From the IMG/VR virus record IMGVR_UViG_3300025913_000024, positions 47,478-111,477 of that record: a DNA stretch of 64,000 bases. One strand, given 5' to 3'. Made by a program: the position numbers and the translations under genes. The DNA is from a virus. Its lineage: Duplodnaviria > Heunggongvirae > Uroviricota > Caudoviricetes. Each line of letters begins with the position of its first letter. Position 1 is the first letter of the stretch. Below, piece after piece: positions 1 through 64,000 of this stretch. The notes beneath the pieces were generated by a model, which was not told the origin of the DNA, did not search any database, and saw only the letters and a list, made by a program, of their open reading frames with translations.

Positions 1-11
1 AGCGTCCCGAG

Positions 12-1586
12 GTGAACACCAAGATCTATCACGACAAGCTTGCCTTCTTTGAACAGAAGTTTCAAAACTTCTACTCTGGAAAAGCAAAGAACTGGAAACT
101 TTTCAGCATCAATAACTGGAACATGCCTGATGGAACTTACCAAGGTTCCTGTGTATTCGTTCGAATGGGACAGATTTTGTATCCTTTCGCTGAAGATCGG
201 ATTCAGGATGACTTTATCCGAAAGACCCTTTCCAACCAGTATCAGATGGTTCTTGATGTTCCCATCGGAACCTGTGACGTTGCTCCTTCCCGTGAGAAGC
301 TCAACTACGACGCCGAAACCATCTCCAATGTCAACAGTCTTCTCAAAGACGCAGTCGATGAGATGATGAGCATCTTCGACGAAGATCTTAAGACTAAGAC
401 TCTTTGGGAACAGGTTTCGTTCCTTCGGGACAAGAGAACCAAGTCAAATCACCCTGCCATCGTAGCTCTTCTTCACATGCCTGAAAGGGAGAAGTTCATC
501 ACCTCTTCTACCGGCATCGGTGTGAAGATGCTCAACGCAAGCGAACAGTGGAGACCTGTGAACTCCGTCATGGCCTACAACAGAAAGACCAGAAATGATG
601 GGTCTGTTCAACTTGGACGAAATGTGAACGCGTTCTCTGTTTATCCTGGTTCAGAAACCGTGGTAATGGACTTAACCGTTGACTTCTTAGTCAAGGGAAA
701 CAAGAAACCTCCGAAGACTCTTCCAGTTCCTCTTAGAGGAAGTCTTCGTGCTTACCTCGCCCAGAATCCTGGGGTCGAGAACATCATCACAGTTGTTAAC
801 GGCGACCAGACCGTCTTTGACGAGATGGGAAACCCTCCTACGATCAAAGGTTCTGACCTTCCTAAGCCTCTTAAGACTACTTACGTCAAGAGGATCAAGG
901 GTGGAAAGGACAAACCTTCAGTTGACGTTTGGGGAAGTCCAATTGAACAGGCTGTCATCGACGATGCAGATGAGATCGTAGTTCTTGAGTGGAATACTAC
1001 CACTCGCAGAATGGTGGTTGGAAACACGACTTGGAAACTTGGTGACTTCAGCGGTATGAACAACATGTTTCGGGATGTTGCTCATGTCACGAAATTGAAG
1101 ACGATCTTCACTCGTAGAACCACCTTGGAGATTGAAAAGGATGCCAAAAATCCTGTCAAGAATCCTAAAGTTCTGACTTACACTGAATGGGTTAACAAAC
1201 ACTATGACAGTGTTTACAAGGTTCTTGAGATCGCTTATGGTGAATCTAGAAATAGTACCATCCGAAATTCTTGGATTGGTAAGATGGTTTTTGAAAACTT
1301 GGTCGTTGCTAACTCTCACCCCATCTTGATGGCCATCAAGAACATGGATGATTCTCAGATCACCAAAAGAAACAACAACATCCATGGCCTGACCATGATC
1401 TTGAATAACTCAAACCTGAAGCTTCCTGAGGATTATCAGCCCAAGATCCTTGAACAATTGGAAAACATTCTTCCCTTGCTTCATGTAGCTTCCAGAACAC
1501 TTTACAGTGTGAGCATTTCTGTTGCTCAAGACATCGCTGCTTACATCAGATCCAAGAAGGATCAATTAGATACTTTGACTTTGTAA
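12..1586 (+). CDS. hypothetical protein (524 aa as called, probably 5'-partial)
   Basis: Long ORF starting with GTG at 12; the same frame stays open back to nt 3, so the gene likely starts upstream of the window. No recognisable motif. Confidence 0.55.
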   Translation: MNTKIYHDKLAFFEQKFQNFYSGKAKNWKLFSINNWNMPDGTYQGSCVFVRMGQILYPFAEDRIQDDFIRKTLSNQYQMVLDVPIGTCDVAPSREKLNYDAETISNVNSLLKDAVDEMMSIFDEDLKTKTLWEQVSFLRDKRTKSNHPAIVALLHMPEREKFITSSTGIGVKMLNASEQWRPVNSVMAYNRKTRNDGSVQLGRNVNAFSVYPGSETVVMDLTVDFLVKGNKKPPKTLPVPLRGSLRAYLAQNPGVENIITVVNGDQTVFDEMGNPPTIKGSDLPKPLKTTYVKRIKGGKDKPSVDVWGSPIEQAVIDDADEIVVLEWNTTTRRMVVGNTTWKLGDFSGMNNMFRDVAHVTKLKTIFTRRTTLEIEKDAKNPVKNPKVLTYTEWVNKHYDSVYKVLEIAYGESRNSTIRNSWIGKMVFENLVVANSHPILMAIKNMDDSQITKRNNNIHGLTMILNNSNLKLPEDYQPKILEQLENILPLLHVASRTLYSVSISVAQDIAAYIRSKKDQLDTLTL

Positions 1587-1613
1587 ACTTTGTTTTCGCC
1601 TTAGGAGCGAAAC

Positions 1614-1626
1614 GTATATTACTAAG
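1614..1626 (+). promoter_or_regulatory. weak variant (GTATATTACTAAG) of the recurrent TGAGATATTGTAG promoter-like motif
   Basis: Resembles the 37814 variant TGAGATATTACT; 23 nt upstream of the 1650 start codon. Confidence 0.3.
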
Positions 1627-1649
1627 TGAATTAGGAGGAGCACACCAAT

Positions 1650-2711
1650 ATGATTCGATTTGTGCAGACCCCGAAGGGAGTCTCAATCTATCTTGGCAAT
1701 GACACACTCATTGTCTCGAAGACCCATGAGAACTTCCAGGCGGTCATCAATGCCTTGGCCGACGATAAGACGACCGAGGAACAGGTTCGCGAACTCGCTG
1801 ACCTGAAGAAGAGCGTCGACCTATGGTCGAAGGGAGAGCTCAAGGTAGGAGACGACGATGTCGTTACCTACAAGGCCCGCGGCCTGAGTCCCAAGCTCAC
1901 GAGCAGGATCCTCAAGTTGGTCAAGGAAGTTTCGGCTAAGCCCGACAACGCCAAGACCCTCGAGATCCTCACCGCATTTCTGGGAAATCTTTTCCAGAAC
2001 CCTTCAAGGACCGCTGTCGAAGGTCTCTATGGCTTCTTGGAAGCCTGTGATCTTCCTTTGACCACTGACGGTTTCTTCCTCGCCTACAAGAAGGTTCGTC
2101 CGGACTACGGTTCGATTCGCGCCACGCCTGAAGGCATCCACCTGGACAACACTCCAGGAAAGGAAGTGACCATGGATCGAAACCTGGTTGACGAGAACCC
2201 CAACAACACCTGTTCTACCGGACTTCACGTGTGCTCGTACAACTACCTCACTCACTACGGTGACAGCGAGCTCGATCGTGTGGTTGTTGTCAAGGTCAAT
2301 CCGAGAGATGTTGTGGCGGTTCCTACCGACTACAGCAACCAGAAGATGCGCACCTGTGGGTACAACGTCATCGACGAGATCCCCAACAACGAGGGCGAGG
2401 TTCTTACCTCTTGGACCTACAGCGCCAAGCCTATCAATTGGATCCGAGACACTGTCGAGGAACTCAAGAAGGCTTACGCAGAAGCGTTCAAGATCAAGAT
2501 CGCCGATCTTGAGGTCAACACGGCTCTCTTTGGCTACGGTATCACCGATCGCCAGAAGAACGAGTTCCTCATCGGTCTAGTCAAGCAGTTCAAGCTCTCT
2601 ACCGGTCTTACGGACTCCAGTGCCGAAAAGATCATCGAGTGGGGTGCCAAGAACACCGGCTTTGGAAACATTCGAAGCATCCTTAAGTGGATCTCGAACT
2701 TCGCAGCCTAA
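1650..2711 (+). CDS. hypothetical protein (353 aa)
   Basis: RBS AGGAGG at 1633-1638 is 11 nt before ATG; terminator hairpins follow. No recognisable motif. Confidence 0.7.
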   Translation: MIRFVQTPKGVSIYLGNDTLIVSKTHENFQAVINALADDKTTEEQVRELADLKKSVDLWSKGELKVGDDDVVTYKARGLSPKLTSRILKLVKEVSAKPDNAKTLEILTAFLGNLFQNPSRTAVEGLYGFLEACDLPLTTDGFFLAYKKVRPDYGSIRATPEGIHLDNTPGKEVTMDRNLVDENPNNTCSTGLHVCSYNYLTHYGDSELDRVVVVKVNPRDVVAVPTDYSNQKMRTCGYNVIDEIPNNEGEVLTSWTYSAKPINWIRDTVEELKKAYAEAFKIKIADLEVNTALFGYGITDRQKNEFLIGLVKQFKLSTGLTDSSAEKIIEWGAKNTGFGNIRSILKWISNFAA

Positions 2712-2757
2712 AAAGTAAAGGTCTGCTACGCCTTTAGTAGAGACCTTGATTAAGTTG

Positions 2758-2797
2758 CCTCCTGGGAAACAGTTTAGACACCCAGGAGGATTTTTTA
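2758..2797 (+). terminator. rho-independent terminator
   Basis: CCTCCTGGG (2758-2766) pairs with CCCAGGAGG (2781-2789), followed by a T6 run at 2791-2796. Preceded by a second hairpin AAGGTCT/AGACCTT at 2718-2747. Confidence 0.7.
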
Positions 2798-2802
2798 TCT
2801 TC

Positions 2803-2814
2803 TGAGATATTGAG
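2803..2814 (+). promoter_or_regulatory. TGAGATATTGAG promoter-like motif (extended -10-like TGnGATATT)
   Basis: One of about 10 copies of TGAGATATTGTAG-like sequence, each 5-27 nt upstream of a start codon or RNA gene and often just after a terminator. Confidence 0.5.
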
Positions 2815-2828
2815 ATTAGGAGACGAAA

Positions 2829-3107
2829 ATGAAGACCCTTCTTTTGCTCATCGCTCTTGGTAACGGCCACTTTCAAGAACAGATCGTCTATCCTGACCAC
2901 ACGGTGGAAGGAGTTGTTTCTTTCGAAAAAGAGAACAAGGTCAATGTTCAGTTGAAAGGAAACACGATCCCGTCAAGCTACAAGGTCAAGAATGACATCT
3001 TGGTCGTGGAAGAGATGGGTTTTGCTGTGGAGAATCATGGCAAGGAGATCTGGTTGATCCCGTTGACTGAAACTCACTACAACAAGATCATCCTGAAGAA
3101 GAATTAA
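2829..3107 (+). CDS. hypothetical protein (92 aa)
   Basis: RBS AGGAGACG 8 nt upstream; ATG start. Confidence 0.55.
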   Translation: MKTLLLLIALGNGHFQEQIVYPDHTVEGVVSFEKENKVNVQLKGNTIPSSYKVKNDILVVEEMGFAVENHGKEIWLIPLTETHYNKIILKKN

Positions 3108-3592
3108 CGAGCGAAGTTGATAGGAACGATAGTGGCTCCGATCGAACCTTCTTTGCTGGTGAGTCGGAGTCCTTCTTCCATGAGTAAGAAGAGTTGTTCT
3201 TCAGAATCAACTTGGTGTTGGAAAGAATCAACGATGATTCTGAGGCATCGATTGACTTGGTCTGTCAACACAGTTTTTTGTTCTTGAAGTTCCTTGATGA
3301 CAGAACCAAGGCTCTCAAGATTAGCGGTGTCTGTCTTGACACCATTGATGTCCATGCTTGGAGTGTACATCAATCCAGGCAATCCAAGGTGAGCAGTGCC
3401 AACGTTGGCAGGTTTTGAGTACTTGTAGGTCAACTCTGCATACTTGGTCTCAGAATCAAGAAGGTCCTGAACTGCTTCATTGTACACAGGAAGAAGCTTA
3501 GAGACAAGCTCTAAGTTGCTGACAACATTTCCGTGATGTTGGTTGAACTCTGTCTTAAGTTGAGCAAGAAGCTCCTTGGCATTGACTGTCAT
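3104..3592 (-). CDS. hypothetical protein (162 aa)
   Basis: Minus-strand ORF whose end overlaps the next gene by 1 nt. Confidence 0.55.
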   Translation of the reverse strand: MTVNAKELLAQLKTEFNQHHGNVVSNLELVSKLLPVYNEAVQDLLDSETKYAELTYKYSKPANVGTAHLGLPGLMYTPSMDINGVKTDTANLESLGSVIKELQEQKTVLTDQVNRCLRIIVDSFQHQVDSEEQLFLLMEEGLRLTSKEGSIGATIVPINFAR

Positions 3593-4131
3593 TACTTTAC
3601 CTCGTAAAAGATCTTGGTTCCAGCTGGGTACTCAACACCTTCAAAGAAGGTAGATTGATTTAGTACCAAAAAAGGCAACTGAGGTTCGTGCTTAGGGTAC
3701 GGAGCCACAGGAGAACCAACGACATTGGCGAGATTTTCACTAGCAGATTGAACGTCTTCCAAGTTCTTCTTGGGATAGACAACGTTTAATTGAGCACTAC
3801 GATCATTCACCCCATCTCCACCAAACTCTGGTCCTAACTTTGCACCTTCAGGTGTGAAGAGGAAGTAATTGGCCCAAAATGAAAGGTCAGCTGCGTCAGA
3901 GTCAAAAGCTGTCTGTAGACCCTTGAGAGCACTCACGAGAGGGTTCTCTTGGATCATACCAAACTCTTCGCTGGTAGTTCCTTGTGAGGAATTTTGAGGA
4001 GATCCTGGGATCTGAGATGGTCGATCTACAAAGTATCGCTGAGCAAACTCATCAACGTTCTCTCCTGTAGGAGGAAGAAAGTTGACGTCTTTCAGGAACT
4101 CAGCGATCGTAGATTCCTTAAAGCCTTTCAT
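3592..4131 (-). CDS. hypothetical protein (179 aa)
   Basis: Minus-strand ORF in a three-gene block with overlapping stop and start codons. Confidence 0.55.
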   Translation of the reverse strand: MKGFKESTIAEFLKDVNFLPPTGENVDEFAQRYFVDRPSQIPGSPQNSSQGTTSEEFGMIQENPLVSALKGLQTAFDSDAADLSFWANYFLFTPEGAKLGPEFGGDGVNDRSAQLNVVYPKKNLEDVQSASENLANVVGSPVAPYPKHEPQLPFLVLNQSTFFEGVEYPAGTKIFYEVK

Positions 4132-5813
4132 TACTTGTAAGCTCCAGCCTTTCCTAAGAGTCCTTGACCTTCGAACTCGTCCTTGTATGCTTTGAAAGCA
4201 TACTGATCAAGTTCCTTGAGCCAAGCGTCATCGATCTCGTAGTACATGTTGTCAAGGCGATCTAACCATTTGTGATCTAGCTCACCTTCTTTGGCGTCTT
4301 CTTCTAATTGACCTTCTTCGTTACAATCATAGCAAGGAGCAGTTCCTTCACCGTGGCATTCTTCACAGTCGACTTGATCGATGTTTCCATCTTCGTCCTC
4401 GTCTTCAACTGTTCCTTCACCATCGCATTCTGGACACTTTACATATCTTTTGTTGTGGCAAGAGTAACATTCTTCATGAACACCTTGAACAACATCAGCA
4501 ATACTTTCAAAAATAGTGAAAACCTTTACTCCAGTATCGGTCTTAAAGATACCTTCTCTAGAAGCTAGTTCTAACATCTGGTCTTGAAGATCTGTGTCAT
4601 AAGAGTTGTTGCTAAAGTATCCTCGTTTCTCAGAGGCATACCCGTTATCAAGATACTGCATGATTCCACCATTACCGATCTGGTAGTTAGCAGCTCCAAA
4701 GAACACAACAATTGCTGCTTCATCTCCATAGGTATGTAGAATGTACTCAATGAACTCTCCCCAACTCTTGTCTTTAGCAGGACCGTTGTCTTGCCAATCT
4801 TCGTAACAAATGTCCATAATGGTCTGGAGGAAGCCGTGTTCTTCACCACTCTTTGGGGTTGCCTTTAATTTAGAGACAAGGTTTTGGGTGATCTTTTCTT
4901 GAAGTCTTTTATCGTTCATGTTTGTTCCTTTTGTGGATTCTTCAAAATCTTCATTCAAAAACTCATTAGGATTCACTGCATTCAAGAAGTCTTGAGCCAA
5001 AAGAGTTGCTGCAGAATGAACAATGCTTGCGTGGTCTTTTGCTAAGTGCCATCTTTTAGCATCTTCAATGAAAGAAACAATGGTTTCTAAGCTCACCATA
5101 TTGTTGATCCAATTTCTAGTTTTGTCTTGGTTGTAGTCATCTTCTGAAAGAAGTTCAACTGCGTCATCAATAACTTCATCGACAATTTCATCATGCTCAT
5201 GTCTAAATGAAGATTCTTCAAATCTAGTCTCGTGTTCAAAATCTTCAATCATGTCTTTTGGATCATTTAAGACTTCAAGAACTACTTCAGATAGCTCATC
5301 TGCATCAGACATGTTAGTAATTCTTTCTACATAACTTTTAACAAAACGATCCAAACTCTTAGAGTTTTTAACCTTAGTTTTGTTTTTTATGATCATCTTG
5401 AAAACTTTTTTAACGTTTCTAATGATGTCGGCCATGTAGTTATTCCACTCATCATTCCATTCATTTACATCGTCTTCGTCTTGCTCAAAGTCCATGTTTT
5501 CAATTTTTCTTTCATGAGACTTAAAGGCTTCGAGATCATCCTTAAGGGACTCGATAGCTATTTTGTCCAAGTTAGGTTGCATTCCGCCTCTAGCCTGCAT
5601 AAGGTTCACCATAGAGTCGGAACCAAGTGATTCTGAAAGGAGATTAGAAAGAAGAGAATCTAAGGTGTTAAGTGCTTCATGAGCCTTGAAACCATGTACA
5701 AACATAGCCTTTCTTTGCGCGTCAGCTTTCTTCTTTGAACGGAATTTGTGTGGATGTTTTGGAGGATTATCTCCAACATTTTCGTAGCCACCGTCAACTT
5801 TCTCTGTGCCCAT
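4131..5813 (-). CDS. acidic protein with C-terminal DnaJ-type cysteine-rich (CxxCxGxG repeat) zinc-finger domain
   Basis: C-terminus contains CYSCHNKR, CPECDGEG, CEECHGEG and CYDCNEEG, which is four CxxC(xGxG) repeats like the DnaJ CR domain. The rest is an acidic or basic low-complexity protein. Confidence 0.6.
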   Translation of the reverse strand: MGTEKVDGGYENVGDNPPKHPHKFRSKKKADAQRKAMFVHGFKAHEALNTLDSLLSNLLSESLGSDSMVNLMQARGGMQPNLDKIAIESLKDDLEAFKSHERKIENMDFEQDEDDVNEWNDEWNNYMADIIRNVKKVFKMIIKNKTKVKNSKSLDRFVKSYVERITNMSDADELSEVVLEVLNDPKDMIEDFEHETRFEESSFRHEHDEIVDEVIDDAVELLSEDDYNQDKTRNWINNMVSLETIVSFIEDAKRWHLAKDHASIVHSAATLLAQDFLNAVNPNEFLNEDFEESTKGTNMNDKRLQEKITQNLVSKLKATPKSGEEHGFLQTIMDICYEDWQDNGPAKDKSWGEFIEYILHTYGDEAAIVVFFGAANYQIGNGGIMQYLDNGYASEKRGYFSNNSYDTDLQDQMLELASREGIFKTDTGVKVFTIFESIADVVQGVHEECYSCHNKRYVKCPECDGEGTVEDEDEDGNIDQVDCEECHGEGTAPCYDCNEEGQLEEDAKEGELDHKWLDRLDNMYYEIDDAWLKELDQYAFKAYKDEFEGQGLLGKAGAYK

Positions 5814-5973
5814 TAGTGCCTATCTCCTTGCCAATGGTGAATTAGTACTTCAGATTCGTATATTATTAGAATCCGTAAATTGTGCAAAATCAGAAAAATC
5901 TAATCTAGAATTTTGGAATTTTGCACTCCACAAAACACTAATTAAGACTCGTGCACAGGAGCAAAAGTTCACC
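5814..5973. promoter_or_regulatory. divergent intergenic control region between the minus-strand block and the nrd operon
   Basis: 160-nt AT-rich spacer between divergent genes. Contains inverted repeat GTGCAAAAT (about 5879) and ATTTTGCAC (about 5924). Confidence 0.4.
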
Positions 5974-8298
5974 ATGCTGATCACCAAAAAAGATGGTTCT
6001 AACCAGCCTTTTGATGAGAACAAGGTTCTCAAAACCCTCAAGATAAGATCTGAGGGACTATCTGGAGTTAATCAAGATAAAATTTTCAAAGAGTTCACCA
6101 AGAACATCGCCGAAGGAATCTCAACGTCTGACCTAGAGAAGATGCTGATCCTTTCCGCGTCTTCATTGGCTGAAACTCACTTGGATTATGACAAGCTTGC
6201 CACTAGACTCTTCCTTCAGAAGATCTACAAAGAGGTTCTTGGCGGAACAGCTTCAGATGAAGAAAGAGACTCTGCTCACAAGCACGCTTTCATCCATTTC
6301 ATTGACTCCTCTCCTCTTCTTGACGATAGAATGAGAAACTGCTTCGACTTGGTCAGACTCTCCAATGCTCTTGATCTTGAACAAGACAAGAGGTTCAACT
6401 TCCTTGGTCTCACAAGCATCTACGAGAAGCTTCTCATTCGTGATGAAAACGGCTTCGTCAAAGAAACTCCACAGATGTTTTTCATGCGCGTCGCTATGGG
6501 TCTTTGTCTTGAAGACGTGGATGATTTCGTCCTTGATCTTTACGGGATCTACTCTCGTCATGAAGCCATCAGTTCAACCCCAACTCTCTTTGCTTCCGGC
6601 TTGAAGAAGGCTCAATTGTCTTCTTGTGCTGGTGGAGTCGTTACCGATACCACGGAGTCCATCTTCGGAACAGCTGAAGACTCTTTCAATCTTGGTAAGT
6701 GGAGCTATGGAATCGGTACCTCTGTTTCCAAGCTTCGTGCCATCGGAAGCACAGTTAAGTCCACAAGAATCCAATCCAGCGGAATCATCCCATTCCTTCA
6801 GATATACAACGCCATCTGTAACTCGGTCAATCGAGGAGGTCGTAAGAGAGGAGCCATGTGCTTCTACCTTGAGAACTGGCACTATGAGACTGAGGACTTC
6901 ATCAAGCTTCGCAGAAACTCTGGTGATGAGAGAATGAGAACCCACGATCTCAACACCGCTCTTTTCATCTCTGATGAGTTCATGAAGAGAGTTATGAGAG
7001 ACGAGCAATGGATGCTCATCGATCCTAAGGAAGCCATTGACAACGGTTACGACCTCACAGAGCTCTCTGGAAGAGCTTTCTCTCAAGCCTACAAAGAACT
7101 TGAGAACCTAGCTAAGGCCGGTAAGATCAAGCTCTTCAAGTTCATCAAGGCTAAGGACCTTTGGAAGCAACAGCTCCTTAGCCTCTTCGAGACCGGACAC
7201 CCTTGGGTCACGTTCAAGGATGCTATGAACGTCAGGAACCCAAACCAGAACTCAGGAAACATCTACTCCAGCAACCTCTGTACAGAGATCGCTCAGAACG
7301 TTCTTCCAGATGCCTCGGGAGCAGGAGAGTATTTCAACTGTTTCTTGGCTTCTGCTAACCTCGGTGAGATGTTTCATCCAGAGACCCAGTTCGATGTTGA
7401 GAAACTTACCCACGCTGTTCGAATCTTGGTACGAGCTTTGGACAATGCAAATGATTTGAACTATTACCCCACAGAAGGTGTAAGAGCCGGTTCACAACGA
7501 TACCGTTCTATCGGTGTTGGAGTTATGGGATGGCAAGACCTTCTATTTAAGAACAAGATTCCTTTTGATTCTCCTGAAGCTGTTGATCTTCTTGATCGAG
7601 TAGCTGAGGTTTGGAGTTACGCTGCAATTGATGCTTCTGCGGCTCTTGCTGTTGAAAGAGGAAGTTACCAGAACTTTGAAGGAAGTCTTTGGAGTCAAGG
7701 AATTCTTCCAGTTGACACCTTGGCCATGCTCTCAGAGTCAAGAGACCTTCCATTGACCGTAGAGTCAACCACTCGTCTGGATTGGGACGTCTTGAGAGAG
7801 AAGGTAAAGAAGGGCATGAGAAACGGTTACGTTATGTCTCCTGCTCCTAACGCTTCCACCGCTCTTTACTTGGGAGTTTATCCAGCTACTGAGGCTCAAT
7901 ATGCCAACATGTACTCCAAGGAGAACATGCTCGGTAAGTTCTCTATCATCAACGAGTATCTTGTAGATGATCTAGCTAAACTAGAGGGAATTGACGTTGA
8001 AGAAGTAGTTCAGAAGATCAAGAACTCTCGAGGAGATCTAGCAAAAGCTGGAATCAAGGACGAGAAGATCCTTGAGCTTTACAGAAATGCTTTTGAGGTA
8101 GATCCATTGGCACAGGTCGAACAAGCCAAGGTGCTTGCTAAGTGGATCGACCAATCACACTCCAGGAACATCTTCCTGGACACAAACAGTGGCAAGGTCT
8201 TGAATGATGTGTATCTTCAAGGTTGGTTGGGAGGTGTTAAGACCTTCTACTACTTGAGATCCAAGGCCGCCACATCAGCAGAGAACTCGACAGAATAA
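5974..8298 (+). CDS. nrdA: ribonucleoside-diphosphate reductase large subunit (class Ia, with ATP-cone)
   Basis: N-terminal ATP-cone (MLITKKDGSNQPFDENKVLKTLK) and catalytic motif SSNLCTEI. RBS AGGAG about 12 nt upstream of ATG 5974. The upstream in-frame extension to 5806 was rejected because it overlaps the divergent gene. Confidence 0.93.
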   Translation: MLITKKDGSNQPFDENKVLKTLKIRSEGLSGVNQDKIFKEFTKNIAEGISTSDLEKMLILSASSLAETHLDYDKLATRLFLQKIYKEVLGGTASDEERDSAHKHAFIHFIDSSPLLDDRMRNCFDLVRLSNALDLEQDKRFNFLGLTSIYEKLLIRDENGFVKETPQMFFMRVAMGLCLEDVDDFVLDLYGIYSRHEAISSTPTLFASGLKKAQLSSCAGGVVTDTTESIFGTAEDSFNLGKWSYGIGTSVSKLRAIGSTVKSTRIQSSGIIPFLQIYNAICNSVNRGGRKRGAMCFYLENWHYETEDFIKLRRNSGDERMRTHDLNTALFISDEFMKRVMRDEQWMLIDPKEAIDNGYDLTELSGRAFSQAYKELENLAKAGKIKLFKFIKAKDLWKQQLLSLFETGHPWVTFKDAMNVRNPNQNSGNIYSSNLCTEIAQNVLPDASGAGEYFNCFLASANLGEMFHPETQFDVEKLTHAVRILVRALDNANDLNYYPTEGVRAGSQRYRSIGVGVMGWQDLLFKNKIPFDSPEAVDLLDRVAEVWSYAAIDASAALAVERGSYQNFEGSLWSQGILPVDTLAMLSESRDLPLTVESTTRLDWDVLREKVKKGMRNGYVMSPAPNASTALYLGVYPATEAQYANMYSKENMLGKFSIINEYLVDDLAKLEGIDVEEVVQKIKNSRGDLAKAGIKDEKILELYRNAFEVDPLAQVEQAKVLAKWIDQSHSRNIFLDTNSGKVLNDVYLQGWLGGVKTFYYLRSKAATSAENSTE

Positions 8299-8320
8299 AG
8301 GAAAAGGAAGGAGAAGAGGT

Positions 8321-8614
8321 ATGGTTAAGATCTACACCACCAATAGCTGCGCTGTTTGCAAGCGAGCTAAGACTGATATGCTAGTTAAGGGCATTGCATA
8401 TGAGGAGCACAACGTCGAAGACAACGAACAAGACTTTGACGTGATGATTGAGGCGACTGGAAAAACTGCCGTTCCTCAATTTGACATCGATGGAGAGTGG
8501 GTGGTAGGTTACAACTCTTCGGTCATTGAGAAGGCTTCACGAGATGAAGACGACTTTGAACTTGTTGGAGTAGGTGGACAAGAGTACGCAACTTGCGAAT
8601 CTTGTGAAGGTTAA
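8321..8614 (+). CDS. nrdH: glutaredoxin/NrdH-like redoxin
   Basis: 97 aa with N-terminal CAVC (CxxC) motif in context YTTNSCAVCKRAK; located between nrdA and nrdB. Confidence 0.75.
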   Translation: MVKIYTTNSCAVCKRAKTDMLVKGIAYEEHNVEDNEQDFDVMIEATGKTAVPQFDIDGEWVVGYNSSVIEKASRDEDDFELVGVGGQEYATCESCEG

Positions 8615-8615
8615 C

Positions 8616-9617
8616 ATGGGAATTCTAGATATCCGAGATGAGATGGAGAACAAAGAACTCCATCGAAATCCATACCCACAATTTCTCAAACACTTTACCA
8701 ACGGTGTAGCCAACAACTGGACAGTTGCTGAGATCTCTCTTCAAGACGATCAAGAGCAATGGAACGTTCCTGGAAAGTTGACTGATGAAGAGAAGCAACT
8801 TGTTCTGAAGAACCTTAAGTTCTTCGGAGTTTGTGAAGCTCTTACCATGGACAACGTTGCTGTTGCTATCCTTCCTAGAATTCAAGACGGTTACGTGAGA
8901 ATGGCATTGATTCGCCAAGCTTATGAAGAAGCTCTTCACTCTCAAACCTTCTTGACCATCGCTGAGTCTCTTTCCATTAAGATCTCCGACATCTATCAAG
9001 AGTACAAGGACACGCCTTCTGTTAAGGCCAAGATTGATTTTGTTAATTATCTGATTGGACAAACAGAGAAAGACGGTTTTGATATCACAACGATTGAAGG
9101 TAAGCAAGATCTTCTTCAAGACATGATCGGGTTTTTCCAGATCCTTGAAGGAACCTTCTTCTTCACCAACTTTGCTCAATTGTTCTCTCTTCGTCGAAAG
9201 AACAAGATGAAAGGACTATCCAGCTTCATTGACTACATTGCAAGAGACGAATCTGTTCACATTGCTATCGGCCGAGACCTGATCAACATCATCATCAAAG
9301 AGTATCCCGAGATCTGGACTCCATCTTTTAGAGAAAAAATGAGTACATCTTTTGCAACCGCGGTTAGATTAGAAGATGCTTACTTAAACGATACTATTCC
9401 AGAGACTCTTCTAGGTCTTAATCGAGAATCGTTTAAGGATTACATTCGATTCATTGCCAATCGAAGAATGAAAGGTATTGGTCTAGAAGGTCTTTGGCCT
9501 AACATGAAAAATCCTTTCCCTTGGATGAGTACAGAGAATGATCTCCCTACTGAAACGAACTTCTTCGAGTCTAGACCAAAAGAGTACAAAACTGGCGATG
9601 TCAACATGGACTTCTAA
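8616..9617 (+). CDS. nrdB: ribonucleoside-diphosphate reductase small subunit
   Basis: Di-iron and tyrosyl-radical motifs EALHSQTF, ILEGTFFFTNFAQ and ARDESVHIAIG. ATG at 8616 overlaps the upstream stop codon. Confidence 0.9.
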   Translation: MGILDIRDEMENKELHRNPYPQFLKHFTNGVANNWTVAEISLQDDQEQWNVPGKLTDEEKQLVLKNLKFFGVCEALTMDNVAVAILPRIQDGYVRMALIRQAYEEALHSQTFLTIAESLSIKISDIYQEYKDTPSVKAKIDFVNYLIGQTEKDGFDITTIEGKQDLLQDMIGFFQILEGTFFFTNFAQLFSLRRKNKMKGLSSFIDYIARDESVHIAIGRDLINIIIKEYPEIWTPSFREKMSTSFATAVRLEDAYLNDTIPETLLGLNRESFKDYIRFIANRRMKGIGLEGLWPNMKNPFPWMSTENDLPTETNFFESRPKEYKTGDVNMDF

Positions 9618-9649
9618 CTCAGACTAATTGAGAAAATAGGAGAAACATT

Positions 9650-9916
9650 GTGAAATACACATTGACCTTAGACATGGCTTATGACGAAGCTGAAGACATC
9701 TTTGAATTTTTAGCACAAATTGCTCCCTTAGGAGTTTGGACAATTCTATCTGAACGTCATAGTGCAGGTGGAGGTTGGCCTTCTTTTACTTTCGCTGCTG
9801 AAGATAAAGAAGCCTTGAAGAAACTTTATAGGATCTACAACGGTGGAGAAGCTGATGAAGAAGATGATGATTTCGATTCAGACTTTGAAGAGTTTTTTGA
9901 ACAAGAGAACTCTTAG
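9650..9916 (+). CDS. hypothetical acidic protein (88 aa)
   Basis: GTG start with RBS AGGAGAAA; very acidic C-terminus (EADEEDDDFDSDFEEFFEQE). Confidence 0.5.
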   Translation: MKYTLTLDMAYDEAEDIFEFLAQIAPLGVWTILSERHSAGGGWPSFTFAAEDKEALKKLYRIYNGGEADEEDDDFDSDFEEFFEQENS

Positions 9917-9917
9917 T

Positions 9918-9929
9918 TGAGATATTGAA
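9918..9929 (+). promoter_or_regulatory. TGAGATATTGAA promoter-like motif
   Basis: Recurrent motif 15 nt upstream of ATG 9945. Confidence 0.45.
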
Positions 9930-9944
9930 TCCACGGAGGAGTTA

Positions 9945-10145
9945 ATGCCCGAAGAGACATTGACCGAACAGGACATCCGGAAAGCCTTCTCTGAAGGTAA
10001 GGTTGTCCAGGTGAAGATCCCCGGAGATTCTGGTGTGATCGATCAGCGACCTGGTTTCAAAGGGTCGGATCTGAACATCAAGTGGAACTCCGGAATGCGA
10101 ACGCCGTTCTTCATGAACAAAGACACGGTCTTCACGATCAAGTAA
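9945..10145 (+). CDS. hypothetical protein (66 aa)
   Basis: RBS GGAGGA 5 nt upstream; followed by a bidirectional terminator. Confidence 0.5.
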   Translation: MPEETLTEQDIRKAFSEGKVVQVKIPGDSGVIDQRPGFKGSDLNIKWNSGMRTPFFMNKDTVFTIK

Positions 10146-10151
10146 AAGAAA

Positions 10152-10177
10152 AGGTTCCCGAAAGGGAACCTTTTTCA
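10152..10177. terminator. bidirectional rho-independent terminator (GAAA tetraloop)
   Basis: AGGTTCCC-GAAA-GGGAACCT flanked by an A-run and a T-run; sits between convergent genes. Confidence 0.8.
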
Positions 10178-10178
10178 T

Positions 10179-12404
10179 TTATGGTCTTCGAAGACCCATG
10201 GTTTGTAATCTTTTCATGGTATCGATCTTGGCTTGTTCTGCCGTCTTTTCAACGATCTTGTCAGGGTCAAAGATCTCGTGCCCCAAGAACTCATACTTTC
10301 GTAAGAGCTCACAGTTGGCAGCTAGAACGTCTGCACCGTCTTTTGCATGGATGCCAATCATGCTGGTCAACCAGTTCTCGTCACCTTCGTAGACCAAGTC
10401 GCCGTTCGTGTGGTCGATCTTCATCGTACCAGTCTTGTGTCCTGTGGCATCTTTTCTCTTAACCATCTGAAGACTTCTCATGTTGTTCTTGGCGTGGATG
10501 TTGTGTCCCATCTTGAACCGACCCGTCTCAACTAGACCGACAAAACCAATGTAAGGCTCAATGGTCTTGTCTACTGAGAGAAACTCAACCTCAAGACCGC
10601 GACGAAGAAGACTTTGTACAGCGGGTTCAGATTGGAACCGGTCGAAAGAGACTTTGCTGATGGTCAACATTCCCTCATCGATCAAGTCTGTGATGAAACA
10701 TCTGATGGCGTCCAAGTTGATACGTCCACCAGCAGGCGTGATCATGATCAACATGTCGTTGATGTACACGTTCTCGTACAGATCTCCACCTGAAACCTCT
10801 GCTCCAGCTCGAATGGTCTTCATCTGTTTCTCAACATGAGAGACTCCAATAGCTGCAACGTCTCCAGAGATGGATTGGTCAACAGAAACCACACGAGGAA
10901 GGTGAGGGTTTCTCCAAAATCGATATCTATCCAAACTTCTGATGAAGAAGATGTCTTTCACTTGATTCCAGATCAACTTCTCAGGAGCATCCATAGAAGG
11001 AGCGGTCAAGTGTTTGTAGAAGGATCTAAGTTTTGGAACGAACACCCTATCCACCACACTTCCGTCGTAGAAGATCTTATCAGATGAACCAGCTGGGATA
11101 CCAGCTTGGTCCTTTAGAGCCTCAAAGAGGTTTTCTTCAAAGGTAGCTTGATAGTCCTTTCTAGCTCCGTCCTTCTCTTGAAGGATCTTAGGAACCTTGA
11201 TGACGTCAGGCATGTACTCAGGAACTGAGGCTCTGTCAATAACGATAGGTGGTTTACCTTTACCTCCGATGAACACGAAGAAGGCCTTGTCGTCTTTTAC
11301 TTCTCCCTTTTCATCAAAGGTGTCTTCAGGAAAGTCTCTTTTGTTGAAGTGCCAACGAGAACCTCGGACGATGTAGTTCTCAGGGTTCTTAGGAGCATCA
11401 TTGACGATCCAATCATCGATTGGATTCTCAAGGGAGTTAGGAGAGGAGTCTAGAACGAACCTACCAAAGTAGTTGCTCTTCATACGAGACTCAATACGAG
11501 ATCTGAGCTTGGTGAAGAACTTGAAGACGAAGTCGTCAGACTTTCCGGCATCAGAGAAGAAGCTCAACTCGGTCATGTTTCCAACGGCGATAGTCTGTCC
11601 CAAGAGTCCGTTAGGGTTTGAGATCAACTTGAAGTTGGCACCGCCAGAGAACTGAAGAGCAGAGGTTGGAACTGCCGTTGTCCAGTAGATCTTATCGATG
11701 TTTCCCATTCTTGAGAAGTCTCGGTCCCTTTCAAGCATGGCATCTTTTGAGTGAACCTTCTCAAAGAACTCTGAGGCTTGGAGCATGTTGAGCATTGGTT
11801 CAAGAAGCAACTCAGAAGACTTCTTCAAAGAGGTTGCTGCGTAAACTTGGGTGTAAACGGTAGCTGGAGAATGGCCTAGGTATCTCCAAGGAGCTCTCAT
11901 CATGGAGAAGTTCATCCCCAAGAAGAGGTTGACTAGAACTACCATGAAGGACTTACCGAAACCAATGTAAGGGTTCAGAACCAAAGTTCTGTAAGGCTTG
12001 AGAGGATCAAGGAACTCAATGAAAGCTTTTCTAACCCAAGGATAGATCGTGTTAGCAGTCTCTCCTAGGTATCGTGATGTCAAGAACTCTTCAGGCGTTG
12101 GTGGTTTATCTCTGAAGTTAACCCTCCAGCTGTTGGAGAGAAGATCCTGCTTCTCAGCGTTGGACATGTGAGGGTCTGTCAAGATGAAATCAAGAGCAGC
12201 TTTGATCTGAGGAAGGCTGATGCCTTTTACCTCTGGTCGTTCAAGTAGCGATGTGTCTCCAGCAAGGAGATCCTTGAGCATGAAGTCTAGTTCTTTCAAG
12301 ACACTAGGATCAATGGAAGACAGAGGGGCGGAAGGAAGTGCATCCAATAAAGTAGGATGCGGATTGACCAAATTTATTGGTTCTCGTTCTACATTCATAA
12401 TCAC
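10179..12404 (-). CDS. terminase large subunit (putative)
   Basis: 741 aa. Walker A-like GFGKS near the N-terminus. RNase-H-like nuclease motif VVSVDQSISGDVAAIGVSH in the C-terminal half. GTG start. Confidence 0.6.
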   Translation of the reverse strand: MIMNVEREPINLVNPHPTLLDALPSAPLSSIDPSVLKELDFMLKDLLAGDTSLLERPEVKGISLPQIKAALDFILTDPHMSNAEKQDLLSNSWRVNFRDKPPTPEEFLTSRYLGETANTIYPWVRKAFIEFLDPLKPYRTLVLNPYIGFGKSFMVVLVNLFLGMNFSMMRAPWRYLGHSPATVYTQVYAATSLKKSSELLLEPMLNMLQASEFFEKVHSKDAMLERDRDFSRMGNIDKIYWTTAVPTSALQFSGGANFKLISNPNGLLGQTIAVGNMTELSFFSDAGKSDDFVFKFFTKLRSRIESRMKSNYFGRFVLDSSPNSLENPIDDWIVNDAPKNPENYIVRGSRWHFNKRDFPEDTFDEKGEVKDDKAFFVFIGGKGKPPIVIDRASVPEYMPDVIKVPKILQEKDGARKDYQATFEENLFEALKDQAGIPAGSSDKIFYDGSVVDRVFVPKLRSFYKHLTAPSMDAPEKLIWNQVKDIFFIRSLDRYRFWRNPHLPRVVSVDQSISGDVAAIGVSHVEKQMKTIRAGAEVSGGDLYENVYINDMLIMITPAGGRINLDAIRCFITDLIDEGMLTISKVSFDRFQSEPAVQSLLRRGLEVEFLSVDKTIEPYIGFVGLVETGRFKMGHNIHAKNNMRSLQMVKRKDATGHKTGTMKIDHTNGDLVYEGDENWLTSMIGIHAKDGADVLAANCELLRKYEFLGHEIFDPDKIVEKTAEQAKIDTMKRLQTMGLRRP

Positions 12405-12512
12405 TTAGTAGCGCCACATTGAATAGTTATTTATTCAATAAAAAAATTCAATCTGTTTACTAGCTCCAAGCTGTACACTAATTATTTTACCCCATTTTAG
12501 AGGTTAAAAACC
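12405..12512. promoter_or_regulatory. divergent promoter region with perfect palindrome ATTGAATA-N6-TATTCAAT (12418-12439)
   Basis: 108-nt AT-rich spacer between divergently transcribed terminase and membrane-protein genes; palindrome read directly. Confidence 0.45.
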
Positions 12513-13553
12513 GTGTCTGACAGCAAAAAGGTAGGTCCAAATCGTTGGACCCGAAGGTTCTTTACAGCAGGAACCGCCGTGCTTGGATTCATTCTCATTC
12601 TGTTCACAGTCTTCTATGCTAAAACTGTGTCCTTGAAGGCTCAAGAAGAGGATTCTATCCTTAAACTTAGAAACCTTCAATTCAACTACGTTTCTGGTGT
12701 CTTAGCTGAAGAGTTAAGAGACGCTGACAAGTTCTCCAAGGAACTTACGTTGAACATCAGAAAGGACATTGTTTCTTACTACAGAGACCACCCTGGAAAA
12801 AGTTTGGCCTACGACTTGACCAACCTTAACCAGAACAACAACCCAGTTACCAACGCTATCGCTGATAACTTCAGGGGACAGTGGTTGAACAACATCGAGA
12901 ACGACAACAACGATCCATGGTCTGCTATGTCTGGTGTTGGTATCATCTCTGACTTGAGTGTTAACTGTTCTGCAGCCGGAAGAACAAGAAGCTTTGACGA
13001 AGAGTACAAGCTTCATGCTGTTCCAGAGCTTGCTAAGAAAGCTGTTGCAAGGATTCTTGATCAAGATCCTACTCTTGCATCAGAAGGTAGATTAGATCAC
13101 ATCATTGGTTGGAGCTTCTTGAAGCCAGCCAAACCTGAGTATGTAGTTGAAGACTTCACTCTTAAGAACTTAAGAGAAAAGTTTGTAAAGTATGGAACCC
13201 TGGACACTCTAGCAAGTTATGAGTTCTTGGTTCCACAATATATCGATCAAGATCAAGACTTGGTCGGAGTCAGAACGGTCTCAAACCGAGGTCTCAGAGA
13301 GGCTAGAGTTCATCAGATCGTTATCGTTTCTGGATTTAATTTGGTAGATCAGTTTAAAGCTGTCGACGCACACCTCTACGCATACAACAACTTTGAAACT
13401 GACATCGCGACGATCAAAGATCATTATGACTTTGATATCTTCATGGAACAGATCTTCAGTTTCATCATCGCGGTTGTTTTCTTCATCTGTTTTGGTGCAG
13501 TTTACTCTTTGGAAGGTACGCTAGAAGACAAGCTTCGCTCATCTGACGAATAA
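12513..13553 (+). CDS. membrane protein (N- and C-terminal TM helices), 346 aa
   Basis: GTG start. Hydrophobic N-terminal segment FTAGTAVLGFILILFTVFY and C-terminal segment IFSFIIAVVFFICFGAVYSL. Confidence 0.6.
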   Translation: MSDSKKVGPNRWTRRFFTAGTAVLGFILILFTVFYAKTVSLKAQEEDSILKLRNLQFNYVSGVLAEELRDADKFSKELTLNIRKDIVSYYRDHPGKSLAYDLTNLNQNNNPVTNAIADNFRGQWLNNIENDNNDPWSAMSGVGIISDLSVNCSAAGRTRSFDEEYKLHAVPELAKKAVARILDQDPTLASEGRLDHIIGWSFLKPAKPEYVVEDFTLKNLREKFVKYGTLDTLASYEFLVPQYIDQDQDLVGVRTVSNRGLREARVHQIVIVSGFNLVDQFKAVDAHLYAYNNFETDIATIKDHYDFDIFMEQIFSFIIAVVFFICFGAVYSLEGTLEDKLRSSDE

Positions 13554-13578
13554 CTAATTTTTGCTTGAGGTGAGCAGT

Positions 13579-13914
13579 ATGATAAATCTTGATAGTTTCC
13601 TACAGAGTTTTTTGTGCGTTATGTTCACCTTGGCTGGAATTGTCATTCGAGACTTTTTTCTAAAGTCTAGCAGAAAGAAACACTGGCGCCACAAGATGGT
13701 TCTTAGTTTTGTTCTAGGCCTTCTTCTTTTTTTCGGAAAGAGCTTGATGTTCCCTCAAGTTAAGGATGAGTTTGCCATAGCTTTTGTTGCTGTGCTCGTA
13801 GGTCTAATTGGAGATATGCTCTTCTTAACCTTCCTTAACAAACCTTTCAAGTTCTTTGAGTTGATGAAAGGGATGAAGGAGCTCTCGAAAGACGAAGATG
13901 AAAAGAAGAAATGA
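13579..13914 (+). CDS. small membrane protein
   Basis: ATG with RBS GAGGTG; three hydrophobic segments. Confidence 0.5.
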   Translation: MINLDSFLQSFLCVMFTLAGIVIRDFFLKSSRKKHWRHKMVLSFVLGLLLFFGKSLMFPQVKDEFAIAFVAVLVGLIGDMLFLTFLNKPFKFFELMKGMKELSKDEDEKKK

Positions 13915-14666
13915 CCCTTTTAGAAATAACAGAACCTGTCGTCACAGCAGCCACCACAACCAACACCGACGTTAACTCGGCTCTCACCTCTATCTGGAAT
14001 GGGTTCAGTGCCCTTTACAATTCTAGTCCAGCCTTTCAAACCATCATTCTCGCGAGTTTTTGGGGTATAGTTCTACTCATCTTGTTAGGTGTTATCTCGA
14101 AAAAAGACAAGGATAAGAAAACAGCTTCTGGTCCAACAGATCCTAAGAACATCTACTGGAAGAACAAGAAAGACCTATACGACAAGCTAAGAAAGACCAC
14201 AAGAGATTTTGGAAACTCTTATAGTACTTTGTTGAACTCTGAGTTTTACAGACGAGCTCTTGAGGTTGGGGTTCCATCCAAGTATCTCTTCTCGTGGGAA
14301 GAAGCAAAAGACTGGAACTCCTTTTTCTCTGCTCTTGGAACAAGGGTCTTGACCCAACTCTTTGATGATATCGAGAACAATGGCTTCGAGACCATAGCTG
14401 ATGAAGAGGTTGAAAGTTTCCTGTCGCATAAGGTAGCTCTTCAACGAGGAAAGATCTACCAAGCTGTGACCGAAGAGTTTCAACAGGAGATCTTTCACAG
14501 AGGGCCTCAAGGCGACTTCTACTCAAGAACAAGGATCATGACTTACGGAGAGATCTCATTGATCATAGAGAAAGCCATGTCTTTTCTTGAACTTGAGGTC
14601 AGAAAGATCTATAAGACAGCCATCGACGAGGCCAAAAAGGTCCAAAGACTGATCGAAGAAGACTAA
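13911..14666 (+). CDS. membrane-anchored protein (251 aa)
   Basis: Start overlaps the upstream stop (ATGA); TM segment IILASFWGIVLLILLGVI. Confidence 0.55.
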   Translation: MTLLEITEPVVTAATTTNTDVNSALTSIWNGFSALYNSSPAFQTIILASFWGIVLLILLGVISKKDKDKKTASGPTDPKNIYWKNKKDLYDKLRKTTRDFGNSYSTLLNSEFYRRALEVGVPSKYLFSWEEAKDWNSFFSALGTRVLTQLFDDIENNGFETIADEEVESFLSHKVALQRGKIYQAVTEEFQQEIFHRGPQGDFYSRTRIMTYGEISLIIEKAMSFLELEVRKIYKTAIDEAKKVQRLIEED

Positions 14667-14736
14667 GCACTTTTTGATCATTTGACACTAATTGAACATC
14701 TTAAGGTAAGCGCTTTAGTCCTTAAGAAATCTTGGA

Positions 14737-14758
14737 AAATATGCCGAATATGCCAAAC
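14737..14758 (+). promoter_or_regulatory. AAAATATGCCGAATATGCCAAA motif in the 236-nt leader of a head-gene operon
   Basis: ATATGCCGA(A/G)xATxG also occurs at 19924-19939 upstream of the capsid gene. Confidence 0.3.
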
Positions 14759-14902
14759 CTAAATGAAGAGGCCAATGGTGCTGGCCAAACGTCTCGACCC
14801 TTATATGTTGAGCAAAAACCAAGCAACTCCGTATGGTGTTGCATACACTTTCATCGTCCTCTAATCTTATAAGCGCAAAAGATCAAGACACAAGGGAAAC
14901 TA

Positions 14903-16153
14903 ATGAGTTTCAACGTAAAAGAATTTAAGGAGCGCGCAAAGGCCGCTGCTCTTAAGGAAGCTGCTGCCGCTGGCAGAGCTCCAGCACAGGCTCCTGCTCC
15001 TGCAGCAAAGCCTACTAACGACAAGATCGCTTCTCTCAAAGAAAAGATCCAGACCAAGCTCGCTGAGAAGAAGGCTGCTCAAGCCGCTGCACCAGCAGGA
15101 GATGCTGATCGACAAGCTAGACTCAAGGCTTTCAAGGAAAACTTGATTACTAAGAGGAGAGCCGCTAAGCTCCAAGAGAATCGTGTTGCAAGAAACACCG
15201 CAGCCAAGGAAACCGGACGCAACCTCAAGGAAGAGACTCTTCTTCTTAAGAAGAGAGTTCAGAACTTGAAGAACTGGTTCAAGGAGAACGAAGGAGTTCT
15301 CGGAGCCGGTGTAGATCCTTACGCAGCAGGAACCATCCCAGGTCAAGCTGTTCCAGGTCTAGAACCTTCCATGGATCCTAACGCTCCAGCTCAACCTCCT
15401 GTTCAGCTTCCTCCAGAAGTCGTTGCAGAGATTCAGAGCATCGCAACCGCAGCAGAGTCTTTGGCTCAGCTCGCCGGTATCGAACCTGCTACCAACCTCG
15501 GTGCAGAACCTGGTTCTGATGTTCCAGCAACCACTGCAGATGGAGAAGGCGGAGCTCTTCCTCAGGCACAACCTGGTGTAAACCCTGTTCTTGAGTCCAT
15601 CAGGAAGAGAAAGATCGACTCTATCAAGGAGAAGCTTGCTGCTCGTAAGGCAGAGAGCCTCGCTGAGAAGAAGACCACTGAAGATGACGAGATCGCCGCT
15701 CTTCAGGAAAAGGCTGCAAAGCGCAGAGCTGCTCTTCAAGAGCTTCGTGCTAAGGTCATGGCAGAGTCTTTCAATGATCAAGAAGCAACTGATGACCTCG
15801 TTCAGGCTCTTGAGATCAACCCTTCTTACCCTTACCCTACCGCTCCAAAGTACACCGACCGCTCTGAAGTTCTTCCAACCGCAGGAACTAAGAGAGGCAA
15901 CGAGACAGGTTCCTTTACCCCCGGTAAGAACACTCTCAAGCCTGGTCATGTCTGGAAGCCTGGCACCTTGAAGGTCTCTGGTTCTACCAAGGAACTTCAG
16001 ATCCACAACCAATCCGCAGACGCTCCTGAGGGAACCGCTCTTCGTGAAGATGGTCAGTTGGATCCTGAGAACTGGGCAGATCGCCACGTTCTTAAGATGA
16101 CTGAGAGCAAGGTTGACTTCCAAGCTCTTCTTAAGAAGGGACTTCTCGGTTAA
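14903..16153 (+). CDS. Ala/Pro/Lys/Glu-rich coiled-coil protein (putative scaffolding or internal head protein)
   Basis: 416 aa low-complexity protein with coiled-coil character, upstream of head genes; assignment is by position only. Confidence 0.4.
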   Translation: MSFNVKEFKERAKAAALKEAAAAGRAPAQAPAPAAKPTNDKIASLKEKIQTKLAEKKAAQAAAPAGDADRQARLKAFKENLITKRRAAKLQENRVARNTAAKETGRNLKEETLLLKKRVQNLKNWFKENEGVLGAGVDPYAAGTIPGQAVPGLEPSMDPNAPAQPPVQLPPEVVAEIQSIATAAESLAQLAGIEPATNLGAEPGSDVPATTADGEGGALPQAQPGVNPVLESIRKRKIDSIKEKLAARKAESLAEKKTTEDDEIAALQEKAAKRRAALQELRAKVMAESFNDQEATDDLVQALEINPSYPYPTAPKYTDRSEVLPTAGTKRGNETGSFTPGKNTLKPGHVWKPGTLKVSGSTKELQIHNQSADAPEGTALREDGQLDPENWADRHVLKMTESKVDFQALLKKGLLG

Positions 16154-16177
16154 TCAATCGTTAGTCTGATGTTAAAA

Positions 16178-16208
16178 CCTCCACCCTAGGGTGGAGGTTT
16201 TCTTTTTT
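16178..16208 (+). terminator. rho-independent terminator
   Basis: CCTCCACC/GGTGGAGG stem followed by TTTTCTTTTTT. Confidence 0.8.
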
Positions 16209-16238
16209 CAAAGCACTAACTAAGAATAAGGAATCATT

Positions 16239-18230
16239 ATGGGACAACTTCAGAGATTTAGAGAATCCTTCACCATGCAACAAGGTCAATTCGAAAGAAT
16301 TCCTTTGACCGAAGCTCTCCAAGAAAAGTATCACATTCCTGAGACCGTCAAGAGACTTACTGAATCTACCAAATATCAAGAGGCTACGACTAGACTTGTT
16401 GAAAAGGCTTTCAAAGACCTTGAGGAATCAGGTACTTCAGTAGAACTTATCTCTAGATTACGAGAAGCTCTAAAAGTAACACTTCCTGAAAACAGGAACC
16501 TTTACAAGTTTCCAGTCTCAAAGTACGACAACCTAAACATCAACAAGCGCCGATACCCAAAGAAACTTTGGGAAAGAGTTATTCATGATCAAGAAGATCG
16601 TTGGAAAGGACTCTCAGGTCTTGCTGACCACCCATCTGACGATTCTGATGGAGAGTTCAAGAACTCATCTATCGTTTGGTTGGACATGGAGATCGACCCA
16701 AAAACTAACCTAGTTTGGGGTGTGGGTGTTTTTGTTGGTCCTTACGGAAGACTTGCACAAGAGATCATTGACGTTGGTGGACGTGTTGGATTCAGCTCTT
16801 CAGGTTTTGGAGAGCTTGGTTATGACGGTGAGACCGTTGATCCAGAGTCCTACATCATCGAGCGTGTTGCAGACCTAGTTCTAAACCCTTCTCAAGGTGT
16901 TTATGGTGCTTCTGACAACAACTTGAATGTAGAGTACTCGTCTCAGAAACCTGTTAAAGAAAATTCTACTAATTCTCTAGAAACCCTTTCTCGGGTGGAG
17001 GAAAAACACCGAATGTCTGAACAAACTAAACCTGCTATTAGCAAGATCGAGGAGAAGAAGTTCCGAAGAGACGTTGAGTCTCTCTTGAACGACGCTTCTA
17101 AGTTAGCCGACCCTCAGGTTCGTCTTGTAGAACTCACAGAGATCCTCGACGCCTTTGAGGAAGGAATTGCTCCTGATCTTAGAGAAAAGGTTGAGACCGA
17201 GATCTTAGCTGAGAAGCTCAAGATCGAGACCATGCTTCGTGAAACAAGCGAGACCCTTTCCGCTTTTGGAGCTACTAGCCCTGATGCTATCAAGGCCGGA
17301 GTTGCTCTTCTTGCCGAAGAGGTTAACCTAGTCGCTGCTGAGGCAAAAGACTGGGAGAAGATCGCTATTGCCCTAAGAGACAGCAACAAGTCTCTTAAGG
17401 AAGAGAACCAGAAGCTCTCTGCAGAGCTTTCTATCCGTCCTTCTGTTGATGCTTTCGGAAAACTCACTGAGAAGGTCAAGGTTCTTGAAGAACAAAAGCA
17501 CAAGTTCGCTACTAAGTATCTTCAGGAAGCTGAAGAAGAGAACGAAACATCAGAAGAGATGGAAAAGAAGATGGAGTCTCTTAACAATGAGATCTCTGGT
17601 CTTAAGTCCAAGATTCTTGAGTTCGTCTCCCAAGAGAAGAAGTTCGCTTCTGCTCATGCTGCCGAGATCACCGAGTCCAAGAAAGAAGTTGAGTCAGCTA
17701 AGAAGTTGGCCGAGGAATCTAAGCTTGCTCTAGAAGAAGCCGAGACCACCATCGACCTTCAGGAACAACAGATCACCAGACTTCAGAACAGTCTCAAGGA
17801 AACTAGAGTCGCTGCTCAGAAGCTTGAGGAAGAATACGTAAACTTCCAGAATCAAGTTAAGCTTGAGAGTGCACCTCCTAAGATCGTTCCTCGCTTTGAG
17901 GAGAGAGTCAATGGACTCTTGAACTTCAGAGAGAACAACGGTGTTGAAGTTGAAGCTCTTTGGCAGACCTTGACCGATCGTCACGGTTCTGCTATTAAGC
18001 CTTTTGAGAAGAACATCAGAGGAGCCAAGACCATCAGAGAGGCTACCTCAGCTTACTACCGAGCACTTCCTGAGTTTGAAGAGAACAACATCGCTCTTCA
18101 CGAAGCTGAACTTCCAGATTCTACCTCTGTTACCAGACAAGAAAGAGTTGAGATGTTCGAGCGCCAAGGTGTTAAGTTTGGTGGAAAGACCTTGATCGAC
18201 AGAGTCCTTGAGAGAAAGGGCTACCAGTAA
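16239..18230 (+). CDS. head-assembly protein, N-terminal globular domain plus long C-terminal coiled coil (putative prohead core/scaffold)
   Basis: 663 aa. The C-terminal approximately 350 aa are heptad-like and E/K-rich. Located between the scaffold-like and capsid genes. Confidence 0.4.
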   Translation: MGQLQRFRESFTMQQGQFERIPLTEALQEKYHIPETVKRLTESTKYQEATTRLVEKAFKDLEESGTSVELISRLREALKVTLPENRNLYKFPVSKYDNLNINKRRYPKKLWERVIHDQEDRWKGLSGLADHPSDDSDGEFKNSSIVWLDMEIDPKTNLVWGVGVFVGPYGRLAQEIIDVGGRVGFSSSGFGELGYDGETVDPESYIIERVADLVLNPSQGVYGASDNNLNVEYSSQKPVKENSTNSLETLSRVEEKHRMSEQTKPAISKIEEKKFRRDVESLLNDASKLADPQVRLVELTEILDAFEEGIAPDLREKVETEILAEKLKIETMLRETSETLSAFGATSPDAIKAGVALLAEEVNLVAAEAKDWEKIAIALRDSNKSLKEENQKLSAELSIRPSVDAFGKLTEKVKVLEEQKHKFATKYLQEAEEENETSEEMEKKMESLNNEISGLKSKILEFVSQEKKFASAHAAEITESKKEVESAKKLAEESKLALEEAETTIDLQEQQITRLQNSLKETRVAAQKLEEEYVNFQNQVKLESAPPKIVPRFEERVNGLLNFRENNGVEVEALWQTLTDRHGSAIKPFEKNIRGAKTIREATSAYYRALPEFEENNIALHEAELPDSTSVTRQERVEMFERQGVKFGGKTLIDRVLERKGYQ

Positions 18231-18262
18231 TAGATAAAAGAGACAGCGCCCAAGTCGTCTCG

Positions 18263-18293
18263 AGCCTTCTCGTAAGAGAAGGCTTTTTTTTTG
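18263..18293 (+). terminator. rho-independent terminator (GTAA loop)
   Basis: AGCCTTCTC-GTAA-GAGAAGGCT followed by T9. Confidence 0.8.
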
Positions 18294-18319
18294 CTCTTAA
18301 CTAATTACCTAAAGGAACA

Positions 18320-19834
18320 ATGATGCAAAAGAAAGCTTCATCATTCGATGAACTCTGGGACAGGGTTTACTCACAGTACCAAGAAGACGCTGCCATAGAG
18401 CTCGGACACAACCCTCAAGCAAAACCTGGGGATGAAGAAGCTACCGCTTGGTTCAGAAACACGAAGAACGGGCAGTATGACATCCCAAGCTCTGAGAACT
18501 ACATCAAGACCGTTGCCAATCAATTGAAGATGGGTCCAACCCCTTTGCCACAAGACTTTGTGGCCTTTCTTAACTCTGCTGTCAAGCAATTTGGTCCTCA
18601 GATGCCTGATGTCATTGTTTATGACCAGTTAGACCAAAAGACCATCAACAACATCAACTCAAGATTCCCTAATTTCTTCATCACAAGTGTCGTTCAGATC
18701 AAGGACCATAACACAGGAAAACCTGTTGGTGTTTGGGGAGTCTTCAAACCTTCTAGCAACGCTACCGCAGCTTATGACAACACTAGAGTCATGAAAAGAC
18801 TTGACACCATGAAAGAAGCCGGAGGCCCTTTGAGCATTGGAAACAGCTTCTTAGGTTCACTCTATGGTGCAGCAGGAAACATGATCACCAAAGGTGTTGG
18901 AAAGCTCTTCAATAAAGACGCAAGCAAGCCAACCACTCCAGTCAGTCCTCAACCTCAACAAGTCTCTACTGCTCAACAAACCGACAACCCAGCTTCTCCT
19001 AACAGACCTGGTATCTCCGTCCAAGGTGTGACCGCTGGTCCTGAAGAGTACCAGAAGGTTGATCAACTTGTTCAAGCTTTGATCAAGACCTTTGGTTCTC
19101 AACCAAAGAAAGAAGACTTGTCCTCTGAAGCCAGAGAGTTCATCAAGGCTTATGGTCTTGAAAAGATGTTTGAAGCAGACCTTCGTTCTGGTCTTCAAAG
19201 TGTCCAGACCTTCTTAAGAACCCTTCAGGGAAAAGGAAGCTCTCAAAAGTGGGGACTTCAAGATTTCCAGAACCTCTCCACTCTTCTTGATGATCCAGAT
19301 GTTCAAGCTCTTCTAAAACAAAAGAAGATCGTCTCAAACTTGAACAAAGCTGACTTCCAGATCTTGATTCAAACTGTTGAACAAAAGACCGGTAAAGATC
19401 AAGGCAACAAACAGAACCAAGCCATCAAAACAAGCTCAGACCCTAGAGTTGTGGCAGCTGGATACACGGATCTCTTCAAGAAACTCGCTATGGATCCAAA
19501 AGCCAAAGGTGAAGCCGTCAATCTTTGGAGAGCTAACCACCAATCTACAGATTTAACCACTTGGTCTGTTAATGACCTCAAGACAATCGACAACTTAGCT
19601 GCAACCTTCTTAGGTCCTAACATGGTGATCAACGCTAATCTAGTTAAGAACTCTGAGAACCCATCTTTGACTCTTGGTGGAAAACAAGTTCAATCAGCAC
19701 CTGTTCCACAAGCAACTCCAGGAGCAAATAAAGCTACAGTTGATGCCATTACTAAATACATGAATACACATAAGATGATAGCTGCAGACAAAGAAGCCTT
19801 TTCTAGAGTTCTTAGATTGTTGAAATCTAATTAA
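18320..19834 (+). CDS. hypothetical head-region protein (504 aa)
   Basis: Large ORF between the scaffold-like and capsid genes; no motif recognised. Confidence 0.55.
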   Translation: MMQKKASSFDELWDRVYSQYQEDAAIELGHNPQAKPGDEEATAWFRNTKNGQYDIPSSENYIKTVANQLKMGPTPLPQDFVAFLNSAVKQFGPQMPDVIVYDQLDQKTINNINSRFPNFFITSVVQIKDHNTGKPVGVWGVFKPSSNATAAYDNTRVMKRLDTMKEAGGPLSIGNSFLGSLYGAAGNMITKGVGKLFNKDASKPTTPVSPQPQQVSTAQQTDNPASPNRPGISVQGVTAGPEEYQKVDQLVQALIKTFGSQPKKEDLSSEAREFIKAYGLEKMFEADLRSGLQSVQTFLRTLQGKGSSQKWGLQDFQNLSTLLDDPDVQALLKQKKIVSNLNKADFQILIQTVEQKTGKDQGNKQNQAIKTSSDPRVVAAGYTDLFKKLAMDPKAKGEAVNLWRANHQSTDLTTWSVNDLKTIDNLAATFLGPNMVINANLVKNSENPSLTLGGKQVQSAPVPQATPGANKATVDAITKYMNTHKMIAADKEAFSRVLRLLKSN

Positions 19835-19923
19835 AATAGAAGAGTTTTTATCTTTTTCGAAAGCTGCTACTAACTTATCAGGATTAGCGATACTAACTAA
19901 ATCGTAAGCTAATAATTCGGCTT

Positions 19924-19939
19924 TATATGCCGAGAATTG
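19924..19939 (+). promoter_or_regulatory. TATATGCCGAGAATTG motif in the 230-nt capsid-gene leader
   Basis: Shares the ATATGCCGA core with 14737-14758; sits in a CGGC-TTTATAT-GCCG hairpin context. Confidence 0.3.
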
Positions 19940-20066
19940 ATAATGGGATACCTTAAACTGCCCAACAACGGATCTGTCAACAACATATGGACAACGAGAA
20001 TTGCCGGATGTGCTTCGAGTCACTTTTACTCAGACGTTTTTACAATACACGCAAAAGGAAAACATT

Positions 20067-21845
20067 ATGTCAGGTGGAATCACCGGAAGAATGAACAGCG
20101 AATTGCGCGAAGCTATCACTGATAAGCTTTACCGCGATGAGCGCTCCTACCGCGACGACAAGCTCGTTGAAAAGTGGAACAGAATTCCCGAGGTAGGAAA
20201 GAATATTAAGAAGCTCGACGAAGGAACCGCAAGGCTCTTGGCTCGTCACTTGGAAAACCAAGCTCGCTTCATGGGTCGCTTGACTGAGGCCCAACTCTCT
20301 AGCGGATTCCAGGGTTTCTCCCCTGAGAACATGCTTCGTTTGGTTCGTTTGGCATACCCAAACACCATCAGAAACAAGCTCTTCACCGAGTTCGCAATGG
20401 AATCCGCAAAGGACTCCATCAAGTATATCCGCCCTGTCTACACCACCACCGCTAACGGTCAGAACTTGAACGATCGTACCTTCGGTGTTCCTGGTTGGTC
20501 AAACGCTGGCGATGCCTACGATCCTGCCGATCCTTGGAACCTTAACGGTTCGAACGACATCAACAACAGCGACTACCGCAGAGCAATGTACGAAACCAAC
20601 GAAGATCGTTACACCAACCCAATGGCTAACGCTCTTGTTGCAACTTTCGACGGAACTCACACTTGGACCGTTTACGACTCTGTTAAGGCAGTTCAGACGT
20701 TCTCTGCCGTTACCGACACATCAGCTGTTGCTAACGTTGGTGGAACCACTCTAACCCTTAACACCACCGGAACTTGGGTCATCTATGGTACTCTTACCAT
20801 CGGTACCACCCACGCCGCAGTCGGTTCTTCTGCCTTCTCTCTCGGCTACGTCGATGGATACGCTTCTCTCTTCACTGCAGCAGACAGCTATCCTCCTTCC
20901 GCCGGAACTGGTTGGCACCTTCAGGAGCAGAACGTCATCGCTACTCAGAACAAGACTGGCGCTGCTCTCTCCGTTAACGGATCTTGGATGATCAAGTCTG
21001 GATCCACTCTCACCATCACCGCAACCTCCCTCGTTGGTGTGTTCGCTCTCGGTGGTGCAGATGCCGCAAACGTCCGCGGTGGTTATGGCCGTTTTAACCC
21101 AGAAGGTGACTTCCAGGGTAACTTCCTTGGTGAAGTTGAGTTGATCATGACCGACTACTGGTTCAGACCACAGCCAACTACCATTGGTGTTACGTGGAGC
21201 CAGTTGACCGAGCTTGTTCTCGACACCTCCTTCGGAGTTGCCGCTGAGGAGCTCTTGGTTGACTACGCTGGCCAGGAAATCAAGAGATCTCTCGACGTTC
21301 GCGCCGTAAAGATCGCTTACCAAGCCGCCAAGATGAACCCAAGCTACTACACGATCACCTTTGATGCATCCTCTGGAAATAGCACGGACGACTCTTACCT
21401 CTCTACCGCTCAGACCTTCACTCAGGCTATCGCCCGTGTTGCAGACGTTCAATTGAACGATATCAACCGTGGTGGAGTTAGCCGAATGGTTGGTGGACCT
21501 GCAGCAATGACTTACCTCCGCATGGTCGGTGGTTTCTCTGCTAAGGGCCAGATGACCCCAGTCGGTGGTCACCAGATTGGAGAGCTTCAGGGCATTCCAT
21601 TGTTCAAGGTTCCTTCTAACGTCATCCCTGATGACGAGATCCTTTGTGTTTGGAAGAACGACGAGAACGAGGCAGACGTTGCAGTTGCCTTCGGTACCTT
21701 GGTTCCTTTCTTCAGCACTGGTATCATCCAGAGGAAGAACTTCTACAAGGAAGCAGGTCTTTCGACCTACGGTGACTGGAACGTTCTAAACAGACGTTAC
21801 CTTGGTCTTATCAAGATCACCGGTCTCCGCCAGCTCCAGAACTAA
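20067..21845 (+). CDS. major capsid protein, T4 gp23-like
   Basis: N-terminal region (KWNRIPEVGKNIKKLDEGTARLLARHLENQARFMG, then VRLAYPNT) aligns by eye with the T4 gp23 Delta-region (KWKPLLEGEGLPEIANSKQAIIAKIFENQEKDF, then VRRAIPNL). Strong RBS AAAAGGAAAAC; about 592 aa; followed by a terminator. Confidence 0.7.
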   Translation: MSGGITGRMNSELREAITDKLYRDERSYRDDKLVEKWNRIPEVGKNIKKLDEGTARLLARHLENQARFMGRLTEAQLSSGFQGFSPENMLRLVRLAYPNTIRNKLFTEFAMESAKDSIKYIRPVYTTTANGQNLNDRTFGVPGWSNAGDAYDPADPWNLNGSNDINNSDYRRAMYETNEDRYTNPMANALVATFDGTHTWTVYDSVKAVQTFSAVTDTSAVANVGGTTLTLNTTGTWVIYGTLTIGTTHAAVGSSAFSLGYVDGYASLFTAADSYPPSAGTGWHLQEQNVIATQNKTGAALSVNGSWMIKSGSTLTITATSLVGVFALGGADAANVRGGYGRFNPEGDFQGNFLGEVELIMTDYWFRPQPTTIGVTWSQLTELVLDTSFGVAAEELLVDYAGQEIKRSLDVRAVKIAYQAAKMNPSYYTITFDASSGNSTDDSYLSTAQTFTQAIARVADVQLNDINRGGVSRMVGGPAAMTYLRMVGGFSAKGQMTPVGGHQIGELQGIPLFKVPSNVIPDDEILCVWKNDENEADVAVAFGTLVPFFSTGIIQRKNFYKEAGLSTYGDWNVLNRRYLGLIKITGLRQLQN

Positions 21846-21871
21846 TCTAGACTAGATTCTTAAGTCAAGAA

Positions 21872-21899
21872 AAACCCTCTCGAAAGAGAGGGTTTTTTA
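21872..21899 (+). terminator. rho-independent terminator (GAAA tetraloop)
   Basis: CCCTCTC-GAAA-GAGAGGG followed by T6. Confidence 0.85.
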
Positions 21900-21927
21900 T
21901 TTTATACTTAGACATAAGGAAAACTAT

Positions 21928-22458
21928 ATGACACACTACTTCAGCACAGAAGATCTAGAACGACTCATGATGAATCAGATCCAATACCAAAAGGATCTAG
22001 ATGAAGAATTTAAGGTTCCTCTTCTTGACATTGGTTCAACTCTTGAACGTCACCTTCGAAGCATTGAGATCCCATCGGATAGAGTCAAGATCTTGGTGAT
22101 GAACACCTCTGTTGAGAAGTTCACCATCAACAACACTGAGGTGATCATCCATGCAAAGCCGATCCCAACTCTGGAGTCAAAGGATCTCGAGTTCTTTCCA
22201 GAGCAAAAGAGATACATTGAAGAAAACATTCAAGACGTGTTTGATACTCTGACAGAGTTCGACTTCTTGGTCTTCGGTCTTTTCATCCCATATGTGTTGA
22301 ATGGAACCATGACTTGGAACACTGACATCAATGAACAACCTAACGCTCTTAAGACCTCAGCCTTCTTGGGAGGTTACATGGTCTTAACCACAAAGACATC
22401 TCCTTACTCGTTGGATGCTTACTCCAAGGAATGGAGAAAGATGCTTGACAATAGTTAG
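21928..22458 (+). CDS. capsid-protein-terminus mimic family member A (176 aa)
   Basis: N-terminal LERLMMNQIQYQKDL and C-terminal FLVFGLFIPYVLNGT motifs shared with the major capsid protein and three tandem paralogues. Confidence 0.6.
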   Translation: MTHYFSTEDLERLMMNQIQYQKDLDEEFKVPLLDIGSTLERHLRSIEIPSDRVKILVMNTSVEKFTINNTEVIIHAKPIPTLESKDLEFFPEQKRYIEENIQDVFDTLTEFDFLVFGLFIPYVLNGTMTWNTDINEQPNALKTSAFLGGYMVLTTKTSPYSLDAYSKEWRKMLDNS

Positions 22459-22487
22459 GTTTATACTATGTTGATTAGGAGATCCTT

Positions 22488-23030
22488 ATGATCGAAGTTC
22501 CAGAAACAGAACTCTATGGAATGTTTCAAAACCAACTTAAGTTCCAAGAAAGACTTCCTGAGACTAACACTTTTCTAAAGTTCCTTCCTCCGATCGATGT
22601 GGGAACTAAGATTAGAAAGGTCTTTGGAACTCTAAATGTTCCTGAGAATACTAAAATCATCTCTTTGGATACAGCCAAAGCTGCCTATTCTTACAAAAAA
22701 GATGCTCTAGATAAAGCTCTTTTCTTTCCAGAAGAAGGAGATTCTGTCTACTACTTCAGAGTTAGACCAATCTCCTTACTAGGTGAAGTTTACACCCATC
22801 CTTCAGATCAAGAAAGAGACTTTTTCTTAGATTTCAAGAACAATCTAGAAAACTTCATTAACGAGATCTCAAACAAAACAAATGATCCTTCTAAAAAGAT
22901 AGTTCTAGGAATTCTAGTTCCATTCTTCCTTACTGGAGCTATTCAAAGAGAGAACTTCTTCAAGGACTCTCAATTGGCTCTGTATGGGGATTGGACCACT
23001 ATTGATGTTCAGGTAAAATCAGATGATTGA
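22488..23030 (+). CDS. capsid-protein-terminus mimic family member B (180 aa)
   Basis: N-terminal MFQNQLKFQERL. C-terminal VLGILVPFFLTGAIQRENFFKDSQLALYGDW is nearly identical in pattern to the capsid C-terminus GTLVPFFSTGIIQRKNFYKEAGLSTYGDW. Confidence 0.65.
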   Translation: MIEVPETELYGMFQNQLKFQERLPETNTFLKFLPPIDVGTKIRKVFGTLNVPENTKIISLDTAKAAYSYKKDALDKALFFPEEGDSVYYFRVRPISLLGEVYTHPSDQERDFFLDFKNNLENFINEISNKTNDPSKKIVLGILVPFFLTGAIQRENFFKDSQLALYGDWTTIDVQVKSDD

Positions 23031-23529
23031 AGAGACTTTGATAAAGGTGATCTCCCAATCTCAGCTTGATCAACTTTACGAGAACCAAAAAAACTATTAC
23101 TACACCCTAAACGACCATCATCCTTTGGTAGATGCTCTCCCTCTCTATAAGGTCAAAGAAGCCTTGGAACAAGTCTTTCAAGGTCTCAATGTTCCAAATA
23201 ATGTTGATTTTCATGTTGTAAGTAACCCAAACGGATTGAATGATCCAGGAGATTGGTACAACTATGATAGGTTTACCGATGAAGGAGAGAAGGTCTCAGT
23301 TCAATATTGGTTTAGACTTTATCCTGGAAAGGTCATAGTAGAGTTGACTCCATCGTTCTTAGATGATTACAAGAAAGAGTTTCAGAACTACATCAACAAG
23401 AACTTAGCAGAGATTAAGAGATGGCATCCTAGAAAAAAGATGGTCATGACGATTGCCATTTGGATTCCTTTCTGGTTTAACACTTCAAGTAGAAATGTGA
23501 ACTTGTTCGGCGACCATCTCATTCATTAA
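23023..23529 (+). CDS. capsid-protein-terminus mimic family member C (168 aa)
   Basis: N-terminal LDQLYENQKNYYYTL and C-terminal MTIAIWIPFWFNTSSRNVNLFGDHL. Confidence 0.6.
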   Translation: MIEETLIKVISQSQLDQLYENQKNYYYTLNDHHPLVDALPLYKVKEALEQVFQGLNVPNNVDFHVVSNPNGLNDPGDWYNYDRFTDEGEKVSVQYWFRLYPGKVIVELTPSFLDDYKKEFQNYINKNLAEIKRWHPRKKMVMTIAIWIPFWFNTSSRNVNLFGDHLIH

Positions 23530-23538
23530 GGAAAAAGT

Positions 23539-24492
23539 ATGAAACTATCTTATGAACAAAAGATTCAAATCTTAATTGATAATCAACTAAAGTACATGAA
23601 AACTCTTAAAGACGAAGACAAGAAACGTTTTCCCTTTAAAGAAGAACATGTAGAAAAGATGGTAAGAACCATCTTCAAAGAAGATGGTGTGATCAATCAA
23701 ATGTTTGATTGGACAACTTCTCCTGTAGGAGAACCATTAACCACAGATTACCTGGTAACATCTATGTCTGGTCCAGAAGATGGGATTCCAGAAGTTACTC
23801 TTGATATAAAAACCCATACGTTCACAAAGGGTCATCATTCTTATCTAGTAACATCGTCATCTAAACTTGACGAGATTAAAGAAAGTATGAAAATATGGGG
23901 AGAAGAAGTTCTTATTCAGATTGTAGCTGAAGCACTACGAAACAGTTTAGGGTCTCGTTTCATCAAAGAGATTCAAAAAATCATTGAGTTGAATCCTTAT
24001 TACAAAAGCCTATTTGATATACCTTTCTCTATAGAAGAGACAGAGGGAAGATCGTTTGTTAAATCGGTAGACGTTTCATTCGTTCAAAATTATGTTCATG
24101 CTGAAGCAAGTATGTACAGACAACTCACTAGAGGTGGAGTTACTCATATTTTATCAGGTGTTTTAATGGATTCTTATTGGAGAGTCCACCAGCAATTTGA
24201 TTGGAGATCTGCTACTCAACCAGTTTTTATTCATAGAACGGGATCTATCCAAGGAATCCAGATGTGGAGAGGCCCAAAACATCTTATTGAAGAAAGTTCT
24301 GGTTATTTTCTTTGGAAAAATCCAGATATAGAAGAAGATAAGCTAATGACTCTCGCTATTCAAACCCCTTTTATTTTAAGTAACAGATCAAACGATTTCT
24401 CTTCTAACGAGTTCTTCTTTGACGGAGACTTAGTAGTCTTTCAACCAGGATACGTAAGAGAGATTAAACTCTTAGGTTTGCCATCCATCTAA
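23539..24492 (+). CDS. capsid-protein-terminus mimic family member D (317 aa)
   Basis: N-terminal ILIDNQLKYMKTL and C-terminal LMTLAIQTPFILSNRSNDFSSNEFFFDGDLV. Confidence 0.6.
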   Translation: MKLSYEQKIQILIDNQLKYMKTLKDEDKKRFPFKEEHVEKMVRTIFKEDGVINQMFDWTTSPVGEPLTTDYLVTSMSGPEDGIPEVTLDIKTHTFTKGHHSYLVTSSSKLDEIKESMKIWGEEVLIQIVAEALRNSLGSRFIKEIQKIIELNPYYKSLFDIPFSIEETEGRSFVKSVDVSFVQNYVHAEASMYRQLTRGGVTHILSGVLMDSYWRVHQQFDWRSATQPVFIHRTGSIQGIQMWRGPKHLIEESSGYFLWKNPDIEEDKLMTLAIQTPFILSNRSNDFSSNEFFFDGDLVVFQPGYVREIKLLGLPSI

Positions 24493-24509
24493 CTATTAAC
24501 TAATTTAAC

Positions 24510-24761
24510 ATGCCACTAAAACCTCGAATCGGTGTCCACTACGAAAGCATCAGGCCACAAGAAACCGCTGAGATGGCCATTCAACGACTTAAGATCAGAC
24601 CTAAGGATTGGGTCATTCTTCCTATCATCAAACTTTCTGGATCTCAAAAGATCCTTCCACTTAAGTTCTCAGGTATCTCAGACTCGATGACTAAGATCGA
24701 AGGACCTGGTTTTATCATTGAAAAAATGTACGATCTTTTGACTAAATCCCAAATCTCTTAA
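24510..24761 (+). CDS. hypothetical protein (83 aa)
   Basis: ORF co-oriented with neighbours. Confidence 0.45.
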   Translation: MPLKPRIGVHYESIRPQETAEMAIQRLKIRPKDWVILPIIKLSGSQKILPLKFSGISDSMTKIEGPGFIIEKMYDLLTKSQIS

Positions 24762-24772
24762 GATATTGTAAG
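24759..24772 (+). promoter_or_regulatory. TAAGATATTGTAAG promoter-like motif
   Basis: Variant of the recurrent motif, 13 nt before ATG 24786, at the start of a GC-rich island. Confidence 0.4.
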
Positions 24773-24785
24773 ACGAGAGGTGAAC

Positions 24786-25082
24786 ATGATCGGAAAACTG
24801 ATTGGTGGTGTGGTCCTCGTGATCATCGCTGCTATTCTGTTCTGGCTGATTTGGGGTCTTCTGACCCCCTGGATCGTCAATTCCATCCCCGCTGGGGAGT
24901 GGAAAGCTTTCATGGGTGTGGTGGTCACCATCGTCGTGGGTTGGTTTGGAGGAATCGTTCTTCCTCTGGTCCCCCTGATTGCTGGTATCGTCTTCATCTT
25001 CAAGTTCTTCGGTCAGGCTTTTGCCTTGGCCACCGGTTCGAACATCGGTAAGTATCGTTACCGTGGTCGTCCCTACCAGTAA
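24786..25082 (+). CDS. small integral membrane protein (3 TM), on a GC-rich island
   Basis: RBS GAGAGG; hydrophobic throughout; noticeably higher GC than the flanks; followed by a terminator. Confidence 0.6.
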   Translation: MIGKLIGGVVLVIIAAILFWLIWGLLTPWIVNSIPAGEWKAFMGVVVTIVVGWFGGIVLPLVPLIAGIVFIFKFFGQAFALATGSNIGKYRYRGRPYQ

Positions 25083-25103
25083 GAACTTTCAGTTTTGTTA
25101 AAG

Positions 25104-25129
25104 ATCCTCCCGAAAGGGAGGATTTTTTA
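25104..25129 (+). terminator. rho-independent terminator (GAAA tetraloop)
   Basis: ATCCTCCC-GAAA-GGGAGGAT followed by T6. Confidence 0.85.
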
Positions 25130-25149
25130 TTGTCTTCTAGATATACTAC

Positions 25150-25162
25150 TGAGATATTGTAG
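25150..25162 (+). promoter_or_regulatory. TGAGATATTGTAG promoter-like motif (only 5 nt before ATG, so a leaderless transcript is possible)
   Basis: Exact consensus copy. No Shine-Dalgarno sequence lies between the motif and ATG 25168. Confidence 0.45.
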
Positions 25163-25167
25163 CCATC

Positions 25168-25392
25168 ATGGATGAACTTACTTGGGAACAGGTGAAAGAC
25201 GGTAAGCACGAAGAGTGGAACGCCGTCCAGAAAGATCACGTTCAGGCTTACATCAAGAGACTCTCTGCTTTTCGTCTCGATGTGAAGTTTCGGAACCCGA
25301 CCATTGAGGACTTTGAGTTCCTCGGTTCTTTGGGAGAAGCTAAGTCTTTGACCCGAGAAGAACTGGCTAAGGTCGAACCCATCTCAAAGTAG
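25168..25392 (+). CDS. hypothetical protein (74 aa)
   Basis: GC-rich island ORF with no RBS. Confidence 0.45.
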   Translation: MDELTWEQVKDGKHEEWNAVQKDHVQAYIKRLSAFRLDVKFRNPTIEDFEFLGSLGEAKSLTREELAKVEPISK

Positions 25393-25399
25393 GAATAAC

Positions 25400-25612
25400 A
25401 TGGCCGAAGTTCACGCCGAGATTGAATATATCCATCCCACCGAAGGACACTCTGTCCACAGTGACATCTGTCCTCCTGATTGTGACTCTGAAGGACTTTC
25501 TGATCTTGAGTATCGGAAGTTTCTTCATGATTGTCTTGACGAGTGGTTGGACAAGTCCAAAGGCACTGGCATCTTCTACATCAAGAATGTCGATGCTAAG
25601 ATTGATTTTTAA
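25400..25612 (+). CDS. hypothetical Cys/His-containing protein (70 aa)
   Basis: RBS GGAATAAC; contains HSVHSDICPPDCD. Confidence 0.45.
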   Translation: MAEVHAEIEYIHPTEGHSVHSDICPPDCDSEGLSDLEYRKFLHDCLDEWLDKSKGTGIFYIKNVDAKIDF

Positions 25613-25632
25613 CCTGTAAAGGAACTAGAAGA

Positions 25633-25881
25633 ATGAGTCAGTATGTCAACGAAAACGTTGCCATTGAGTTTGCCCAGACGGGTACCTTGATTGGCAAGAC
25701 CGAGCCTTCCAGGGAAACCAAGTGGACCTGGTGGGAAGTTTATACCAAGGACGACAGAATCGTCGCTTGTGTTGTCGATGAAGAGAACGGAATCATCTGC
25801 GGAGAAGAGATCTCCAGGCAGGAACTCCCTGGATACGTTGACGATATCGAGAATGCCCTAGAGACCCTCGTGGAGGCCTAA
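25633..25881 (+). CDS. hypothetical protein (82 aa)
   Basis: RBS GGAACTAGAAGA region; GC-rich island. Confidence 0.45.
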   Translation: MSQYVNENVAIEFAQTGTLIGKTEPSRETKWTWWEVYTKDDRIVACVVDEENGIICGEEISRQELPGYVDDIENALETLVEA

Positions 25882-25882
25882 C

Positions 25883-26164
25883 ATGCCCGCAGTTCGATTT
25901 GAGTCCAATCTGGACGTCCTGAAAGGAAAGATAGGTGGAACCTTTGATCATTGGGAAGGAGAACTTCCTAAGGTTGGAGATCAACTAAGGATCACCACTC
26001 AGAAAGGAGAACTCAGATTCGAGATCTTGTCAAAGACATGGTTTCTTGGATCCTCTCCTACTTGTGTCTTTTACGTGAGTGTTCCTACCGATCTCTACAA
26101 GGAAGAAGGAACTTCTAAGATGAAGACTCTTCCTAAAGAATGGACTGACGTCTACTACAAGTAA
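25883..26164 (+). CDS. hypothetical protein (93 aa)
   Basis: Start adjacent to the upstream stop. Confidence 0.45.
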   Translation: MPAVRFESNLDVLKGKIGGTFDHWEGELPKVGDQLRITTQKGELRFEILSKTWFLGSSPTCVFYVSVPTDLYKEEGTSKMKTLPKEWTDVYYK

Positions 26165-26173
26165 GGAGATTCT

Positions 26174-26374
26174 ATGGACTTCGGAAAGTACTTTCAGAGC
26201 ATGTTGGACATCAATGCACAACGATGGAAGTTGGCTCTTACTCCTGAAGGGATCGTAATAGACATTGCCGCAATCCTTTTGATCGTAGGAATCACACTTT
26301 GGATCAAGTGGGATGACGTTCGAGATGTCTTCAGTACTCTTAAGAAGATGAGAGATCTTAAAAAGAAAAAGTAA
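26174..26374 (+). CDS. small membrane protein (66 aa)
   Basis: RBS AAGGAG; one TM helix. Confidence 0.45.
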   Translation: MDFGKYFQSMLDINAQRWKLALTPEGIVIDIAAILLIVGITLWIKWDDVRDVFSTLKKMRDLKKKK

Positions 26375-26381
26375 CAACATC

Positions 26382-26873
26382 ATGAAAAAATTTATCTTCC
26401 TCGATATTGACGGAGTTCTCGCAACCACTTGGCACAAACGCCTTGAGGATGGAGAGCTCTGTTTCAATGAGGCACCAGTCAGAAACTTTAACGATCTTTG
26501 TACGGCGGTACCTGATGCAAAGATCATCATCACCTCAACATGGCGTCTTGGTAGAACTGTTGATGAGTTGAGAGCTATCTTCAAGTTTAGAGGTTTTCTT
26601 TATCCTGAGAGGATCATCGATAAAACTCTCAGATTCTTCTACAACTACGACCTCAGCGATGGAACCTCTGCATCTAAAGGAGTTCCTAGAGGTGTTGAGA
26701 TCGCTCATTGGATGGATCATCATCTCATTGATGAGGATGAGATCTCCTACTTGATTCTTGATGACGACTCAGACATGATGCTCCGTCAAGGCAACCATTT
26801 CCTTCGAACCAATAGTTCTAGAGGTTTGACTTCGACAAACGTCAAAAGAGCGATTAAGATCCTAAATGGCTAG
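26382..26873 (+). CDS. HAD-superfamily phosphatase (polynucleotide-phosphatase or 5'-nucleotidase-like)
   Basis: Motif I FLDIDGVLA (DxDGV), motif II ITSTW, motif IV LILDDDSD. Confidence 0.55.
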   Translation: MKKFIFLDIDGVLATTWHKRLEDGELCFNEAPVRNFNDLCTAVPDAKIIITSTWRLGRTVDELRAIFKFRGFLYPERIIDKTLRFFYNYDLSDGTSASKGVPRGVEIAHWMDHHLIDEDEISYLILDDDSDMMLRQGNHFLRTNSSRGLTSTNVKRAIKILNG

Positions 26874-27060
26874 AACGATCCTCATCACCGGAAATTTTCC
26901 TATCTACAAAAACGGTCACAAGACTGGAAAGACTGAGTTCGTTGTCTCTCATGGAGTCAACGAAGAGACAGGAAGGAACGTGATTCTTCCCTGTGAACAC
27001 CCTGCCATGCTCGGTGCAAAGTTCGACTCACAACTTCAAGAGTGGGTGTTGGAGAATTAA
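26866..27060 (+). CDS. hypothetical protein (64 aa)
   Basis: Overlapping start. Confidence 0.4.
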   Translation: MARTILITGNFPIYKNGHKTGKTEFVVSHGVNEETGRNVILPCEHPAMLGAKFDSQLQEWVLEN

Positions 27061-27061
27061 T

Positions 27062-27256
27062 ATGCAAAGTCTCTACGATTGGTTTGATCCCAGTCTTATT
27101 ACTCATCTTCGTGCTTTACGGTATGCAGATGAACATGGCCATTTTCCTGAAGATTTCATCGTAAATGGTGTTGAGGTCGGGCCTACTGACATCATTGGTA
27201 TCTACGCTAAGGTAGCTCAAGCTCACCTTACCGAGAAGCTTGGACCAAGGAAATAA
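27062..27256 (+). CDS. hypothetical protein (65 aa)
   Basis: RBS GGAG 8 nt upstream of ATG 27062. Confidence 0.45.
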   Translation: MQSLYDWFDPSLITHLRALRYADEHGHFPEDFIVNGVEVGPTDIIGIYAKVAQAHLTEKLGPRK

Positions 27257-27258
27257 CC

Positions 27259-27705
27259 ATGTTCAGATTTTCAAAACCAAAAGAAGCTCCTACTCGTCAC
27301 GAAGTAGAAGAAGCCCAAGAACTTTACGACAAAGATCCTGAAGGTTTGGTCTTTTTCCGTAAACTCCAGTCCATGGAGCCACCCTACACTCTTAAGAGAC
27401 ACTTTGGATTTTTCTTCGGCGGAAACTCTTCCATCATGTACCAAGATACCCGAATTCATACTATGCAGGACTTGAGTGCTAAGGCAACAGTTCTCATAGC
27501 CAATGGTGCTTACAGAGAAGGTATGCTCCATCAATGGAATGAGACTCGAACCAAGGTTGATGAACTCATCTCTACTTTGAAGAAGACAGCTAAGAATCTC
27601 AAAGATGATACTTTGGTCTCAATGGCCGAAGGAATGGCCAACGAGATAATTGCCAAGACCATTGAAGAAGTGATCATTCAAGAGATCAAGAAACTTCGAT
27701 CATGA
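27259..27705 (+). CDS. hypothetical protein (148 aa)
   Basis: ORF in a co-oriented block. Confidence 0.5.
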   Translation: MFRFSKPKEAPTRHEVEEAQELYDKDPEGLVFFRKLQSMEPPYTLKRHFGFFFGGNSSIMYQDTRIHTMQDLSAKATVLIANGAYREGMLHQWNETRTKVDELISTLKKTAKNLKDDTLVSMAEGMANEIIAKTIEEVIIQEIKKLRS

Positions 27706-28082
27706 TGGCTCCTGTGTTTCCTTTTTTTATGTTCGCTGGACTCTTTTCTAAAAAGAAAGAAGAGACTAAGGTACCAGAGGTTCAAACTTATCCTGATCGA
27801 TTCTTCGCTTTAGATCAATCAGAGACTGAAAGACTCATGAAGGATCATGAAAATGGAGATCCTCATATCTCTTTCCGGGTCTACAAGAATCTTCAATACT
27901 ACCGAAAGTTGGTAGCTAATTACAACGAAAAGTACCAGATGTCAGTAGTCATTTCTCCTAACGAGATGAAGTTATTCAAGAAAGAAAGAGACGATGATCT
28001 AGAAGTACTCAGGGAGTACTCTCGTCAGATCATTGCTCATTTACGGGAAGAAGCTTTTACAGGATTTTATTGGAAAAAATGA
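27702..28082 (+). CDS. hypothetical protein (126 aa)
   Basis: ATGA start/stop overlap. Confidence 0.5.
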   Translation: MMAPVFPFFMFAGLFSKKKEETKVPEVQTYPDRFFALDQSETERLMKDHENGDPHISFRVYKNLQYYRKLVANYNEKYQMSVVISPNEMKLFKKERDDDLEVLREYSRQIIAHLREEAFTGFYWKK

Positions 28083-28223
28083 TGTCTAAAATTAAAACGT
28101 GTGATGAAAAAATTGTCTTTTGAACGATTTTTGCTCTTGTAGCAAGATCCAAATCTCTCCTCTTTATCTAGTTGTCATAGCAATCGGATTAGCTATAGGA
28201 ATTGCTTTGATCAAGGTTTTTAT

Positions 28224-28652
28224 ATGAGATTCACTCAAGAATGGTTTAGAAACTCACCACAAGAAGAAGTCAAGCTATTGAATGGTGAGGAAGTTTGGGT
28301 CTGCGATTACAGATTCACCTCATTAGGCAACAAGCCTATTCGAGTCATTGTTCCGACTCTTTGTATCATCCACGTCAGTTTTTACGTGGACAAGTACTAT
28401 CCTAGAGGAAACCCGATTCCTGTTGTAGAACTCAAGATCAAGAAGAACGGAAAAGATCTTAAGGTAGAAGACAACACAACGGCCTACAACAACTGGCTGA
28501 AGATCTTTAACGATGAACAAGAGTGCAGAGCTTTCTTCAGAGAACAAATGACCGAAAACCTTGATGACCTAGACGAGTGGGAAAAAGGTCAGATAGAAAG
28601 AGCTGCAGAACTCAGAGCTACAATGCACAAGCTCCTAAAGGAACACGGATGA
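28224..28652 (+). CDS. hypothetical protein (142 aa)
   Basis: Preceded by a 140-nt AT-rich spacer. Confidence 0.5.
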   Translation: MRFTQEWFRNSPQEEVKLLNGEEVWVCDYRFTSLGNKPIRVIVPTLCIIHVSFYVDKYYPRGNPIPVVELKIKKNGKDLKVEDNTTAYNNWLKIFNDEQECRAFFREQMTENLDDLDEWEKGQIERAAELRATMHKLLKEHG

Positions 28653-29449
28653 GCAACAAATTTAAGAACGATTCACTTGGAACAAGGATGAAGGAGAACT
28701 ATGAGAACAGATCAAAGATCTTTCTCCCTCGTAGAACCTACATCATCCTTCGTGTGGATGGCAAAGCTTTTCACACATACACGCGTGGTCTATTAAGGCC
28801 TTTCGACCAGGGTTTGGTCGAAGACATGGACGCTACGGCAATCTACCTTTGCAAGAACATCATGGGTGCTCAGTTCGCCTATGTACAGTCTGACGAGATC
28901 TCTATTCTTCTCACAGACTTTGACACCAACGAGACCCAATCTTGGTTTGACAACAATGTCCAGAAGCTTGCCTCAGTCTCTGCTTCTATGGCAACCTCAG
29001 CTTTCAACAAGGCCAGGATTTCAAGGTTCATGGCTACTACGACAGCAGTTCCTCTCGAGGATGCTGTGGACAAATTGACTTGGGCAGAGTTTGACTCTCG
29101 TGCCTTCCAGATCCCTCAGAAAGTTGAAGTAGAGAACTACTTCATCTGGCGTCAGCAGGATGCTACAAGAAACGCCATCTCCAGTGCTGCTCAATCTGTC
29201 TACTCCCACAAAGAACTTGAGGGAAAGTCTGGAGATGAGAAGCAAGAGATGATGTTTCAGAGAGGCATCAACTTCAACGACTATGATCCTAAGTACAAAA
29301 GAGGTCGTTTGATCGTTACAGAAACTTTTCCAAGTATCTCAGTTACATCAGGTGACATGGCAATTAGAACAAAATGGGTCTCCACGGCCGCTCCTATCTT
29401 CACTCAAGATAGAGATGATCTCTCTGATAGAATTCCAGAAAGTAGGTAA
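28649..29449 (+). CDS. Thg1-like protein (tRNA-His guanylyltransferase family 3'-5' nucleotidyltransferase)
   Basis: Start ATGA overlaps the upstream stop. Motifs ILRVDGKAFHTYTRG, YVQSDEISILL and QKLASVSASMATSAF match the Thg1 signatures VVRLDGRNFHRF, YGQSDEYSFVF and SKFMTHVASQFAS. Confidence 0.75.
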   Translation: MSNKFKNDSLGTRMKENYENRSKIFLPRRTYIILRVDGKAFHTYTRGLLRPFDQGLVEDMDATAIYLCKNIMGAQFAYVQSDEISILLTDFDTNETQSWFDNNVQKLASVSASMATSAFNKARISRFMATTTAVPLEDAVDKLTWAEFDSRAFQIPQKVEVENYFIWRQQDATRNAISSAAQSVYSHKELEGKSGDEKQEMMFQRGINFNDYDPKYKRGRLIVTETFPSISVTSGDMAIRTKWVSTAAPIFTQDRDDLSDRIPESR

Positions 29450-29452
29450 GAC

Positions 29453-29782
29453 ATGGAACGAGACACAGGTCCATTTAGGATCGAAGACGAAGAAGAACCA
29501 GACCTCGGACCAACCTCTGAGATTGAAGTAGTTGAAGGAGCTAGTTCTTCTGCTGAAGATAGCGAAGATTACTCCCCAAATGTCAAGATCTTCATTGACA
29601 AGGACTACTCTGGAGCCCTTTGGGTTCCTGAGAGAGATCTTCTTGAGAACATGAGTGTGGACCAGTTGGTTCTTTATTGGAGTGATCCTTATGCTCCTAT
29701 CGAAGTTCCTGCTCATGTGGTAGCTCAGCTTAAAGCCAAGGCTCACAGCCAGCTAGGATACTTGAACAAGAAACGAAGGTAA
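29453..29782 (+). CDS. hypothetical acidic protein (109 aa)
   Basis: ORF immediately after Thg1-like. Confidence 0.45.
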   Translation: MERDTGPFRIEDEEEPDLGPTSEIEVVEGASSSAEDSEDYSPNVKIFIDKDYSGALWVPERDLLENMSVDQLVLYWSDPYAPIEVPAHVVAQLKAKAHSQLGYLNKKRR

Positions 29783-29786
29783 GAAC

Positions 29787-30020
29787 ATGAGCTGTTTAGT
29801 TTGTGGCCAAAATGCGTTTGATAGGATTGACATCACTATCCCTGGAGTTCCCAGAGTATATTTGAAATCCTCTAGAGGAGAAGTTGATCTTTCATTTTGC
29901 ACGATCTGCGGAACTGTCAAAGCTGACGTGCCCTTCCCATCTACAACTAGAGCTGCTTTGTTAGAAGATAGATATAAAAAGATCTTAGAAAGAAACAGTG
30001 GTTTGTCCACAGATCCTTGA
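29787..30020 (+). CDS. small zinc-ribbon protein (CxxC...CxxC)
   Basis: CLVCG ... CTICG. Confidence 0.45.
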   Translation: MSCLVCGQNAFDRIDITIPGVPRVYLKSSRGEVDLSFCTICGTVKADVPFPSTTRAALLEDRYKKILERNSGLSTDP

Positions 30021-30030
30021 GATATTGTAG
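30018..30030 (+). promoter_or_regulatory. TGAGATATTGTAG promoter-like motif
   Basis: Exact consensus, 21 nt before ATG 30052 (RBS AAGGAGG between); starts a GC-rich island. Confidence 0.5.
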
Positions 30031-30051
30031 TCAACTCAAGGAGGTTTCATC

Positions 30052-30282
30052 ATGCCCGCTATTTCGGATATGGTCGAGAAGTACAAGGAACGAGTGATCG
30101 TTCTGGAACGGAAGATCTCGAACGCTGGTTACGGTGGATCCTCTGACTACACGTCGGAGACTGAACGTGAGACCTTGATTGAGGTCATCAATGATCTCGA
30201 GGCCATGTCTGGTCTCGAAAGAACCATCTTCCCTGAACCCTTCAAGGAAGGTTGGCACGGAATGATTGGAGGTCCGAACTAA
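30052..30282 (+). CDS. hypothetical protein (76 aa)
   Basis: Strong RBS AAGGAGG; GC-rich island. Confidence 0.55.
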   Translation: MPAISDMVEKYKERVIVLERKISNAGYGGSSDYTSETERETLIEVINDLEAMSGLERTIFPEPFKEGWHGMIGGPN

Positions 30283-30666
30283 ATGGACGACACTGCTAAG
30301 GCATTTTCAGGACTTGCGATTCTTCTTCTGCTCATCTTGTGGTGTTGTGGAAGTTGCATCGGGACGGTCAGCAATCAGGCTGACATGACCGCTACTGTTA
30401 TCAAAGCAGAACGGATTAACAATAGGTCCAACAACGGATCTCGTTACTTGGTCTTTACCAAGGACGTGAAGAGTCTGAGCGGAGACAGCTCTGCAACTGA
30501 AGAGGTCTTCGAAGACACCGATGAGTGGGTCTTCGGAAAGTTCAACTCTTCGGATCTGTACGGAAGCCTGACTCCCGGTACTCGTTATCAGTTCCACGTG
30601 TCTGGTGTTCGTAACCAGATGTTCTCGTGGTATCGCAACATCATCAAAGCTGAAGAGGTGAAGTAA
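30283..30666 (+). CDS. putative lipoprotein or secreted protein (127 aa)
   Basis: N-terminal LAILLLLILWCCGSC signal/lipobox-like segment. Confidence 0.5.
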   Translation: MDDTAKAFSGLAILLLLILWCCGSCIGTVSNQADMTATVIKAERINNRSNNGSRYLVFTKDVKSLSGDSSATEEVFEDTDEWVFGKFNSSDLYGSLTPGTRYQFHVSGVRNQMFSWYRNIIKAEEVK

Positions 30667-30667
30667 C

Positions 30668-31126
30668 ATGTCCAAGACTCCTGCTGAACAACTTTCCATT
30701 GCGATCTCGATCGCTTCGAAGGGCCATGAAGGGGTCTTGGATAAGGGCGGCTCGCCCTACATCCTTCATCCTCTTCACGTGATGAACGCTGTTGCCCATC
30801 TTGGCTATCTGTGCATGGCTGCTGGTGTTCTTCATGACACTATTGAAGACACTGACACCACTGCTCAGAATCTGCGTGACGCTGGTCTCGAAGAGAACGT
30901 GGTCATGACTGTCTTGGCCGTCTCTCGCCCTAATGGAGTTCTCTATGATGACTTCATCAAGGCGATTGGAGCTACCCCCGGTATCGTAGGAACTTGGGCT
31001 CGGGCCATCAAGTTGGCTGACATCGAACACAACTCTACCGTCACTCGCCTCAAGGGTGTGGCTAAGAAGGACTTCGATCGTCTTCAGAAGTATGTCTATG
31101 CATACCAGTATCTGAAGGAAGTGTAA
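30668..31126 (+). CDS. small alarmone hydrolase (RelA/SpoT-type HD domain, Mesh1-like (p)ppGpp hydrolase)
   Basis: HD-domain motifs YILHPLHV and LHDTIEDT match the SpoT/Mesh1 hydrolase signature (HxxxHD...ED). 152 aa is the stand-alone SAH size. Confidence 0.7.
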   Translation: MSKTPAEQLSIAISIASKGHEGVLDKGGSPYILHPLHVMNAVAHLGYLCMAAGVLHDTIEDTDTTAQNLRDAGLEENVVMTVLAVSRPNGVLYDDFIKAIGATPGIVGTWARAIKLADIEHNSTVTRLKGVAKKDFDRLQKYVYAYQYLKEV

Positions 31127-31127
31127 G

Positions 31128-31310
31128 ATGAGTTTCAACTCTGTGGTTACTGCTGTTACTCCTACCTCTCCTCTCAACAAGAAGAACAAGACCAACTTTG
31201 GTTTGGAATTCTGGAAGAAGCTAGCTTCCAAACAGAAGGAAGCAGATCCTGAACGTCACGAATCCAAAGAATACCTTCAGCAACACACCGAAGGATGGGA
31301 GGATCTCTAA
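31128..31310 (+). CDS. hypothetical protein (60 aa)
   Basis: Small ORF. Confidence 0.4.
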   Translation: MSFNSVVTAVTPTSPLNKKNKTNFGLEFWKKLASKQKEADPERHESKEYLQQHTEGWEDL

Positions 31311-31552
31311 TGAGTAAAGGTACTCTTTTCATCCAAGGTAGTGTTGGCCAGGTCTCTGATGCTGATAAGGCTTGGGACCTCGTGGTCAAGGCTGGCGAAG
31401 AGAAGATGGATTTAGCTGATCGTCTTATTGGCTACAAAGAAAAGTCCATCATGTATGGCTTTGCTTTGAAAGAGATCCGTAAGCTCATCGCTGGTAAGAA
31501 AGATACTACCTCGATGGCCATCCGAAAGATCATCCTAGAAATTCAATCATGA
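31310..31552 (+). CDS. hypothetical protein (80 aa)
   Basis: RBS GGGAGGA 6 nt before ATG 31310 (TAATG overlap). Confidence 0.5.
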   Translation: MSKGTLFIQGSVGQVSDADKAWDLVVKAGEEKMDLADRLIGYKEKSIMYGFALKEIRKLIAGKKDTTSMAIRKIILEIQS

Positions 31553-31860
31553 GTTCTGCTACTATTGACGTAGATCCTAAAGATTTGAAAGTCATGAACT
31601 CTCATGGCTATGACAACGTTTTCTTCTGGGATGAAATTCCTTGTACGTGCGACGCCTGTCGACATGTGGTCTCACGTAAGACTCTTGTGAGATCCCAAGA
31701 ACAAGGGGTCTTTCTTTTGATCCACCCTACGAAGTACAGTGAGTACAGCACCATTGTGAACTCCATCTTTCTCAACAGAGTTTTCACTGGAAATGAGATC
31801 TGGTTAAGATCTGAGTGCAAACGATATGGGATCAAGATCCTCAAAGAGATTCGACTATGA
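31549..31860 (+). CDS. hypothetical Cys-containing protein (103 aa)
   Basis: ATGA overlap; CTCDACRH. Confidence 0.45.
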   Translation: MSSATIDVDPKDLKVMNSHGYDNVFFWDEIPCTCDACRHVVSRKTLVRSQEQGVFLLIHPTKYSEYSTIVNSIFLNRVFTGNEIWLRSECKRYGIKILKEIRL

Positions 31861-32189
31861 CAAACAAAAAGAAAAGTATCAAAGATCAAATGAATGATTT
31901 GATTTTATCAGACTCTAACACCATTCAAGGAAAGTTCAAGATCATCAAAAGCATCAATTGGGATAAATTCCAAGATCATCTTCGACTTGGAATCTTTATC
32001 TTTTTGGGAGTTTGGTGTGTCTTTTCTTTTGTCTGGTGGTGCTTTCACATTCATGGTTGGGGACAAGACCGATCCTTCTTTGGGTTTGCTTGGGCCATTA
32101 CAGTCAGCATGGAAGGCGTAATAGCTGGAATTGGAGCATTCGTTCTTTTTGTCATGTTTGTTCTGTGGCTATTTAAGGTAAACAAATGA
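31857..32189 (+). CDS. small membrane protein (2 TM)
   Basis: ATGA overlap; hydrophobic segments. Confidence 0.45.
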   Translation: MTNKKKSIKDQMNDLILSDSNTIQGKFKIIKSINWDKFQDHLRLGIFIFLGVWCVFSFVWWCFHIHGWGQDRSFFGFAWAITVSMEGVIAGIGAFVLFVMFVLWLFKVNK

Positions 32190-32768
32190 AGATTGCAGAA
32201 GCCCGTGAAAAAGTCAAAGATCTCATCTGGAACCAAGCTAATGTCTATGGTGACCAGATCATGAGTCGAGATACTCTCGACGCCATTCGTGCTGTTTTGA
32301 AAGACAGCCAGAGAAAAAGTCAAAGATCTCATCTGGAACCAAGCTAATGTCTATGGTGACCAGATCATGAGTCGAGATACTCTCGACGCCATTCGTGCTG
32401 TTTTGAAAGACAGCCAGAGAAACGCAAAGAAGACTCCCAAGATTGTCAAGACTCCTAATTTCATGGTAGGTCTTCCTAAGTTTGAAGGAAAGATCGGTGA
32501 AGAGATTCCTGTAAAGTTTGGAAACAAAGTTTACAAGACTAGAATCGACCACATGGGAACTCAAAGATTTCTCCCCATCCCCGGCTACGAAAAGTACGCT
32601 GAAGACTTCATGATCGATGGTGGACCTAACGAGTGGATAGCCCGTATGTACAAGGGAGAACTTACTAGTCAGGAAGTTTTCAATCGTAGAATCGGTGGTT
32701 ATAGTATCAGTGGTTTCTGTGATTGCTACCCTAGCTACCAGTGCATCAATCCTCTTTGGGAGACCTGA
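32186..32768 (+). pseudogene. gene disrupted by a perfect 106-bp tandem duplication (N-terminal 43-codon fragment plus restart at 32367)
   Basis: ATG 32186 reads MKIAEAREKVKDLIWNQANVYGDQIMSRDTLDAIRAVLKDSQR and then shifts frame into a stop. The second repeat copy restores the same protein from the internal Met 32367. Removing one copy gives a single intact 168-aa ORF. Confidence 0.7.
32211..32422 (+). repeat. perfect 2 x 106-bp direct tandem duplication
   Basis: 32211-32316 is identical to 32317-32422, read directly. The unit length is not a multiple of 3. Confidence 0.95.
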
Positions 32769-32774
32769 AGTTCA

Positions 32775-33017
32775 ATGAGAATCAAACCTCCTGTTCCAGA
32801 CCCTTACGAACACATTCATGGAAAGTTCGTCCCCTTCTTCTACAGAACTTGTTTAGATTGTAAAGACAAGGTTAAGGGAGAACCTGTGTGGCAGGTTATC
32901 ATCCATGAGTTCCACGGTTTCGAAGATCCTCGTGTACCAAAGACAAAGTACATTTGCTTTCAATGTGCTCCTGACATTGCCAAAGCTAATAAAATAAGAA
33001 AGGAACATAGCAGATGA
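32775..33017 (+). CDS. small zinc-finger protein (80 aa)
   Basis: CLDCKDK ... CFQC. Confidence 0.45.
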   Translation: MRIKPPVPDPYEHIHGKFVPFFYRTCLDCKDKVKGEPVWQVIIHEFHGFEDPRVPKTKYICFQCAPDIAKANKIRKEHSR

Positions 33018-33217
33018 AAGATCTTATCGAAGCTCTCCAGATTTTCCTAAAGTACAGTGATACAGACTACCCAACTAACTGTACTCATGATTGTCTTTAT
33101 GTCGATGTGGATCCTGAACTTGTATCAGATGAAGACAAAGTTCATCTTAGCGAACTAAGCTTTGATCCTGATGAGGATAGTCCAGGATTTTACTCTTATC
33201 GTTTTGGGTCTTGCTAA
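33014..33217 (+). CDS. hypothetical protein (67 aa)
   Basis: ATGA overlap. Confidence 0.4.
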   Translation: MKDLIEALQIFLKYSDTDYPTNCTHDCLYVDVDPELVSDEDKVHLSELSFDPDEDSPGFYSYRFGSC

Positions 33218-33652
33218 ATGACTTTAGTTTGGAAGGACCTAGGTCCCATCGATGATCGTAAACCTAACGCTGTAGATCGTTGGGATGCTACTAAGGTTTA
33301 TACTCTTGGTAACATCGTAAACTATCAAGCTCACTTCTACAAAGTAAAGTACTTTATGGAAGGAGAGGAAGAACCTCCTGAAGCTACAGTTGTCCAAGTA
33401 GGTCTTCCTCCTGGAACTAAGATAGAGAAAGGTCCTCTTCTTGGACTATTAGAGAAGATGAGAGCCGAGGCCATGAACTCCTTAACTTCGAGTTCCAAAG
33501 TGCTAGAACGTCTCACTTCTACCAATCTCAACTTTCCTAGACTTGGTGCGATCAACGACATAATGATTGAACGAAGTAATGTCTTGGAAAGAATCAGAAC
33601 CATCGATGAGATTGTCATCGAGGCACAATACTTAGGATTGATCAAAATATGA
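33218..33652 (+). CDS. hypothetical protein (144 aa)
   Basis: ORF in a co-oriented block. Confidence 0.5.
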   Translation: MTLVWKDLGPIDDRKPNAVDRWDATKVYTLGNIVNYQAHFYKVKYFMEGEEEPPEATVVQVGLPPGTKIEKGPLLGLLEKMRAEAMNSLTSSSKVLERLTSTNLNFPRLGAINDIMIERSNVLERIRTIDEIVIEAQYLGLIKI

Positions 33653-33948
33653 AAGCACTAGATCAAAATTCAGAAGAACTTAATCCTGGAGACAGGATCG
33701 CTTGGGCCTCTCAGCATGGTCACACTTGCTATCTCAAGATTGGCAAGATCATCTCTGTCGAGATGAAGAAGGTTAATGAGTGGTCTGATCGGGTCAAGTG
33801 CGTGATCAAGGCCGAGACCACAATGGTTGAACCTTGGACCTGGAATGGTCAAGACCAACGTAAGACTTACGTTGGAAGAGTGGAGAGCACTCGACTTATT
33901 TCTGACGATAGCTCAGACTATTACTTTGCACAGGCGGTGAAACTATGA
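33649..33948 (+). CDS. hypothetical protein (99 aa)
   Basis: ATGA overlap. Confidence 0.45.
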   Translation: MKALDQNSEELNPGDRIAWASQHGHTCYLKIGKIISVEMKKVNEWSDRVKCVIKAETTMVEPWTWNGQDQRKTYVGRVESTRLISDDSSDYYFAQAVKL

Positions 33949-34334
33949 AGAAGATTCTCTTAGCTCTTGCTGTCTTTCTTTTGGTCTCTTTTCAAGCTAC
34001 GGCTTCTATTGCTCCGCCTGAGAAGTTGACCAATCCAAACCCAGATCCACAAACAGAAGCTCCTGAACCTCAAGTTCAAGGAGAAGATGATCAACAAGTT
34101 CCGGATGACGGAATAGAAGATCTTGTGGTTATCTGGGCAGAGAAGCTTGAAGATCTTAAGGACATGGTCCATGAGTTCTTCGACAAAGGTTATGTCGCTA
34201 TCGACACGATAAAAGAAGCCATGATGGCTGAACGAGACGAGAATGGCAATATGACAGGAAACGTTCTGTACGTGTACATTCAAAAGATGGTGAAGTTCAA
34301 GACTCCACCTCAAACCCCTCCTGAGGTAGATTAA
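33945..34334 (+). CDS. secreted Pro-rich protein (129 aa)
   Basis: Signal-peptide-like N-terminus MKKILLALAVFLLVSFQATAS. Confidence 0.5.
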   Translation: MKKILLALAVFLLVSFQATASIAPPEKLTNPNPDPQTEAPEPQVQGEDDQQVPDDGIEDLVVIWAEKLEDLKDMVHEFFDKGYVAIDTIKEAMMAERDENGNMTGNVLYVYIQKMVKFKTPPQTPPEVD

Positions 34335-34335
34335 G

Positions 34336-34674
34336 ATGGATCCTTCTGAAAAGTTCATCGATGAGTTCAAGTCTAATGCTCAAGACATCGTAAGGAAGTG
34401 GCTTCCTGGCCAGAGCTATGGTTACAACGAAGTTGTCATTGAACTCGAAGAGATCCTTAGGATCACTATCGACAACATCGCTGGAGTTTGGCGCGTTGAA
34501 GATGACACCATCAAGTCAAAGCGTCGTGATATGGTCAAGATTCTTGCTCACTACTCTCAAAGAGATATGGACGTTGGTTTCTTTAACCAAGGACCACATG
34601 AATTGGCTAGAAAGGCCAAAGCTCTTGTAGATGAAGTGTACAAGATCACCGACCAAAAGTCTAAGCTAACTTAA
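34336..34674 (+). CDS. hypothetical protein (112 aa)
   Basis: ORF in a co-oriented block. Confidence 0.5.
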   Translation: MDPSEKFIDEFKSNAQDIVRKWLPGQSYGYNEVVIELEEILRITIDNIAGVWRVEDDTIKSKRRDMVKILAHYSQRDMDVGFFNQGPHELARKAKALVDEVYKITDQKSKLT

Positions 34675-34703
34675 CTCAGTTTACAAATTCTAACTAAGTT
34701 AAG

Positions 34704-35351
34704 ATGAGATTTACTATGAAAAAGCTATTCATCACAGTGATGATCTCTCTTTTCTTGTGGGGTTGTACGGTAACCAAGACCGTTGAGGTCTCTCCTACAC
34801 CTACACCAGATCCTATCGCAGTACAACCTCCAACTTTCATTCCTCAAACCATCGAGATGCCCTTGGAGTTTCAACTTCCCATGAAGGACCCTATCGTTAC
34901 AAGCCGTTTTGGATATCGAAATGACTTGAAGAAAGGTCCAATGGGTGGTGGAGACTCTATTCACATGGGACTCGACATGATCCCGAAGAATAGAAAGTTG
35001 ATCCATGCTCCTATCTTGGCAGCAGCGGATGGAGAGGTTGTTATTGTTTATCCTCCTCCGAGCAAGAAGTTCAAAGGTCATGTCGTTTTTGGTGGTTGTA
35101 TTCAGATCAAGAGTGACTCCGGCTGGAGAACCAAGTCTGGAAAGATCATTTGGGCGTACACCTTGTACGGACACATGAGTGATGTTTGGATGACAGAAGG
35201 CACCATGGTCAAAGCTGGTCAAGTCATAGGTCTGATGGGAAACACAGGACAAGCTGAAGGCTATCACCTCCACTTCGAGGTCTCATTTGACCCTGAAGAC
35301 TTTCTTCCAGAGCTTGATGCTCTTCCTACTCTACGAAAGGCTCAAGACTAA
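34704..35351 (+). CDS. lipoprotein M23-family (LytM-like) peptidase, a candidate endolysin or cell-wall hydrolase
   Basis: Lipobox-like LFLWGC signal. M23 signature HMGLD ... GNTGQAEGYHLHFEV (HxH motif). An alternative start at 34716 (MKKLF) is possible. Confidence 0.65.
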   Translation: MRFTMKKLFITVMISLFLWGCTVTKTVEVSPTPTPDPIAVQPPTFIPQTIEMPLEFQLPMKDPIVTSRFGYRNDLKKGPMGGGDSIHMGLDMIPKNRKLIHAPILAAADGEVVIVYPPPSKKFKGHVVFGGCIQIKSDSGWRTKSGKIIWAYTLYGHMSDVWMTEGTMVKAGQVIGLMGNTGQAEGYHLHFEVSFDPEDFLPELDALPTLRKAQD

Positions 35352-35352
35352 C

Positions 35353-35847
35353 ATGTCAGACGAAAAGAAAGTCTACGAAGAAAAGAGAGTTTACATCTAC
35401 GTCCAAGAACCTGGTCAATATTGCATGAGATGCCCAGAGTGTCATGAAGAACATGATCTTCTTTGGTCGGAGTTCAAGAGCTCTATCTGGTGTAACAAGT
35501 GCCAGAAGGATCAGTATCTTCCATTGGACTCTACAGATAGTGGAGTCTTCTCTGGTCCGATCATGCTTCATACCTCTGAGCTCTTAGGCATGCGATTTGA
35601 TCGTCTCTACATTGAACAAGACAAGATCCTTGTTCAAGAGGTCTACATCGACATGACAGACTCAGAGGATGAGATCGTAGAGAAGATCAAGAAGGGAGAG
35701 ATCGAACTTCTTGATGGACCACAGTACCTTGAGTACTTGGACAAACGAAGAAAACATCTTGAGAGCCAAATGTCTACTGGACTGAAGGCTGAGATCAAGG
35801 ATACTAGGGAACAACAAAATGACACCGATGATTCAAAAGTTGATTGA
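35353..35847 (+). CDS. zinc-ribbon protein (CxxC x2), 164 aa
   Basis: CMRCPECHEEHD ... CNKCQKD. Confidence 0.5.
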   Translation: MSDEKKVYEEKRVYIYVQEPGQYCMRCPECHEEHDLLWSEFKSSIWCNKCQKDQYLPLDSTDSGVFSGPIMLHTSELLGMRFDRLYIEQDKILVQEVYIDMTDSEDEIVEKIKKGEIELLDGPQYLEYLDKRRKHLESQMSTGLKAEIKDTREQQNDTDDSKVD

Positions 35848-36130
35848 GAAAAGAGATCGTCAACTCCAACAAAAGAAAGACAAAGATAAGAAAGACAAGC
35901 AAAAGGGAACCATCAAGGTTATCAAGATGATTGAGAAGATCATCCGAAAAGGACGATTTCCACTACCTGATTGGAACCCAAATTACTTGGGTGGGTTCGA
36001 TCTTTCTAATCTTCCTAAGTTTAGTTTGAAGAAGGTTCAGGAAAAGTTTCCTGATCTTAATCTTTCATGGAACTCTAATGAGACTAGTAGTGACGAGTAT
36101 TCTTTAGACATCTATTTGAAGAGAGTCTAA
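35819..36130 (+). CDS. hypothetical basic protein (103 aa)
   Basis: Overlaps the upstream gene by 29 nt; lysine-rich. Confidence 0.4.
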   Translation: MTPMIQKLIEKRDRQLQQKKDKDKKDKQKGTIKVIKMIEKIIRKGRFPLPDWNPNYLGGFDLSNLPKFSLKKVQEKFPDLNLSWNSNETSSDEYSLDIYLKRV

Positions 36131-36307
36131 ATGAAAAAACCAAAAGAACAAAAACCTAAAGTTGAAGTTGAAGAACATGTAACTGGATCCGTGTTCTCTT
36201 TCCAGTTACCAGACTCTTTCTATGAGTCTGAGATCTACAAGAACAACTCTGGTGGTACAATGACCACAGAACAGTGTCAAAGAGCCAGAGAGAACTATCG
36301 TTGGTAA
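36131..36307 (+). CDS. hypothetical protein (58 aa, below ORF-track cutoff)
   Basis: ATG immediately after the upstream stop; ends 1 nt before the next start. Confidence 0.35.
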   Translation: MKKPKEQKPKVEVEEHVTGSVFSFQLPDSFYESEIYKNNSGGTMTTEQCQRARENYRW

Positions 36308-36308
36308 C

Positions 36309-36638
36309 ATGAAAAAACTTTATCACAGAATCAAAAAAGTCTATGGTGTTTTTCCCAAGTATGATCTTCACACCTTTCAATTTGAAGGTTCAGAAACTAC
36401 TATTTTTTTCAGAGTAGTTTCTGATAGTCCTAGAGTCAATGGAATTTTCACTTTCTTAGATTTTCTCCAAAAGAATGGAGATCTTTTGGTGATTGAAGAG
36501 ATCACCAAGAAAAAGTTCAAACCTCTTCCTGATCATCTTTGCGATGGTTGTGGGGAAGAACGAAAATATCACCATGCTGGAACTTTGTGTAGTGATAACA
36601 ACGGTGGTTTCACTCTTAAAGAAGAAGATATGATATGA
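36309..36638 (+). CDS. hypothetical zinc-binding protein (109 aa)
   Basis: CDGCGEERKYHHAGTLC. Confidence 0.45.
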   Translation: MKKLYHRIKKVYGVFPKYDLHTFQFEGSETTIFFRVVSDSPRVNGIFTFLDFLQKNGDLLVIEEITKKKFKPLPDHLCDGCGEERKYHHAGTLCSDNNGGFTLKEEDMI

Positions 36639-36901
36639 GTGGTCCAGCTCCAAAGCATGGACAACCTACCCACCATGAAGCTGTTCATCACGTTTATCTT
36701 ACTGTAGAACAGATGGAGAAGATGACAACTCAACGTCTTCTAGCTTACTTCAAGAAACACTTGATGCATGATCCATTCTATCCTTCCAGTGAAAAAGAAA
36801 AACATGACGAGTGGGAGATGGTTAGAGCTAAAGCTCAAAGTATACTATCAAGTAGAGAACATGTTCCTTCTAAGAGGGAACTCCAAAAGAGAAAGAAATG
36901 A
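36635..36901 (+). CDS. hypothetical protein (88 aa)
   Basis: ATGA overlap. Confidence 0.45.
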   Translation: MSGPAPKHGQPTHHEAVHHVYLTVEQMEKMTTQRLLAYFKKHLMHDPFYPSSEKEKHDEWEMVRAKAQSILSSREHVPSKRELQKRKK

Positions 36902-37320
36902 CACGATACGTTTTAGGTTTTCTTTTTGATGACGAAAAGAACACGGTCGTCTTGATCAAGAAAAACAAGCCTGTTTGGCAAAAAGGTCTCTTGAACGGTG
37001 TTGGTGGGAAGATCGAAGAAGGTGAACTTCCTATAGTCGCTATGGTAAGAGAGTTTGAAGAGGAAACGTCTGTGAAAACAGACAACCTTGATTGGAAGCA
37101 CTTTGCTGGTGTTGAAGGCGAAGGTTACTCCATCGCTTGTTTCTACACCATCAGTTCTGACTACATGAAAAACGTCAAGACCATGGAAGAAGAAGTGATC
37201 GAGATTCGTAGGATTCGAGATCTTCAAGATCTTCCTATAGTCTCCAATCTTCTTTGGTTGGTTCACCTTGCAAAAGATGAAAACAATGGTAACCATCCTA
37301 CTGTTCAAGTAAAGTACTAA
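36898..37320 (+). CDS. Nudix hydrolase
   Basis: Nudix box GGKIEEGELPIVAMVREFEEETSV fits Gx5Ex7REUxEExGU with G replaced by S in the last position. Confidence 0.65.
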   Translation: MTRYVLGFLFDDEKNTVVLIKKNKPVWQKGLLNGVGGKIEEGELPIVAMVREFEEETSVKTDNLDWKHFAGVEGEGYSIACFYTISSDYMKNVKTMEEEVIEIRRIRDLQDLPIVSNLLWLVHLAKDENNGNHPTVQVKY

Positions 37321-37354
37321 ATGACTGTTATTCTTCTGTGTGTACTAATTGTAC

Positions 37355-37816
37355 ATGAGAAGAACCTATAGAATAGAAAAGTCTTTAGATATTGAGGAGT
37401 TCATTAGAATAACTAATGAATCGTTAACCATGAAACAAGCTGCTGTGAAACTTGGTCTTCATTTTAATAGTTTCAGAAGAATAGCAGTAAAGTATGGAGT
37501 TTATCGACCTAATCGTGGAGGCAAAGGAACCCATAAGCATAAAGAAAATGGGACTACACCTCTTACTGAAATTTTGGAAGGAAACCATCCATCATATCAA
37601 ACGTTTAGATTAAAACTTAGATTAATTTCAGAAGGAATTTTTATTCCAGAATGTTCTGAATGCAAAAATACTCAATGGAATAAAAAAGAAATTCCTTTAG
37701 AGTTAGATCACATAGATGGAAATTCTTCTAACCATCTTTTAGACAACTTACGATTGTTATGTCCAAATTGTCATGCACAAACTGAGACGTATAGAGGAAA
37801 AAACAAAAAGTTTTGA
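37355..37816 (+). CDS. free-standing HNH homing endonuclease
   Basis: C-terminal HIDGNSSNHLLDNLRLLCPNCHAQTE (HNH with CxxC). N-terminal HTH-like segment. The gene is markedly AT-rich relative to its flanks. The ORF track starts at TTG 37349; the first ATG is at 37355. Confidence 0.7.
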   Translation: MRRTYRIEKSLDIEEFIRITNESLTMKQAAVKLGLHFNSFRRIAVKYGVYRPNRGGKGTHKHKENGTTPLTEILEGNHPSYQTFRLKLRLISEGIFIPECSECKNTQWNKKEIPLELDHIDGNSSNHLLDNLRLLCPNCHAQTETYRGKNKKF

Positions 37817-37825
37817 GATATTACT
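37814..37825 (+). promoter_or_regulatory. TGAGATATTACT promoter-like motif upstream of the tRNA-like gene
   Basis: Motif variant 11 nt before the tRNA-like 5' end; overlaps the HNH stop codon. Confidence 0.4.
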
Positions 37826-37836
37826 CAAGCAAGTGA

Positions 37837-37947
37837 GCGGGAGTGGAGAAATGGTGAGACTCAGCGGACTTATGAATGCATTCTAACTAGTGCATTGAAT
37901 AAATCCGCTGCTTAAGAGGCGTGCCGGTTCGAGTCCGGTCTCCCGCA
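37837..37947 (+). tRNA. tRNA-like gene with a long variable arm and a roughly 28-nt hairpin insertion in the anticodon loop (possible intron-containing or degenerate tRNA)
   Basis: Acceptor GCGGGAG pairs with CTCCCGC followed by discriminator A. Canonical T-arm GCCGG-TTCGAGT-CCGGT. D-arm GAG/CTC with a GG-containing loop. Anticodon stem GCGGA/TCCGC is separated by 35 nt instead of 7; the first 7 nt CTTATGA would give anticodon UAU. A 14-nt variable region is present. Confidence 0.4.
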
Positions 37948-37995
37948 GAAGTTGGACCGTAGAGTTCAACGATTTCCCAAAGAGGAGGATAACCA

Positions 37996-38448
37996 ATGAG
38001 TTATCTCACTGCTACTACTCAGGACATTCAGGACGTCGCTAAGACCCTGATTTATGCCACTGACAAGACCACGTCCCGCGACATTCTGGAGAAGATGCGC
38101 GCCGACAATTACTGGATCAACCAGACCGAGGTCGCTGCTGCGCTTCGTGATCTTCTGGCCACGGATCCTTCCTACGTTCGGACCTTTCAGCCCGATGCCT
38201 CGGTTCCTACCGGTGGCTACTTCATCTACGGCCTTGCGAGCGTGATCAAGACCACGGCCTCTGCCCCTGTCTACCCTGCGAAGGTGAAGAAGGTTCAGAC
38301 TGTTGGTGACTACGAAGCTCGTGACAAGAACGATCCCAACTGGACCCTCGTTCGTTACGACAACGTCACCGAGAACCAGGCCAAGCATCTCTTCTCCGAA
38401 GAGTACGGCGTCGCCTACACTGACGTTCGCGTCAAGAAGGCTGTCTAA
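37996..38448 (+). CDS. hypothetical protein on a GC-rich island (150 aa)
   Basis: RBS AGAGGAGGA. Codon usage and GC differ strongly from the flanks. Followed by a hairpin at 38456-38476. Confidence 0.6.
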   Translation: MSYLTATTQDIQDVAKTLIYATDKTTSRDILEKMRADNYWINQTEVAAALRDLLATDPSYVRTFQPDASVPTGGYFIYGLASVIKTTASAPVYPAKVKKVQTVGDYEARDKNDPNWTLVRYDNVTENQAKHLFSEEYGVAYTDVRVKKAV

Positions 38449-38476
38449 GAAAAAAGTTTCTCTTGAAAAGAGAGGC

Positions 38477-38489
38477 TGAGATATTGTAT
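38477..38489 (+). promoter_or_regulatory. TGAGATATTGTAT promoter-like motif
   Basis: Directly after the hairpin and upstream of an ORF-less 140-nt segment ending in a terminator. Confidence 0.45.
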
Positions 38490-38656
38490 ACGTAATGACC
38501 TAGAGCTTGAGCATAGGTTAAGCCAAACGGTAAAGTAAAGGCCGCCAAATAGCAAAAGGGAGGGTTTCTATCTTCTAAAGATCTAAACCACTATATTTTG
38601 TTTTTTTAATAGATTGTTTTTCGAAAAGGGAACCTGTTGGTTCCCTTTTCCTTTTT
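38490..38656 (+). ncRNA. candidate small non-coding RNA (promoter motif, then about 135 nt with no ORF, then an intrinsic terminator)
   Basis: No ORF longer than a few codons. Terminator AAGGGAACC-TGTT-GGTTCCCTT plus TTCCTTTTT at 38626-38656. Confidence 0.3.
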
Positions 38657-38666
38657 GTGAAGAGAA

Positions 38667-38679
38667 TGAGATATTGTAG
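38667..38679 (+). promoter_or_regulatory. TGAGATATTGTAG promoter-like motif upstream of the PARP-like gene
   Basis: Exact consensus, 27 nt before ATG 38707. Confidence 0.5.
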
Positions 38680-38706
38680 ACAACTTATAGTTCATGGAGA
38701 CTACAG

Positions 38707-39917
38707 ATGGCCCGTATTGAAAAGCTGATCATGGTGACCGGTGAAGAGAATCACAACAAGGTCTATGAGCTGATCGACAACGAGAACGGTACTTGTACCG
38801 CCAAGTGGGGTCGGGTTGGCGCTGCTCTTCAGGAGTGCAACTACCCCATCAGCGAGTTTGAAAAGAAGCTCAAGGAAAAGGTCAAGAAGGGCTATCGCGT
38901 GATCACCGATCTTCTGTCTGTCGAGAAAAGTGATGGTAAGACCACCACTACGGACGACGAAGAGGTAAAGATCCAGAACATGTCCCGTGAGGCCATGGAG
39001 TTGATCAACTTCCTCCAGAGTTGTGCTAAGGCATCGTCAAGCAGAACTACACCGTCAAAGTTGCCGACGTTACTCAGAAGCAGATCGACGCTGCTCAGGC
39101 CATCCTGGACGGACTGGTTGCTCTGTCCAACCAGAACTGGTCTCGTGAAGAGGCCAACAAGATCCTTTTGGATCTTTACAACACCATCCCCCGGAAGATG
39201 AGCAACACCAAGAACTTCCTCATCCAGATCGACAACATCACGAAGAAGCGCCTTCAGGAGTTGATCTCCAGTGAAGCCGATCTTCTTGACGTTATGCGCG
39301 GTCAGGTTCAGACCACGAACGTTGCTCCCAAGTCTTCCACTGGCGAAGTCAAGTTGGATATTGAGATTCGTCTCGCTACTCCCGATGAGATCGATGAGAT
39401 CTCCAAGAAGACTGACTTTGATGTTCGTAGTGCTGCAAGGATCTATCGGGTGGAGAACACCAAGACCAAGAATCGCTACGAAAGTATCAACAAGCAGAAT
39501 GAACAGCTTCTCTACCACGGTTCTCGCAGCCAGAACTGGTGGTCGATCATCAACGGCGGTTTGAAGATTCGTCCGACCAACGCCGTTCACACTGGCTCGA
39601 TGTTCTCCGATGGTATCTACGCTGCTGACAAAGCTCAGAAGTCTCTCGGTTACACCGACGGTGGTTATTGGACTGGTAGCAGTGGTTCCTCGAAGAGGTT
39701 CCTCGGCATCTACAGTTTCAACCTCGGTCGTCAGTGGGATCTGTTCGCTGGTGGTCAGCGTCATGCCAGCTGGATGATGCAGCTCAACCTGAAGAAGATC
39801 AACGACAAGGGTTTTGACTCTCTGTTCGCTAAGGGTGGAGCAGATCTTCGCAACAATGAGATGATCGTGTTCGAAGAGGCTCGCTGCACCATCAAGTATC
39901 TGATCGAGATGCGTTAA
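38707..39917 (+). pseudogene. PARP-like ADP-ribosyltransferase (WGR domain, helical region, H-Y-E catalytic domain), split by a -1 frame change near 39027-39032
   Basis: N-terminal WGR motif TAKWGRVGA. C-terminal LLYHGSRSQNWWSIINGGLKIRP ... GSMFSDGIYAADKAQKS ... NEMIVFEEARCTIKYLIE parallels PARP1 [23 protein letters not shown] ... GYMFGKGIYFADMVSKS ... NEYIVYDIAQVNLKYLLK. Frame 1 turns into Ser/Thr/Arg-rich nonsense after ...FLQSCAK. Frame 0 is open from 39030 and reads as sensible protein. A single continuous 403-codon gene needs a 1-nt change. Confidence 0.75.
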
Positions 39918-39919
39918 CC

Positions 39920-40156
39920 ATGTCAAAGTTTGAGATCTCCATCGAAGCTGGTCTCCTTATGAAAGGTCAGGTTAGACGTCTCCTTGAAAAAACCAAGAGA
40001 GATCTTCTTTGGAACAATCCTCAAGCTTACGTTGAGATCTACGAAGAATCATACTTTCTTGAATCTGAATTTACCTTCAGGGTCAAGAACATCAACGAAG
40101 TCGAACGTCTTGCTCTTCTGAAGTATTTTCAGAAGATCGACCAGGAGACCTTATGA
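39920..40156 (+). CDS. hypothetical protein (78 aa)
   Basis: ORF immediately after PARP-like; GC drops back to background. Confidence 0.45.
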   Translation: MSKFEISIEAGLLMKGQVRRLLEKTKRDLLWNNPQAYVEIYEESYFLESEFTFRVKNINEVERLALLKYFQKIDQETL

Positions 40157-40299
40157 GAACTTCTTGGCAAAGAGGCTACGATGCCTATTGGGACTATCCT
40201 GAGATGGTTCCTGATTTGAGCTCTCCTAGAGAGTTCAGAATGGGCTGGTGGGCAGCCTACGACGATGATCATGATTGGGGAGTTTGGTATGCCTACTGA
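40153..40299 (+). CDS. hypothetical Trp-rich small protein (48 aa, below ORF-track cutoff)
   Basis: ATGA overlap with the upstream gene. Confidence 0.3.
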   Translation: MRTSWQRGYDAYWDYPEMVPDLSSPREFRMGWWAAYDDDHDWGVWYAY

Positions 40300-40564
40300 A
40301 AAGATCTCTCATTTCCTTGTCTTCCACCAAGAAGACGAACACTTCGGTATCTATGGAGTGTTTAACTCCATGGAAGACATCTTCGTCTCCATCAACAAAG
40401 AATCTCCGATGACCAAAGTTCGTTTGATCCACATGGGCCGAATCCATGAGATGGACGGTACCGAGATCGTTGATGAGATCTACATCGACGAGGTGAAAGA
40501 GTTCATCGATGTTGGTCTTGAAGAACTCACCATTGCTCAAGAGAATGGGATGGAGGAGATCTGA
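40265..40564 (+). CDS. hypothetical acidic protein (99 aa)
   Basis: ORF in a co-oriented block. Confidence 0.45.
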   Translation: MIMIGEFGMPTEKISHFLVFHQEDEHFGIYGVFNSMEDIFVSINKESPMTKVRLIHMGRIHEMDGTEIVDEIYIDEVKEFIDVGLEELTIAQENGMEEI

Positions 40565-40785
40565 TGATCAAGATTGAGATTGAAGGTTACGAACCTGACT
40601 CGGTTGAGTTCCTTCGTAAGGAACATGGTCTCTACCATCATCTGAGAGATCTTTTCAACAAAGGTGAGCTCACCATTTGGGAGATGAACACGGTCGACAA
40701 GATCATGAATGGTCATCTCAGAGACATCAAGAGAGGCCTCATTGAAAGAGGTCTCATGACCGAAAAAGAAGTAGAAAAGGTTTAA
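40564..40785 (+). CDS. hypothetical protein (73 aa)
   Basis: ATGA overlap. Confidence 0.45.
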   Translation: MIKIEIEGYEPDSVEFLRKEHGLYHHLRDLFNKGELTIWEMNTVDKIMNGHLRDIKRGLIERGLMTEKEVEKV

Positions 40786-40787
40786 CC

Positions 40788-41027
40788 ATGCCTCTTGTTT
40801 TTGTTTACGTTCCGATCTTTCCTCATCCAATGTATCGAAGTGGAGGTGGAGGCGATCCTAGGATCGTATTTGTTTGCCTTGGAGCTATTCTTCTTTCTGT
40901 TGTACTTTGTCTTTTGGCCAAATGGGCCTTTGACACGTACGAAAAAATGAAAGACAACAGAAAGTTCCGAAGGTTCTCTCCTCCTAAAAGGAACAACAAG
41001 AGAGTTCCTAGAAAGTGGTTGAGTTAA
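40788..41027 (+). CDS. small membrane protein (79 aa)
   Basis: TM segment VFVCLGAILLSVVLCLLA. Confidence 0.45.
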   Translation: MPLVFVYVPIFPHPMYRSGGGGDPRIVFVCLGAILLSVVLCLLAKWAFDTYEKMKDNRKFRRFSPPKRNNKRVPRKWLS

Positions 41028-41039
41028 GGAAGTTTTGAA

Positions 41040-41372
41040 ATGAGTCTTTTTCTTTCAGACAGTCGATCATCTTTTGATGAAAATTCTCCTGTCCAAGCCA
41101 ACACCTACTCTCCCCGCCTTGGAAAGAAACTTAGCGGAAAGGTTCATGTTGGAAACCTGGAGATTGACAACAGCGATTTTTGCGAGTTGGTCCTTTACTT
41201 TTTGACCAACACAGACCTTGATCCTGAACATGATTCCAGAGAGTCTCTTTTGAAGACTCTCAAAGAGTTGAATATCACGGAACACGGCTACAATCAGGGC
41301 TATCGAAGGATCATCTGGAACCCAACCAACGATCCTAACGCCGGTAAATGGGTCGACAACGAGAACCAGTAG
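41040..41372 (+). CDS. hypothetical protein (110 aa)
   Basis: ORF in a co-oriented block. Confidence 0.45.
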   Translation: MSLFLSDSRSSFDENSPVQANTYSPRLGKKLSGKVHVGNLEIDNSDFCELVLYFLTNTDLDPEHDSRESLLKTLKELNITEHGYNQGYRRIIWNPTNDPNAGKWVDNENQ

Positions 41373-41378
41373 TATACT

Positions 41379-41951
41379 ATGACCATGGAATTTTACGAAG
41401 CAAACTACCAAATCCAGATGGACCCAGTGTTCCTAGAGAACATCAAATGGGGAAAGCCCAGGTCTGGTCACGATGAAGGAACCATTCACGCTCACATCGA
41501 CGAACTTTGTCGAAACCTTGAGAAAGTAGAGAAGATCTCTGATCTGGAGAAGAACAAGCTTCTCTTCATGATCCTTGTTCACGACACTTTTAAGAAGGAT
41601 GCCACTCCGGACTCTGCGATTGAGGATCCTAACTCTCATGCCTCTTTGGCTGTCCAGTACGCCAAGAAGTTCACAGATGACAAGGATGTTTTGACGATCC
41701 TTCAGTACCACGATCTGAACTTCTCTTTGTCCAAGTCTTTCCAGAAGACAGGCTCCTACAACGTAGGAAGGCTCTACAACCTTATTGGAAAGTTAACAGA
41801 TGATGGAGTCAAGCTTCTTATCATCTTCACCTACATTGATGGGTGGACCAAAGGTAAGGACCATAGCAAACTTCCTTGGTTCAAGGATGAGATCCTGAAC
41901 AAGAGGGCCATTCACTGGTCAGAACAATGGATCGAACAATTTAAGGACTAA
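41379..41951 (+). CDS. possible HD-domain phosphohydrolase (190 aa)
   Basis: GHDEGTIHAHIDEL ... ILVHDTFKKD suggests an H...HD...D metal-binding pattern; weak. Confidence 0.35.
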   Translation: MTMEFYEANYQIQMDPVFLENIKWGKPRSGHDEGTIHAHIDELCRNLEKVEKISDLEKNKLLFMILVHDTFKKDATPDSAIEDPNSHASLAVQYAKKFTDDKDVLTILQYHDLNFSLSKSFQKTGSYNVGRLYNLIGKLTDDGVKLLIIFTYIDGWTKGKDHSKLPWFKDEILNKRAIHWSEQWIEQFKD

Positions 41952-41953
41952 CA

Positions 41954-42445
41954 ATGAAAACTGTAGCAGAATATACGAAGATTCGATTTAAGAACCCAAT
42001 GGTTCCAGCATACGGAGACGTCATCTCTGTAGTCTTGTCAGATGCTAAGAACATCGCCATCGCTGACGGTAAACGAGAGGTCAGCAACAACGATCTTCTT
42101 GTTGCTGCTAGGAAGTATCTCATTGATCTCTATGAGACTTGCCTCTCTATCTCTGTTGCCACTGGTCATCACGGAGCTCTTGGTCCTTCTGTTCCTGATG
42201 AACTAAAGTCCAAGATCGCAGTTGCCTATCATGTGTTCTTTCCTGACGTGAAGACGCCTGACGAGACCAACAAACTTGTGGAGTCTTACATGGCCTCCAA
42301 TGGTCTCTCTTATGAGATCAAGAATCTCAACCAGATCAAGAACGCTTTTGCTCTTGATGAAACCCTAGACTGGGTGGCCTTTAGACTTTGGACTAGCGCT
42401 AACCTCGCTATCCCTGAAAAGAAAGACAAAAAGAAAAAGGAATAA
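41954..42445 (+). CDS. hypothetical protein (163 aa)
   Basis: ORF in a co-oriented block. Confidence 0.5.
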   Translation: MKTVAEYTKIRFKNPMVPAYGDVISVVLSDAKNIAIADGKREVSNNDLLVAARKYLIDLYETCLSISVATGHHGALGPSVPDELKSKIAVAYHVFFPDVKTPDETNKLVESYMASNGLSYEIKNLNQIKNAFALDETLDWVAFRLWTSANLAIPEKKDKKKKE

Positions 42446-42448
42446 AGT

Positions 42449-42685
42449 ATGGAAGTTAAGATCAAGCTCCTAGACGGTACAGACGTTACCTACGCTATCC
42501 CCGACGAAGGAAAGGGAACCCCAAATTGTCAAGGTATCTGTGTGATCCTCACACCTGATGACAAGAAGAACATTGAGGCCATGCCTGCCGAATCAAGGAA
42601 GTATCTTCTGTTTGACAATGAGAAGATGACCGAAGATGAAGCAAGAACTTTCATCGGTTCTGCCGGCTTCACAGAACTCGTATGA
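42449..42685 (+). CDS. hypothetical protein (78 aa)
   Basis: RBS AAGGAATAAAG. Confidence 0.45.
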   Translation: MEVKIKLLDGTDVTYAIPDEGKGTPNCQGICVILTPDDKKNIEAMPAESRKYLLFDNEKMTEDEARTFIGSAGFTELV

Positions 42686-42855
42686 CACATCTTGTCTGCC
42701 CAGCATGTGAAGCACTAGTAGAAGAAAAAGATTGGATTAAGGTTGAGATCAAAAATGCTCAGTATGAAAATTATAGTGACGTAGGTCCTATAGTTGCATG
42801 TCCAATCTGTGGGAGTATCAAACTAAAGTTCCTCCCAGATAGGAAACAGAAATGA
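42682..42855 (+). CDS. small zinc-ribbon protein (57 aa, below ORF-track cutoff)
   Basis: CPAC ... CPIC; ATGA overlaps on both sides. Confidence 0.35.
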   Translation: MTHLVCPACEALVEEKDWIKVEIKNAQYENYSDVGPIVACPICGSIKLKFLPDRKQK

Positions 42856-43781
42856 GTGACGCAGTAGAAAAGAAAGAACCCACGTATGATGAGATCGTCA
42901 AAAGCGCTAAAGAGTACTTTGAAGAACTCAAAGCCAAGATCAAGGTCTCTAACGATGAGCTTCTTGACCAGATCTCCACAAACTCAGCTCAGCTCTTTGC
43001 TCAGCTAGAGAGAACTGGACAGATTCAGGCCATGAAGAAACTTGTGGCTCACATTGCCTTGATTGAAAAGGAACACGAGATCATCAAGTCTGGGATCAAC
43101 ACCTTTGTGACCACAGATGAGATCAAAGAGTTCATTGACAAGGTTGATGGACGTGTGGTGAATCTCATTGAGCTGCATAAGTATGAGCGTGAGGTTCCTG
43201 AGAACGTGATCCAGAAGTACGAGAAGGTCAAACATCTTTTCACCACCTTCTTCGTTCTTTTCACTGACTACACAAAAGAACACGCCAAAAAGATCGCCAA
43301 GGAAAGAGATCCTATTCTCTTTGGTATGCTTCAAGACGCTGGAACCAAGGCCACGACTCAGCGTATGTATGTGATCGGTGACTGGGAAGATGAGTATTGT
43401 GATCTTACTTTGGACCGACTTGTGTCCGAAGCCGCTGGTCTCTTTGACAGACCGATCGCTATTCAGTTCAGAGATCCTTTGTCCCTTGACGAGATGAGAG
43501 CTAAGCTCAAGATGTTGGATGGAGAGTCCAAATCTGATAACTCTAGATGGGCAATGAACAATGTCGTGGTTACCGGAACCACTGCTTCCATGCAAAACAT
43601 CTACGTTCCTGTAGTTCCATCAGAACAGGATTTTAAAGATAAGAGCATTCCTGATGAAGTTCAAGAAGTCGCAAAAGACGTTGTTGAAGAGGAAGAAACT
43701 CGAAGTCTTCTCACTAAAGATTCTGAGATTGACACCATGATTCTCCAAGAGACCAAGAAGCCTTGGTGGAAGTTCTGGTAA
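42852..43781 (+). CDS. hypothetical protein (309 aa)
   Basis: Long ORF with no recognised motif. Confidence 0.55.
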   Translation: MSDAVEKKEPTYDEIVKSAKEYFEELKAKIKVSNDELLDQISTNSAQLFAQLERTGQIQAMKKLVAHIALIEKEHEIIKSGINTFVTTDEIKEFIDKVDGRVVNLIELHKYEREVPENVIQKYEKVKHLFTTFFVLFTDYTKEHAKKIAKERDPILFGMLQDAGTKATTQRMYVIGDWEDEYCDLTLDRLVSEAAGLFDRPIAIQFRDPLSLDEMRAKLKMLDGESKSDNSRWAMNNVVVTGTTASMQNIYVPVVPSEQDFKDKSIPDEVQEVAKDVVEEEETRSLLTKDSEIDTMILQETKKPWWKFW

Positions 43782-43784
43782 ACT

Positions 43785-44201
43785 ATGCTCTCAGACGTAG
43801 ACCTGACCAGAGATAGAATCTTAGGTCAAGAACCTACATCAGCAAAGGACAACTTCATACAGATCTTAGAAGGGCCTTCTAGACATAGACTTTCAATTGG
43901 AAGAAAACATGCCTCAGTCCTTTTTTACGATCTTATTGGAGAAGAGCTCCCTAAAGAACAAGATCACTTTAGAACTGATGAAAAGTTTGGGGATTGGTGG
44001 CAAGGTGGAACTTACAAAGACATCTTGAAAAGACGCGTTGATCCGTTCCATGAACAGAAAGACGATAGTTGTTACCGATGTGGAACCACGTTACTCCTAT
44101 GGGAGAAACACTCAGAACTTTGTCCAGAGTGTGAACGGACCATGTCCATTCAACCCAGAAGTTCTGATGAGACTATTGAAGGGATCTTAGGTTTAAGATA
44201 A
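43785..44201 (+). CDS. zinc-ribbon protein (138 aa)
   Basis: CYRCG ... CPEC. Confidence 0.45.
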   Translation: MLSDVDLTRDRILGQEPTSAKDNFIQILEGPSRHRLSIGRKHASVLFYDLIGEELPKEQDHFRTDEKFGDWWQGGTYKDILKRRVDPFHEQKDDSCYRCGTTLLLWEKHSELCPECERTMSIQPRSSDETIEGILGLR

Positions 44202-44211
44202 GGAGAAGACT

Positions 44212-44424
44212 ATGTTCTTCAAGATACTTTGTGCAGTGTTTCTTAACATTGCTCTAGGAATTGCTTTCTATGGCGTGGCTGTTCCGTATGCAGTCAATGA
44301 GCTTCCAGGAGGCTCTGGTTTCATCTTGGTCGGAGTAGGAATCATCCTACAGCTCTGGATCAACTGGACCATTTTCAAGAAGCCTCTCAAGGCTCTTGGT
44401 GAAAAGATTAAGGAGGACTTCTAA
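44212..44424 (+). CDS. small membrane protein (70 aa, 2 TM)
   Basis: RBS AAGGAGAAG; hydrophobic. Confidence 0.5.
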   Translation: MFFKILCAVFLNIALGIAFYGVAVPYAVNELPGGSGFILVGVGIILQLWINWTIFKKPLKALGEKIKEDF

Positions 44425-44427
44425 AAT

Positions 44428-45291
44428 ATGAGAAGTTTCAAGTTCATTTCGTTGCTGGCAGTTGTTCTGTTGGCACTGGCAAGCTGTTCTCAGCTCCAGG
44501 TTAAGGCAGGTCACGTTGGTATCATCGTTGACCAGTACGGATCTGGTTCTGGTGTTGAACAGCAGGTCGTAGGTGTAGGTTATCACAGTCTTGGCTGGAA
44601 TCAGCAAGGATATGACTACCCGATCTATAAGATCCAGTACCAGTTCAAGAACAATGGCAAAGAAGGAGTGGATGAATCGATCCCCTTCCAATCTAAGGAA
44701 GGTGTGAAGTGCTCGGCTGATGTGGCCATTCAGGTCCAGGTCGAGAACGATAACAAGTCGATCATCAACTTGTTCACCAGTTACCGAGAGGACATCGAGA
44801 CCGTCGTCCATACCCAGGTTCATAATCGACTTCGTGACTACATGGGTCTCTACGCATCCAAGATGACCGTAGATGATCTGTATGGAAACAAGCGCTTTGA
44901 CATGTTGATTGATGTTACCAAGGCCCTAGCGGACGAGTTCTCCAAGCAAGGTCTGATCATTGACAACCTTAGCTTCTTGGGTGTTGTTGAGTTCCCTGAG
45001 ACTATCAAGTCTGCCATTGATGCAAAGATGGCTGCTACTCAAAAGGCTCAGCAGAGAGACAACGAGATCGCGACTGCTCAGGCAAGTGCTGCTATCCAGG
45101 TCACCCAGGCTAAAGGTGAGGCCGATTCTAACCGAATCTTGGCTGCTTCGATCAGTCCTGAGATCCTGAAGCTCAAGGAGCTCCAGAACCAAGAGAAGTT
45201 CATCGAGGCTCTTTCCACAGGAAAGGCTACGATGCCTACCACGTATGTGGCAGGTGGTTCTAACTCCCAGACCTTCATTCCTTTGAAGTAA
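44428..45291 (+). CDS. SPFH/band-7 (prohibitin/HflK-like) domain lipoprotein
   Basis: Lipobox LALASC. SPFH-like core followed by an Ala/Gln-rich coiled segment (EIATAQASAAIQVTQAKGEADSNRILAAS). Confidence 0.6.
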   Translation: MRSFKFISLLAVVLLALASCSQLQVKAGHVGIIVDQYGSGSGVEQQVVGVGYHSLGWNQQGYDYPIYKIQYQFKNNGKEGVDESIPFQSKEGVKCSADVAIQVQVENDNKSIINLFTSYREDIETVVHTQVHNRLRDYMGLYASKMTVDDLYGNKRFDMLIDVTKALADEFSKQGLIIDNLSFLGVVEFPETIKSAIDAKMAATQKAQQRDNEIATAQASAAIQVTQAKGEADSNRILAASISPEILKLKELQNQEKFIEALSTGKATMPTTYVAGGSNSQTFIPLK

Positions 45292-45310
45292 GTCATTTGA
45301 TTTACTGATC

Positions 45311-45336
45311 AAGGCCCTCGTAAGAGGGCCTTTTTA
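45311..45336 (+). terminator. rho-independent terminator (GTAA loop)
   Basis: GGCCCTC-GTAA-GAGGGCC followed by T5. Confidence 0.85.
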
Positions 45337-45350
45337 TTTACTAATTGATC

Positions 45351-45689
45351 ATGCCATTCAAGAAATCTTTAGACGTTCCTATCATCATTCGAAGAGCAAC
45401 CTCGCTTTATCATCAGATCTCTGAGAAATTTCCAAATGAGTCCGGAGTCTACAGCACAGCCTTCTTTCAATATGGTCTTCAAGTAGATGTGATGTTTGAG
45501 CCAGCTGAAGGTAAAGACTCTCCTGCAATTGAAGCTTGGGGAATTTATACTGTAAAGAGAAAGAATGGAAAAGGTTACACGTCTGGGACCTTCCCCATCT
45601 TCTATCCTGAAGCTTACAAGCTAGGTATAGTTCCAAGAGACGAGGCAGTAAATGTCCATGAACAGCTCCCTGTGGGAGCACACAGCTAA
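45351..45689 (+). CDS. hypothetical protein (112 aa)
   Basis: First ATG; the ORF track starts at TTG 45345. Confidence 0.45.
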   Translation: MPFKKSLDVPIIIRRATSLYHQISEKFPNESGVYSTAFFQYGLQVDVMFEPAEGKDSPAIEAWGIYTVKRKNGKGYTSGTFPIFYPEAYKLGIVPRDEAVNVHEQLPVGAHS

Positions 45690-45690
45690 A

Positions 45691-46119
45691 ATGAAAAAAG
45701 CTGCCGATAAATGGGCAGCTAAACAAAAACCCCAATGGGGTGATGAAAAATGGCAAAGAGATCTAGACGAGTTTGGTGGTCTTGGTTACGATATCGTTCA
45801 AGACATAGTAGATGATCTAGATCGGAAGCACCAAAAGAGTGAAGACAACAAGAAGAGCATCTTCTACGAGTCTAAGTTGATCCACAAACTTGATGATAGT
45901 TTGTTCTGGGCTTTAGATAATAAATTACCTGTTGGATGGGTAGAAGTCTCACCTGATGTTTGGGATGGTTTACAACTAAGTCCTAACTTTGTTAGGCTTG
46001 ATTCAACCATGGCCAATTATAGAGGCTTTGTCATTTACAGAGTGAATGAAGGAAAAGAGCTTTGTTCTCTTCATCCTGGAGATGAAGCTCCCCCAGGATT
46101 TCAATTACAGAAACAGTGA
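45691..46119 (+). CDS. hypothetical protein (142 aa)
   Basis: ATG directly after the upstream stop; the track ORF starts earlier at 45652 inside the previous gene. Confidence 0.45.
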   Translation: MKKAADKWAAKQKPQWGDEKWQRDLDEFGGLGYDIVQDIVDDLDRKHQKSEDNKKSIFYESKLIHKLDDSLFWALDNKLPVGWVEVSPDVWDGLQLSPNFVRLDSTMANYRGFVIYRVNEGKELCSLHPGDEAPPGFQLQKQ

Positions 46120-46359
46120 TTACCTACTGAAACTTCTAGCTAGAACATCTACGAACCAATCGCAAGCTTGTTCATACTCACGTTCGTTAGAAACTTTATC
46201 TAGTCTCATTCTTAGTTGAGGAACTATGTTAGAGTCGATAGCGTAGACAGTATCTAAAATAACTCTGATGACTTCTTCATTGACCTCGTTTGAATCAAAT
46301 CCTTCGAGTTGATCAAGGTCTTCTTCTAATTTCTTCAAAGTCTGAATGGGATCTTTCAT
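46120..46359 (-). CDS. hypothetical protein (79 aa)
   Basis: First gene of the minus-strand block. Confidence 0.45.
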   Translation of the reverse strand: MKDPIQTLKKLEEDLDQLEGFDSNEVNEEVIRVILDTVYAIDSNIVPQLRMRLDKVSNEREYEQACDWFVDVLARSFSR

Positions 46360-46361
46360 TC

Positions 46362-47753
46362 TTATAATACCTCTAATTGATCAGCAATGGTTCTAAAAAA
46401 TTGTTTCAAAGTTGATATGTACTTGTCTCTTGGTTCATTTTTAACCGTAAGAACATCACTACCCTCATAATGAAGATCAATGAACTCTTCAGCATCTTTG
46501 TCGTATTCTTCTTTGAAGAAGTTAAAAAAGGAACCTTGAGGATCATCAGAAGCCTTTTCTGCGGCAGAAACTAATACCTTTAGAATATTTACACCTGCCC
46601 AAACTTCACCATCTCCCATCATGTCTCTAGCATTTTCTAGAGGCAGTAATATAGAAACGTTCTCTTCATCAAAAAGTGCTGGAGTATCTCCTTTCTCAGG
46701 ATCTTCAATGATGTTTCCCTTTGTAGTTGCTTTGGATACATCATAGTCTACTCTATTAAGAACTTCATCCAATCTGTTCAGTACGTTAATCATCTTGTTC
46801 ATTTTGCTTTCCTTTAGGTATGGGTTATCTTTAACCTTTGTAGCCATGTCCTCAATCTCTTCATCAGACATCCAGTCTGCCCAAAAGACCTTAGAGTTTA
46901 CATCTTTGATGATCTCAGGAATAGAAGTTCCTCTTCTGACTTCATCGGCGATGAACTTTTGAAGTCTGTCTAGATTTTCAGTAACATCTTTTTTGAAGTC
47001 TTCACTCTCAAAATCCATGTAGTCGATAGTCTTTCCTAGGATCTTCTTAAGCTCTGAGCGAGAAAACTTGTACTTCTTCTCAAGACGATCAAGGATATCT
47101 TCTCGTGGAAAACCTTCATCAATCAAACCTTCGAACTCATCTTCAATTTGACCGTTCGTGATCTCTTTGTTCTTTGGATCACGATCATTTAACCAATCAT
47201 TGTAAGCTTCCATAGCACTAGACATCTCAGAACCCATGAGATCTTGTAGAGCGATAAGCATGTCCTCTCTATCGTAACCACCACGCTTCATATCGTCGAG
47301 GATCTCGTTTAGTTCGTCTTGATAAGTCATACTTTCCTCCAGTTTAGAGTTCTCTTTAAGAGAAGAATTCCACGTAGAACTACCTTCTTTCTTCCAAGAC
47401 CAATCAATTTTTCCAGTGGTCTCGTTTTGAATTCCTCTGTAGATGAAGTCACATAGACTGTAGAACTCGATACCTTTGATACTTGGAAGTTTAGTGGTTC
47501 TTGGGCTATCAGGAGCCTTATCCATTATATCCCGATAAGGATCATCATTGTTGTAGTAGTGGATGAAGTTAGGGTGTTCTTCAATACCTGCGCAGTCTCC
47601 CCCTGAGATCAACTTATCTGCTTTTTTTGCAGATATATAGTACTTGGTGAGAATCCTATAAGTAAATTCAGGAAAACCGTCTCCATGAGAATAGATAGAT
47701 TTATAACTATCCCAATCTTTCAGTTTTAAGAAGATCGCTGCTCTTGTTGCCAT
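46362..47753 (-). CDS. hypothetical acidic protein (463 aa)
   Basis: Long minus-strand ORF with no motif. Confidence 0.55.
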   Translation of the reverse strand: MATRAAIFLKLKDWDSYKSIYSHGDGFPEFTYRILTKYYISAKKADKLISGGDCAGIEEHPNFIHYYNNDDPYRDIMDKAPDSPRTTKLPSIKGIEFYSLCDFIYRGIQNETTGKIDWSWKKEGSSTWNSSLKENSKLEESMTYQDELNEILDDMKRGGYDREDMLIALQDLMGSEMSSAMEAYNDWLNDRDPKNKEITNGQIEDEFEGLIDEGFPREDILDRLEKKYKFSRSELKKILGKTIDYMDFESEDFKKDVTENLDRLQKFIADEVRRGTSIPEIIKDVNSKVFWADWMSDEEIEDMATKVKDNPYLKESKMNKMINVLNRLDEVLNRVDYDVSKATTKGNIIEDPEKGDTPALFDEENVSILLPLENARDMMGDGEVWAGVNILKVLVSAAEKASDDPQGSFFNFFKEEYDKDAEEFIDLHYEGSDVLTVKNEPRDKYISTLKQFFRTIADQLEVL

Positions 47754-49228
47754 TATTCAGTTCCTTCTGGGTTTTGAATATAGTTCTCAAGAATGTTTCT
47801 AGTGTAAGAGTCTCCGCCTATTGTTTCAACGAACTCTTGGTTCTCTTGGAAGGTCTTAAGATCTTTCTCATAAGAGATGAAAGCTCTTTCCAAAGACTCT
47901 TTGTACTCTTTGGACTCCATCTTCTCACCACAATCTGGGCAAACGTAAGTTCCGCCACCTTCATTCAAGAAGTCTTGAAGAAGTCCGGCACAACCTGGGC
48001 AAGCACCTTCATTCTTGAAAAACTTGGTGTCGTGATTGAAGACCTTATCTTCTGGAGCAGATGGATAATGTGGATCATCCCAATGAGACTTAGACTTGAG
48101 AAGTTTTTCATTCAACTTGCTCTTTTTGGCTTGACTAAGAACTGATTCTGCGAAGGACACGTCATCTGCATCCCAAAGTACCAAACTTGGTTCAAACTCT
48201 TTGGTGATGAACTCAGAGGCCTTAGTAGCTGGCCAACCAAGACCATTCATAAGAAGTTGCTTGGCTCTTTCAATCACGATGTCCACATCTTCAGGAGAGA
48301 CTTTCAAAGCTTCTGTTAAAGAAACAGATTCGTTGATCTCGTTTACTTTTTTAGCAAGATTCTTGATGACCTTGTTTCTACCTTGAGCAGAAACATATCG
48401 TTGAATATAAAAAGGGTTGTATTCTTTCTTCAAAGAATCTTCTAACTTGTTAGCTAGATCCCCTGTAACTCCAAGTTCATTCAAGATTCCTTGAATGATC
48501 TCCTCATATAACTTTTGTGTCTTCTCGTCTGCTTTGATTGTTTCGGTAATAGGACCATGAGTTTCTGGATAGTTGATCTCAGCTAATCCTCCTGGAGAGT
48601 TCCAGGGATCACTGTTAGTGTCTTCTCTGTCTTGTAATTTTTCTTTAACAGATTCAACCCAATCGTTGATCTGATAAACAACATCTTCAAAGGATGCGTT
48701 AAAACTTTCTGGGTATCCTTCATTTAAGATGTTATTAATACCGTCGCCTAAGGATCCTTCAGCAGTATCAAAAGCAAGTGAAGCCCAGAATCCGTTGACC
48801 TCAAAAGCAGCAGAAGCAAAATTTTCTAAAGCTTCAACCAATTCAGGAATTCTTTCTTTATCAAATATGTCAAACGAGGGATTAAAACTAGATTCCTTAA
48901 GAGGACTTTTCTTTTTACTTCCCTGGTACTCATCGTACCAAGAGAGAACACCTTCAAGGATTTTGTAAGGAGACTTCTTAGCCTCTTCGTTCAAGTTCAC
49001 TCGAACAGGCATCTTGTCGTTGGTGATCCAAGAGCTAACAGCTTCTAAAACCTTATCTAGGTCCGTCTCTGTCTTACTAGCTTTCTCAACAACCTTGATT
49101 AGAGAAGCAACACCTCTCCAATCCATTCCCCACTCTTTGAACTTTCCTAGATCTTTACCTGAGTTCTTAAACTCAAAGGTGAGACCGTTGATCTTGTCTA
49201 CTAAAATATTTCCGCTATCACTTGGCAT
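47753..49228 (-). CDS. hypothetical acidic protein with a zinc ribbon (491 aa)
   Basis: CPGCAG ... CPDCGEK near the N-terminus. Confidence 0.55.
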   Translation of the reverse strand: MPSDSGNILVDKINGLTFEFKNSGKDLGKFKEWGMDWRGVASLIKVVEKASKTETDLDKVLEAVSSWITNDKMPVRVNLNEEAKKSPYKILEGVLSWYDEYQGSKKKSPLKESSFNPSFDIFDKERIPELVEALENFASAAFEVNGFWASLAFDTAEGSLGDGINNILNEGYPESFNASFEDVVYQINDWVESVKEKLQDREDTNSDPWNSPGGLAEINYPETHGPITETIKADEKTQKLYEEIIQGILNELGVTGDLANKLEDSLKKEYNPFYIQRYVSAQGRNKVIKNLAKKVNEINESVSLTEALKVSPEDVDIVIERAKQLLMNGLGWPATKASEFITKEFEPSLVLWDADDVSFAESVLSQAKKSKLNEKLLKSKSHWDDPHYPSAPEDKVFNHDTKFFKNEGACPGCAGLLQDFLNEGGGTYVCPDCGEKMESKEYKESLERAFISYEKDLKTFQENQEFVETIGGDSYTRNILENYIQNPEGTE

Positions 49229-49293
49229 GGATTCATTCCTCCGAGATTCTTTATCAATTAGTGCAAATAACTCGTAAGTTTATAGGAACGCAT

Positions 49294-49322
49294 AAAAAAA
49301 GCACCCCGAAGGGTGCTTTTTC
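49294..49322. terminator. bidirectional rho-independent terminator
   Basis: A7-GCACCC-CGAA-GGGTGC-T5. Confidence 0.8.
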
Positions 49323-49338
49323 AATCGAAAGAGATTGA

Positions 49339-49869
49339 TTAGATCTCAAGAGCGGTTGCGGTAACTCCGGTGACGGTAACCGTACCACCCGTAACAGCGA
49401 GCTGAGAGAAGTCGAACCAGTAAGAGGTACCTGGAACAACGGTAGCAAAACCGTGAAGAACGAATCCGACGGTTTGAGCAGCGACGGCCTCGACGAAGGT
49501 CTGAGCAATACCAACCAAGGTACCAGCGACTGCGGCACCGTTAGCAGGAGCAGCACCAGTTCCAATTCTGGCATCAAGAGTTGCACCATCAGAGATGGTT
49601 CCGTTCTTAACAACACCAGTGATGGTGATCTCTACCTGAGTAGAGAAAGCTGGGGTGATGGATCCTGCAAGTCCACCCATGACTGCGGTAGCAGAGGTAG
49701 TTCCGGCTGGTGAAGCTGCGGTTACCTGAGCTGCGACTCTTCCGGAAGCTGGACCAAAGGCTGGTGACCATCTACCAACCTCGCCACCTTGGTTCTGCAA
49801 GAACATACCAATGTGGAGATCACTTGCTGCCTCAACAACTGTTGGGACTAAAGACTGTACTTGTGACAT
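49339..49869 (-). CDS. Gly/Ala/Thr-rich structural protein (176 aa), GC-rich
   Basis: Low-complexity G/A/T/V composition typical of fibre or decoration proteins; GC clearly above background; sits between the terminator and the fibre genes. Confidence 0.5.
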   Translation of the reverse strand: MSQVQSLVPTVVEAASDLHIGMFLQNQGGEVGRWSPAFGPASGRVAAQVTAASPAGTTSATAVMGGLAGSITPAFSTQVEITITGVVKNGTISDGATLDARIGTGAAPANGAAVAGTLVGIAQTFVEAVAAQTVGFVLHGFATVVPGTSYWFDFSQLAVTGGTVTVTGVTATALEI

Positions 49870-49918
49870 AAAGACTCCTTAGAAAATCTCCATGTTACTC
49901 ATGGGTTTTCTACCCTAG

Positions 49919-50119
49919 TTAGTGGGAAGGGGTCACTACGGTTCGGTCTAAAAACTCGCTTCTAGCAGTTTGCATAAGAATATTCACTTCACCTTCGTCA
50001 TAAAAACGATTCTTCTTGGCATAGGTCTTAACCCAAGAGTAAACCGTCCAATAATACACGAAAGGTTGTTGGTGAAATTCTTTGATAAAGAGATCGATCT
50101 GATCTTTTGAGACACTCAT
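49919..50119 (-). CDS. hypothetical protein (66 aa)
   Basis: Small ORF between fibre genes. Confidence 0.4.
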   Translation of the reverse strand: MSVSKDQIDLFIKEFHQQPFVYYWTVYSWVKTYAKKNRFYDEGEVNILMQTARSEFLDRTVVTPSH

Positions 50120-50125
50120 GATAAG

Positions 50126-52123
50126 TTAGTTTCCTAGTCTAGTGATTTGAGCCCAGTCGTTAGATCCACCACCATTTGTTCCGGTGATGTCCCTAAATTG
50201 GATTGCATCTCCTGCTAAGAGCTGGAGTTTTATTGCACTGTGGTAAGTTCCAGTGGTTGGAGGACTCATCATAACTCTTAAGTTAGATCCATTCTTCACA
50301 AGCTCAATAACGTGGTTAGTAGTAGTTCCGTTCACAATGGAACATTCATATAATCCTGAGACCGGTATGGTAAAAGTACCGGCGCTATACATGTTATGAG
50401 TATCTACTACTTTGGTAGTATACAAGATCGGGTTGTTAATCGTTGCAGCAGAAGACCCAATGTAGTCTGCATGAACAAGAGCTGGTTGTTCTGCTGTGTT
50501 TCCATTAGAGATCTTTCTGATTCTCCAGAGAAAAGTTGAGAAAGTTGACCAATCGTCTCCTGCTCCACCATAAGCAGCACCAGAAGCAGGTCTTGCATAA
50601 CGAGCAAAGCCAACTGTGACGTCAGTTCCTGTGATTCCGTTGAACCTAGTTCCAAAGTCAACCGTGTTTTGTCTCAAGTAATAAAGACCTAAGTTTCCTC
50701 TATCAGCACTGACCCAAGTTTTTCCAGAGTCAACAGAGTACTCAAAGGTTAGAATGTCACTAGGTTGAACATTTCTTTGAAATCTAACCACTTTGCTTCT
50801 AGCAACTGTCAATGTTACAGGGAACAAAGATCCTGCTGGACCAGGAACTGATGTAGAAACTGTTGCGTCAGAGTCAGCAGTAGCTGAGTTAGATGCGTAC
50901 TCAGTAAAGTCTGTGTAAAGATTTATATTGACTGGCCAAGTAGAGATAGGTATGGTACACTCAAGAGAAACTCGAATCACAGTAGTTGATAGCGCAAAGT
51001 TTGCACTGTTCCAATAACCAAGACCAACAGCAGACCCGTTTGTGTTAAGATCGGAGATCAACAATCTTGTTGAATCAAAAGCGCTAACTGAACCACTTCC
51101 GTAAGACGTACCATTGAAGATCTTAACAGCTCCAAGAACTGTACCGTTAAAGTTTACACCATCATCCAACACAATGTTTGTGGTGTCTATCGTGTATCCA
51201 GAAGGAAGAGAGATGAGATAAACACCTGAACCTGCAGAGCCTGCTGCTGTTTGATTCAAAGTCCAGAACAATCTCATTTTAGAACCAATTCGACTCCAAG
51301 AAGCTTTTTGAGTGTTTGTTCCAAGAGTAGGGTTGCTTGTTACTCCTGTGAGAGTTGGAGTGTAAGTACTTTCTGATCCAATGGCAGCAGCTTGAATTTG
51401 AACGTAAGAGCTAACCTGGATCTTAGCTAAGTTCACTGTATAAGCTAAAGCAGAGGTTGAGGCCACATGGAAGATAACACGATAACTTAAAGAAGATGAT
51501 GCAAAGAACGAACAAGAGAACTTAGCTGGTTGAGTAGCTGTGCTAGGTAGAGATGACAATGAAAGAGGAATTAAGACTGAGTTTGTGATGTCATATAAAA
51601 AGACGGCCATGTCATTGTCAGCATAATTTGAAGAGGTCTTGTAAGACAATGTGAAGGTAAGTTGTTGACCTCTATCTGAGTTTGAGATTTGGAAGGTCTC
51701 AGAGACACCTTGACCTTGACGATTCGCCGCATCTTTAGTAAAGAGAAAATCACTTGTGAGATCTAGAGGAGTTGTGGTGTTGACAGCCACTGTCACGTTT
51801 GGAGAACCACCGGTACCATCAACTGGAGAAGTCGATGCAGCGTCGGCGTAAGTTGAGACGTTTGTTAAACCTTGACCACCTGAAGGGTTTGAAATGTATC
51901 CAGTTGATCCTGATCCACTTGAGACTGTGGTCCAATAAGTTTGAGAGGTATCTAAGAGAGGGTCTTGTCCTGTGTTTGCTTGAACAGCTTCGAACAAAGA
52001 TCCGTTTCTGTTGACAATGGCTTGAATTGGATAAGGAACTCCAGCGGACCAGAGAGCAACTTGAATGTCTGATTGCCTGATAGCAGGAGAAAGGGCAATT
52101 GGCCAACCTAAGGATCTTGACAT
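50126..52123 (-). CDS. tail fibre / receptor-binding protein (665 aa) with a C1q-like C-terminal tip
   Basis: S/T/G/N-rich. Shares a central module (LFTKDAANRQGQGVSETF ... YKTSSNYA ... FLYDITNS) and a roughly 110-aa C-terminal domain (...GGSNDWAQITRLGN) with the 1472-aa fibre. Confidence 0.6.
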   Translation of the reverse strand: MSRSLGWPIALSPAIRQSDIQVALWSAGVPYPIQAIVNRNGSLFEAVQANTGQDPLLDTSQTYWTTVSSGSGSTGYISNPSGGQGLTNVSTYADAASTSPVDGTGGSPNVTVAVNTTTPLDLTSDFLFTKDAANRQGQGVSETFQISNSDRGQQLTFTLSYKTSSNYADNDMAVFLYDITNSVLIPLSLSSLPSTATQPAKFSCSFFASSSLSYRVIFHVASTSALAYTVNLAKIQVSSYVQIQAAAIGSESTYTPTLTGVTSNPTLGTNTQKASWSRIGSKMRLFWTLNQTAAGSAGSGVYLISLPSGYTIDTTNIVLDDGVNFNGTVLGAVKIFNGTSYGSGSVSAFDSTRLLISDLNTNGSAVGLGYWNSANFALSTTVIRVSLECTIPISTWPVNINLYTDFTEYASNSATADSDATVSTSVPGPAGSLFPVTLTVARSKVVRFQRNVQPSDILTFEYSVDSGKTWVSADRGNLGLYYLRQNTVDFGTRFNGITGTDVTVGFARYARPASGAAYGGAGDDWSTFSTFLWRIRKISNGNTAEQPALVHADYIGSSAATINNPILYTTKVVDTHNMYSAGTFTIPVSGLYECSIVNGTTTNHVIELVKNGSNLRVMMSPPTTGTYHSAIKLQLLAGDAIQFRDITGTNGGGSNDWAQITRLGN

Positions 52124-52518
52124 TATGAACCTATCCTAGTGATCTGAATATAGCTGGCCGTAGGACTGCTTGACGCAGTTCCTGTAGTGTCACGCACATC
52201 GATAGTATCATTGACTGCCAGACGAACAGTCGTCACCAATTGTACACGACCTGAACTACTACCGTCAGAGCCTTGCTTGAATGCACTACCATTTTTGTAA
52301 AGAGTCACAATATGACCTGACGATACTATGCAAAGAGCTGTGATTTGATACACACCAGCTTTAGGCGCGGTAAACTTCCAGGTACCTGTACCTGTGGTTA
52401 CACATGAATCTGTATCTTCAACGAGTGTGGACCAGTTGATCGGAGTGTTAATTGTTGCTGCATCTGAGTTTGAATACTCAGCACGAATGAGGGATGTTTC
52501 CATCCATAGTTTAGCCAT
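52123..52518 (-). CDS. stand-alone C1q-like fibre-tip domain protein (131 aa)
   Basis: Whole protein matches the C-terminal domains of both fibre proteins (WKFTAPKAGVYQITA ... LYKNGSAFK ... SYIQITRIGS); start and stop overlap the neighbours. Confidence 0.55.
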   Translation of the reverse strand: MAKLWMETSLIRAEYSNSDAATINTPINWSTLVEDTDSCVTTGTGTWKFTAPKAGVYQITALCIVSSGHIVTLYKNGSAFKQGSDGSSSGRVQLVTTVRLAVNDTIDVRDTTGTASSSPTASYIQITRIGS

Positions 52519-55500
52519 TAGCTACCGATCCTTGTGATCTGGATCCACACGTTAACGTCTGATGGTTGAGAAGCAGCACTGTCGTTTTGAAGCCAGATCT
52601 GATCTCCTACTACCAATCGAAGAGTGATGTTTGAAGAACCAGAGGTTGCTGTTACTGGAGTGGTACCAAAGTACCTCCATCTAGAACCATTCTTAAAGAT
52701 CTGACAGTTACCTGCTGTTCCTGTGGTATAGGAGTTGGTTTCTACCAAATAGAGTCCAGCAACTGGACAAACGAACTTCCAGCTTGCTCCTGTTGTGACA
52801 GCACTGTGAGTATCTTCCACTTTCGTTTGAAAGTTAAGAACTACGTTAGTTGCCGTGGAAGGAACAGAGATGTACTCAGCTCTAACCATGGATGGTTGTT
52901 CAGCCATGTTTCCATTGCTGACTTTTCTAACTCGCCACTTAACAGTAGAAAACGCACTCCAAGCTGAACCGTTATTGGTTCCATAAGTTGATCCAGGATA
53001 AATACCGCTGTTTCCTATTTCTACTAGAGCTCGTTTCTTGTTGGTTGTGTCTCGTCTTACTTGAACACCATATCTGGCGTTACCTTGAACAGCAAATTCC
53101 ATAAAAGCATAAAGAGGTCCCCAACCTATTCCGTTATCGTTTATCTCTAGAATAAGTTGGTCTGTAGATTGAATCTCTCTAGCAAAGTCAACAGCGTACT
53201 TTGTGGAGAATCCGTTAGAGAAGTCTGTACTGACAACAGCAACAAAAGCACTTCCATCTTGACCAGTTTTTTGTCCTGTGGTAAAGGTGGTGTTGGTAGT
53301 TGTTCCTCCAGATCCATCGTTAGATGCATACTCTGTGAAATCGCTTGCTAGGTTTACATTTGACGACCATTGAGAGATCTTAGCCTGGAAGTAAACTGTG
53401 ATGACGTCTGTAGACGCCCATGTGATTGGGGTGGTTGCTGTCCATGCTGTAGCTCCGTTACCACCAAAGGGGTAACGATACTCCAAGTTAAATCCGATTC
53501 CTCCGCCTAGAAGACCAGGAGATAAATCACCACCATAACGTGAAGATGAGTGGGTTCCTATTGCATATCCAACAGGCCTGAAGGTTGAGGTTAATCCTGA
53601 AGGGAAAAGAACGTTGATCTGACCAGTAACTGCTCCAGATAAGGTGATAGCTATGACACCTTCCAAAAGATCGCCTTTACGCCAAACGTGAGAGTTTGCT
53701 AGGTCGATAGTTCCAGGAACGTTTTGGAAAGACATTTGACCGGCGTACTCTCCACCAATTGCTGCTCCAAGAACTGGAATGAATGGAGTGATAGTAACTT
53801 GATCGATGTTCATGGTCCAAGCAAGAGCGTTTGTTGTGGCAACATGGAAAACCAAACGATAACTTGTTGATGTCGAAGCTGGCCAGAAGGTAGCTGAGAA
53901 ATAGGTTCCAGCTGAAGCAGTTGGAAGAGAGTTTATTGAGATCGGAATGAAGTTCGAGTTTGTCTTATCATATAGATAGGCTAGAATGTCTCCTGCAGCG
54001 TAGTTTGTTGATGTCTTGAAGTAGAAGGACAAACCTAGAGTGGAACCTAGAACAGCCGGATCCAAGGTAAAGTCATATGAGATTCCTTGACCTTGTCTGT
54101 TGGCAGCATCTTTGGTAATTAGACCATCGCCTGTTCCAATGAGAGGTGTTGTTCCATTTCTAGCTAGAGTAAGGACAGCTGTTCCACCAGTTCCATCAAC
54201 TGGCGTTGCTGAAGCTCCATCGTTGTATGTTGCCCAGCCAGAGATATCACTCTCAAATGTTCCATTAGAAATGTAGTTCAATCCACTGGACGGGTTGGTG
54301 AAGATGACGCTAGGGTTGTTCAACAAAACTGTATCAGGGAAAGCTTGAACTGTCCAAAAAGAGATCACTGTTCCAGTTGAGTCTTTTACACTTAAAGAGG
54401 AAAGATCTGGAATGTTAAAGGTGGTTGAACCATCTCCAACTCCATAAGAAGTTCCCCACAATGAGAACAACTGAGAATAAAAAGATCTACCAACAGCAGC
54501 TCCGTTCAATTGTAAGAGGTTTCCTGGAAGAGATCCAACAGAACCTGTCCAAAGAGTTGTTCTTCCAAGTCCTACAAGAGCCGTTGTTCCTGTGATGACT
54601 TGAACAGGCTCACCAATGGTGATCAAGAGGTCGGTGGCGTTGACAGCGATACCGATAGCAACTCTGAAGCTTCCAATGGTGATGGTGTTAGGATCTGTGA
54701 TGACTTGGCCATTTGTACCAAGATAGTAAAAGGTTCCAGGTGTCATTCCTGATCCGAAACCAACCATGATCGAGCCAGAGGCTTGCCAAACAATGGTAGC
54801 TGCAGAAGCTCCTCCATTGAAAGCTATTCCAATAGCAGTAGCTGTTGTCTCGGTGTCGTTGCTAGCGTGTTGAAGTGTTCCAGAGGACGTGATGTAGACC
54901 ACTCTCTTGGTGGTGACTGCGTTTGTTCCTACGGTTCCTGTAGATGAAGCAGAACCTCCAACAGGAGTCCAGTTTGCGTGGGTTGTGTCTGTTGATGGAT
55001 CGTGGTTTAGGTTACCGTTGGCGTTAGAAGAATAGGCAACACCTAATCTGTTGATGATCGCGTATTGGGTGTAGGTAACGTTTGATTGCCAAAGAGGAAG
55101 AGACGAGATTCTAAAAGCTTCTTTGACTGAAGCTTGAGAAGGCGGTTGAGTAGTGGAGTTTGATGCGAAGGTAGCATCATCTATGGCAGCAAGACCAGAC
55201 AAAGCTGAACTGAGACCCGTGACATTAGCTATGACTACGTTAGCAAACACTCCTGAAGCTGATAAAAATTTACCTGCTGCAGTATCACCAGAAGCTGGTG
55301 CAGGAACCACACCTTGAGTTCCACCAGATCCTGAATCTCCTATGAAAGTAGGAAGATGAACCATAACTGAAGAAGGACTGTTAGCTTGAGGAATAGCAGA
55401 ACTTCCTGAAAAGTTACTGAGGATAGCATTGTTTGGTATGCTAGCCATCTTAGTAAGAGTTACTGCTCCGTTTGAGATCGTTGTAGAAAGAGATCCGGCA

Positions 55501-56936
55501 GAGTTTGTTACATCTCCAGTTAAGGCAGGAAACTGAGCAGCCTGTAAGGTTCCTGATACATCAGAGCTAAGAGAGATAGACAAGAGGGTCTTAACTTGAG
55601 AAGGCGTTAATGCGGCTGGAGTGGCTGGAGATCCCGTGTTGTTTCCGATGATAGAGTTGGCTGCCAGGTTTGCCATCTTGGAAAGACCAACTGCTCCAGC
55701 AGAGATGGTAACAGACAATGAGCCTGATGTTGTGGTAGCATCTCCTGTTAAGGCCGGAAATTGAGCAGCTTGAAGAGTTCCAGAGACATCTGTAGAAAGA
55801 GAGATCGCTAGTAAGGTTTTAACTTGAGTTGAGGTCAACTCAGATGGTGCTGCTGAAGAACCTGAAACGTTGCCTAAGATCGATGAGTTGGAGATGTTAG
55901 CCAACATTGACAAGGTGACTTGACTAGCTCCGATTGAGAACTGAGTTCCAGTAAGTGTTAAACCAGAGCCTGCTGTGTAACTAGGAACAGCGGAGAACTG
56001 GACGAAAGTGATGTTTGTGGTTCCTACGGTCAAACCTGAAGTAGGTGTTGTACAAACCCATCCTGTTGAAGCATTTATTGTACCAGAAAGAACTAGAGAG
56101 AAAGCACCGAAGAACTCCGTAGGAGCATCCATACCAACAGATCTTGTAAGAACTACAAAGAGTCCAGCTCCACCGGCGTTGGTGACTGTATAAAGACCAT
56201 TGTGAGGTTGATTTCCTCCTGTCTCGTTCTTAACTAGAACAACATCGCCTAACGAAAGAACAACGCCATCTATGGTTAAGGTTCCACTTCCGTTCATGGT
56301 GATCGTAGCACCGACTCCTGAGGTTCCGTTGGAGTAGGTGTTGGAAGGAAGAGCCGTTGTTGTGGCTACTTTAGCAGAAGATTTGACAGACAAGCCTTGA
56401 GCTGTCATGTCAACGTAGTTCTTGGTAGCGATGTCTTGAGCAGCAGAAGGATCAACGACTTGAGCTCGGCCAGATCCATCTCTTAGAACTGGTTGGTTTA
56501 CTGTTGCTGAAGAGGTTCCTACTACCACCCAAGTTCCACCAGCTGATAAGAACTTATGACTAGAGAAATCTCCAGAGGCTGGAGCTGGAACTAGACCAGC
56601 TGTTCCTCCAGAACCTGAGTCTCCAACCAAGATAGAAAGGTAAGCTGTGATGGCTGAGATCGCTGTAGCGACAGGTATTGCTGGAGACCCTGTGACGTTG
56701 GCTAGAACAGTGTGAGACGCTATGTTTCCTAGACCACCTGCTGCTAAAGCATCTTCTAGGTCTGGGATATCTGAGATCTGAGGATAAGGTTGGTTGTCTC
56801 TCTTGATCCCGTTCTCAGGATCAAACTCCATGGACCTACCATTCTGAGAAATGGTGATCTTAGCTCCGGCCGTGATCTGTCCGGTTGTTTTGAGAGTACC
56901 GGTAAGGATGGATGGAACTAGGAGAGGATTTGCCAT
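52518..56936 (-). CDS. large tail fibre protein (1472 aa) with internal repeats and a C1q-like C-terminal tip
   Basis: Three roughly 72-aa tandem repeats (residues about 336-520). Duplicated FIGDSGSGGTQGVVPAPASGD segment. Central ANRQGQG module. C-terminal ...NVWIQITRIGS. Confidence 0.65.
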   Translation of the reverse strand: MANPLLVPSILTGTLKTTGQITAGAKITISQNGRSMEFDPENGIKRDNQPYPQISDIPDLEDALAAGGLGNIASHTVLANVTGSPAIPVATAISAITAYLSILVGDSGSGGTAGLVPAPASGDFSSHKFLSAGGTWVVVGTSSATVNQPVLRDGSGRAQVVDPSAAQDIATKNYVDMTAQGLSVKSSAKVATTTALPSNTYSNGTSGVGATITMNGSGTLTIDGVVLSLGDVVLVKNETGGNQPHNGLYTVTNAGGAGLFVVLTRSVGMDAPTEFFGAFSLVLSGTINASTGWVCTTPTSGLTVGTTNITFVQFSAVPSYTAGSGLTLTGTQFSIGASQVTLSMLANISNSSILGNVSGSSAAPSELTSTQVKTLLAISLSTDVSGTLQAAQFPALTGDATTTSGSLSVTISAGAVGLSKMANLAANSIIGNNTGSPATPAALTPSQVKTLLSISLSSDVSGTLQAAQFPALTGDVTNSAGSLSTTISNGAVTLTKMASIPNNAILSNFSGSSAIPQANSPSSVMVHLPTFIGDSGSGGTQGVVPAPASGDTAAGKFLSASGVFANVVIANVTGLSSALSGLAAIDDATFASNSTTQPPSQASVKEAFRISSLPLWQSNVTYTQYAIINRLGVAYSSNANGNLNHDPSTDTTHANWTPVGGSASSTGTVGTNAVTTKRVVYITSSGTLQHASNDTETTATAIGIAFNGGASAATIVWQASGSIMVGFGSGMTPGTFYYLGTNGQVITDPNTITIGSFRVAIGIAVNATDLLITIGEPVQVITGTTALVGLGRTTLWTGSVGSLPGNLLQLNGAAVGRSFYSQLFSLWGTSYGVGDGSTTFNIPDLSSLSVKDSTGTVISFWTVQAFPDTVLLNNPSVIFTNPSSGLNYISNGTFESDISGWATYNDGASATPVDGTGGTAVLTLARNGTTPLIGTGDGLITKDAANRQGQGISYDFTLDPAVLGSTLGLSFYFKTSTNYAAGDILAYLYDKTNSNFIPISINSLPTASAGTYFSATFWPASTSTSYRLVFHVATTNALAWTMNIDQVTITPFIPVLGAAIGGEYAGQMSFQNVPGTIDLANSHVWRKGDLLEGVIAITLSGAVTGQINVLFPSGLTSTFRPVGYAIGTHSSSRYGGDLSPGLLGGGIGFNLEYRYPFGGNGATAWTATTPITWASTDVITVYFQAKISQWSSNVNLASDFTEYASNDGSGGTTTNTTFTTGQKTGQDGSAFVAVVSTDFSNGFSTKYAVDFAREIQSTDQLILEINDNGIGWGPLYAFMEFAVQGNARYGVQVRRDTTNKKRALVEIGNSGIYPGSTYGTNNGSAWSAFSTVKWRVRKVSNGNMAEQPSMVRAEYISVPSTATNVVLNFQTKVEDTHSAVTTGASWKFVCPVAGLYLVETNSYTTGTAGNCQIFKNGSRWRYFGTTPVTATSGSSNITLRLVVGDQIWLQNDSAASQPSDVNVWIQITRIGS
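55377..55931 (-). repeat. intragenic imperfect tandem repeats (about 216 bp x 2.5) within the large fibre gene
   Basis: Visible at nucleotide level (GCCATCTTAGTAAGAG... / GCCATCTTGGAAAGAC... / GCCAACATTGACAAGG...) and at protein level (...QVKTLLAISLSTDVSGTLQAAQFPALTGD appears twice). Confidence 0.7.
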
Positions 56937-56960
56937 AACTTTGATAATTAGTCAAATTTT

Positions 56961-56973
56961 TGAGATATTTTAG
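56961..56973 (+). promoter_or_regulatory. TGAGATATTTTAG promoter-like motif
   Basis: 18 nt before ATG 56992, in the divergent spacer next to the fibre gene start. Confidence 0.4.
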
Positions 56974-56991
56974 ACGAAAGAGGTACGCTAA

Positions 56992-57327
56992 ATGATCCGT
57001 ACTGAGCGCGAGCTCTGCTCATACATCCACAATGAGATGAACTTTAATCTCAATGCCCAGTTCGGTGACTTCAAGAGAGTCGTCCTTCAGAAGGATCACT
57101 CTATTGATGACAACGAGATCAAGATCACGTACTCATCCAATGACTCCAAGACCAAGAGAACCATCGATACTCTGATCGCCAAGAAGAAACCTTACGGAGA
57201 GTACATTCTCCAGATCAAGGATCTTCCGTCGGCGATTTACTTCCTCAGCTGCATCAACGAGTTTGATACTCTTGATGAAAAGCATCGGGTGAGCATGATC
57301 GACCAGCTCTTTAGGAGCGTTCAATGA
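56992..57327 (+). CDS. hypothetical protein, paralogue pair member 1 (111 aa)
   Basis: MIRTERELCSYI ... SAIYFLSCINEFDTL ... IDQLFRSVQ matches MIQSEADLCRFI ... SAMIFLTQVNSMQEPL ... ISDLFESVK in the next gene. Confidence 0.5.
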   Translation: MIRTERELCSYIHNEMNFNLNAQFGDFKRVVLQKDHSIDDNEIKITYSSNDSKTKRTIDTLIAKKKPYGEYILQIKDLPSAIYFLSCINEFDTLDEKHRVSMIDQLFRSVQ

Positions 57328-57671
57328 TTCAATCAGAAGCTGACCTTTGCCGGTTTATCCGTTTCGGTCAGATGCCTTCTTGGCCTGCTGGACGCTTTCA
57401 AACCTATTTTGAAAGCAATAATCTTTTGATCGTAACTTACCATCCTTACCATCCTCAGGCAAGTTCAGATCTTATTAAAGTACTATCTATCGAGTATTTT
57501 CCAAGCGAGTTTGCTTCTGGAATCCTTGGTGGTTGTCGTCTCTCTGTTCATGACAAAGCCAGTGCTATGATCTTCTTGACTCAAGTGAATTCAATGCAAG
57601 AGCCTCTTTACCTGGAAGAAGAAATCAAGCGTCTTAAGGACATCTCTGATCTTTTTGAGAGTGTAAAATGA
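57324..57671 (+). CDS. hypothetical protein, paralogue pair member 2 (115 aa)
   Basis: Tandem paralogue of 56992-57327 with ATGA overlap. Confidence 0.5.
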   Translation: MIQSEADLCRFIRFGQMPSWPAGRFQTYFESNNLLIVTYHPYHPQASSDLIKVLSIEYFPSEFASGILGGCRLSVHDKASAMIFLTQVNSMQEPLYLEEEIKRLKDISDLFESVK

Positions 57672-58447
57672 GCTCAGAACTTGCTAACCTCGCAGTCTAT
57701 AACGCTGGCATGAAGAAGTCGATGATGGACAAGATGTTCTTCATCGACAAAGTCGATGCCCATGTTTTCATCGACTATGGCTGTGCCGACGGAACTCTCA
57801 TTCACTTTCTTCGAGGTCTCTTTCCTGAGTTCATCTACTATGGCTTTGACATCTCTGAAGACATGATCCAGGAAGCCAAGAAGAAGAACCCTGAGATCGC
57901 TCACAACTTCACCTCCGACTGGAGTTACATCTCTGACAGAATTCCTTCTCTTAGAGGAGAGGGAAAGATCTCTGTTCTCTTGTCCTCGATCATCCACGAG
58001 GTCTACAGCTACGGAACCGGAAACGATGTTGAGACTTTCTGGGATCGAATCTTCAATGATGGTTTTGACTACATCGTTATCAGAGACATGATGCCCAGCA
58101 CGAGTATGAACCGCCAGGCTGACATCAACGACGTAGCCAAGATCTACCGTAAGGCTGATAAAGAAAAGCTCTACGAGTTCCAGCAGACTTGGGGTTCTAT
58201 CGAGAACAACAAGAGCATGATCCACTGGTTCCTCAAGTATCGTTACGACGACAACTGGGAACGTGAAGTCAAAGAGAACTATCTCCCTTTGAATCGGGAA
58301 CAGTTCTTGAGCATGCTTCCAGACAACTACGACATCACCTTTCATGAGCACTTCATTCTTCCTTACCTCCTCACTCAGGTTCAGAAAGACTTTGGAGTCG
58401 TGATCAAGGATAACACTCACTTGAAATTGATCTTAAGGAAAGCATGA
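57668..58447 (+). CDS. class I SAM-dependent methyltransferase (putative)
   Basis: Motif I-like VFIDYGCADGTL and motif II-like YGFDISEDM. Confidence 0.45.
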   Translation: MSSELANLAVYNAGMKKSMMDKMFFIDKVDAHVFIDYGCADGTLIHFLRGLFPEFIYYGFDISEDMIQEAKKKNPEIAHNFTSDWSYISDRIPSLRGEGKISVLLSSIIHEVYSYGTGNDVETFWDRIFNDGFDYIVIRDMMPSTSMNRQADINDVAKIYRKADKEKLYEFQQTWGSIENNKSMIHWFLKYRYDDNWEREVKENYLPLNREQFLSMLPDNYDITFHEHFILPYLLTQVQKDFGVVIKDNTHLKLILRKA

Positions 58448-58749
58448 TGGAAGTAGGAATTTTCATAGTGATCTTGTCTGCGGCTTTCCTAGTTTGTGTT
58501 CTTCTTTGCGTTGTTGCCACGTGCTCAGGTAACATCAAAAAATTTTATGAAAAAGAAGAAAAAGAACTTAAGGATAAGATTCTACTTTTATTGTCCTCTG
58601 GTCTAAAAGAAGAAGCTTTCCAAAAGTTCTGGTGGGATAGTCCGGAATGTATGGTGTTGAGTCCGGACATTTACAACCCCACTGACAAGATCTCAGAAGA
58701 TGAAGCTAAAGAACTCTTTTTCCAAAAGTACAATGTGAGATTTTCGTGA
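58444..58749 (+). CDS. membrane-anchored protein (101 aa)
   Basis: N-terminal TM segment IFIVILSAAFLVCVLLCVVATC. Confidence 0.45.
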   Translation: MMEVGIFIVILSAAFLVCVLLCVVATCSGNIKKFYEKEEKELKDKILLLLSSGLKEEAFQKFWWDSPECMVLSPDIYNPTDKISEDEAKELFFQKYNVRFS

Positions 58750-58997
58750 AGAACAATGATGAACTCTTGAGACTTTTGATGTCTGCCAACCAAGGCTTAG
58801 GCGGACAAATCTTTGAAAAAGCTATCGTCAACATTCAGGTAGGACTTTGTCCTACTTGTGGAGAAGCTTACAAAGGTTTTAGAGATCGAGCATCTATTGA
58901 AGAGTACAGAATCAGTAGAATGTGTCAGGATTGTCAAGACTCCGTTTTCAAAGAGCCTGACGATGACGAAATGTTTTACGATCCTCCGGAAAATTAA
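58746..58997 (+). CDS. zinc-ribbon protein (83 aa)
   Basis: CPTCG ... CQDCQD. Confidence 0.45.
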   Translation: MKNNDELLRLLMSANQGLGGQIFEKAIVNIQVGLCPTCGEAYKGFRDRASIEEYRISRMCQDCQDSVFKEPDDDEMFYDPPEN

Positions 58998-58998
58998 G

Positions 58999-59430
58999 AT
59001 GGTTACAAGAAAAATTTGGCGTTTTGAAAACGAAAAAGGTGAAGGTCCTTATAACGGACACCCTAGTCCAAAATTTCTCTTTAAGTCTACTCATGACGGA
59101 GAGTCTAAGAAACATCCTCATCCCAAGTATGACTTTAAGAACTCTAAGATCATTAGATTCTTAAACAACATGAACACTAAAGATCACTTTAGATGTGGAT
59201 TTTCTACAAAGAAACAGGCATTTGAGTGGTTTACTGAACGAGAAAGAAAGATCTTGAAAAATAATGGCTACAATTTAGTCCGTAAAAATGCAGATAGAAT
59301 CTTTAAAGGAAACAAACAAGTTATCTATATTCGTGAAGGTCATTTAGAAGAACTTGTTAAAGTTTTTCGTTTTGATCATTCTGTTCCAAAAACATTAACA
59401 TCAATATATTCAATCAGGAGCTCAACATGA
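58999..59430 (+). CDS. hypothetical basic protein (143 aa)
   Basis: ATG after the upstream stop; the track ORF starts earlier at 58858 inside the previous gene. Confidence 0.45.
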   Translation: MVTRKIWRFENEKGEGPYNGHPSPKFLFKSTHDGESKKHPHPKYDFKNSKIIRFLNNMNTKDHFRCGFSTKKQAFEWFTERERKILKNNGYNLVRKNADRIFKGNKQVIYIREGHLEELVKVFRFDHSVPKTLTSIYSIRSST

Positions 59431-59978
59431 TGCTACAGACCATTGAAGGAAACCTAATCACTCTCGCCCTTGAAGGCAAGTTCGACATGATCGCTCATGG
59501 TTGTAACTGCTTCCATACCATGGGAGGAGGGATCGCCAAGTCTATTTCTGAGACTTTTCCTGAAGCTCTTCAAGCCGACAGGGTCTTTGGAGAAAGAGGA
59601 AACGTTTGGAAGCTTGGTCAGGCTTCCAAGGCTACGATCTTTCGTGGAGACACTCAGTTTGTTGTGGTGAACCTCTATACTCAGTTTGAGCCTGGAGCCA
59701 ACTTTGAATACTTGGCCTTGATCAACTCTTTAGAGCATCTCAAGAAATACTTGGATATTCATCTCTACGATCGAGTGTCCGATAAACCTTACCGTCTTGG
59801 TTTTCCCAAGATCGGAGCTGGTATTGGTGGTGGAGATTGGGACCAGATCTACCAGATCATTGACCAGTCTCTTGACGAGAAGTATCGTGAGGAACAGGGA
59901 GTCGAAATCACGGTTGTCGAGTTCATTCCTCCTAATCCTCTTCAGGAGATCGTTGTTCGTTCTCTTCAGAAGAAGTAA
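59427..59978 (+). CDS. Macro domain protein (ADP-ribose binding / ADP-ribosyl hydrolase family)
   Basis: N-terminal FDMIAHGCNCFHTMGGGIAKSI parallels the macro motif NAAN..L.GGGV..AI. C-terminal YRLGFPKIGAGIGGGDW parallels the macro motif SIAFPAISTGIYGYP. RBS CAGGAG 6 nt upstream. Confidence 0.7.
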   Translation: MMLQTIEGNLITLALEGKFDMIAHGCNCFHTMGGGIAKSISETFPEALQADRVFGERGNVWKLGQASKATIFRGDTQFVVVNLYTQFEPGANFEYLALINSLEHLKKYLDIHLYDRVSDKPYRLGFPKIGAGIGGGDWDQIYQIIDQSLDEKYREEQGVEITVVEFIPPNPLQEIVVRSLQKK

Positions 59979-59981
59979 GCC

Positions 59982-60146
59982 ATGGAAACAATAGAAGAAC
60001 AGATTGAAAATATGCTCATCATGGCCTCGGCTATGAGAGTTTCCAATCTTCCTATCTCAATCAAGATTGCAGCACTCGAAGTTGAAGTAGCCCTTAGAAA
60101 ATTAGGGCTAGAGATTCTCAAAGCAAAGGTAGAAGAACCTGTATGA
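59982..60146 (+). CDS. hypothetical protein (54 aa, below ORF-track cutoff)
   Basis: ATG 4 nt after the Macro stop; ends overlapping the next start. Confidence 0.3.
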   Translation: METIEEQIENMLIMASAMRVSNLPISIKIAALEVEVALRKLGLEILKAKVEEPV

Positions 60147-60448
60147 AAAAGATCATTACTCTTTTGATCCTCTTGGTAGGACTCACTCTCTCCGTTGGAG
60201 CTGAAAAGGCTGATATCAGTGGAACTGTGTCTAGACCTGGATATAGTTCTTACGACTATCATCTAGATATTACTCAGGTTCCTCAGGCTCCTGCTGAGTA
60301 CAAGCTCGTAGAAGCCAAGGATGCTGCTGAGCTCACTCATTTGATCACCGAGATGGTGAAGATCGGTTGGGTTCCTCTTGGTCAGGCGTTTATGAGCAAC
60401 ACTGGAAACCACTTTTACCAGACCATGGTGAAGTACGGAAGGTACTAA
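60143..60448 (+). CDS. secreted protein (101 aa)
   Basis: Signal-peptide-like MKKIITLLILLVGLTLSVGA. Confidence 0.5.
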   Translation: MKKIITLLILLVGLTLSVGAEKADISGTVSRPGYSSYDYHLDITQVPQAPAEYKLVEAKDAAELTHLITEMVKIGWVPLGQAFMSNTGNHFYQTMVKYGRY

Positions 60449-60449
60449 C

Positions 60450-60743
60450 ATGCCCCCAGAATTCGATTCAATCAAAAGGTACTCCGAGATCGAAGATGGT
60501 ATCGTAGATAGAATGGCCGTCTCAGCTTTTGGAGAAGCCACAACTCGAATGGAGAAAGATGGAGACGATGCCTCAGAGTGGCTCGCTCTTGATCTTTCAG
60601 ATTCTCTACTCTATCTTCTCAAGTCTGACTCGATCCTCAAGAAACTTAAGAAGGCTCTCGGGACTCCTTTCAATGAAGAGCTTTATCTTGATCAGTTAGA
60701 AGCCATCAGAGACCAGGTGAGACAATTTTACGAGATCATGTAA
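60450..60743 (+). CDS. hypothetical acidic protein (97 aa)
   Basis: ORF in a co-oriented block. Confidence 0.45.
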   Translation: MPPEFDSIKRYSEIEDGIVDRMAVSAFGEATTRMEKDGDDASEWLALDLSDSLLYLLKSDSILKKLKKALGTPFNEELYLDQLEAIRDQVRQFYEIM

Positions 60744-60991
60744 TGTCCACCGAAAAAGAGTTCTCCGACATCATCAAGAAGACTCAAGAAGACGAAGCGA
60801 CTTACCAATTTTTGAAGTCAAGAAATAAGGCTCAAAGGATCTACGTTTGGAACTGGATCTATCGAGGTTTTTGTTTTCTTCCACTTCAAGCTGTTGCTCC
60901 TTTCATGTTTTGGTTTGTCTTTTTATCAAATCATGGAATGTTTCAAAACCCTGAAGACATAAATTGGTTCGGGCCGTTCTCATGCTCTTGA
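60743..60991 (+). CDS. small membrane protein (82 aa)
   Basis: TM segment FCFLPLQAVAPFMFWFVFL. Confidence 0.45.
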   Translation: MSTEKEFSDIIKKTQEDEATYQFLKSRNKAQRIYVWNWIYRGFCFLPLQAVAPFMFWFVFLSNHGMFQNPEDINWFGPFSCS

Positions 60992-61503
60992 TGTTAGGTG
61001 TTTTAGCTTTCTTTGTCGGATGGATGTGTATCGATGGCCTTCGTAAGATCATGATGGACTCTTTCTTGGAAAGATTCGATGACGTTGATGACGATGATGA
61101 TGTCGAGGATGCAGATTTTGTTTGGCCAGACTATAAAGCTCCTGATAGAAAAGTTTCTTTCTTGGGAAAACAGTTCTCAGCTACAAATGCCATGCTTTGG
61201 TTGACAGCTAGACAAGAAAGAATTCCAGCTGAAAAACGTCAAAGACAGATTGAACGAGATGTCAAGAGAAACCAAAGAAATGCAGAGCTCATGCGAAAGC
61301 AGGAGTTGTTGAGTGCTAAACAAAAGGTCCGAAATGAAGAGAAAAGAATCTTCAAAACCTCTAGAAAACGAAAAGCTGTTCTTGAGTGGATCAAAGAAGT
61401 CGGTGCTATCAACGATCCTGAGATCTACAAGAAAGTTATCAATGATCTAAAGATCGCTTTGAACGAAGGAAAAGAAAATGTGGGTCAAACAAGTCAGTCC
61501 TGA
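60991..61503 (+). CDS. membrane-anchored protein (about 170 aa)
   Basis: TGATG overlap; N-terminal TM segment; basic coiled C-terminus. Confidence 0.45.
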   Translation: MLGVLAFFVGWMCIDGLRKIMMDSFLERFDDVDDDDDVEDADFVWPDYKAPDRKVSFLGKQFSATNAMLWLTARQERIPAEKRQRQIERDVKRNQRNAELMRKQELLSAKQKVRNEEKRIFKTSRKRKAVLEWIKEVGAINDPEIYKKVINDLKIALNEGKENVGQTSQS

Positions 61504-61690
61504 TCCGAAACTAGTGTTGTATCACGGAATCTGTGATTACTGCGGTGATCCTAACGCTCAGGTCTATCGAGCACATGTTTCTGCTGGAGGGCCTTTAAGG
61601 TACGACTCATCTAACCACGATGATATCAAAAGATGCCTTCATTATCTCAAGAAAAGAGTAGAGTCTTTAGAGAAAAATCAAAAAGACTAA
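61478..61690 (+). CDS. hypothetical Cys-containing protein (70 aa)
   Basis: CDYCGD motif. Confidence 0.4.
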   Translation: MWVKQVSPDPKLVLYHGICDYCGDPNAQVYRAHVSAGGPLRYDSSNHDDIKRCLHYLKKRVESLEKNQKD

Positions 61691-61696
61691 TTCCTT

Positions 61697-62392
61697 ATGC
61701 ACCAAAATCTTAGCTATCTCAAATGGTGGTTCAAGTACCGTCCGAGCGTCTTCTGGTTTAGCATCAGGGACGCTTTCAAGTATCCAAAACATACCATAAG
61801 AAATCTTATCACCTTCTTCTCAAACGATGGAGTCCGTCACTCAGATTCTTGGAGTCCATACTCTGCTCTGTCTGAGAAATTCTTGAGGATGACCAAGACT
61901 TTTAGACAAAAAGTTCATGGGTACCCTGGAATCGAAGGTGACTCAAACTGTGATACTTACGAGCACTGGCAAGACACCATCAAGAAGATCAGACTTGCAC
62001 ACTTTTGGATTTGGTGGCAGGACAACGATCCATCTTGGATGATCGAGTCTTCTGAAGATCGTAAGAATGTCTATCTCTGGTTAAAGAAAAAGTACCCTTT
62101 TGCTGCAGAGTTCATAACTCCAAGGTTCTTGAAAAGATGGCACACCGATGTGCATCTTGAGTGGAACTTGGAGATCGATTGGAACGAGATAGAAGATCAC
62201 ACGGTTGAAGGCACTTATTATCACTCTGATTTTAAGTTTATCAACAAGAAAACTGGTGAGATCTTTCCTTGCGTCAATGCTCTAGATGAACCTGATGGTT
62301 GGGGAAACAACGAACTTCGTCAAGAGATGGAGAAAAAGTACTTAGAAGGGAGTGATCTCTTTCATAAGTACTACAGGAACCTTTGGGACTAA
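61697..62392 (+). CDS. hypothetical Trp-rich protein (231 aa)
   Basis: Long ORF with no motif. Confidence 0.5.
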   Translation: MHQNLSYLKWWFKYRPSVFWFSIRDAFKYPKHTIRNLITFFSNDGVRHSDSWSPYSALSEKFLRMTKTFRQKVHGYPGIEGDSNCDTYEHWQDTIKKIRLAHFWIWWQDNDPSWMIESSEDRKNVYLWLKKKYPFAAEFITPRFLKRWHTDVHLEWNLEIDWNEIEDHTVEGTYYHSDFKFINKKTGEIFPCVNALDEPDGWGNNELRQEMEKKYLEGSDLFHKYYRNLWD

Positions 62393-62398
62393 CTTTCA

Positions 62399-62986
62399 AT
62401 GGGAAAGACTGCAGTTTTTACATTTGCAAGAATGAATCCTCCAACTTTAGGTCATGAACTATTGCTCTCAGAACTTGTCATTCAAGCCTTAGAAAAGAAA
62501 GCTGATCCATTTCTTTTCCTTTCCCACACAGAAGACTCTAAGAAAAACCCTATTCCTTACGGGAACAAAGTTAAATTTGTCAAAGAACTTTTCAAAGATA
62601 AGTTCCCTGAACTCCATATCTACTCAGGAGAGAGCTGCAAGAACCCTAGAGAAGCTCTCTCTTTCCTTTACAATCTTGACGATTACTCTGAGGTGATTGG
62701 AGTCTTTGGTAGTGATCGAGTGGATGACATGTACGATCTTATGACCAGAGGAAACGGAAAAGAAGGTCTTTCATCTGGTTTCTATCTCTTCAACAAACTC
62801 TCTGTCACATCAGCCGGAGAACGAGACCCAGAACAAGATGGAGTTGAAGGTGTTTCTGCCACTAAACTCCGTGAGTACGCTCTAGAAAATGACTTTGAGT
62901 CCTTCAAAAAAGGTCTTCCAGAGGCTGACGAAACACTAATTAATAACATCTTTCTAACGACCCAACGAGGACTTGAACGTGCCTGA
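62399..62986 (+). CDS. NMN adenylyltransferase-like nucleotidyltransferase (archaeal NadM-type HxGH fold)
   Basis: FARMNPPTLGHELLL parallels GRMQPFHRGHLQVI ((H/T)xGH motif). FLFLSHTEDSKKNPIPYGNKVKFVKELF parallels [38 protein letters not shown] resembles the C-terminal ATP motif. Confidence 0.55.
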   Translation: MGKTAVFTFARMNPPTLGHELLLSELVIQALEKKADPFLFLSHTEDSKKNPIPYGNKVKFVKELFKDKFPELHIYSGESCKNPREALSFLYNLDDYSEVIGVFGSDRVDDMYDLMTRGNGKEGLSSGFYLFNKLSVTSAGERDPEQDGVEGVSATKLREYALENDFESFKKGLPEADETLINNIFLTTQRGLERA

Positions 62987-64000
62987 AAAAACTATCCCTA
63001 ACTCTGGAGCGGTCTCTTCTGATCGAATCCTTCAAAAGAACGTTTTTCCAACCATTGAGGTCTTTGTTGATAAGATCTTGAACTTGGTTCCTCACCAGAA
63101 GTATGGCGTGATCGGATCTACTGGAAAGAAACAAGACAACGGAGATATCGACCTAGGCCTTGAAACCTCTTTGACCTTAGATCAAGTGAGTGCTGTCCTA
63201 AACGACCTTGACGTTGATCATGTGGTTCAAAAAGGACTTAATGAGATCAATTGTCGATTTCCTCAGTATGAGAACGGAGCTCACAAGTTAGATCTTTGGG
63301 TTCAGGTTGACTTGATGTTAGGAAATTTGGATTGGTTGGAGTTCGTGTTCTACGTGGACAAGGACACCAAGTACAAGCCGATGGCTAGAACTGGTCTTCT
63401 CTTCGGTCTACTCAAAGTAGCTGCTATGCCTATCGCTGGCCAAAACACACCTCAAGGTCCATCTAATGAAGTTTGGTCTTTTGCTCCTACTCGTGGTATG
63501 TTCACCAAGGTTGGAACCAAAAGAACTAACAGAAAAGGTGAAGAAGTCATCGATTGGACCAACTCGTCTTCTTATACCCCTGACCCAAACAAGTTTTGTG
63601 AGATCGCCTTTGAACAAGCTAGGCGCGCTGTAAAACCCTCTGAACTAGAAACTTCCTTTGAAGGTTGTTGGAAGGTTATGACAGACGTTTTCTCTAACAA
63701 CCCTACTCTCTTAGGTCAACTCGCAGAGTATGTCATGAACTTCTGTAAGGACAAGGGAGTCTCACCGGTTCCTGAGCTTGAACAATGGACCAAAGCCTTG
63801 AAGGTTCAAGAGTCTATTGAACAACTTCTTGAATACGTTGAGTACATCAAGGGTCACAAAAACTCCTCTGGAGAATCTGCTCCTTGGGTCATCAAACAAC
63901 ATAACACTGGAAAGATCCTCTCAAGCCACTCCTCTGAGGCCAAGGCTAAGGCTCACCTCGGTCAGATGGAGATGCACAAACATCTGGAAGAAAAGTATGA
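62979..64000 (+). CDS. Pol-beta-superfamily nucleotidyltransferase (partial, runs off the window end)
   Basis: GTG start with RBS GAGGA 7 nt upstream. YGVIGSTGKKQDNGDIDLGLE matches the hG[GS]x(9-13)DhD nucleotidyltransferase motif. The ORF is open to nt 64000 (not in the ORF track because it lacks an in-window stop). Confidence 0.5.
   Translation, partial: MPEKTIPNSGAVSSDRILQKNVFPTIEVFVDKILNLVPHQKYGVIGSTGKKQDNGDIDLGLETSLTLDQVSAVLNDLDVDHVVQKGLNEINCRFPQYENGAHKLDLWVQVDLMLGNLDWLEFVFYVDKDTKYKPMARTGLLFGLLKVAAMPIAGQNTPQGPSNEVWSFAPTRGMFTKVGTKRTNRKGEEVIDWTNSSSYTPDPNKFCEIAFEQARRAVKPSELETSFEGCWKVMTDVFSNNPTLLGQLAEYVMNFCKDKGVSPVPELEQWTKALKVQESIEQLLEYVEYIKGHKNSSGESAPWVIKQHNTGKILSSHSSEAKAKAHLGQMEMHKHLEEKY

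Follow-up and report, generated by a model that had tools for sequence, protein, structure and literature searches.

What does a 152-aa protein with the HD signature of alarmone hydrolases do for a large phage? Toxic small alarmone synthetases (toxSAS), CapRel and FaRel among them, are established effectors of abortive infection. The original prediction for this gene, a stand-alone small alarmone hydrolase (SAH) with a SpoT-type HD domain, offered two uses for it: blunting of the host stringent response or neutralization of toxSAS. The gene lies in a 64-kb stretch of viral DNA, analyzed here at its full length and referred to as the window. Positions 20668 to 32316 of the window are 100% identical to an independently assembled 305,853-bp metagenomic contig (ENA ERZ27252312, k141_4393686). 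A Gp23-like capsid protein is encoded on that contig, and rIIA-like, ribonucleotide reductase, and tail proteins are encoded in the window; the source is therefore a jumbo phage (∼306 kb). No close deposited phage exists at the DNA level, as a megablast search of 26 to 36 kb of the window against 50,697 phage records returned no match.

The gene is an intact ORF that begins with ATG (Table 1). Both motifs on which the original prediction relied were located as claimed, with HPLHV at residues 34 to 38 (nucleotides 30767 to 30781) and LHDTIEDT at residues 55 to 62 (nucleotides 30830 to 30853). A single base separates the TAA stop codon of the upstream gene (30664 to 30666) from the ATG, which suggests that the hydrolase gene is translationally coupled to its neighbor; because of this spacing, we place it in a tightly packed, probably coupled series of plus-strand genes.

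Table 1. Features of the hydrolase locus (window coordinates)
Feature	Position	Strand	Basis
Promoter-like motif TGAGATATTGTAG	30018..30030	+	Recurrence; putative promoter function
76-aa ORF of no recognizable family, co-oriented with the hydrolase gene and probably co-transcribed	30052..30282	+	No profile matches
127-aa protein with hydrophobic N-terminal anchor or signal	30283..30666	+	PHROG 301 "secreted protein"
Shine-Dalgarno-like GAGGTG, 7 nt 5' of the hydrolase ATG	30655..30660	+	Sequence
Hydrolase gene (Aph1/PbcSpo-type SAH, HD domain)	30668..31126	+	ORF, 7SMG match, AlphaFold2 model, Foldseek, 42-homologue alignment
D25 codon (equivalent to Aph1 D24; Arg in (p)ppGpp hydrolases)	30740..30742	+	LDKGG (query) versus IDKAG (Aph1) versus VRKSG (RelSeq); role of D24 from PMC10083569
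N122-R127 codons (NSTVTR), substrate loop	31031..31048	+	Alignments and PMC10083569; N122 = Aph1 N114, T124 in place of Aph1 D116, R127 = Aph1 R119

In general, profile searches placed the protein among RelA/SpoT-type hydrolases with uneven coverage. The check originally proposed, a search with Pfam PF13328 (HD_4), matched the N-terminal half of the profile (positions 1 to 75 of 156; E = 8.7e-6) and scored 26.0 bits, just under the gathering cutoff of 27.2; taken alone, this sub-cutoff score over half of the profile would look marginal. NCBIfam spoT_relA matched the same N-terminal ∼75 residues (6e-13), and PHROG 990 ("metal-dependent phosphohydrolase") matched the full length of the protein (2.4e-38). 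The top match among PDB sequences (phmmer) was 7SMG, the (p)ppApp-specific enzyme Aph1 (adenosine 3'-pyrophosphohydrolase 1) of Bacteroides caccae, which aligned with residues 9 to 151 (E = 2.3e-28). In contrast, Rel, SpoT, RelA, Mesh1, and PaSAH matched only approximately the first 60 to 120 residues (mostly ∼75) at E values of 6e-9 or higher, leaving 7SMG ahead by about twenty orders of magnitude. The unevenness of the profile matches thus reflects full-length similarity to 7SMG and N-terminal similarity alone to the other RSH hydrolases.

When the C-terminal 60 residues (93 to 152) were searched alone, 7SMG was the sole PDB match (E = 1.4e-8), aligned over Aph1 residues 90 to 143. This is the region (Y90-E143, outside the HD motif) that Ahmad et al. 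2023 used to separate Aph from (p)ppGpp hydrolases (PMC10083569), and homology to it is present in the phage protein. Taking family and chemistry jointly, we are highly confident that the gene product is a stand-alone RelA/SpoT-type HD hydrolase of the Aph1/PbcSpo clade, with membership of the PbcSpo SAH subfamily (classification of Jimmy et al. 2020) putative and assigned by proxy, from 42% identity (E = 6e-35) to gp220 of Salmonella phage PVP-SE1.

Structure prediction gave the same placement. An AlphaFold2 model built from 42 homologues (pLDDT 95.7, pTM 0.90) consists of eight main helices and one 4-residue turn. Foldseek comparison with the PDB ranked the four chains of 7SMG on top (TM score, 0.83 to 0.93; root mean square deviation, 1.5 to 2.5 Å), followed by Mesh1, Rel, SpoT, PaSAH, and RelH. 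All 28 PDB matches at E ≤ 1e-3 were RSH hydrolases, whose all-helical fold the model shares. Target-normalized TM scores were 0.88 to 0.93 to Aph1 versus 0.56 to 0.67 to SAHs of 172 to 193 residues, which fits a predicted topology as compact as that of Aph1, without the helices 0 and 9 found in Rel and PaSAH. RelA/SpoT-family hydrolases are thus the best matches by profile, by sequence, and by fold, as the assignment as a stand-alone SAH had anticipated. Neither of the outcomes that had been named as speaking against that assignment, best matches to unrelated HD phosphohydrolases and absence of the ED motif, was found, and HD...ED is invariant in the family alignment.

In the alignment of 42 sequences, thirteen positions do not vary (D25, Y31, I32, H34, H56, D57, E60, D61, K115, D118, N122, R127, and Y142), and at least 90% of the homologues retain K141. 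The metal-binding and catalytic residues H34, H56, D57, E60, D61, D118, and N122 are intact, giving the H...HD...D pattern together with ED. Ahmad et al. described an Aph signature of D24, R96, D116, R119, K133, and Y134 (PMC10083569). Mapped through a HMMER alignment, these positions correspond to D25, Ala, Thr124, R127, K141, and Y142, so that four of the six are kept, including both validated determinants. The same authors reported that an Aph1 D24R/R119A double mutant acquires ppGpp activity (PMC10083569). RelSeq and Mtb Rel, both (p)ppGpp hydrolases, have Arg at the position of D25.

Variation at the R96 and D116 positions is seen in the closest homologues of the phage protein as well; these two residues therefore do not appear to define the wider clade. 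The protein also has a 5-residue insertion (approximately residues 106 to 110) that is absent from all homologues aligned. Because of the two changed signature positions and this unique insertion, its specificity could differ from that of Aph1. Among purified Aph1 homologues, all 12 hydrolyzed ppApp, and only 2 of the 12 showed modest ppGpp activity (PMC10083569). On the basis of the conserved specificity residues and this family biochemistry, the hydrolase is predicted to be specific for adenosine-3'-pyrophosphates.

Aph1, encoded by a B. caccae prophage (PDB 7SMG, PMC10083569), is the closest characterized relative. The two proteins are of similar size (143 aa for Aph1) and are 46% identical over their full length (MAFFT); the HD/ED core and Aph1 residues N114, D24, R119, K133, and Y134 are common to both. 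They differ at Aph1 R96 and D116, which are Ala and Thr here, and in the insertion, which precedes the helix carrying K115 and D118. The settings differ as well: Aph1 comes from a temperate Bacteroides phage and the present enzyme from a ∼306-kb phage, where, unlike the Aph1 gene, it adjoins no MuF-Apk2 toxin or Tis1 gene. Criteria for the Aph1 family of Ahmad et al. include a homotetrameric state and hydrolysis of (p)ppApp but not of (p)ppGpp (PMC10083569).

Direct precedent for toxSAS neutralization, the second of the proposed uses, comes from a phage homologue. Gp220 of PVP-SE1 is 42% identical to the hydrolase over 139 residues. Being the single match in the PVP-SE1 record, gp220 is presumably the SAH that Jimmy et al. 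2020 tested by co-expression in Escherichia coli, where this PbcSpo enzyme neutralized CapRel, PhRel, PhRel2, FaRel2, and FaRel (PMC7229694). Both enzymes stand alone, and PVP-SE1 is likewise a large phage, a virulent one; however, gp220 is longer (169 aa) and lies downstream of a thymidylate kinase gene, whereas the hydrolase gene has other neighbors. PaSpo of Salmonella phage SSU5 and the antitoxin ATfaRel also neutralized toxSAS in E. coli (PMC7229694). According to Kurata et al., four of the toxSAS tested against the PVP-SE1 SAH pyrophosphorylate the CCA end of tRNA, and ATfaRel and MESH1 restore aminoacylation, ATfaRel having been assayed on FaRel2-pyrophosphorylated tRNA.

ATfaRel of Cellulomonas marina, the SAH antitoxin of a FaRel module, belongs to PbcSpo like the PVP-SE1 enzyme and is likened to the phage hydrolase here by description. 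As a catalytic antidote, it breaks down (pp)pApp and clears pyrophosphate from tRNA CCA ends, the same mechanism that we propose for the hydrolase. However, ATfaRel is encoded with its toxin in a three-gene toxin-antitoxin operon, whereas the phage gene is an orphan. More distant are PaSpo, which is also phage encoded and detoxifies toxSAS, Mesh1, PaSAH, and the hydrolase domains of SpoT and Rel. Their HD fold and catalytic motif are those of the hydrolase, but they are longer (∼175 to 205 aa) with extra helices, match it in sequence only in the N-terminal half, are 18 to 29% identical to it in fold alignments, and hydrolyze (p)ppGpp or both alarmones.

The hydrolase has many relatives. A tblastn search found them in 285 of the deposited phage genomes (Aeromonas and Streptococcus phages, Klebsiella phages, Vequintavirinae, and others), all at <60% identity, the best being Leptolyngbya phage Lbo-JY46 (48.6%). 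IMG/VR viral contigs hold at least 185 stretches that encode relatives, and the closest proteins (50 to 52% identical) lie on metagenome contigs with phage-like gene organization. A search of 1.84 billion representatives retrieved 2,765 at E ≤ 1e-10; at E ≤ 1e-30 it retrieved only the hydrolase itself, which thus forms its own 50%-identity cluster. A recent bacterial donor was considered and rejected, as the best matches in bacterial genomes do not exceed 41% identity and come from scattered taxa.

The same searches brought up two further groups of relatives. Dozens of viral contigs of ∼50 to 135 kb (loci L096 to L166; IMG/VR sample 3300045988 and others), many of them from one metagenome, carry an Aph-like gene of 33 to 36% identity, which points to a phage lineage that conserves the hydrolase. 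Multidomain relatives were also found among proteins P0243, P0104, and P0106. Judging from their matches, P0243 (2,948 aa, 16 matched stretches) and P0104 (441 aa, 4 stretches) would be proteins of repeated Aph-like HD modules, an architecture of which we know no description.

Alternative roles for the hydrolase have to be weighed against these findings. The original suggestion that the phage lowers host ppGpp with a (p)ppGpp hydrolase, and so blunts the stringent response, draws on the HD...ED catalytic core common to the hydrolase, SpoT, Rel, and Mesh1, on the modest ppGpp activity of the two Aph1 homologues mentioned above, and on the Thr that replaces D116 of the Aph1 signature. We regard it as unlikely. 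Where Rel enzymes have an Arg that contacts guanine, the hydrolase has D25, and R127 is the retained Aph1 R119, whereas the gain of ppGpp activity in Aph1 needs both residues altered; moreover, ppGpp hydrolysis is undetectable in Aph1 and the C-terminal half of the hydrolase is Aph1 specific. Blunting of the stringent response is thus disfavored because the enzyme belongs to a clade whose tested members are (p)ppApp specific and keeps D25 and R127. Self-immunity, in which the enzyme would protect the infected cell or the producer against a (p)ppApp-synthetase toxin of the phage itself, is the role that Aph1, the founding member, has natively, and it is modeled on Aph1 and the MuF-fused Apk2 of Bacteroides prophages. 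It is improbable for the present gene, because neither a RelA_SpoT synthetase nor a MuF protein was found among the 100 ORFs of the 64-kb window (of a genome of ∼306 kb); Tis1-like proteins were likewise absent from these ORFs, and none of the three occurred among the called genes within ±10 kb. The adjacent genes are unrelated small ORFs, and only 0.4% of Aph homologues adjoin MuF genes according to Ahmad et al. (PMC10083569).

At 23 to 25% identity to Mesh1, compared with 42 to 46% to Aph1, and with both the C-terminal half typical of Aph1 and the specificity residues conserved, the hydrolase is very unlikely to act on another 3'- or 2'-phosphorylated nucleotide, as Mesh1 does on NADPH or PAPS, and so to have its place in nucleotide or cofactor metabolism instead of conflict. 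What speaks for such a role is that the second-best fold matches are Mesh1 structures with NADPH and PAPS and that the window also holds nucleotide-metabolism genes (ribonucleotide reductase, glutaredoxin, and NUDIX). Finally, it is scarcely credible that the gene is a decaying or nonfunctional passenger. The ORF is full length, all invariant family residues are intact, the predicted fold is very confident, the gene has a good ribosome-binding site and translational coupling, and it is 100% identical in the independently assembled contig; these points outweigh its isolation in a 50%-identity cluster, its unique insertion, and the presence in the same window of two damaged genes, one PARP-like and frameshifted, the other split by a duplication.

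We return to an antidote against toxic alarmone synthetases as the preferred reading. The protein would be a compact, single-domain HD 3'-pyrophosphohydrolase that depends on Mg2+/Mn2+ and belongs, within the RelA/SpoT superfamily, to the Aph1/PbcSpo branch; in the large phage, it would be expressed from a long series of small genes on one strand. Its action would be to remove the 3'-diphosphate from adenosine nucleotides, converting pppApp, ppApp, and pApp to ATP, ADP, and AMP plus PPi, and, by analogy with tested PbcSpo members, probably also from 3'-pyrophosphorylated A76 of tRNA CCA ends. In this way it would serve as a toxin-agnostic catalytic antidote to the toxic SAS of the host, covering both (p)ppApp makers of the FaRel/Tas1 type and tRNA pyrophosphorylators of the CapRel/PhRel/FaRel2 type; ATP pools and translation would be maintained, and infection would not be aborted. 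Overall, we consider it likely that the gene encodes a metal-dependent HD hydrolase that acts on (p)ppApp and/or pyrophosphorylated tRNA as a phage antidote to toxic alarmone synthetases. The analysis establishes the family, the fold, the intact active site, and the conserved adenosine-specificity residues; the substrates and the counter-defense role during infection are inferred, and for that role taken alone the balance tips only slightly in its favor. The precedents are co-expression assays, and the literature searched gave no demonstration of a phage SAH protecting a phage in a real infection. The hydrolase matched none of the PADLOC defense models.

The surroundings of the gene had been described as a GC-rich moron headed by a sequence motif. 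The motif is real and recurrent. The copy of TGAGATATTGTAG at 30018 to 30030 shares bases with the stop codon of the gene before it, and the block's first gene begins 21 nt downstream. Further exact copies lie at 25150 and 38667, and copies that differ at one position lie at 38477, 47237, and 56961, all six being on the plus strand. At up to two mismatches, there were 10 matches versus 2.2 expected, a number reached in none of 100 shuffles. The consensus is approximately TTGAGATATTGTAGAC, and most copies precede a start codon by 10 to 35 nt. A strong hairpin and T-run terminator (38623 to 38650) ends ∼17 nt before one of the copies, and the copy at 47237 falls within a minus-strand gene and may be due to chance. 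A candidate phage-specific promoter is a reasonable inference from this distribution.

The GC enrichment is likewise real, with 49.7% for 30018 to 31126 versus a window mean of 43.7% (standard deviation of 3.3% at that size), i.e., +1.8 standard deviations and within the top 4%. It is modest and not unique, since four other regions are richer in GC, including the capsid gene (53%). GC at third codon positions is 56 to 60% in the block versus 28 to 50% in neighboring genes. A moron proper was not borne out: the promoter-like motif lies upstream, but the block lacks a terminator of its own and the neighbors are not conserved partners. No credible plus-strand terminator was found after 31126 before the strong one at 38623 to 38650, and the genes between 31126 and ∼38.6 kb are back-to-back, tightly packed or overlapping. 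A conserved three-gene cassette was also rejected, as neither of the two genes upstream (76 aa and 127 aa) occurs in any of 165 other Aph-anchored loci. The term "GC-rich moron" was thus an overstatement, as was "lipoprotein-like" for the 127-aa neighbor. This protein matches PHROG 301 at 1.5e-16 and has a hydrophobic N terminus without a canonical lipobox ([LVI][ASTVI][GAS]C): in MDDTAKAFSGLAILLLLILWCCGSCIG, no Cys follows the canonical -3 to -1 set, and in ...LILWCCGSC, W, C, or C stands where [AGS] or [LIVMFWSTAG] is due.

Several other genes of the window merit a note. The plus-strand small-gene block that holds the hydrolase gene also encodes a NUDIX hydrolase (36898 to 37320; 6.7e-11) that matches the PADLOC candidate defense model PDC-S07 (2.2e-7). 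An SPFH/Band-7 protein (44428 to 45291; 2.5e-25) and an M23 peptidase (34704 to 35351; 1.6e-16) lie in the same early-looking block. Relative to a sister contig, a 1-bp deletion (GGG to GG) near 39030 causes a frameshift that divides a 403-aa protein with WGR and PARP catalytic domains, a PARP-like ADP-ribosyltransferase, into ORFs 38707 to 39201 and 39168 to 39917. A Macro domain (PF01661, 6.3e-6) was found in one of the 100 window ORFs scanned; alongside the PARP-like gene, it raises the possibility of a writer/eraser pair for ADP-ribosylation. A 106-bp tandem duplication (32200 to 32422; 2.1 copies, 98% match) splits a 158-aa gene of the sister contig (L001, 11519 to 11995) into ORFs 32186 to 32347 (53 aa) and 32367 to 32768 (133 aa); this could be strain variation or an assembly artifact.

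The window also encodes a Thg1-like tRNA-His guanylyltransferase/3'-5' polymerase (28646 to 29449; PHROG 4717, 2.9e-80) and, 1.8 kb from it, HAD_SAK_2, a "Swiss Army Knife" RNA-repair HAD phosphatase (26382 to 26873; 1.4e-25). Homologues of the two lie within 6 kb of each other in 13 of 80 Thg1-anchored IMG/VR loci, which suggests a semiconserved phage RNA-repair pair. The Thg1-like gene is three genes upstream of the hydrolase gene. A tRNA-repair island that includes the hydrolase was rejected on two counts: no Aph-like gene occurred in the 80 Thg1-anchored viral loci (±6 kb), and neither Thg1 nor HAD_SAK_2 occurred in 160 Aph-anchored loci (80 viral and 80 bacterial). Because the genes do not co-occur in anchored loci, the proximity of Thg1 and hydrolase looks specific to this phage. 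It is doubtful that the physiological substrate is the 3'-pyrophosphorylated tRNA CCA end rather than a free alarmone and that the hydrolase forms, with the Thg1-like protein and HAD_SAK_2, a phage tRNA-end repair kit against CapRel-like, tRNA-targeting immunity. If that were true, the hydrolase would be an RNA-repair enzyme and not an alarmone hydrolase.

The gene is a divergent addition to a hydrolase clade whose structure, biochemistry, and detoxification of toxSAS on co-expression are already known. If phages do carry a catalytic, toxin-agnostic antidote of this kind, it would give them a general escape from toxic alarmone synthetases.

What the first reader, a model, noticed from the sequence alone, without database searches (positions are those of the whole stretch)
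37355..37947. HNH homing endonuclease abutting an aberrant tRNA-like gene
An AT-rich free-standing HNH endonuclease (HIDGNSSNH...CPNCH) ends 20 nt before a tRNA-like gene. That gene has a canonical acceptor stem, D-arm, T-arm (GGTTCGAGTCC) and long variable arm, but its anticodon stem halves are separated by 35 nt. The 35 nt comprise a 7-nt loop-like CTTATGA (anticodon UAU) followed by a hairpin AATGCA-N10-TGCATT. The insertion sits at the canonical 37/38 intron position. Candidates are a bulge-helix-bulge-type mini-intron, an endonuclease-insertion scar that inactivated the tRNA, or a tRNA-derived regulatory RNA. The promoter-like motif at 37814 precedes it.
Basis: partly seen in the sequence, partly recalled or inferred. 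Interest (0 to 1): 0.6.

Follow-up and report, generated by a model that had tools for sequence, protein, structure and literature searches.

The report
Homing endonuclease beside hairpin-interrupted phage tRNA-Leu
A jumbo phage carries a selfish DNA-cutting enzyme gene next to a leucine tRNA gene whose anticodon loop is split by a 28-base hairpin. The hairpin sits one base from where relatives of that enzyme live inside a self-splicing intron, and it belongs to a recurring, unexplained class of mini-inserts in phage tRNA genes.

Summary
An intact, AT-rich HNH ORF (37355-37816) ends 20 nt before a cloverleaf RNA gene (37837-47). That gene scores above the Rfam tRNA threshold, but 35 nt separate its anticodon-stem halves.

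The interpretation needs revision. The RNA is a class II tRNA-Leu(UAA) gene, not tRNA-Ile(UAU). Its loop CUUA|AAA is interrupted between A35 and A36 by a 28-nt hairpin.

The HNH belongs to a large family tied to tRNA-Leu(UAA) genes. Its closest relatives (62-63% identity) are encoded inside the classical U34/A35 group I intron. Many others abut such tRNA genes.

The insert is not a group I intron, and it fits the BHB motif poorly. It is one of a recurrent phage class of 21-62-nt hairpin inserts. In a sister family, intact and interrupted alleles coexist, the hairpin covaries and the exons stay conserved.

Most likely the insert splits the endonuclease's homing site, which makes the resident allele immune. 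Sister-family conservation suggests the RNA is still used, perhaps after protein-mediated excision. That step is inferred, not shown.

The parts
37355..37816 (+). HNH homing endonuclease gene (153 aa), free-standing and AT-rich (31.8% GC)
   Evidence: ORF list. Pfam HNH. phrog_10822 at 1.6e-31. The CxxC...DH...N...CPNCH residues are invariant in alignment A2. There are 2346 homologs at E<=1e-20, and the closest (62-63% identity) lie inside tRNA-Leu(UAA) introns.
37813..37828 (+). Small inverted repeat TTGAG-ATATTA-CTCAA that overlaps the HNH stop codon, in the 20-nt spacer region
   Evidence: Read from the sequence. The motif UUGAG with the stop codon in the same register also ends intron-borne homologs, for example L035 ...AAATTGAGTGCC. 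This is a weak resemblance only.
37837..37872 (+). tRNA-Leu(UAA) 5' part: acceptor 5' strand, D arm, anticodon-stem 5' strand GCGGA, and loop bases C32 U33 U34 A35
   Evidence: Rfam tRNA 42 bits. ARAGORN with introns allowed. Alignment with phage tRNA-Leu(UAA) genes.
37873..37900 (+). 28-nt AT-rich insert TGAATGCATTCTAACTAGTGCATTGAAT between A35 and A36. It includes an 8-bp hairpin (37875-37882 pairs with 37889-37896).
   Evidence: Unique in the window. Fold results. No group I match at E<=10. Aligns loosely with the 21-22-nt hairpin inserts of family A.
37901..37947 (+). tRNA-Leu(UAA) 3' part: A36 A37 A38, anticodon-stem 3' strand TCCGC, long variable arm, T arm, acceptor 3' strand and A73. 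No CCA is encoded.

Best explanation
The ORF is an active-looking HNH homing endonuclease from a family whose home is the tRNA-Leu(UAA) gene. Its nearest relatives are encoded inside the group I intron that splits the anticodon loop at U34/A35. Many others sit directly 5' or 3' of tRNA-Leu(UAA) genes.

The neighbouring RNA gene is a class II tRNA-Leu(UAA) gene. Its loop CUUAAAA is interrupted between A35 and A36 by a 28-nt hairpin, one base from the classical intron site.

Proposed mechanism:
1. (Inferred from intron-borne relatives) The endonuclease cuts uninterrupted tRNA-Leu(UAA) genes of competing phages at ...RGACUU^AAAAUCY....
2. (Inferred; supported by comparative statistics) The hairpin insert separates the two half-sites in the resident copy. 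That copy is then immune, and HNH plus immune allele are inherited and spread as one cassette, as in intronless homing.
3. (Inferred only from sister families) The interrupted gene is not a dead relic. It is transcribed, probably with the HNH mRNA, and folds as a tRNA with an extended anticodon arm. The hairpin is most likely removed by a protein cut-and-rejoin route of the phage RNA-repair type, restoring CUUAAAA. No enzyme has been identified for the cutting step.
For: tRNA identity:
- Rfam tRNA scores 42 bits.
- The gene is class II with A73, and it aligns with tRNA-Leu(UAA) as CUUA[28]AAA.

Link between the HNH family and tRNA-Leu:
- In Edwardsiella phage PEi20 and huge phage LR756502, homologs abut tRNA-Leu(taa).
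- Of 80 viral loci fetched by HNH similarity alone, about 50 have a tRNA-Leu(taa) touching or enclosing the HNH.
- The HNH lies inside 650-700-nt tRNA-Leu introns in L031, L035, L053, L061, L069 and L106. It lies next to ~200-nt introns in L043, L066, L078-81 and L107.
- Rfam Intron_gpI scores above gathering in L035, L043, L068, L078, L081, L089, L094 and L232.
- The window's closest homologs, P0004, P0010 and P0002, are all intron-borne.

The same module occurs elsewhere: HNH (49-50% identity) ends 2-20 nt before a tRNA-Leu with a 21-nt hairpin insert in L007, L013 and L022.

Immunity:
- All 16 intron-bearing tRNA-Leu listed, and all 3 independently ascertained short-insert tRNA-Leu, have R29-G30-A31/U39-C40-Y41.
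- Only 2 of the 28 HNH-adjacent intact ones do.
- The window has GGA/UCC.

Function of interrupted alleles (family A):
- Intact CTTAAAA alleles of the same tRNA exist.
- Between L013 and L007 the exons are 86/87 identical, against 17/21 for the insert and 77.5% for the HNH DNA.
- The cloverleaf plus insert hairpin is 97.8% paired, with 12 pairs changed on both sides, 3 of them in the insert helix. Slid controls give 0-3.
- Family B (L021 and L141) shows compensatory changes by eye.

Sealing enzyme: T4 Rnl1-type RNA ligase genes lie in family A and C phages.

tRNA repair in this phage: the window encodes a Thg1-like tRNA repair enzyme.
Against: - No relative of this particular phage is available. 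The nearest HNH is 63% identical, and the only other copies of the locus are the same contig. Constraint on the window's own tRNA is therefore untested.
- No endonuclease that could excise the hairpin is known. No RNA ligase was found in this 64 kb.
- Rnl1 occurs equally in phages with intact alleles, so it does not discriminate.
- Many HNH genes abut intact tRNA-Leu genes. An insert is therefore not required for coexistence.
- The R-G-A rule could instead reflect the intron's own P1 pairing needs.
- In family A the insert also occurs without any HNH nearby (L121, L146, L185, L225). The insert is therefore not simply a by-product of this endonuclease.
- Insert positions differ between families (32/33 in L045; 34/35 or 35/36 in others), which argues against a single ruler-type enzyme.
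- Most family A and B members were found with a pattern that required GGACTTA...AAATCC, so conservation of the loop flanks is partly ascertainment.
Confidence: 0.5

Rival explanations
1. Dead tRNA gene. The 28-nt hairpin is a scar, from imprecise repair after endonuclease cleavage or from collapse of a former group I intron. It inactivated a dispensable phage tRNA-Leu(UAA). The gene still looks perfect only because the event is recent.
For: - The insert sits one base from the intron or homing site, and the exon context is the 'intron-type' GGA/UCC.
- The arrangements [HNH][exon-200-nt intron-exon] (L043, L068) and [HNH][exon-short insert-exon] look like a decay series.
- No splicing route for such inserts is known in bacteria.
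- No such inserts were found in 185,579 bacterial and archaeal genomes.
- Phage tRNAs are accessory genes.
Against: - The inserts show no significant similarity to end-joined group I introns. The window scores 15/29 matches, and 75 of 300 shuffles do as well.
- Every stem of the window tRNA is fully paired.
- In family A the interrupted allele has persisted while the insert and HNH diverged about 20%. Its exons stayed 99% identical, and stems, including the insert hairpin, kept pairing through compensatory changes.
Confidence: 0.22
2. A functional RNA that is never spliced. It would be a tRNA-shaped RNA with an extended anticodon arm used for something other than decoding. Examples are an RNase P/RNase Z processing signal that trims the HNH transcript, or a leucylatable non-decoding tRNA or decoy.
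For: - The hairpin structure itself is conserved by covariation, which a mere spacer would not need.
- The gene lies 20 nt after the HNH stop with no promoter match of its own, so co-transcription is likely.
- By established knowledge, bacterial LeuRS does not read the anticodon.
Against: - Intact alleles of the same tRNA occupy the same locus in sister phages. This suggests the locus's job is ordinary tRNA-Leu(UAA) supply.
- Removing the insert restores exactly the canonical CUUAAAA loop in the independently ascertained cases: the window, L041/L042 and L045.
Confidence: 0.18
3. One reading: an archaeal/eukaryal-type bulge-helix-bulge intron at 37/38 in a tRNA with anticodon UAU, cut by a splicing endonuclease.
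For: - ARAGORN with introns allowed places a 28-nt intron at 37/38 and calls tRNA-Ile(tat).
- The strand lengths fit helix-bulge(3)-helix(4)-bulge(2-3)-helix. This is my reading.
Against: - The central helix has only 2 Watson-Crick pairs of 4 (C.U, U-A, U-A, A.G).
- The BHB-like fold is -9.7 kcal/mol against -16.5 for the MFE.
- A class II body with A73 does not fit tRNA-Ile.
- G37 after U36 is atypical.
- Families A and B do not fit BHB at all, and U37 would result in family A (sequences).
- The phage has bacterial hallmarks.
- No tRNA-intron endonuclease domain was found among 58 window ORFs scanned.
Confidence: 0.04

Closest known systems
HNH homing endonucleases encoded in the tRNA-Leu(UAA) group I intron (34/35), reported for Bacteroidota in PMC13011429; the classical cyanobacterial/plastid tRNA-Leu(UAA) intron
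   Same: - It is the same protein family. The nearest homologs (62-63% identity) lie inside such introns, with boundaries ...GGACTT|A...GGTAAG|AAAATCC.
- The same tRNA species is involved.
- The same anticodon-loop site is involved, to within one base.
   Different: - Here the HNH is outside the tRNA gene, 5' of it.
- The interruption is 28 nt and has no ribozyme (no Rfam group I match).
- It has no terminal G.
- It lies at 35/36 rather than 34/35.
Free-standing homing endonucleases in phage tRNA clusters, e.g. T4 SegB (GIY-YIG), which cleaves tRNA genes of T2-like phages and drives preferential inheritance of the T4 tRNA region (PMC2330249)
   Same: - The endonuclease gene lies between genes in a tRNA region.
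- The presumed target is a tRNA gene of competitors.
- It is presumably inherited together with neighbouring markers.
- Its distribution among related phages is patchy.
   Different: - The nuclease family differs (HNH).
- SegB recognises the T-arm motif, whereas the inferred target here is the anticodon loop.
- In T4 no insert is involved in protecting the resident tRNA genes.
'Enigmatic introns' in tRNA genes of Lak megaphages and other huge phages (bioRxiv 10.1101/356790)
   Same: - Large phage genomes carry tRNA genes that bacterial tRNA predictors miss because of inserts in the anticodon region.
- Presence/absence alleles exist, and the sequence is conserved.
- The mechanism is unknown.
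   Different: That report does not link the inserts to a homing endonuclease or to a group I intron site. Its introns occur in other tRNA species (Thr, Phe, Gly, Tyr). I could not compare the sequences.
Archaeal/eukaryal BHB tRNA introns
   Same: A short intron in the anticodon loop that pairs with anticodon bases and extends the anticodon arm.
   Different: - The BHB motif is poorly met.
- The position that restores the expected anticodon is 35/36, not 37/38.
- The host is bacterial.
- The many archaeal tRNA-Leu hits of the metagenome scan read CUUAAG|...|A, which is unlike this gene.

Membership tests
tRNA (Rfam RF00005) | Covariance-model score at or above the gathering threshold; cloverleaf with all four stems | tested here: met
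   42 bits against a gathering score of 29, covering model positions 1-71. ARAGORN with introns allowed draws a full cloverleaf.
tRNA (Rfam RF00005) | 7-nt anticodon loop in the gene, or a recognised intron type | tested here: not met
   35 nt lie between the stem halves. ARAGORN by default, and Rfam with standard filters on the whole window, find nothing.
Bacterial-type tRNA-Leu(UAA) | Class II long variable arm, A73, Leu-type D arm, and loop CUUAAAA | tested here: met
   There is a 14-nt variable arm with a 4-bp stem, and A73. The alignment to phage tRNA-Leu(taa) genes places CUUA and AAA on either side of the 28 nt. The loop is met only after removal of 37873-37900.
Bacterial-type tRNA-Leu(UAA) | Leucylation and decoding of UUA/UUG | not testable with these tools
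   Needs RNA and aminoacylation assays.
Group I intron | Ribozyme core (P3-P8) detectable by RF00028; length of about 200 nt or more | tested here: not met
   There is no Intron_gpI match at E<=10 in 37300-38300, and the insert is 28 nt. True introns in sister loci score 52-72 bits.
Group I intron | 5' splice site after U34 paired to an internal guide; terminal G before the 3' exon AAAA | tested here: not met
   The insert ends ...GAAU and is followed by only AAA. Only a 35/36 position restores UAA.
Group I intron | Sequence descent from an intron (deletion derivative) | tested here: inconclusive
   The best end-joined intron match is 15/29, and 75 of 300 shuffles reach it. The shared 5' ATGAA with L078, L107 and L141 is too short to count.
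BHB (archaeal/eukaryal) tRNA intron | Two 3-nt bulges separated by a 4-bp helix, flanked by helices; splice site usually at 37/38 | tested here: not met
   The lengths fit, but the central helix has 2 of 4 pairs, and the fold is 6.8 kcal/mol above the MFE. The resulting UAU anticodon is inconsistent with the class II body.
BHB (archaeal/eukaryal) tRNA intron | A splicing endonuclease available in the virus or the host | tested here: inconclusive
   No such Pfam domain was found among 58 window ORFs. The other 240 kb of the genome and the host are unseen.
HNH homing endonuclease | beta-beta-alpha-Me HNH motif with zinc-binding cysteines intact | tested here: met
   C100, C103, H119, N131, C136, C139 and H140 are invariant in alignment A2. 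Pfam HNH and PHROG HNH both match.
HNH homing endonuclease | Patchy presence at a conserved locus, foreign composition, association with a specific target gene or intron | tested here: met
   - GC is 31.8% against 43.7% for the window.
- In family A the HNH is present in L007, L013 and L022 and absent in L121, L146, L185, L225 and L239-245 at the same tRNA.
- The association with tRNA-Leu(taa) holds across about 50 of 80 loci.
HNH homing endonuclease | Site-specific cleavage or nicking of the cognate uninterrupted allele, and immunity of the resident allele | not testable with these tools
   There is only indirect support. The R-G-A anticodon-stem context occurs in 19 of 19 interrupted alleles and 2 of the 28 intact HNH-adjacent alleles.

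The most novel reading that the evidence does not exclude
Phages have a third kind of tRNA intron. These would be 21-62-nt hairpin 'mini-introns' in the anticodon loop that are neither self-splicing nor BHB-type. They would be excised and resealed by protein enzymes, such as an unidentified endonuclease plus phage Pnkp/Rnl1-type RNA-repair enzymes. They would be retained because they make the tRNA gene immune to anticodon-loop homing endonucleases. This would give phage RNA-repair enzymes a housekeeping splicing role.
Probability: 0.22. Interest if true: 0.9.

Novelty: new variant of a known kind. Interest (0 to 1): 0.62.

Why it matters
If the hairpin is simply an immunity plug, this is a clean natural example of a gene escaping a homing endonuclease by interrupting its own target without carrying a ribozyme. 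It also shows an intron-borne endonuclease that has moved out of its intron.

If the interrupted tRNA is matured, as exon conservation and hairpin covariation in the sister family suggest, bacteria-infecting viruses would have protein-dependent tRNA splicing. That would explain the 'enigmatic introns' reported in huge phages. It would also give a physiological substrate to phage RNA ligase and healing enzymes.

In practice, standard bacterial tRNA predictors miss these genes, so phage tRNA repertoires are undercounted.

Tried and rejected
1. Close relatives of the locus. Megablast and tblastn against GenBank phages found nothing for the region or the downstream ORF. A viral-contig pattern for this tRNA found nothing. 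Neighbour-protein scans gave only weak hits or none. The exact-protein look-up returned only the same 305-kb contig. No comparative test on the window's own tRNA was therefore possible.
2. Insert as a repeated element in the window: it occurs only once.
3. Insert as a deletion derivative of group I introns: not better than shuffles for any of 7 inserts. A gap-tolerant alignment to L068 was uninformative.
4. BHB motif: rejected for the window, on energy and pairing, and for families A and B. L015 and L016, from the pattern scan, do look BHB-compatible and probably archaeal, so they were set aside. Most metagenome pattern hits were archaeal tRNA-Leu genes with canonical introns and were also set aside.
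5. TA target-site duplication or MITE idea: this fits six inserts but not the window, L016 or family A, so it was dropped.
6. Neighbouring PARP-like gene as a Tpt1-type splicing enzyme: rejected. It is a WGR+PARP1-like protein.
7. RNA ligase as a discriminator: Rnl1 homologs occur with both intact and interrupted alleles, and none lies in the window.
8. Solved-structure relatives of the HNH: none by sequence.
9. Literature: there is no report of short hairpin inserts at the tRNA-Leu intron site in phages.

Full report
**1. What is there**

The window is part of a 305,853-bp metagenomic contig (ENA ERZ27252312, k141_4393686). A sibling copy is 99.96% identical, and identical across the region of interest. 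PHROG hits to RIIA, ribonucleotide reductase, major head and tail proteins mark it as a large tailed phage. An M23 peptidase and a strong Shine-Dalgarno sequence ahead of the next gene point to a bacterial host.

The HNH ORF runs from ATG 37355 to the TGA at 37814-37816.
- It has all the zinc and catalytic residues of the HNH motif.
- It matches Pfam HNH and phrog_10822 at 1.6e-31.
- It has 31.8% GC against 43.7% for the window.

Twenty bases after the stop codon begins a 111-nt cloverleaf (37837-37947). Rfam scores it as tRNA at 42 bits (threshold 29) with a 31-nt insertion in the anticodon loop. ARAGORN sees it only when introns are allowed. It is the only tRNA-like gene in the 64 kb.

**2. 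Which tRNA**

ARAGORN places a 28-nt intron at 37/38 and reads anticodon UAU. The body argues against that reading:
- It is class II, with a 14-nt variable arm containing a 4-bp stem.
- It has A73 and a Leu-type D arm.
- Aligned with tRNA-Leu genes of phages PEi20 and LR756502, the loop reads CUUA[28 nt]AAA.

Only removal of 37873-37900, between A35 and A36, restores the canonical CUUAAAA loop.

**3. What the HNH is**

- tblastn against GenBank phages puts homologs directly beside tRNA-Leu(taa) in Edwardsiella phage PEi20 (49% identity) and in a 642-kb uncultured phage (60%). It also finds homologs in T5-like phages.
- A profile scan of IMG/VR returned 559 relatives, of which 80 loci were kept.
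- In about 50 of the 80, a tRNA-Leu(taa) touches the HNH gene on one side or encloses it.
- In L031, L035, L053, L061, L069 and L106 the HNH lies inside a 650-700-nt intron of tRNA-Leu(taa).
- In L043, L066, L078-81 and L107 it lies next to a tRNA-Leu with a ~200-nt intron.
- Rfam confirms group I ribozymes in these introns.
- The intron boundaries are the classical ...GGACUU|A...GGUAAG|AAAAUCC, at U34/A35.
- In the 5.8-billion-protein collection the window's HNH has 2346 homologs at E<=1e-20. None is closer than 63% identity.
- The three closest that I looked up (P0004, P0010, P0002) are all intron-borne in tRNA-Leu(taa). One of them sits beside a tmRNA gene, so it is probably on a bacterial chromosome.

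HNH genes in tRNA-Leu(UAA) introns of Bacteroidota are reported in PMC13011429. Free-standing endonucleases that target tRNA genes in phage tRNA clusters have a precedent in T4 SegB (PMC2330249).

**4. The insert is one of a recurrent class**

A pattern scan for GGACTTA-N-AAATCC-N-GGTTCGANTCC in viral contigs and metagenomes found further bacterial-type class II tRNA-Leu genes with short hairpin inserts after CUUA:

| Family | Insert length | Loci |
|---|---|---|
| A | 21-22 nt | L007, L013, L022, L121, L146, L185, L225, L175 |
| B | 35-36 nt | L021, L141 |
| C | 26 nt | L011, L019 |

- The HNH-based sample did not select on tRNA sequence. It independently recovered family A (L041/L042). It also recovered a 62-nt insert at 32/33 (L045, L046, L082).
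- In L007, L013 and L022 an HNH 49-50% identical to the window's ends 2-20 nt before the interrupted tRNA. This is the same module as in the window.
- The other family A loci have no HNH nearby.
- A scan anchored only on family A stems found seven contigs with the same tRNA and an intact CTTAAAA loop. This fixes the insert between A35 and A36 and shows that it is a presence/absence polymorphism.
- A bacterial-type version of the pattern found no such gene in 185,579 bacterial and archaeal genomes. The five hits are duplications.
- Short inserts also occur in other phage tRNA species.
- Devoto et al. noted 'enigmatic introns' in megaphage tRNAs (10.1101/356790).

**5. Are interrupted alleles alive?**

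Comparison of L013 with L007:

| Segment | Identity |
|---|---|
| tRNA exons | 86/87 |
| Insert | 17/21 |
| HNH DNA | 77.5% |
| Outer flanks | 39-62% |

At the HNH rate about 19 exon differences would be expected.

Across six family A genes, the cloverleaf plus insert hairpin has 97.8% of cells paired. Twelve pairs changed on both sides, three of them in the five-pair insert helix. Slid-partner controls give 0-3 such pairs, and none of 500 shuffles reaches the observed value. The sample is small, and most members were found with a pattern that fixed the loop flanks. The stems outside the pattern are nevertheless clearly maintained.

This argues that, in family A, the interrupted gene still makes a structured, selected RNA. 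For the window's own gene no relatives exist, so only its flawless stems can be cited.

**6. What the insert is not**

- It is not a group I intron. It is 28 nt, has no ribozyme match, has no terminal G, and is one base off the intron site.
- It is not demonstrably a collapsed intron. End-joined intron sequences match it no better than shuffles do.
- It is not a good BHB intron. The strand lengths fit, but the central helix has 2 of 4 pairs, the BHB-like fold is 6.8 kcal/mol worse than the MFE, and families A and B do not fit at all.
- It is not a repeated element of this genome region.

**7. Why it may be there**

In the HNH-ascertained sample, all 16 intron-bearing tRNA-Leu listed have R29-G30-A31 paired to U39-C40-Y41. 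So do all three independent short-insert cases (window, family A, L045). Of the 28 intact tRNA-Leu(taa) genes lying within 100 nt of an HNH gene, only two have this context. The rest carry compensated changes in the last stem pairs, such as GCA/UGC, GGU/ACC and GAA/UUC.

The simplest reading is that the endonuclease recognises ...RGACUU^AAAAUCY.... A resident tRNA-Leu could then coexist with it in three ways: by carrying the intron, by carrying a short insert, or by changing the stem. The alternative is that R-G-A merely reflects the intron's P1 pairing. That alternative does not explain the ribozyme-free short-insert cases, but there are only three of them.

**8. How the RNA could be matured**

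This step is inferred. The two ends of each hairpin lie in or beside the helix formed by U33-U34-A35 and the 3' bases.

- Phages of families A and C encode T4 Rnl1-type ligase, the enzyme class that seals anticodon-loop breaks. It occurs with intact alleles as well.
- The window encodes a Thg1-like tRNA 5'-end repair enzyme. No ligase was found in the 64 kb that I could see.
- No candidate endonuclease was found.
- The PARP-like neighbour is a true WGR-PARP, not a Tpt1.

**9. Verdict**

It is a homing endonuclease of the tRNA-Leu(UAA)-intron family, now free-standing. It is linked to a tRNA-Leu(UAA) allele whose homing site is occupied by a small structured insert.

Shown:
- the identity of the tRNA and of the HNH;
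- the family's link to tRNA-Leu(UAA) genes and their intron;
- that such inserts recur in phages.

Still inference:
- the immunity role;
- any splicing of the RNA.

Noticed in passing
window 28577-29449 (+): A Thg1-like tRNA-His guanylyltransferase / 3'-5' polymerase gene (Pfam Thg1 2.1e-27 plus Thg1C; phrog_4717 3.8e-80). This is a phage-encoded tRNA 5'-end repair or maturation enzyme in a stretch with only one, interrupted, tRNA gene.
   Followed up: partly
window 38707-39917 (+): A WGR + PARP1-like ADP-ribosyltransferase gene. It is split into two frames in the window by a 1-nt deletion near 39030. In the sibling contig L006 it is a single 403-aa ORF. A NUDIX gene (36898-37320) and a Macro-domain ORF elsewhere in the window suggest an ADP-ribose module.
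   Followed up: partly
window ~32302-32316 vs L006 949-1068: The sibling contig carries about 120 extra bases here. This is a repeat copy-number difference between two assemblies of the same phage.
   Followed up: no
L121 5213-5665, 5686-6549, 6554-7153: A T4 Rnl1-family RNA ligase gene is split in two by an ORF with a NUMOD3 motif. This is probably another homing endonuclease or intron inside the ligase gene.
   Followed up: no
L073 2598-2717; also L097 2647-2783 and L049 2883-3028: Other phage tRNA-like genes carry 46-60-nt inserts in the anticodon loop. The tRNA-Thr(GGU) insert contains a T-arm-like hairpin (CCAG-TTCGACT-CTGG), reminiscent of the Lak-phage tRNA-Thr intron said to 'encode a possible tRNA'.
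   Followed up: no
L015 3791-3894 and 10838-10939; L016 1763-1875, 2284-2397 and 2494-2635: These viral contigs have several tRNA genes with 27-56-nt introns. At least some fit the archaeal bulge-helix-bulge geometry at 37/38, so they are probably archaeal viruses.
   Followed up: partly
L078 1184-1454, L107 1160-1434, L066, L079-L081: These are class I (short variable loop) tRNAs with loop CUU|AAAA and a ~200-nt group I intron, lying next to the HNH. A class I body with a UAA anticodon is unusual for bacterial-type tRNA-Leu.
   Followed up: no
window 37813-37828 (+): The inverted repeat TTGAG-ATATTA-CTCAA overlaps the HNH stop codon. The UUGAG motif sits in the same register as the internal-guide-like sequence that ends intron-borne homologs. 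It may be a relic of life inside the intron, or chance.
   Followed up: partly

Follow-up and report, generated by a model that had tools for sequence, protein, structure and literature searches.

A compact PARP1/2-like gene of a large phage, its frame broken by one lost G, and a probable role in nucleic-acid break repair

PARP-type enzymes are central to DNA-damage signaling in eukaryotes. The 64,000-nucleotide stretch of phage DNA analyzed here (the window) carries what looks like such an enzyme, split between two reading frames. This raises the questions of whether the gene is genuine, what broke its frame, and what a phage would do with it. Our analysis describes a PARP1/2-type enzyme whose frame is broken by a single lost G, and we consider it probable that a role in break repair is the best explanation of the gene, with a mechanism that we infer.

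A PARP1/2-like gene and its relatives

The gene and its parts are as follows.

38696-38699, + strand: ribosome-binding site GGAG, 7 nt 5' of the ATG at 38707, read from the sequence
38707-39917, + strand: compact PARP1/2-like gene whose product combines WGR, helical, and ADP-ribosyltransferase domains and keeps the H-Y-E triad intact
38707-38904, + strand: WGR domain, residues 1-66, including KWGRVG (PF05406, 22.9 bits; fold match 4dqy_C)
38986-39323, + strand: putative helical, regulatory-like domain at residues 94-206 (aligned by phmmer with that of PARP1; helices in the model)
39348-39917, + strand: ADP-ribosyltransferase catalytic domain, residues 215-403 plus stop (PF00644, 80 bits)
39516-39518, + strand: His271, in YHGS, aligned with PARP1 HGS
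39618-39620, + strand: Tyr305, in GIYAAD, aligned with PARP1 GIYFAD
39858-39860, + strand: Glu385, in NNEMIVF, aligned with PARP1 YNEYIV

An open reading frame (ORF) of 164 amino acids at 38707-39201 (+ strand, frame 1) begins with MARIEKLIMVTGEENHNKVYELIDNENGTCTAKWGRVGA, and frame 0, which stays open from 39030 up to the TAA (39915-39917), holds YHGS, DGIYAAD, and NNEMIVF. The conceptually repaired protein has 403 amino acids and is identical to the protein on record P0122. The Pfam profile of the PARP catalytic domain, PF00644, matches with 80.3 bits (cutoff 26.7). With the WGR profile PF05406, whose cutoff is 22, the N-terminal ORF by itself scores a marginal 22.9 bits, and the repaired protein falls short at 17.9 bits. 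A phmmer search of solved structures returned PARP1 (E = 5.5e-14) with an alignment that is continuous across the junction. The AlphaFold2 model of the phage PARP (pLDDT 81) has as its top Foldseek match the PARP1 WGR-catalytic chain 4dqy_C (E = 6e-19, TM 0.68). PARP1 is the top match for the catalytic domain both by sequence and by fold, and phrog_23333 is matched over the full length (E = 7e-49).

A sequence-only reading of the window had proposed a phage-borne PARP with a WGR motif and an H-Y-E signature in a unit of 403 codons, and these elements hold up. Both Pfam profiles, the solved-structure search, and the fold prediction agree, the repaired protein keeps H-Y-E, and its length is that of the intact protein on record. 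We conclude that 38707-39917 is, by sequence and predicted fold, a genuine PARP-like gene of a large phage, whose sibling contig spans at least 306 kb.

In the model, the WGR region consists of strands over residues 4-47 and a helix over residues 48-60, and further helices, which make up a bundle over residues 94-206, are predicted at residues 94-114, 124-141, 147-160, and 180-206. The frame break falls within the helical domain, and the alignment to the PARP1 helical domain crosses the junction unbroken. The PARP1 motifs HGS, GIYFAD, and YNEYIV hold the catalytic triad of that enzyme, and H271, Y305, and E385 are invariant across a 22-sequence alignment. The window PARP keeps 50 of the 51 homolog-invariant columns, and a glycine conserved in homologs (G301) is Ser in the window PARP. 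The triad had also been taken to imply a poly- rather than a mono-ADP-ribosylating enzyme, a step that does not follow: H-Y-E is necessary but not sufficient for poly-ADP-ribosylation and cannot alone separate poly- from mono-transferases. PARP3 is a mono-transferase despite its H-Y-E.

The phage protein has the predicted WGR-helical-catalytic order of human PARP1 and PARP2 (PDB 4dqy, 4opx, and 6x0l) and conserves, besides H-Y-E, the neighboring donor-site residues K312, S313, and Y316. It differs from them in lacking the zinc fingers, BRCT domain, and N-terminal region, in its length of 403 amino acids, and in an identity of approximately 20 to 22%. Pfam profile search gave no PARP_reg match in the phage PARP; in many bacterial PARPs, the helical domain is invisible to this profile (PMC5966428). 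The bacterial HaPARP (Herpetosiphon aurantiacus) and CdPARP (Clostridioides difficile CD160) can be likened to the phage protein by description, as compact WGR-helical-catalytic enzymes of similar size. In vitro, PAR is made by each of them, with HaPARP active only when DNA is present (PMC8120803). HaPARP and CdPARP are cellular genes paired with PARG, whereas the window PARP is phage encoded, and no PARG was recognized in the window.

Annotated phage PARPs, noted in Perina 2014 and Iyer 2021, include those of Cellulophaga phi4:1 and phi17:2, Xanthomonas XacN1, and Klebsiella FBKp34 (PHROG 23333), which belong to the same family and match over the full length with 25 to 28% identity. The window PARP sits in a different, mostly metagenomic clade, and its best full-length relatives are 53 to 56% identical. 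Megablast of the locus and the surrounding 20 kb against the phage collection gave no match, a single-protein scan of viral contigs recovered no near-identical contig, and a metagenome scan yielded nothing nearer than relatives with 61% and 34% identity. Compact PARP homologs account for more than 2,400 matches in metagenomes, and two peptide patterns alone led to 219 viral contigs with PARP homologs. The literature on phage PARPs yielded annotations and review remarks and no experimental study. Phage PARPs as a kind are already annotated and mentioned in reviews, and this locus is one more example.

A single G lost from the reading frame

Two features bear on the split.

39030-39031, + strand: frame break, GG in the window versus GGG in the intact allele (AAG GGC, Lys108-Gly109)
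39198-39201, + strand: ATGA overlap, with the ORF stop TGA (39199-39201) over the conserved Met165 ATG (39198-39200)

The frame switch had been placed at 39027-39032, which is exactly where the break lies, and had been left open as an assembly or sequencing indel, a pseudogene, or a translational frameshift. At the junction (FLQSCAK followed by GIVKQNYTVKV), homologs read NFLQSCAKGVVKQNYTVKVADVTQKQ without gain or loss of a residue. Their DNA reads GCN AAG GGC/GGT/GGA where the window has GCT AAG G-C. Of the four relatives closest in sequence that were compared by DNA, three have AAG GGC/GGT/GGA at the site. An independently assembled ENA contig of 305,853 bp represents the same phage (99.99% identical to the window), carries GGG, and encodes an intact 403-amino-acid protein equal to the conceptual repair. 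Over the 55.9 kb corresponding to window positions 6239-62123, the two differ in only three places: one SNP, the missing G, and a 106-nt tandem duplication. The intact protein is found on three contigs and is recorded in three sources, the split products are on one contig only, and the PARP is uninterrupted in all 80 relatives retrieved from the viral contig collection. The split is one G lost from a GGG run, private to the source contig.

No slippery heptamer of the form X XXY YYZ is present at the site (U GCU AAG GCA). Neither is there a stimulatory RNA structure at 39000-39120, where the minimum free energy of -32.6 kcal/mol compares with a shuffled mean of -31.7 (z = -0.26). Together with the intact sibling contig and the 80 intact relatives, these results leave two explanations, a rare null allele and an error of assembly, and the split is therefore neither programmed recoding nor an old pseudogene. 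Retention of nearly all invariant columns and the intact, near-identical sibling contig speak against the pseudogene option. The indel option stands as one of two live explanations: most likely, the G was lost through an assembly or sequencing error of the source contig and, less likely, in a rare null allele.

The null allele would be a true loss of function in a phage subpopulation, in which case the PARP is dispensable under some conditions, and we regard it as a serious possibility that falls short of being the favored one. No other 1-nt indel occurs across the 55.9 kb compared with the ENA contig, and 761 homopolymer runs of at least 3 nt within 20.8 kb of long ORFs are undisturbed, which argues against a generally error-prone assembly and makes random indel error rare in this one. 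A run of three Gs is also an unusual spot for a consensus-level error, and the missing G and the second gene-disrupting difference of the source contig, the 106-nt duplication at 32200-32422, could together mark a real variant lineage. Yet a single contig carries the broken allele against three with the intact one, two disruptive indels per single SNP are an atypical spectrum for natural variation, and the gene shows no additional decay.

A functional split is highly improbable and close to refuted, whether by a -1 frameshift at AAG-G that restores the full-length PARP or by termination-reinitiation at ATGA that would make two proteins, one with the WGR domain and one catalytic with a shortened helical domain. 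No residue is lost at the junction, the N-terminal ORF ends over the conserved Met165 ATG, where the source gene caller began a 239-amino-acid C-terminal fragment, and PARP1 without its helical domain is constitutively active. However, a frame-0 TAA stands immediately 5' of the required shift site, heptamer and significant downstream structure are absent, and in the relatives, as in the sibling contig, the ORF runs through without interruption. The presence of the ATG follows from the invariance of Met165 across the family, and no ribosome-binding site precedes it at a usable distance. The gene is predicted from its sequence to be functional within the phage lineage, and the frame change, the most striking part of the sequence-only reading, is without biological consequence for that lineage.

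Upstream elements and neighboring genes

The following features lie upstream of the PARP gene or elsewhere in the window.

36898-37320: Nudix gene, with weak resemblance to MutT-type enzymes
37996-38448, + strand: winged-helix gene neighboring the PARP, 150 amino acids, with a winged helix at the N-terminus joined by a disordered linker to a small domain at the C-terminus
38623-38650, + strand: terminator-like hairpin with a stem of 12 pairs and a T-run after it
38668-38678, + strand: repeated promoter-like motif GAGATATTGTA, 29 nt 5' of the PARP start codon
59427-59978, + strand: Macro-domain gene (PF01661, 26.6 bits; phrog_335, E = 3e-53; macrodomain matches among solved structures)

The hairpin is predicted to end the upstream unit and insulate the PARP gene. 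A promoter-like motif had been reported at 38667-38679; it proves to be a real repeated element, although GAGATATTGTA has no match to the sigma-70 consensus. Its four exact copies (25151, 30019, 38478, and 38668) are all on the + strand and all outside the listed + strand ORFs, where by our estimate approximately 0.03 would be expected by chance. The ORF-free stretch at 38490-38660 has no match in Rfam.

The PARP gene was also described as lying on a GC-rich island. Its GC content is indeed raised (0.509 versus 0.437 for the window; GC3 of 0.67 to 0.69), but "island" is an overstatement, since the gene ranks only 7th or 8th among 56 genes and the PARP genes of three relatives (54 to 61% protein identity) are likewise richer in GC than their flanks. 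The GC-richest gene of the window is the winged-helix gene (0.552).

Among 23 PARP sequence groups, winged-helix homologs are found within 10 kb of the PARP in 10 and adjoin it in several. The fold search with the winged-helix protein returned generic winged-helix matches only (E = 0.02 to 0.1), and this neighbor was previously unannotated. The Macro gene of the window lies 20 kb from the PARP gene, and its product is a possible ADP-ribose eraser; a distantly related Macro gene is directly 5' of the PARP in 49 related loci (4 of the 23 groups). Other recurrent neighbors are ATP-dependent DNA ligase (6 groups), RlaP (5 groups), and Thg1 (4 groups), and UvsW, Rnl1, RNA ligase, and RtcB recur as well. 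The window itself includes Thg1, HAD_SAK_2, HD, and Macro genes; the neighborhood ligases are absent from it.

The Macro and Nudix genes had been noted together with an NMNAT. The first two are present, but no ORF of at least 50 amino acids carries the HxGH motif of an NMNAT. The sole candidate, the ORF at 62399-62986, is a TLGH cytidylyltransferase-like protein (phrog_3041) with no match in NCBIfam or among solved structures. The Nampt-size ORFs of the window gave no matching Pfam hit. The components of an NAD+ reconstitution pathway (Nampt with NMNAT, or ADPR-PP synthetase with Namat) were not found among the ORFs scanned, and a PADLOC search for defense systems returned no match.

Break repair or host takeover

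The recurrence of ligase, RNA-repair, Macro, and winged-helix genes next to phage PARPs points to nucleic-acid break and repair biology and not to NAD+ counterdefense. The gene neighborhood is the basis on which we assign the enzyme a probable break-repair role. The missing ligases, the 20-kb distance of the Macro gene, and the Ser at the G301 column weigh against this role in the window. On the model of PARP1-3 and HaPARP, a nucleic-acid break would be recognized by the WGR domain, upon which the helical domain would free the catalytic domain. Host NAD+ would then be spent on ADP-ribosylation of the enzyme itself, of partner proteins, or of nucleic-acid ends, an activity expected to serve within the phage DNA/RNA break-repair toolkit. 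The winged-helix neighbor at 37996-38448 is a probable partner of the PARP, and a Macro-domain hydrolase would reverse the modification.

The enzyme could instead be directed at host proteins or the NAD+ pool, either in a takeover like that of T4 Alt, ModA, and ModB or as a counter to NAD+- or ADP-ribosylation-based defenses, a reading that we find doubtful. Modification of host RNA polymerase by phage ADP-ribosyltransferases is well established, and the window does hold Macro and Nudix genes. The T4 enzymes are phage encoded like the window PARP and NAD+ dependent as is predicted for it. Unlike it, they belong to the R-S-E (cholera-toxin-like) clade and not to H-Y-E, lack WGR and helical domains, and mono-ADP-ribosylate host proteins, RNA polymerase among them. 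Phage PARPs have been suggested to act likewise, as host RNA polymerase-modifying enzymes (PMC7824862). Takeover or counterdefense was the view of the sequence-only reading and is also suggested in Iyer et al. 2021. However, the retained WGR and helical domains imply a nucleic-acid-dependent regulation for which a simple toxin or host modifier would have no use, and it is ligases and RNA-repair enzymes that recur in the neighborhood instead of takeover genes. Neither a Nampt nor a verified NMNAT was found, and no defense system was matched. A PARP consumes NAD+ and would therefore worsen NAD+ depletion rather than oppose it.

The break-repair role can be extended to a bolder proposal, one that we hold to be unlikely as it stands. 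Large phages would carry, among DNA ligase and RNA-repair genes, a self-contained break-sensing ADP-ribosylation module with a WGR-regulated PARP as writer, a dedicated DNA-binding winged-helix protein as target or recruiter, and a Macro protein as eraser, which would mark or protect broken ends of phage DNA or RNA in the course of infection. What is new here is the neighborhood association across loci of 23 PARP groups, which gives a concrete and testable hypothesis for the role of phage PARPs. If the module is real, eukaryotic PARP1-3 damage signaling would have a counterpart in prokaryotic viruses, and possibly its evolutionary origin there too.

A PARP gene in two reading frames

The sequence-only reading had described a PARP-like ADP-ribosyltransferase gene split across two frames, and both the reading frames and family searches confirm it. 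The gene begins at the following site:

38707 (+), ATG start codon of the PARP gene, with GGAG 7 bases 5' of the ATG

From here a frame-1 ORF carries TAKWGRVGA within its initial 108 residues and then runs out of frame until it meets the TGA at 39199-39201. Directly after a TAA at 39027-39029, frame 0 opens at 39030 and stays open to a TAA at 39915-39917; it contains YHGS, DGIYAAD, and NNEMIVF. In Pfam, the downstream reading matches the PARP catalytic domain (PF00644; 80 bits, cutoff 26.7) and the upstream ORF matches WGR (PF05406; 22.9 bits, cutoff 22). A phmmer search of solved structures with the joined 403-aa sequence returned human PARP1 as the top match (E = 5.5e-14), in a single alignment of residues 58-317 that crosses the junction and continues along the PARP1 helical domain.

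We aligned the joined protein with 21 homologs, among which H271, Y305, and E385 are invariant, as are the nicotinamide-pocket residues K312, S313, and Y316. An AlphaFold2 model from this 22-sequence alignment (pLDDT 81, pTM 0.73) contains a beta-rich WGR domain (4-60), a helical bundle (94-206), and an ADP-ribosyltransferase domain. Its top Foldseek matches in the PDB are the PARP1 WGR-catalytic chains 4opx_C and 4dqy_C (E ~6e-19, TM 0.68, whole query), together with PARP2. Pfam PARP_reg has no match in the protein; many bacterial PARPs also lack PARP_reg detection, yet their models show a helical domain (PMC5966428). Since the conserved residues, model domains, and Foldseek matches agree, the predicted protein is assigned to the compact WGR-helical-catalytic PARPs of the PARP1-3 type. 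The H-Y-E triad, from which poly-ADP-ribosylation had been proposed, cannot separate poly- from mono-transfer: PARP3 has the triad, yet is a mono-transferase.

The frame break

The junction in homologs reads NFLQSCAKGVVKQNYTVKV, and in the alignment the two pieces in the window together miss no residue. Relatives' DNA here reads GCG AAG GGC, GCC AAG GGC, GCC AAG GGT, or GCA AAG GGA, against GCT AAG G-C in the window, where the G3 run at 39030-39031 lacks a single G. A 150-aa neighbor (37996-38448) was found sequence-identical on other contigs, which led to a 305,853-bp ENA contig (ERZ27252312, k141_4393686). Four loci of that contig (L089-L092) span window positions 6239-62123 (55.9 kb), where it departs from the window at three places in total:

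40597, SNP between the ENA contig and the window
39030, extra G in the ENA contig, which reads GCTAAGGGCATC
32200-32422 (+), 106-nt tandem duplication in the window (2.1 copies, 98% identical), absent from the ENA contig

The duplication, which disrupts a 158-aa gene starting at 32186 that is intact in the ENA contig, is a second gene-disrupting difference in the window's contig and bears on assembly quality.

The PARP of the ENA contig is 403 aa and identical to the conceptual repair. By exact look-up, this intact protein occurs on three contigs, from JGI/IMG, Logan, and ENA data, while the split products (239 and 164 aa) were found solely on one JGI contig of 111,477 bp, the source of the window. 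The break is thus confined to a single assembly. We lean slightly toward an assembly or sequencing error. A real null allele is a credible but less favored explanation: the split is seen in one contig against three intact ones, and two disruptive indel-type differences stand beside just one SNP, but the contig is otherwise clean, with zero further 1-nt indels across 55.9 kb and 761/761 homopolymer runs of ≥3 nt undisturbed within 20.8 kb of long ORFs. Programmed recoding, also raised earlier as a translational frameshift, is highly improbable, as no slippery heptamer occurs at the site (U GCU AAG GCA), folding of the 120 nt downstream is no better than that of shuffled sequence (z = -0.26), and the PARP ORF is uninterrupted (395-465 codons) in 80/80 relatives retrieved from viral contigs.

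At the sequence level there is no sign of gene decay. Among 51 columns invariant in the 21 homologs, the window PARP keeps 50 (11/11 upstream of the break, 39/40 downstream), and the sole change is G301S. The frame change adds no biological significance.

Composition and genomic setting

The gene had been placed on a markedly GC-rich island. Its GC is indeed raised (0.509, with GC3 of 0.67-0.69, versus a window mean of 0.437), but several window genes, such as the capsid gene, equal or surpass it, the highest being 37996-38448 (0.552). Three relatives with 54-61% identical proteins have PARP gene/flank GC of 0.479/0.427, 0.543/0.486, and 0.491/0.407, and two of these relatives have other proteins in common with the window, among them one of 740 aa with 60% identity. 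Because these PARP genes are also GC-richer than their flanks, the composition is, as judged from these sequences, a gene property persisting in the lineage and no mark of recent import.

The promoter-like motif reported ahead of the gene proved to be a repeated element. The 11-mer GAGATATTGTA has four exact copies (25151, 30019, 38478, and 38668), all on the + strand and outside the listed + strand ORFs, and near-copies at 2804, 9919, 24760, and 56962. Three of the exact copies lie 6-28 nt 5' of a start codon, and a strong terminator-like hairpin (38623-38650) precedes the copy at 38668. The 11-mer does not fit the sigma-70 consensus and is plausibly a phage promoter element. From the copy at 38478 to the hairpin runs an ORF-free stretch of ~170 nt (38478-38660, +), a candidate small RNA that has no match in Rfam.

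The window is phage DNA, with genes for ribonucleotide reductase (5806-9617), a gp23-like capsid protein (20001-21845), a tail-collar fiber (52518-56936), and an M23 peptidase. The 305,853-bp sibling contig sets the genome at at least 306 kb, therefore that of a jumbo phage. Of the three genes cited in support of NAD+ manipulation, two hold up: the Nudix gene at 36898-37320, with weak likeness to MutT-type enzymes, and the Macro gene at 59427-59978 (PF01661, 26.6 bits; phrog_335, E = 3e-53; macrodomain matches in solved structures). The third, NMNAT, found no support, as no ORF of ≥50 aa carries HxGH. The lone candidate and probable source of that call, 62399-62986 (+), is a HIGH-family nucleotidyltransferase with TLGH. 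Its matches are phage "cytidyltransferase" families (phrog_3041, E = 6e-44); NCBIfam and solved structures gave no match fixing its substrate.

The window also has a set of RNA/tRNA-repair genes:

26382-26873, HAD domain of "Swiss army knife" RNA-repair proteins
28577-29449, Thg1-like 3'-5' polymerase/nucleotidyltransferase, 56% identical to a homolog near another phage's PARP gene
30668-31126 and 41379-41951, two HD-domain proteins

Between the Nudix gene and a tRNA gene lies an HNH endonuclease gene (37349-37816, +) with GC of 0.318 and GC3 of 0.21, the minimum of 56 window genes examined; it is probably a mobile homing endonuclease. The adjoining tRNA gene (37837-37947, +), in a phage that also has Thg1 and RNA-repair genes, has a long variable arm and a 28-nt hairpin-containing insertion in its anticodon loop. 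It was not called by a default tRNA scan and matches Rfam RF00005 (42 bits, E = 5.5e-8). With intron detection, ARAGORN reads it as tRNA-Ile(tat) and places a 28-nt intron at position 37/38; it could alternatively be Leu(UAA). The insert falls far below the size of a group I intron.

Neighbors and possible role of phage PARPs

The neighborhood comparison took in 86 PARP loci, 80 of them from the viral collection and the other 6 found earlier. At 70% PARP identity they form 23 groups, and we clustered all ORFs lying no more than 10 kb from each PARP gene.

Proteins encoded near phage PARP genes, by PARP group
Unannotated protein of ~150-280 aa, 10/23
ATP-dependent DNA ligase, 6/23
GIY-YIG homing endonuclease, 5/23
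RlaP RNA-repair nucleotidyltransferase, 5/23
Thg1, 4/23
Macro-domain protein encoded immediately 5' of PARP (median gap -4 nt), 4/23 (49 loci)
UvsW helicase, 3/23
T4 Rnl1-type RNA ligase, 3/23
Second RNA ligase family, 3/23 (RtcB additionally in one locus)

The commonest neighbor, found in its 10 groups by profile search, is the family of window gene 37996-38448, which is 35% identical to the PARP-adjacent gene in L007. Members of the family adjoin PARP in that locus and in L006, L012, L013, L053, and L055. The window protein belongs to no Pfam or PHROG family. In a model of the family (pLDDT 76), a winged helix at the N terminus is followed by a disordered, often acidic linker and then by a small C-terminal domain, in which the motif T-x-N-Q-A-R/K-Y ... 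D-V-R is conserved. The N-terminal domain is similar to the ArgR DNA-binding domain (E = 0.002) and to generic winged-helix regulators.

In L036, L061 (L061:9507-9971), and 47 related loci, a Macro gene of ~155 aa ends a few bases from the PARP start codon. This adjoining arrangement in a large clade of PARP loci suggests an operon pairing writer with eraser.

PARP1-3 become active once WGR has bound a DNA break and the helical domain has unfolded. Of the bacterial homologs, HaPARP requires DNA, and CdPARP produces PAR in vitro (PMC8120803). From these precedents we infer that the phage PARP would be a break-activated ADP-ribosyltransferase consuming host NAD+. It would be expected, from its gene neighborhood, to act beside phage ligases and RNA-repair enzymes, with a Macro hydrolase as eraser of ADP-ribosylation; the winged-helix protein would be a partner or a substrate of the enzyme. 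A role in host takeover or NAD+/defense manipulation, proposed in the sequence-only reading and by Iyer et al. 2021 (PMC7824862), is the main rival. We regard it as credible but less likely: it leaves both the retained regulatory WGR and helical domains and the repair-gene neighborhood unexplained, and no NAD+-salvage enzyme was verified within the window. The earlier observation stands, its interpretation only in part.

Listings of phage PARPs go back to 2014 (Aeromonas phage Aeh1 and Cellulophaga phi4:1; PMC4245714), and such enzymes are also mentioned for jumbo phages (PMC7824862). They are annotated in GenBank records of Cellulophaga, XacN1, and Klebsiella phages and constitute PHROG 23333; a literature search found no experimental study of one. 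Metagenomes hold >2,400 matching proteins among scored candidates, the best full-length matches being 53-56% identical. Since phage PARPs are already listed and annotated and their family is well represented in metagenomes, the window gene is, by sequence, a further member of a known, uncharacterized family. What the analysis adds to existing annotation is only the conserved winged-helix partner and the association of phage PARPs with repair genes.
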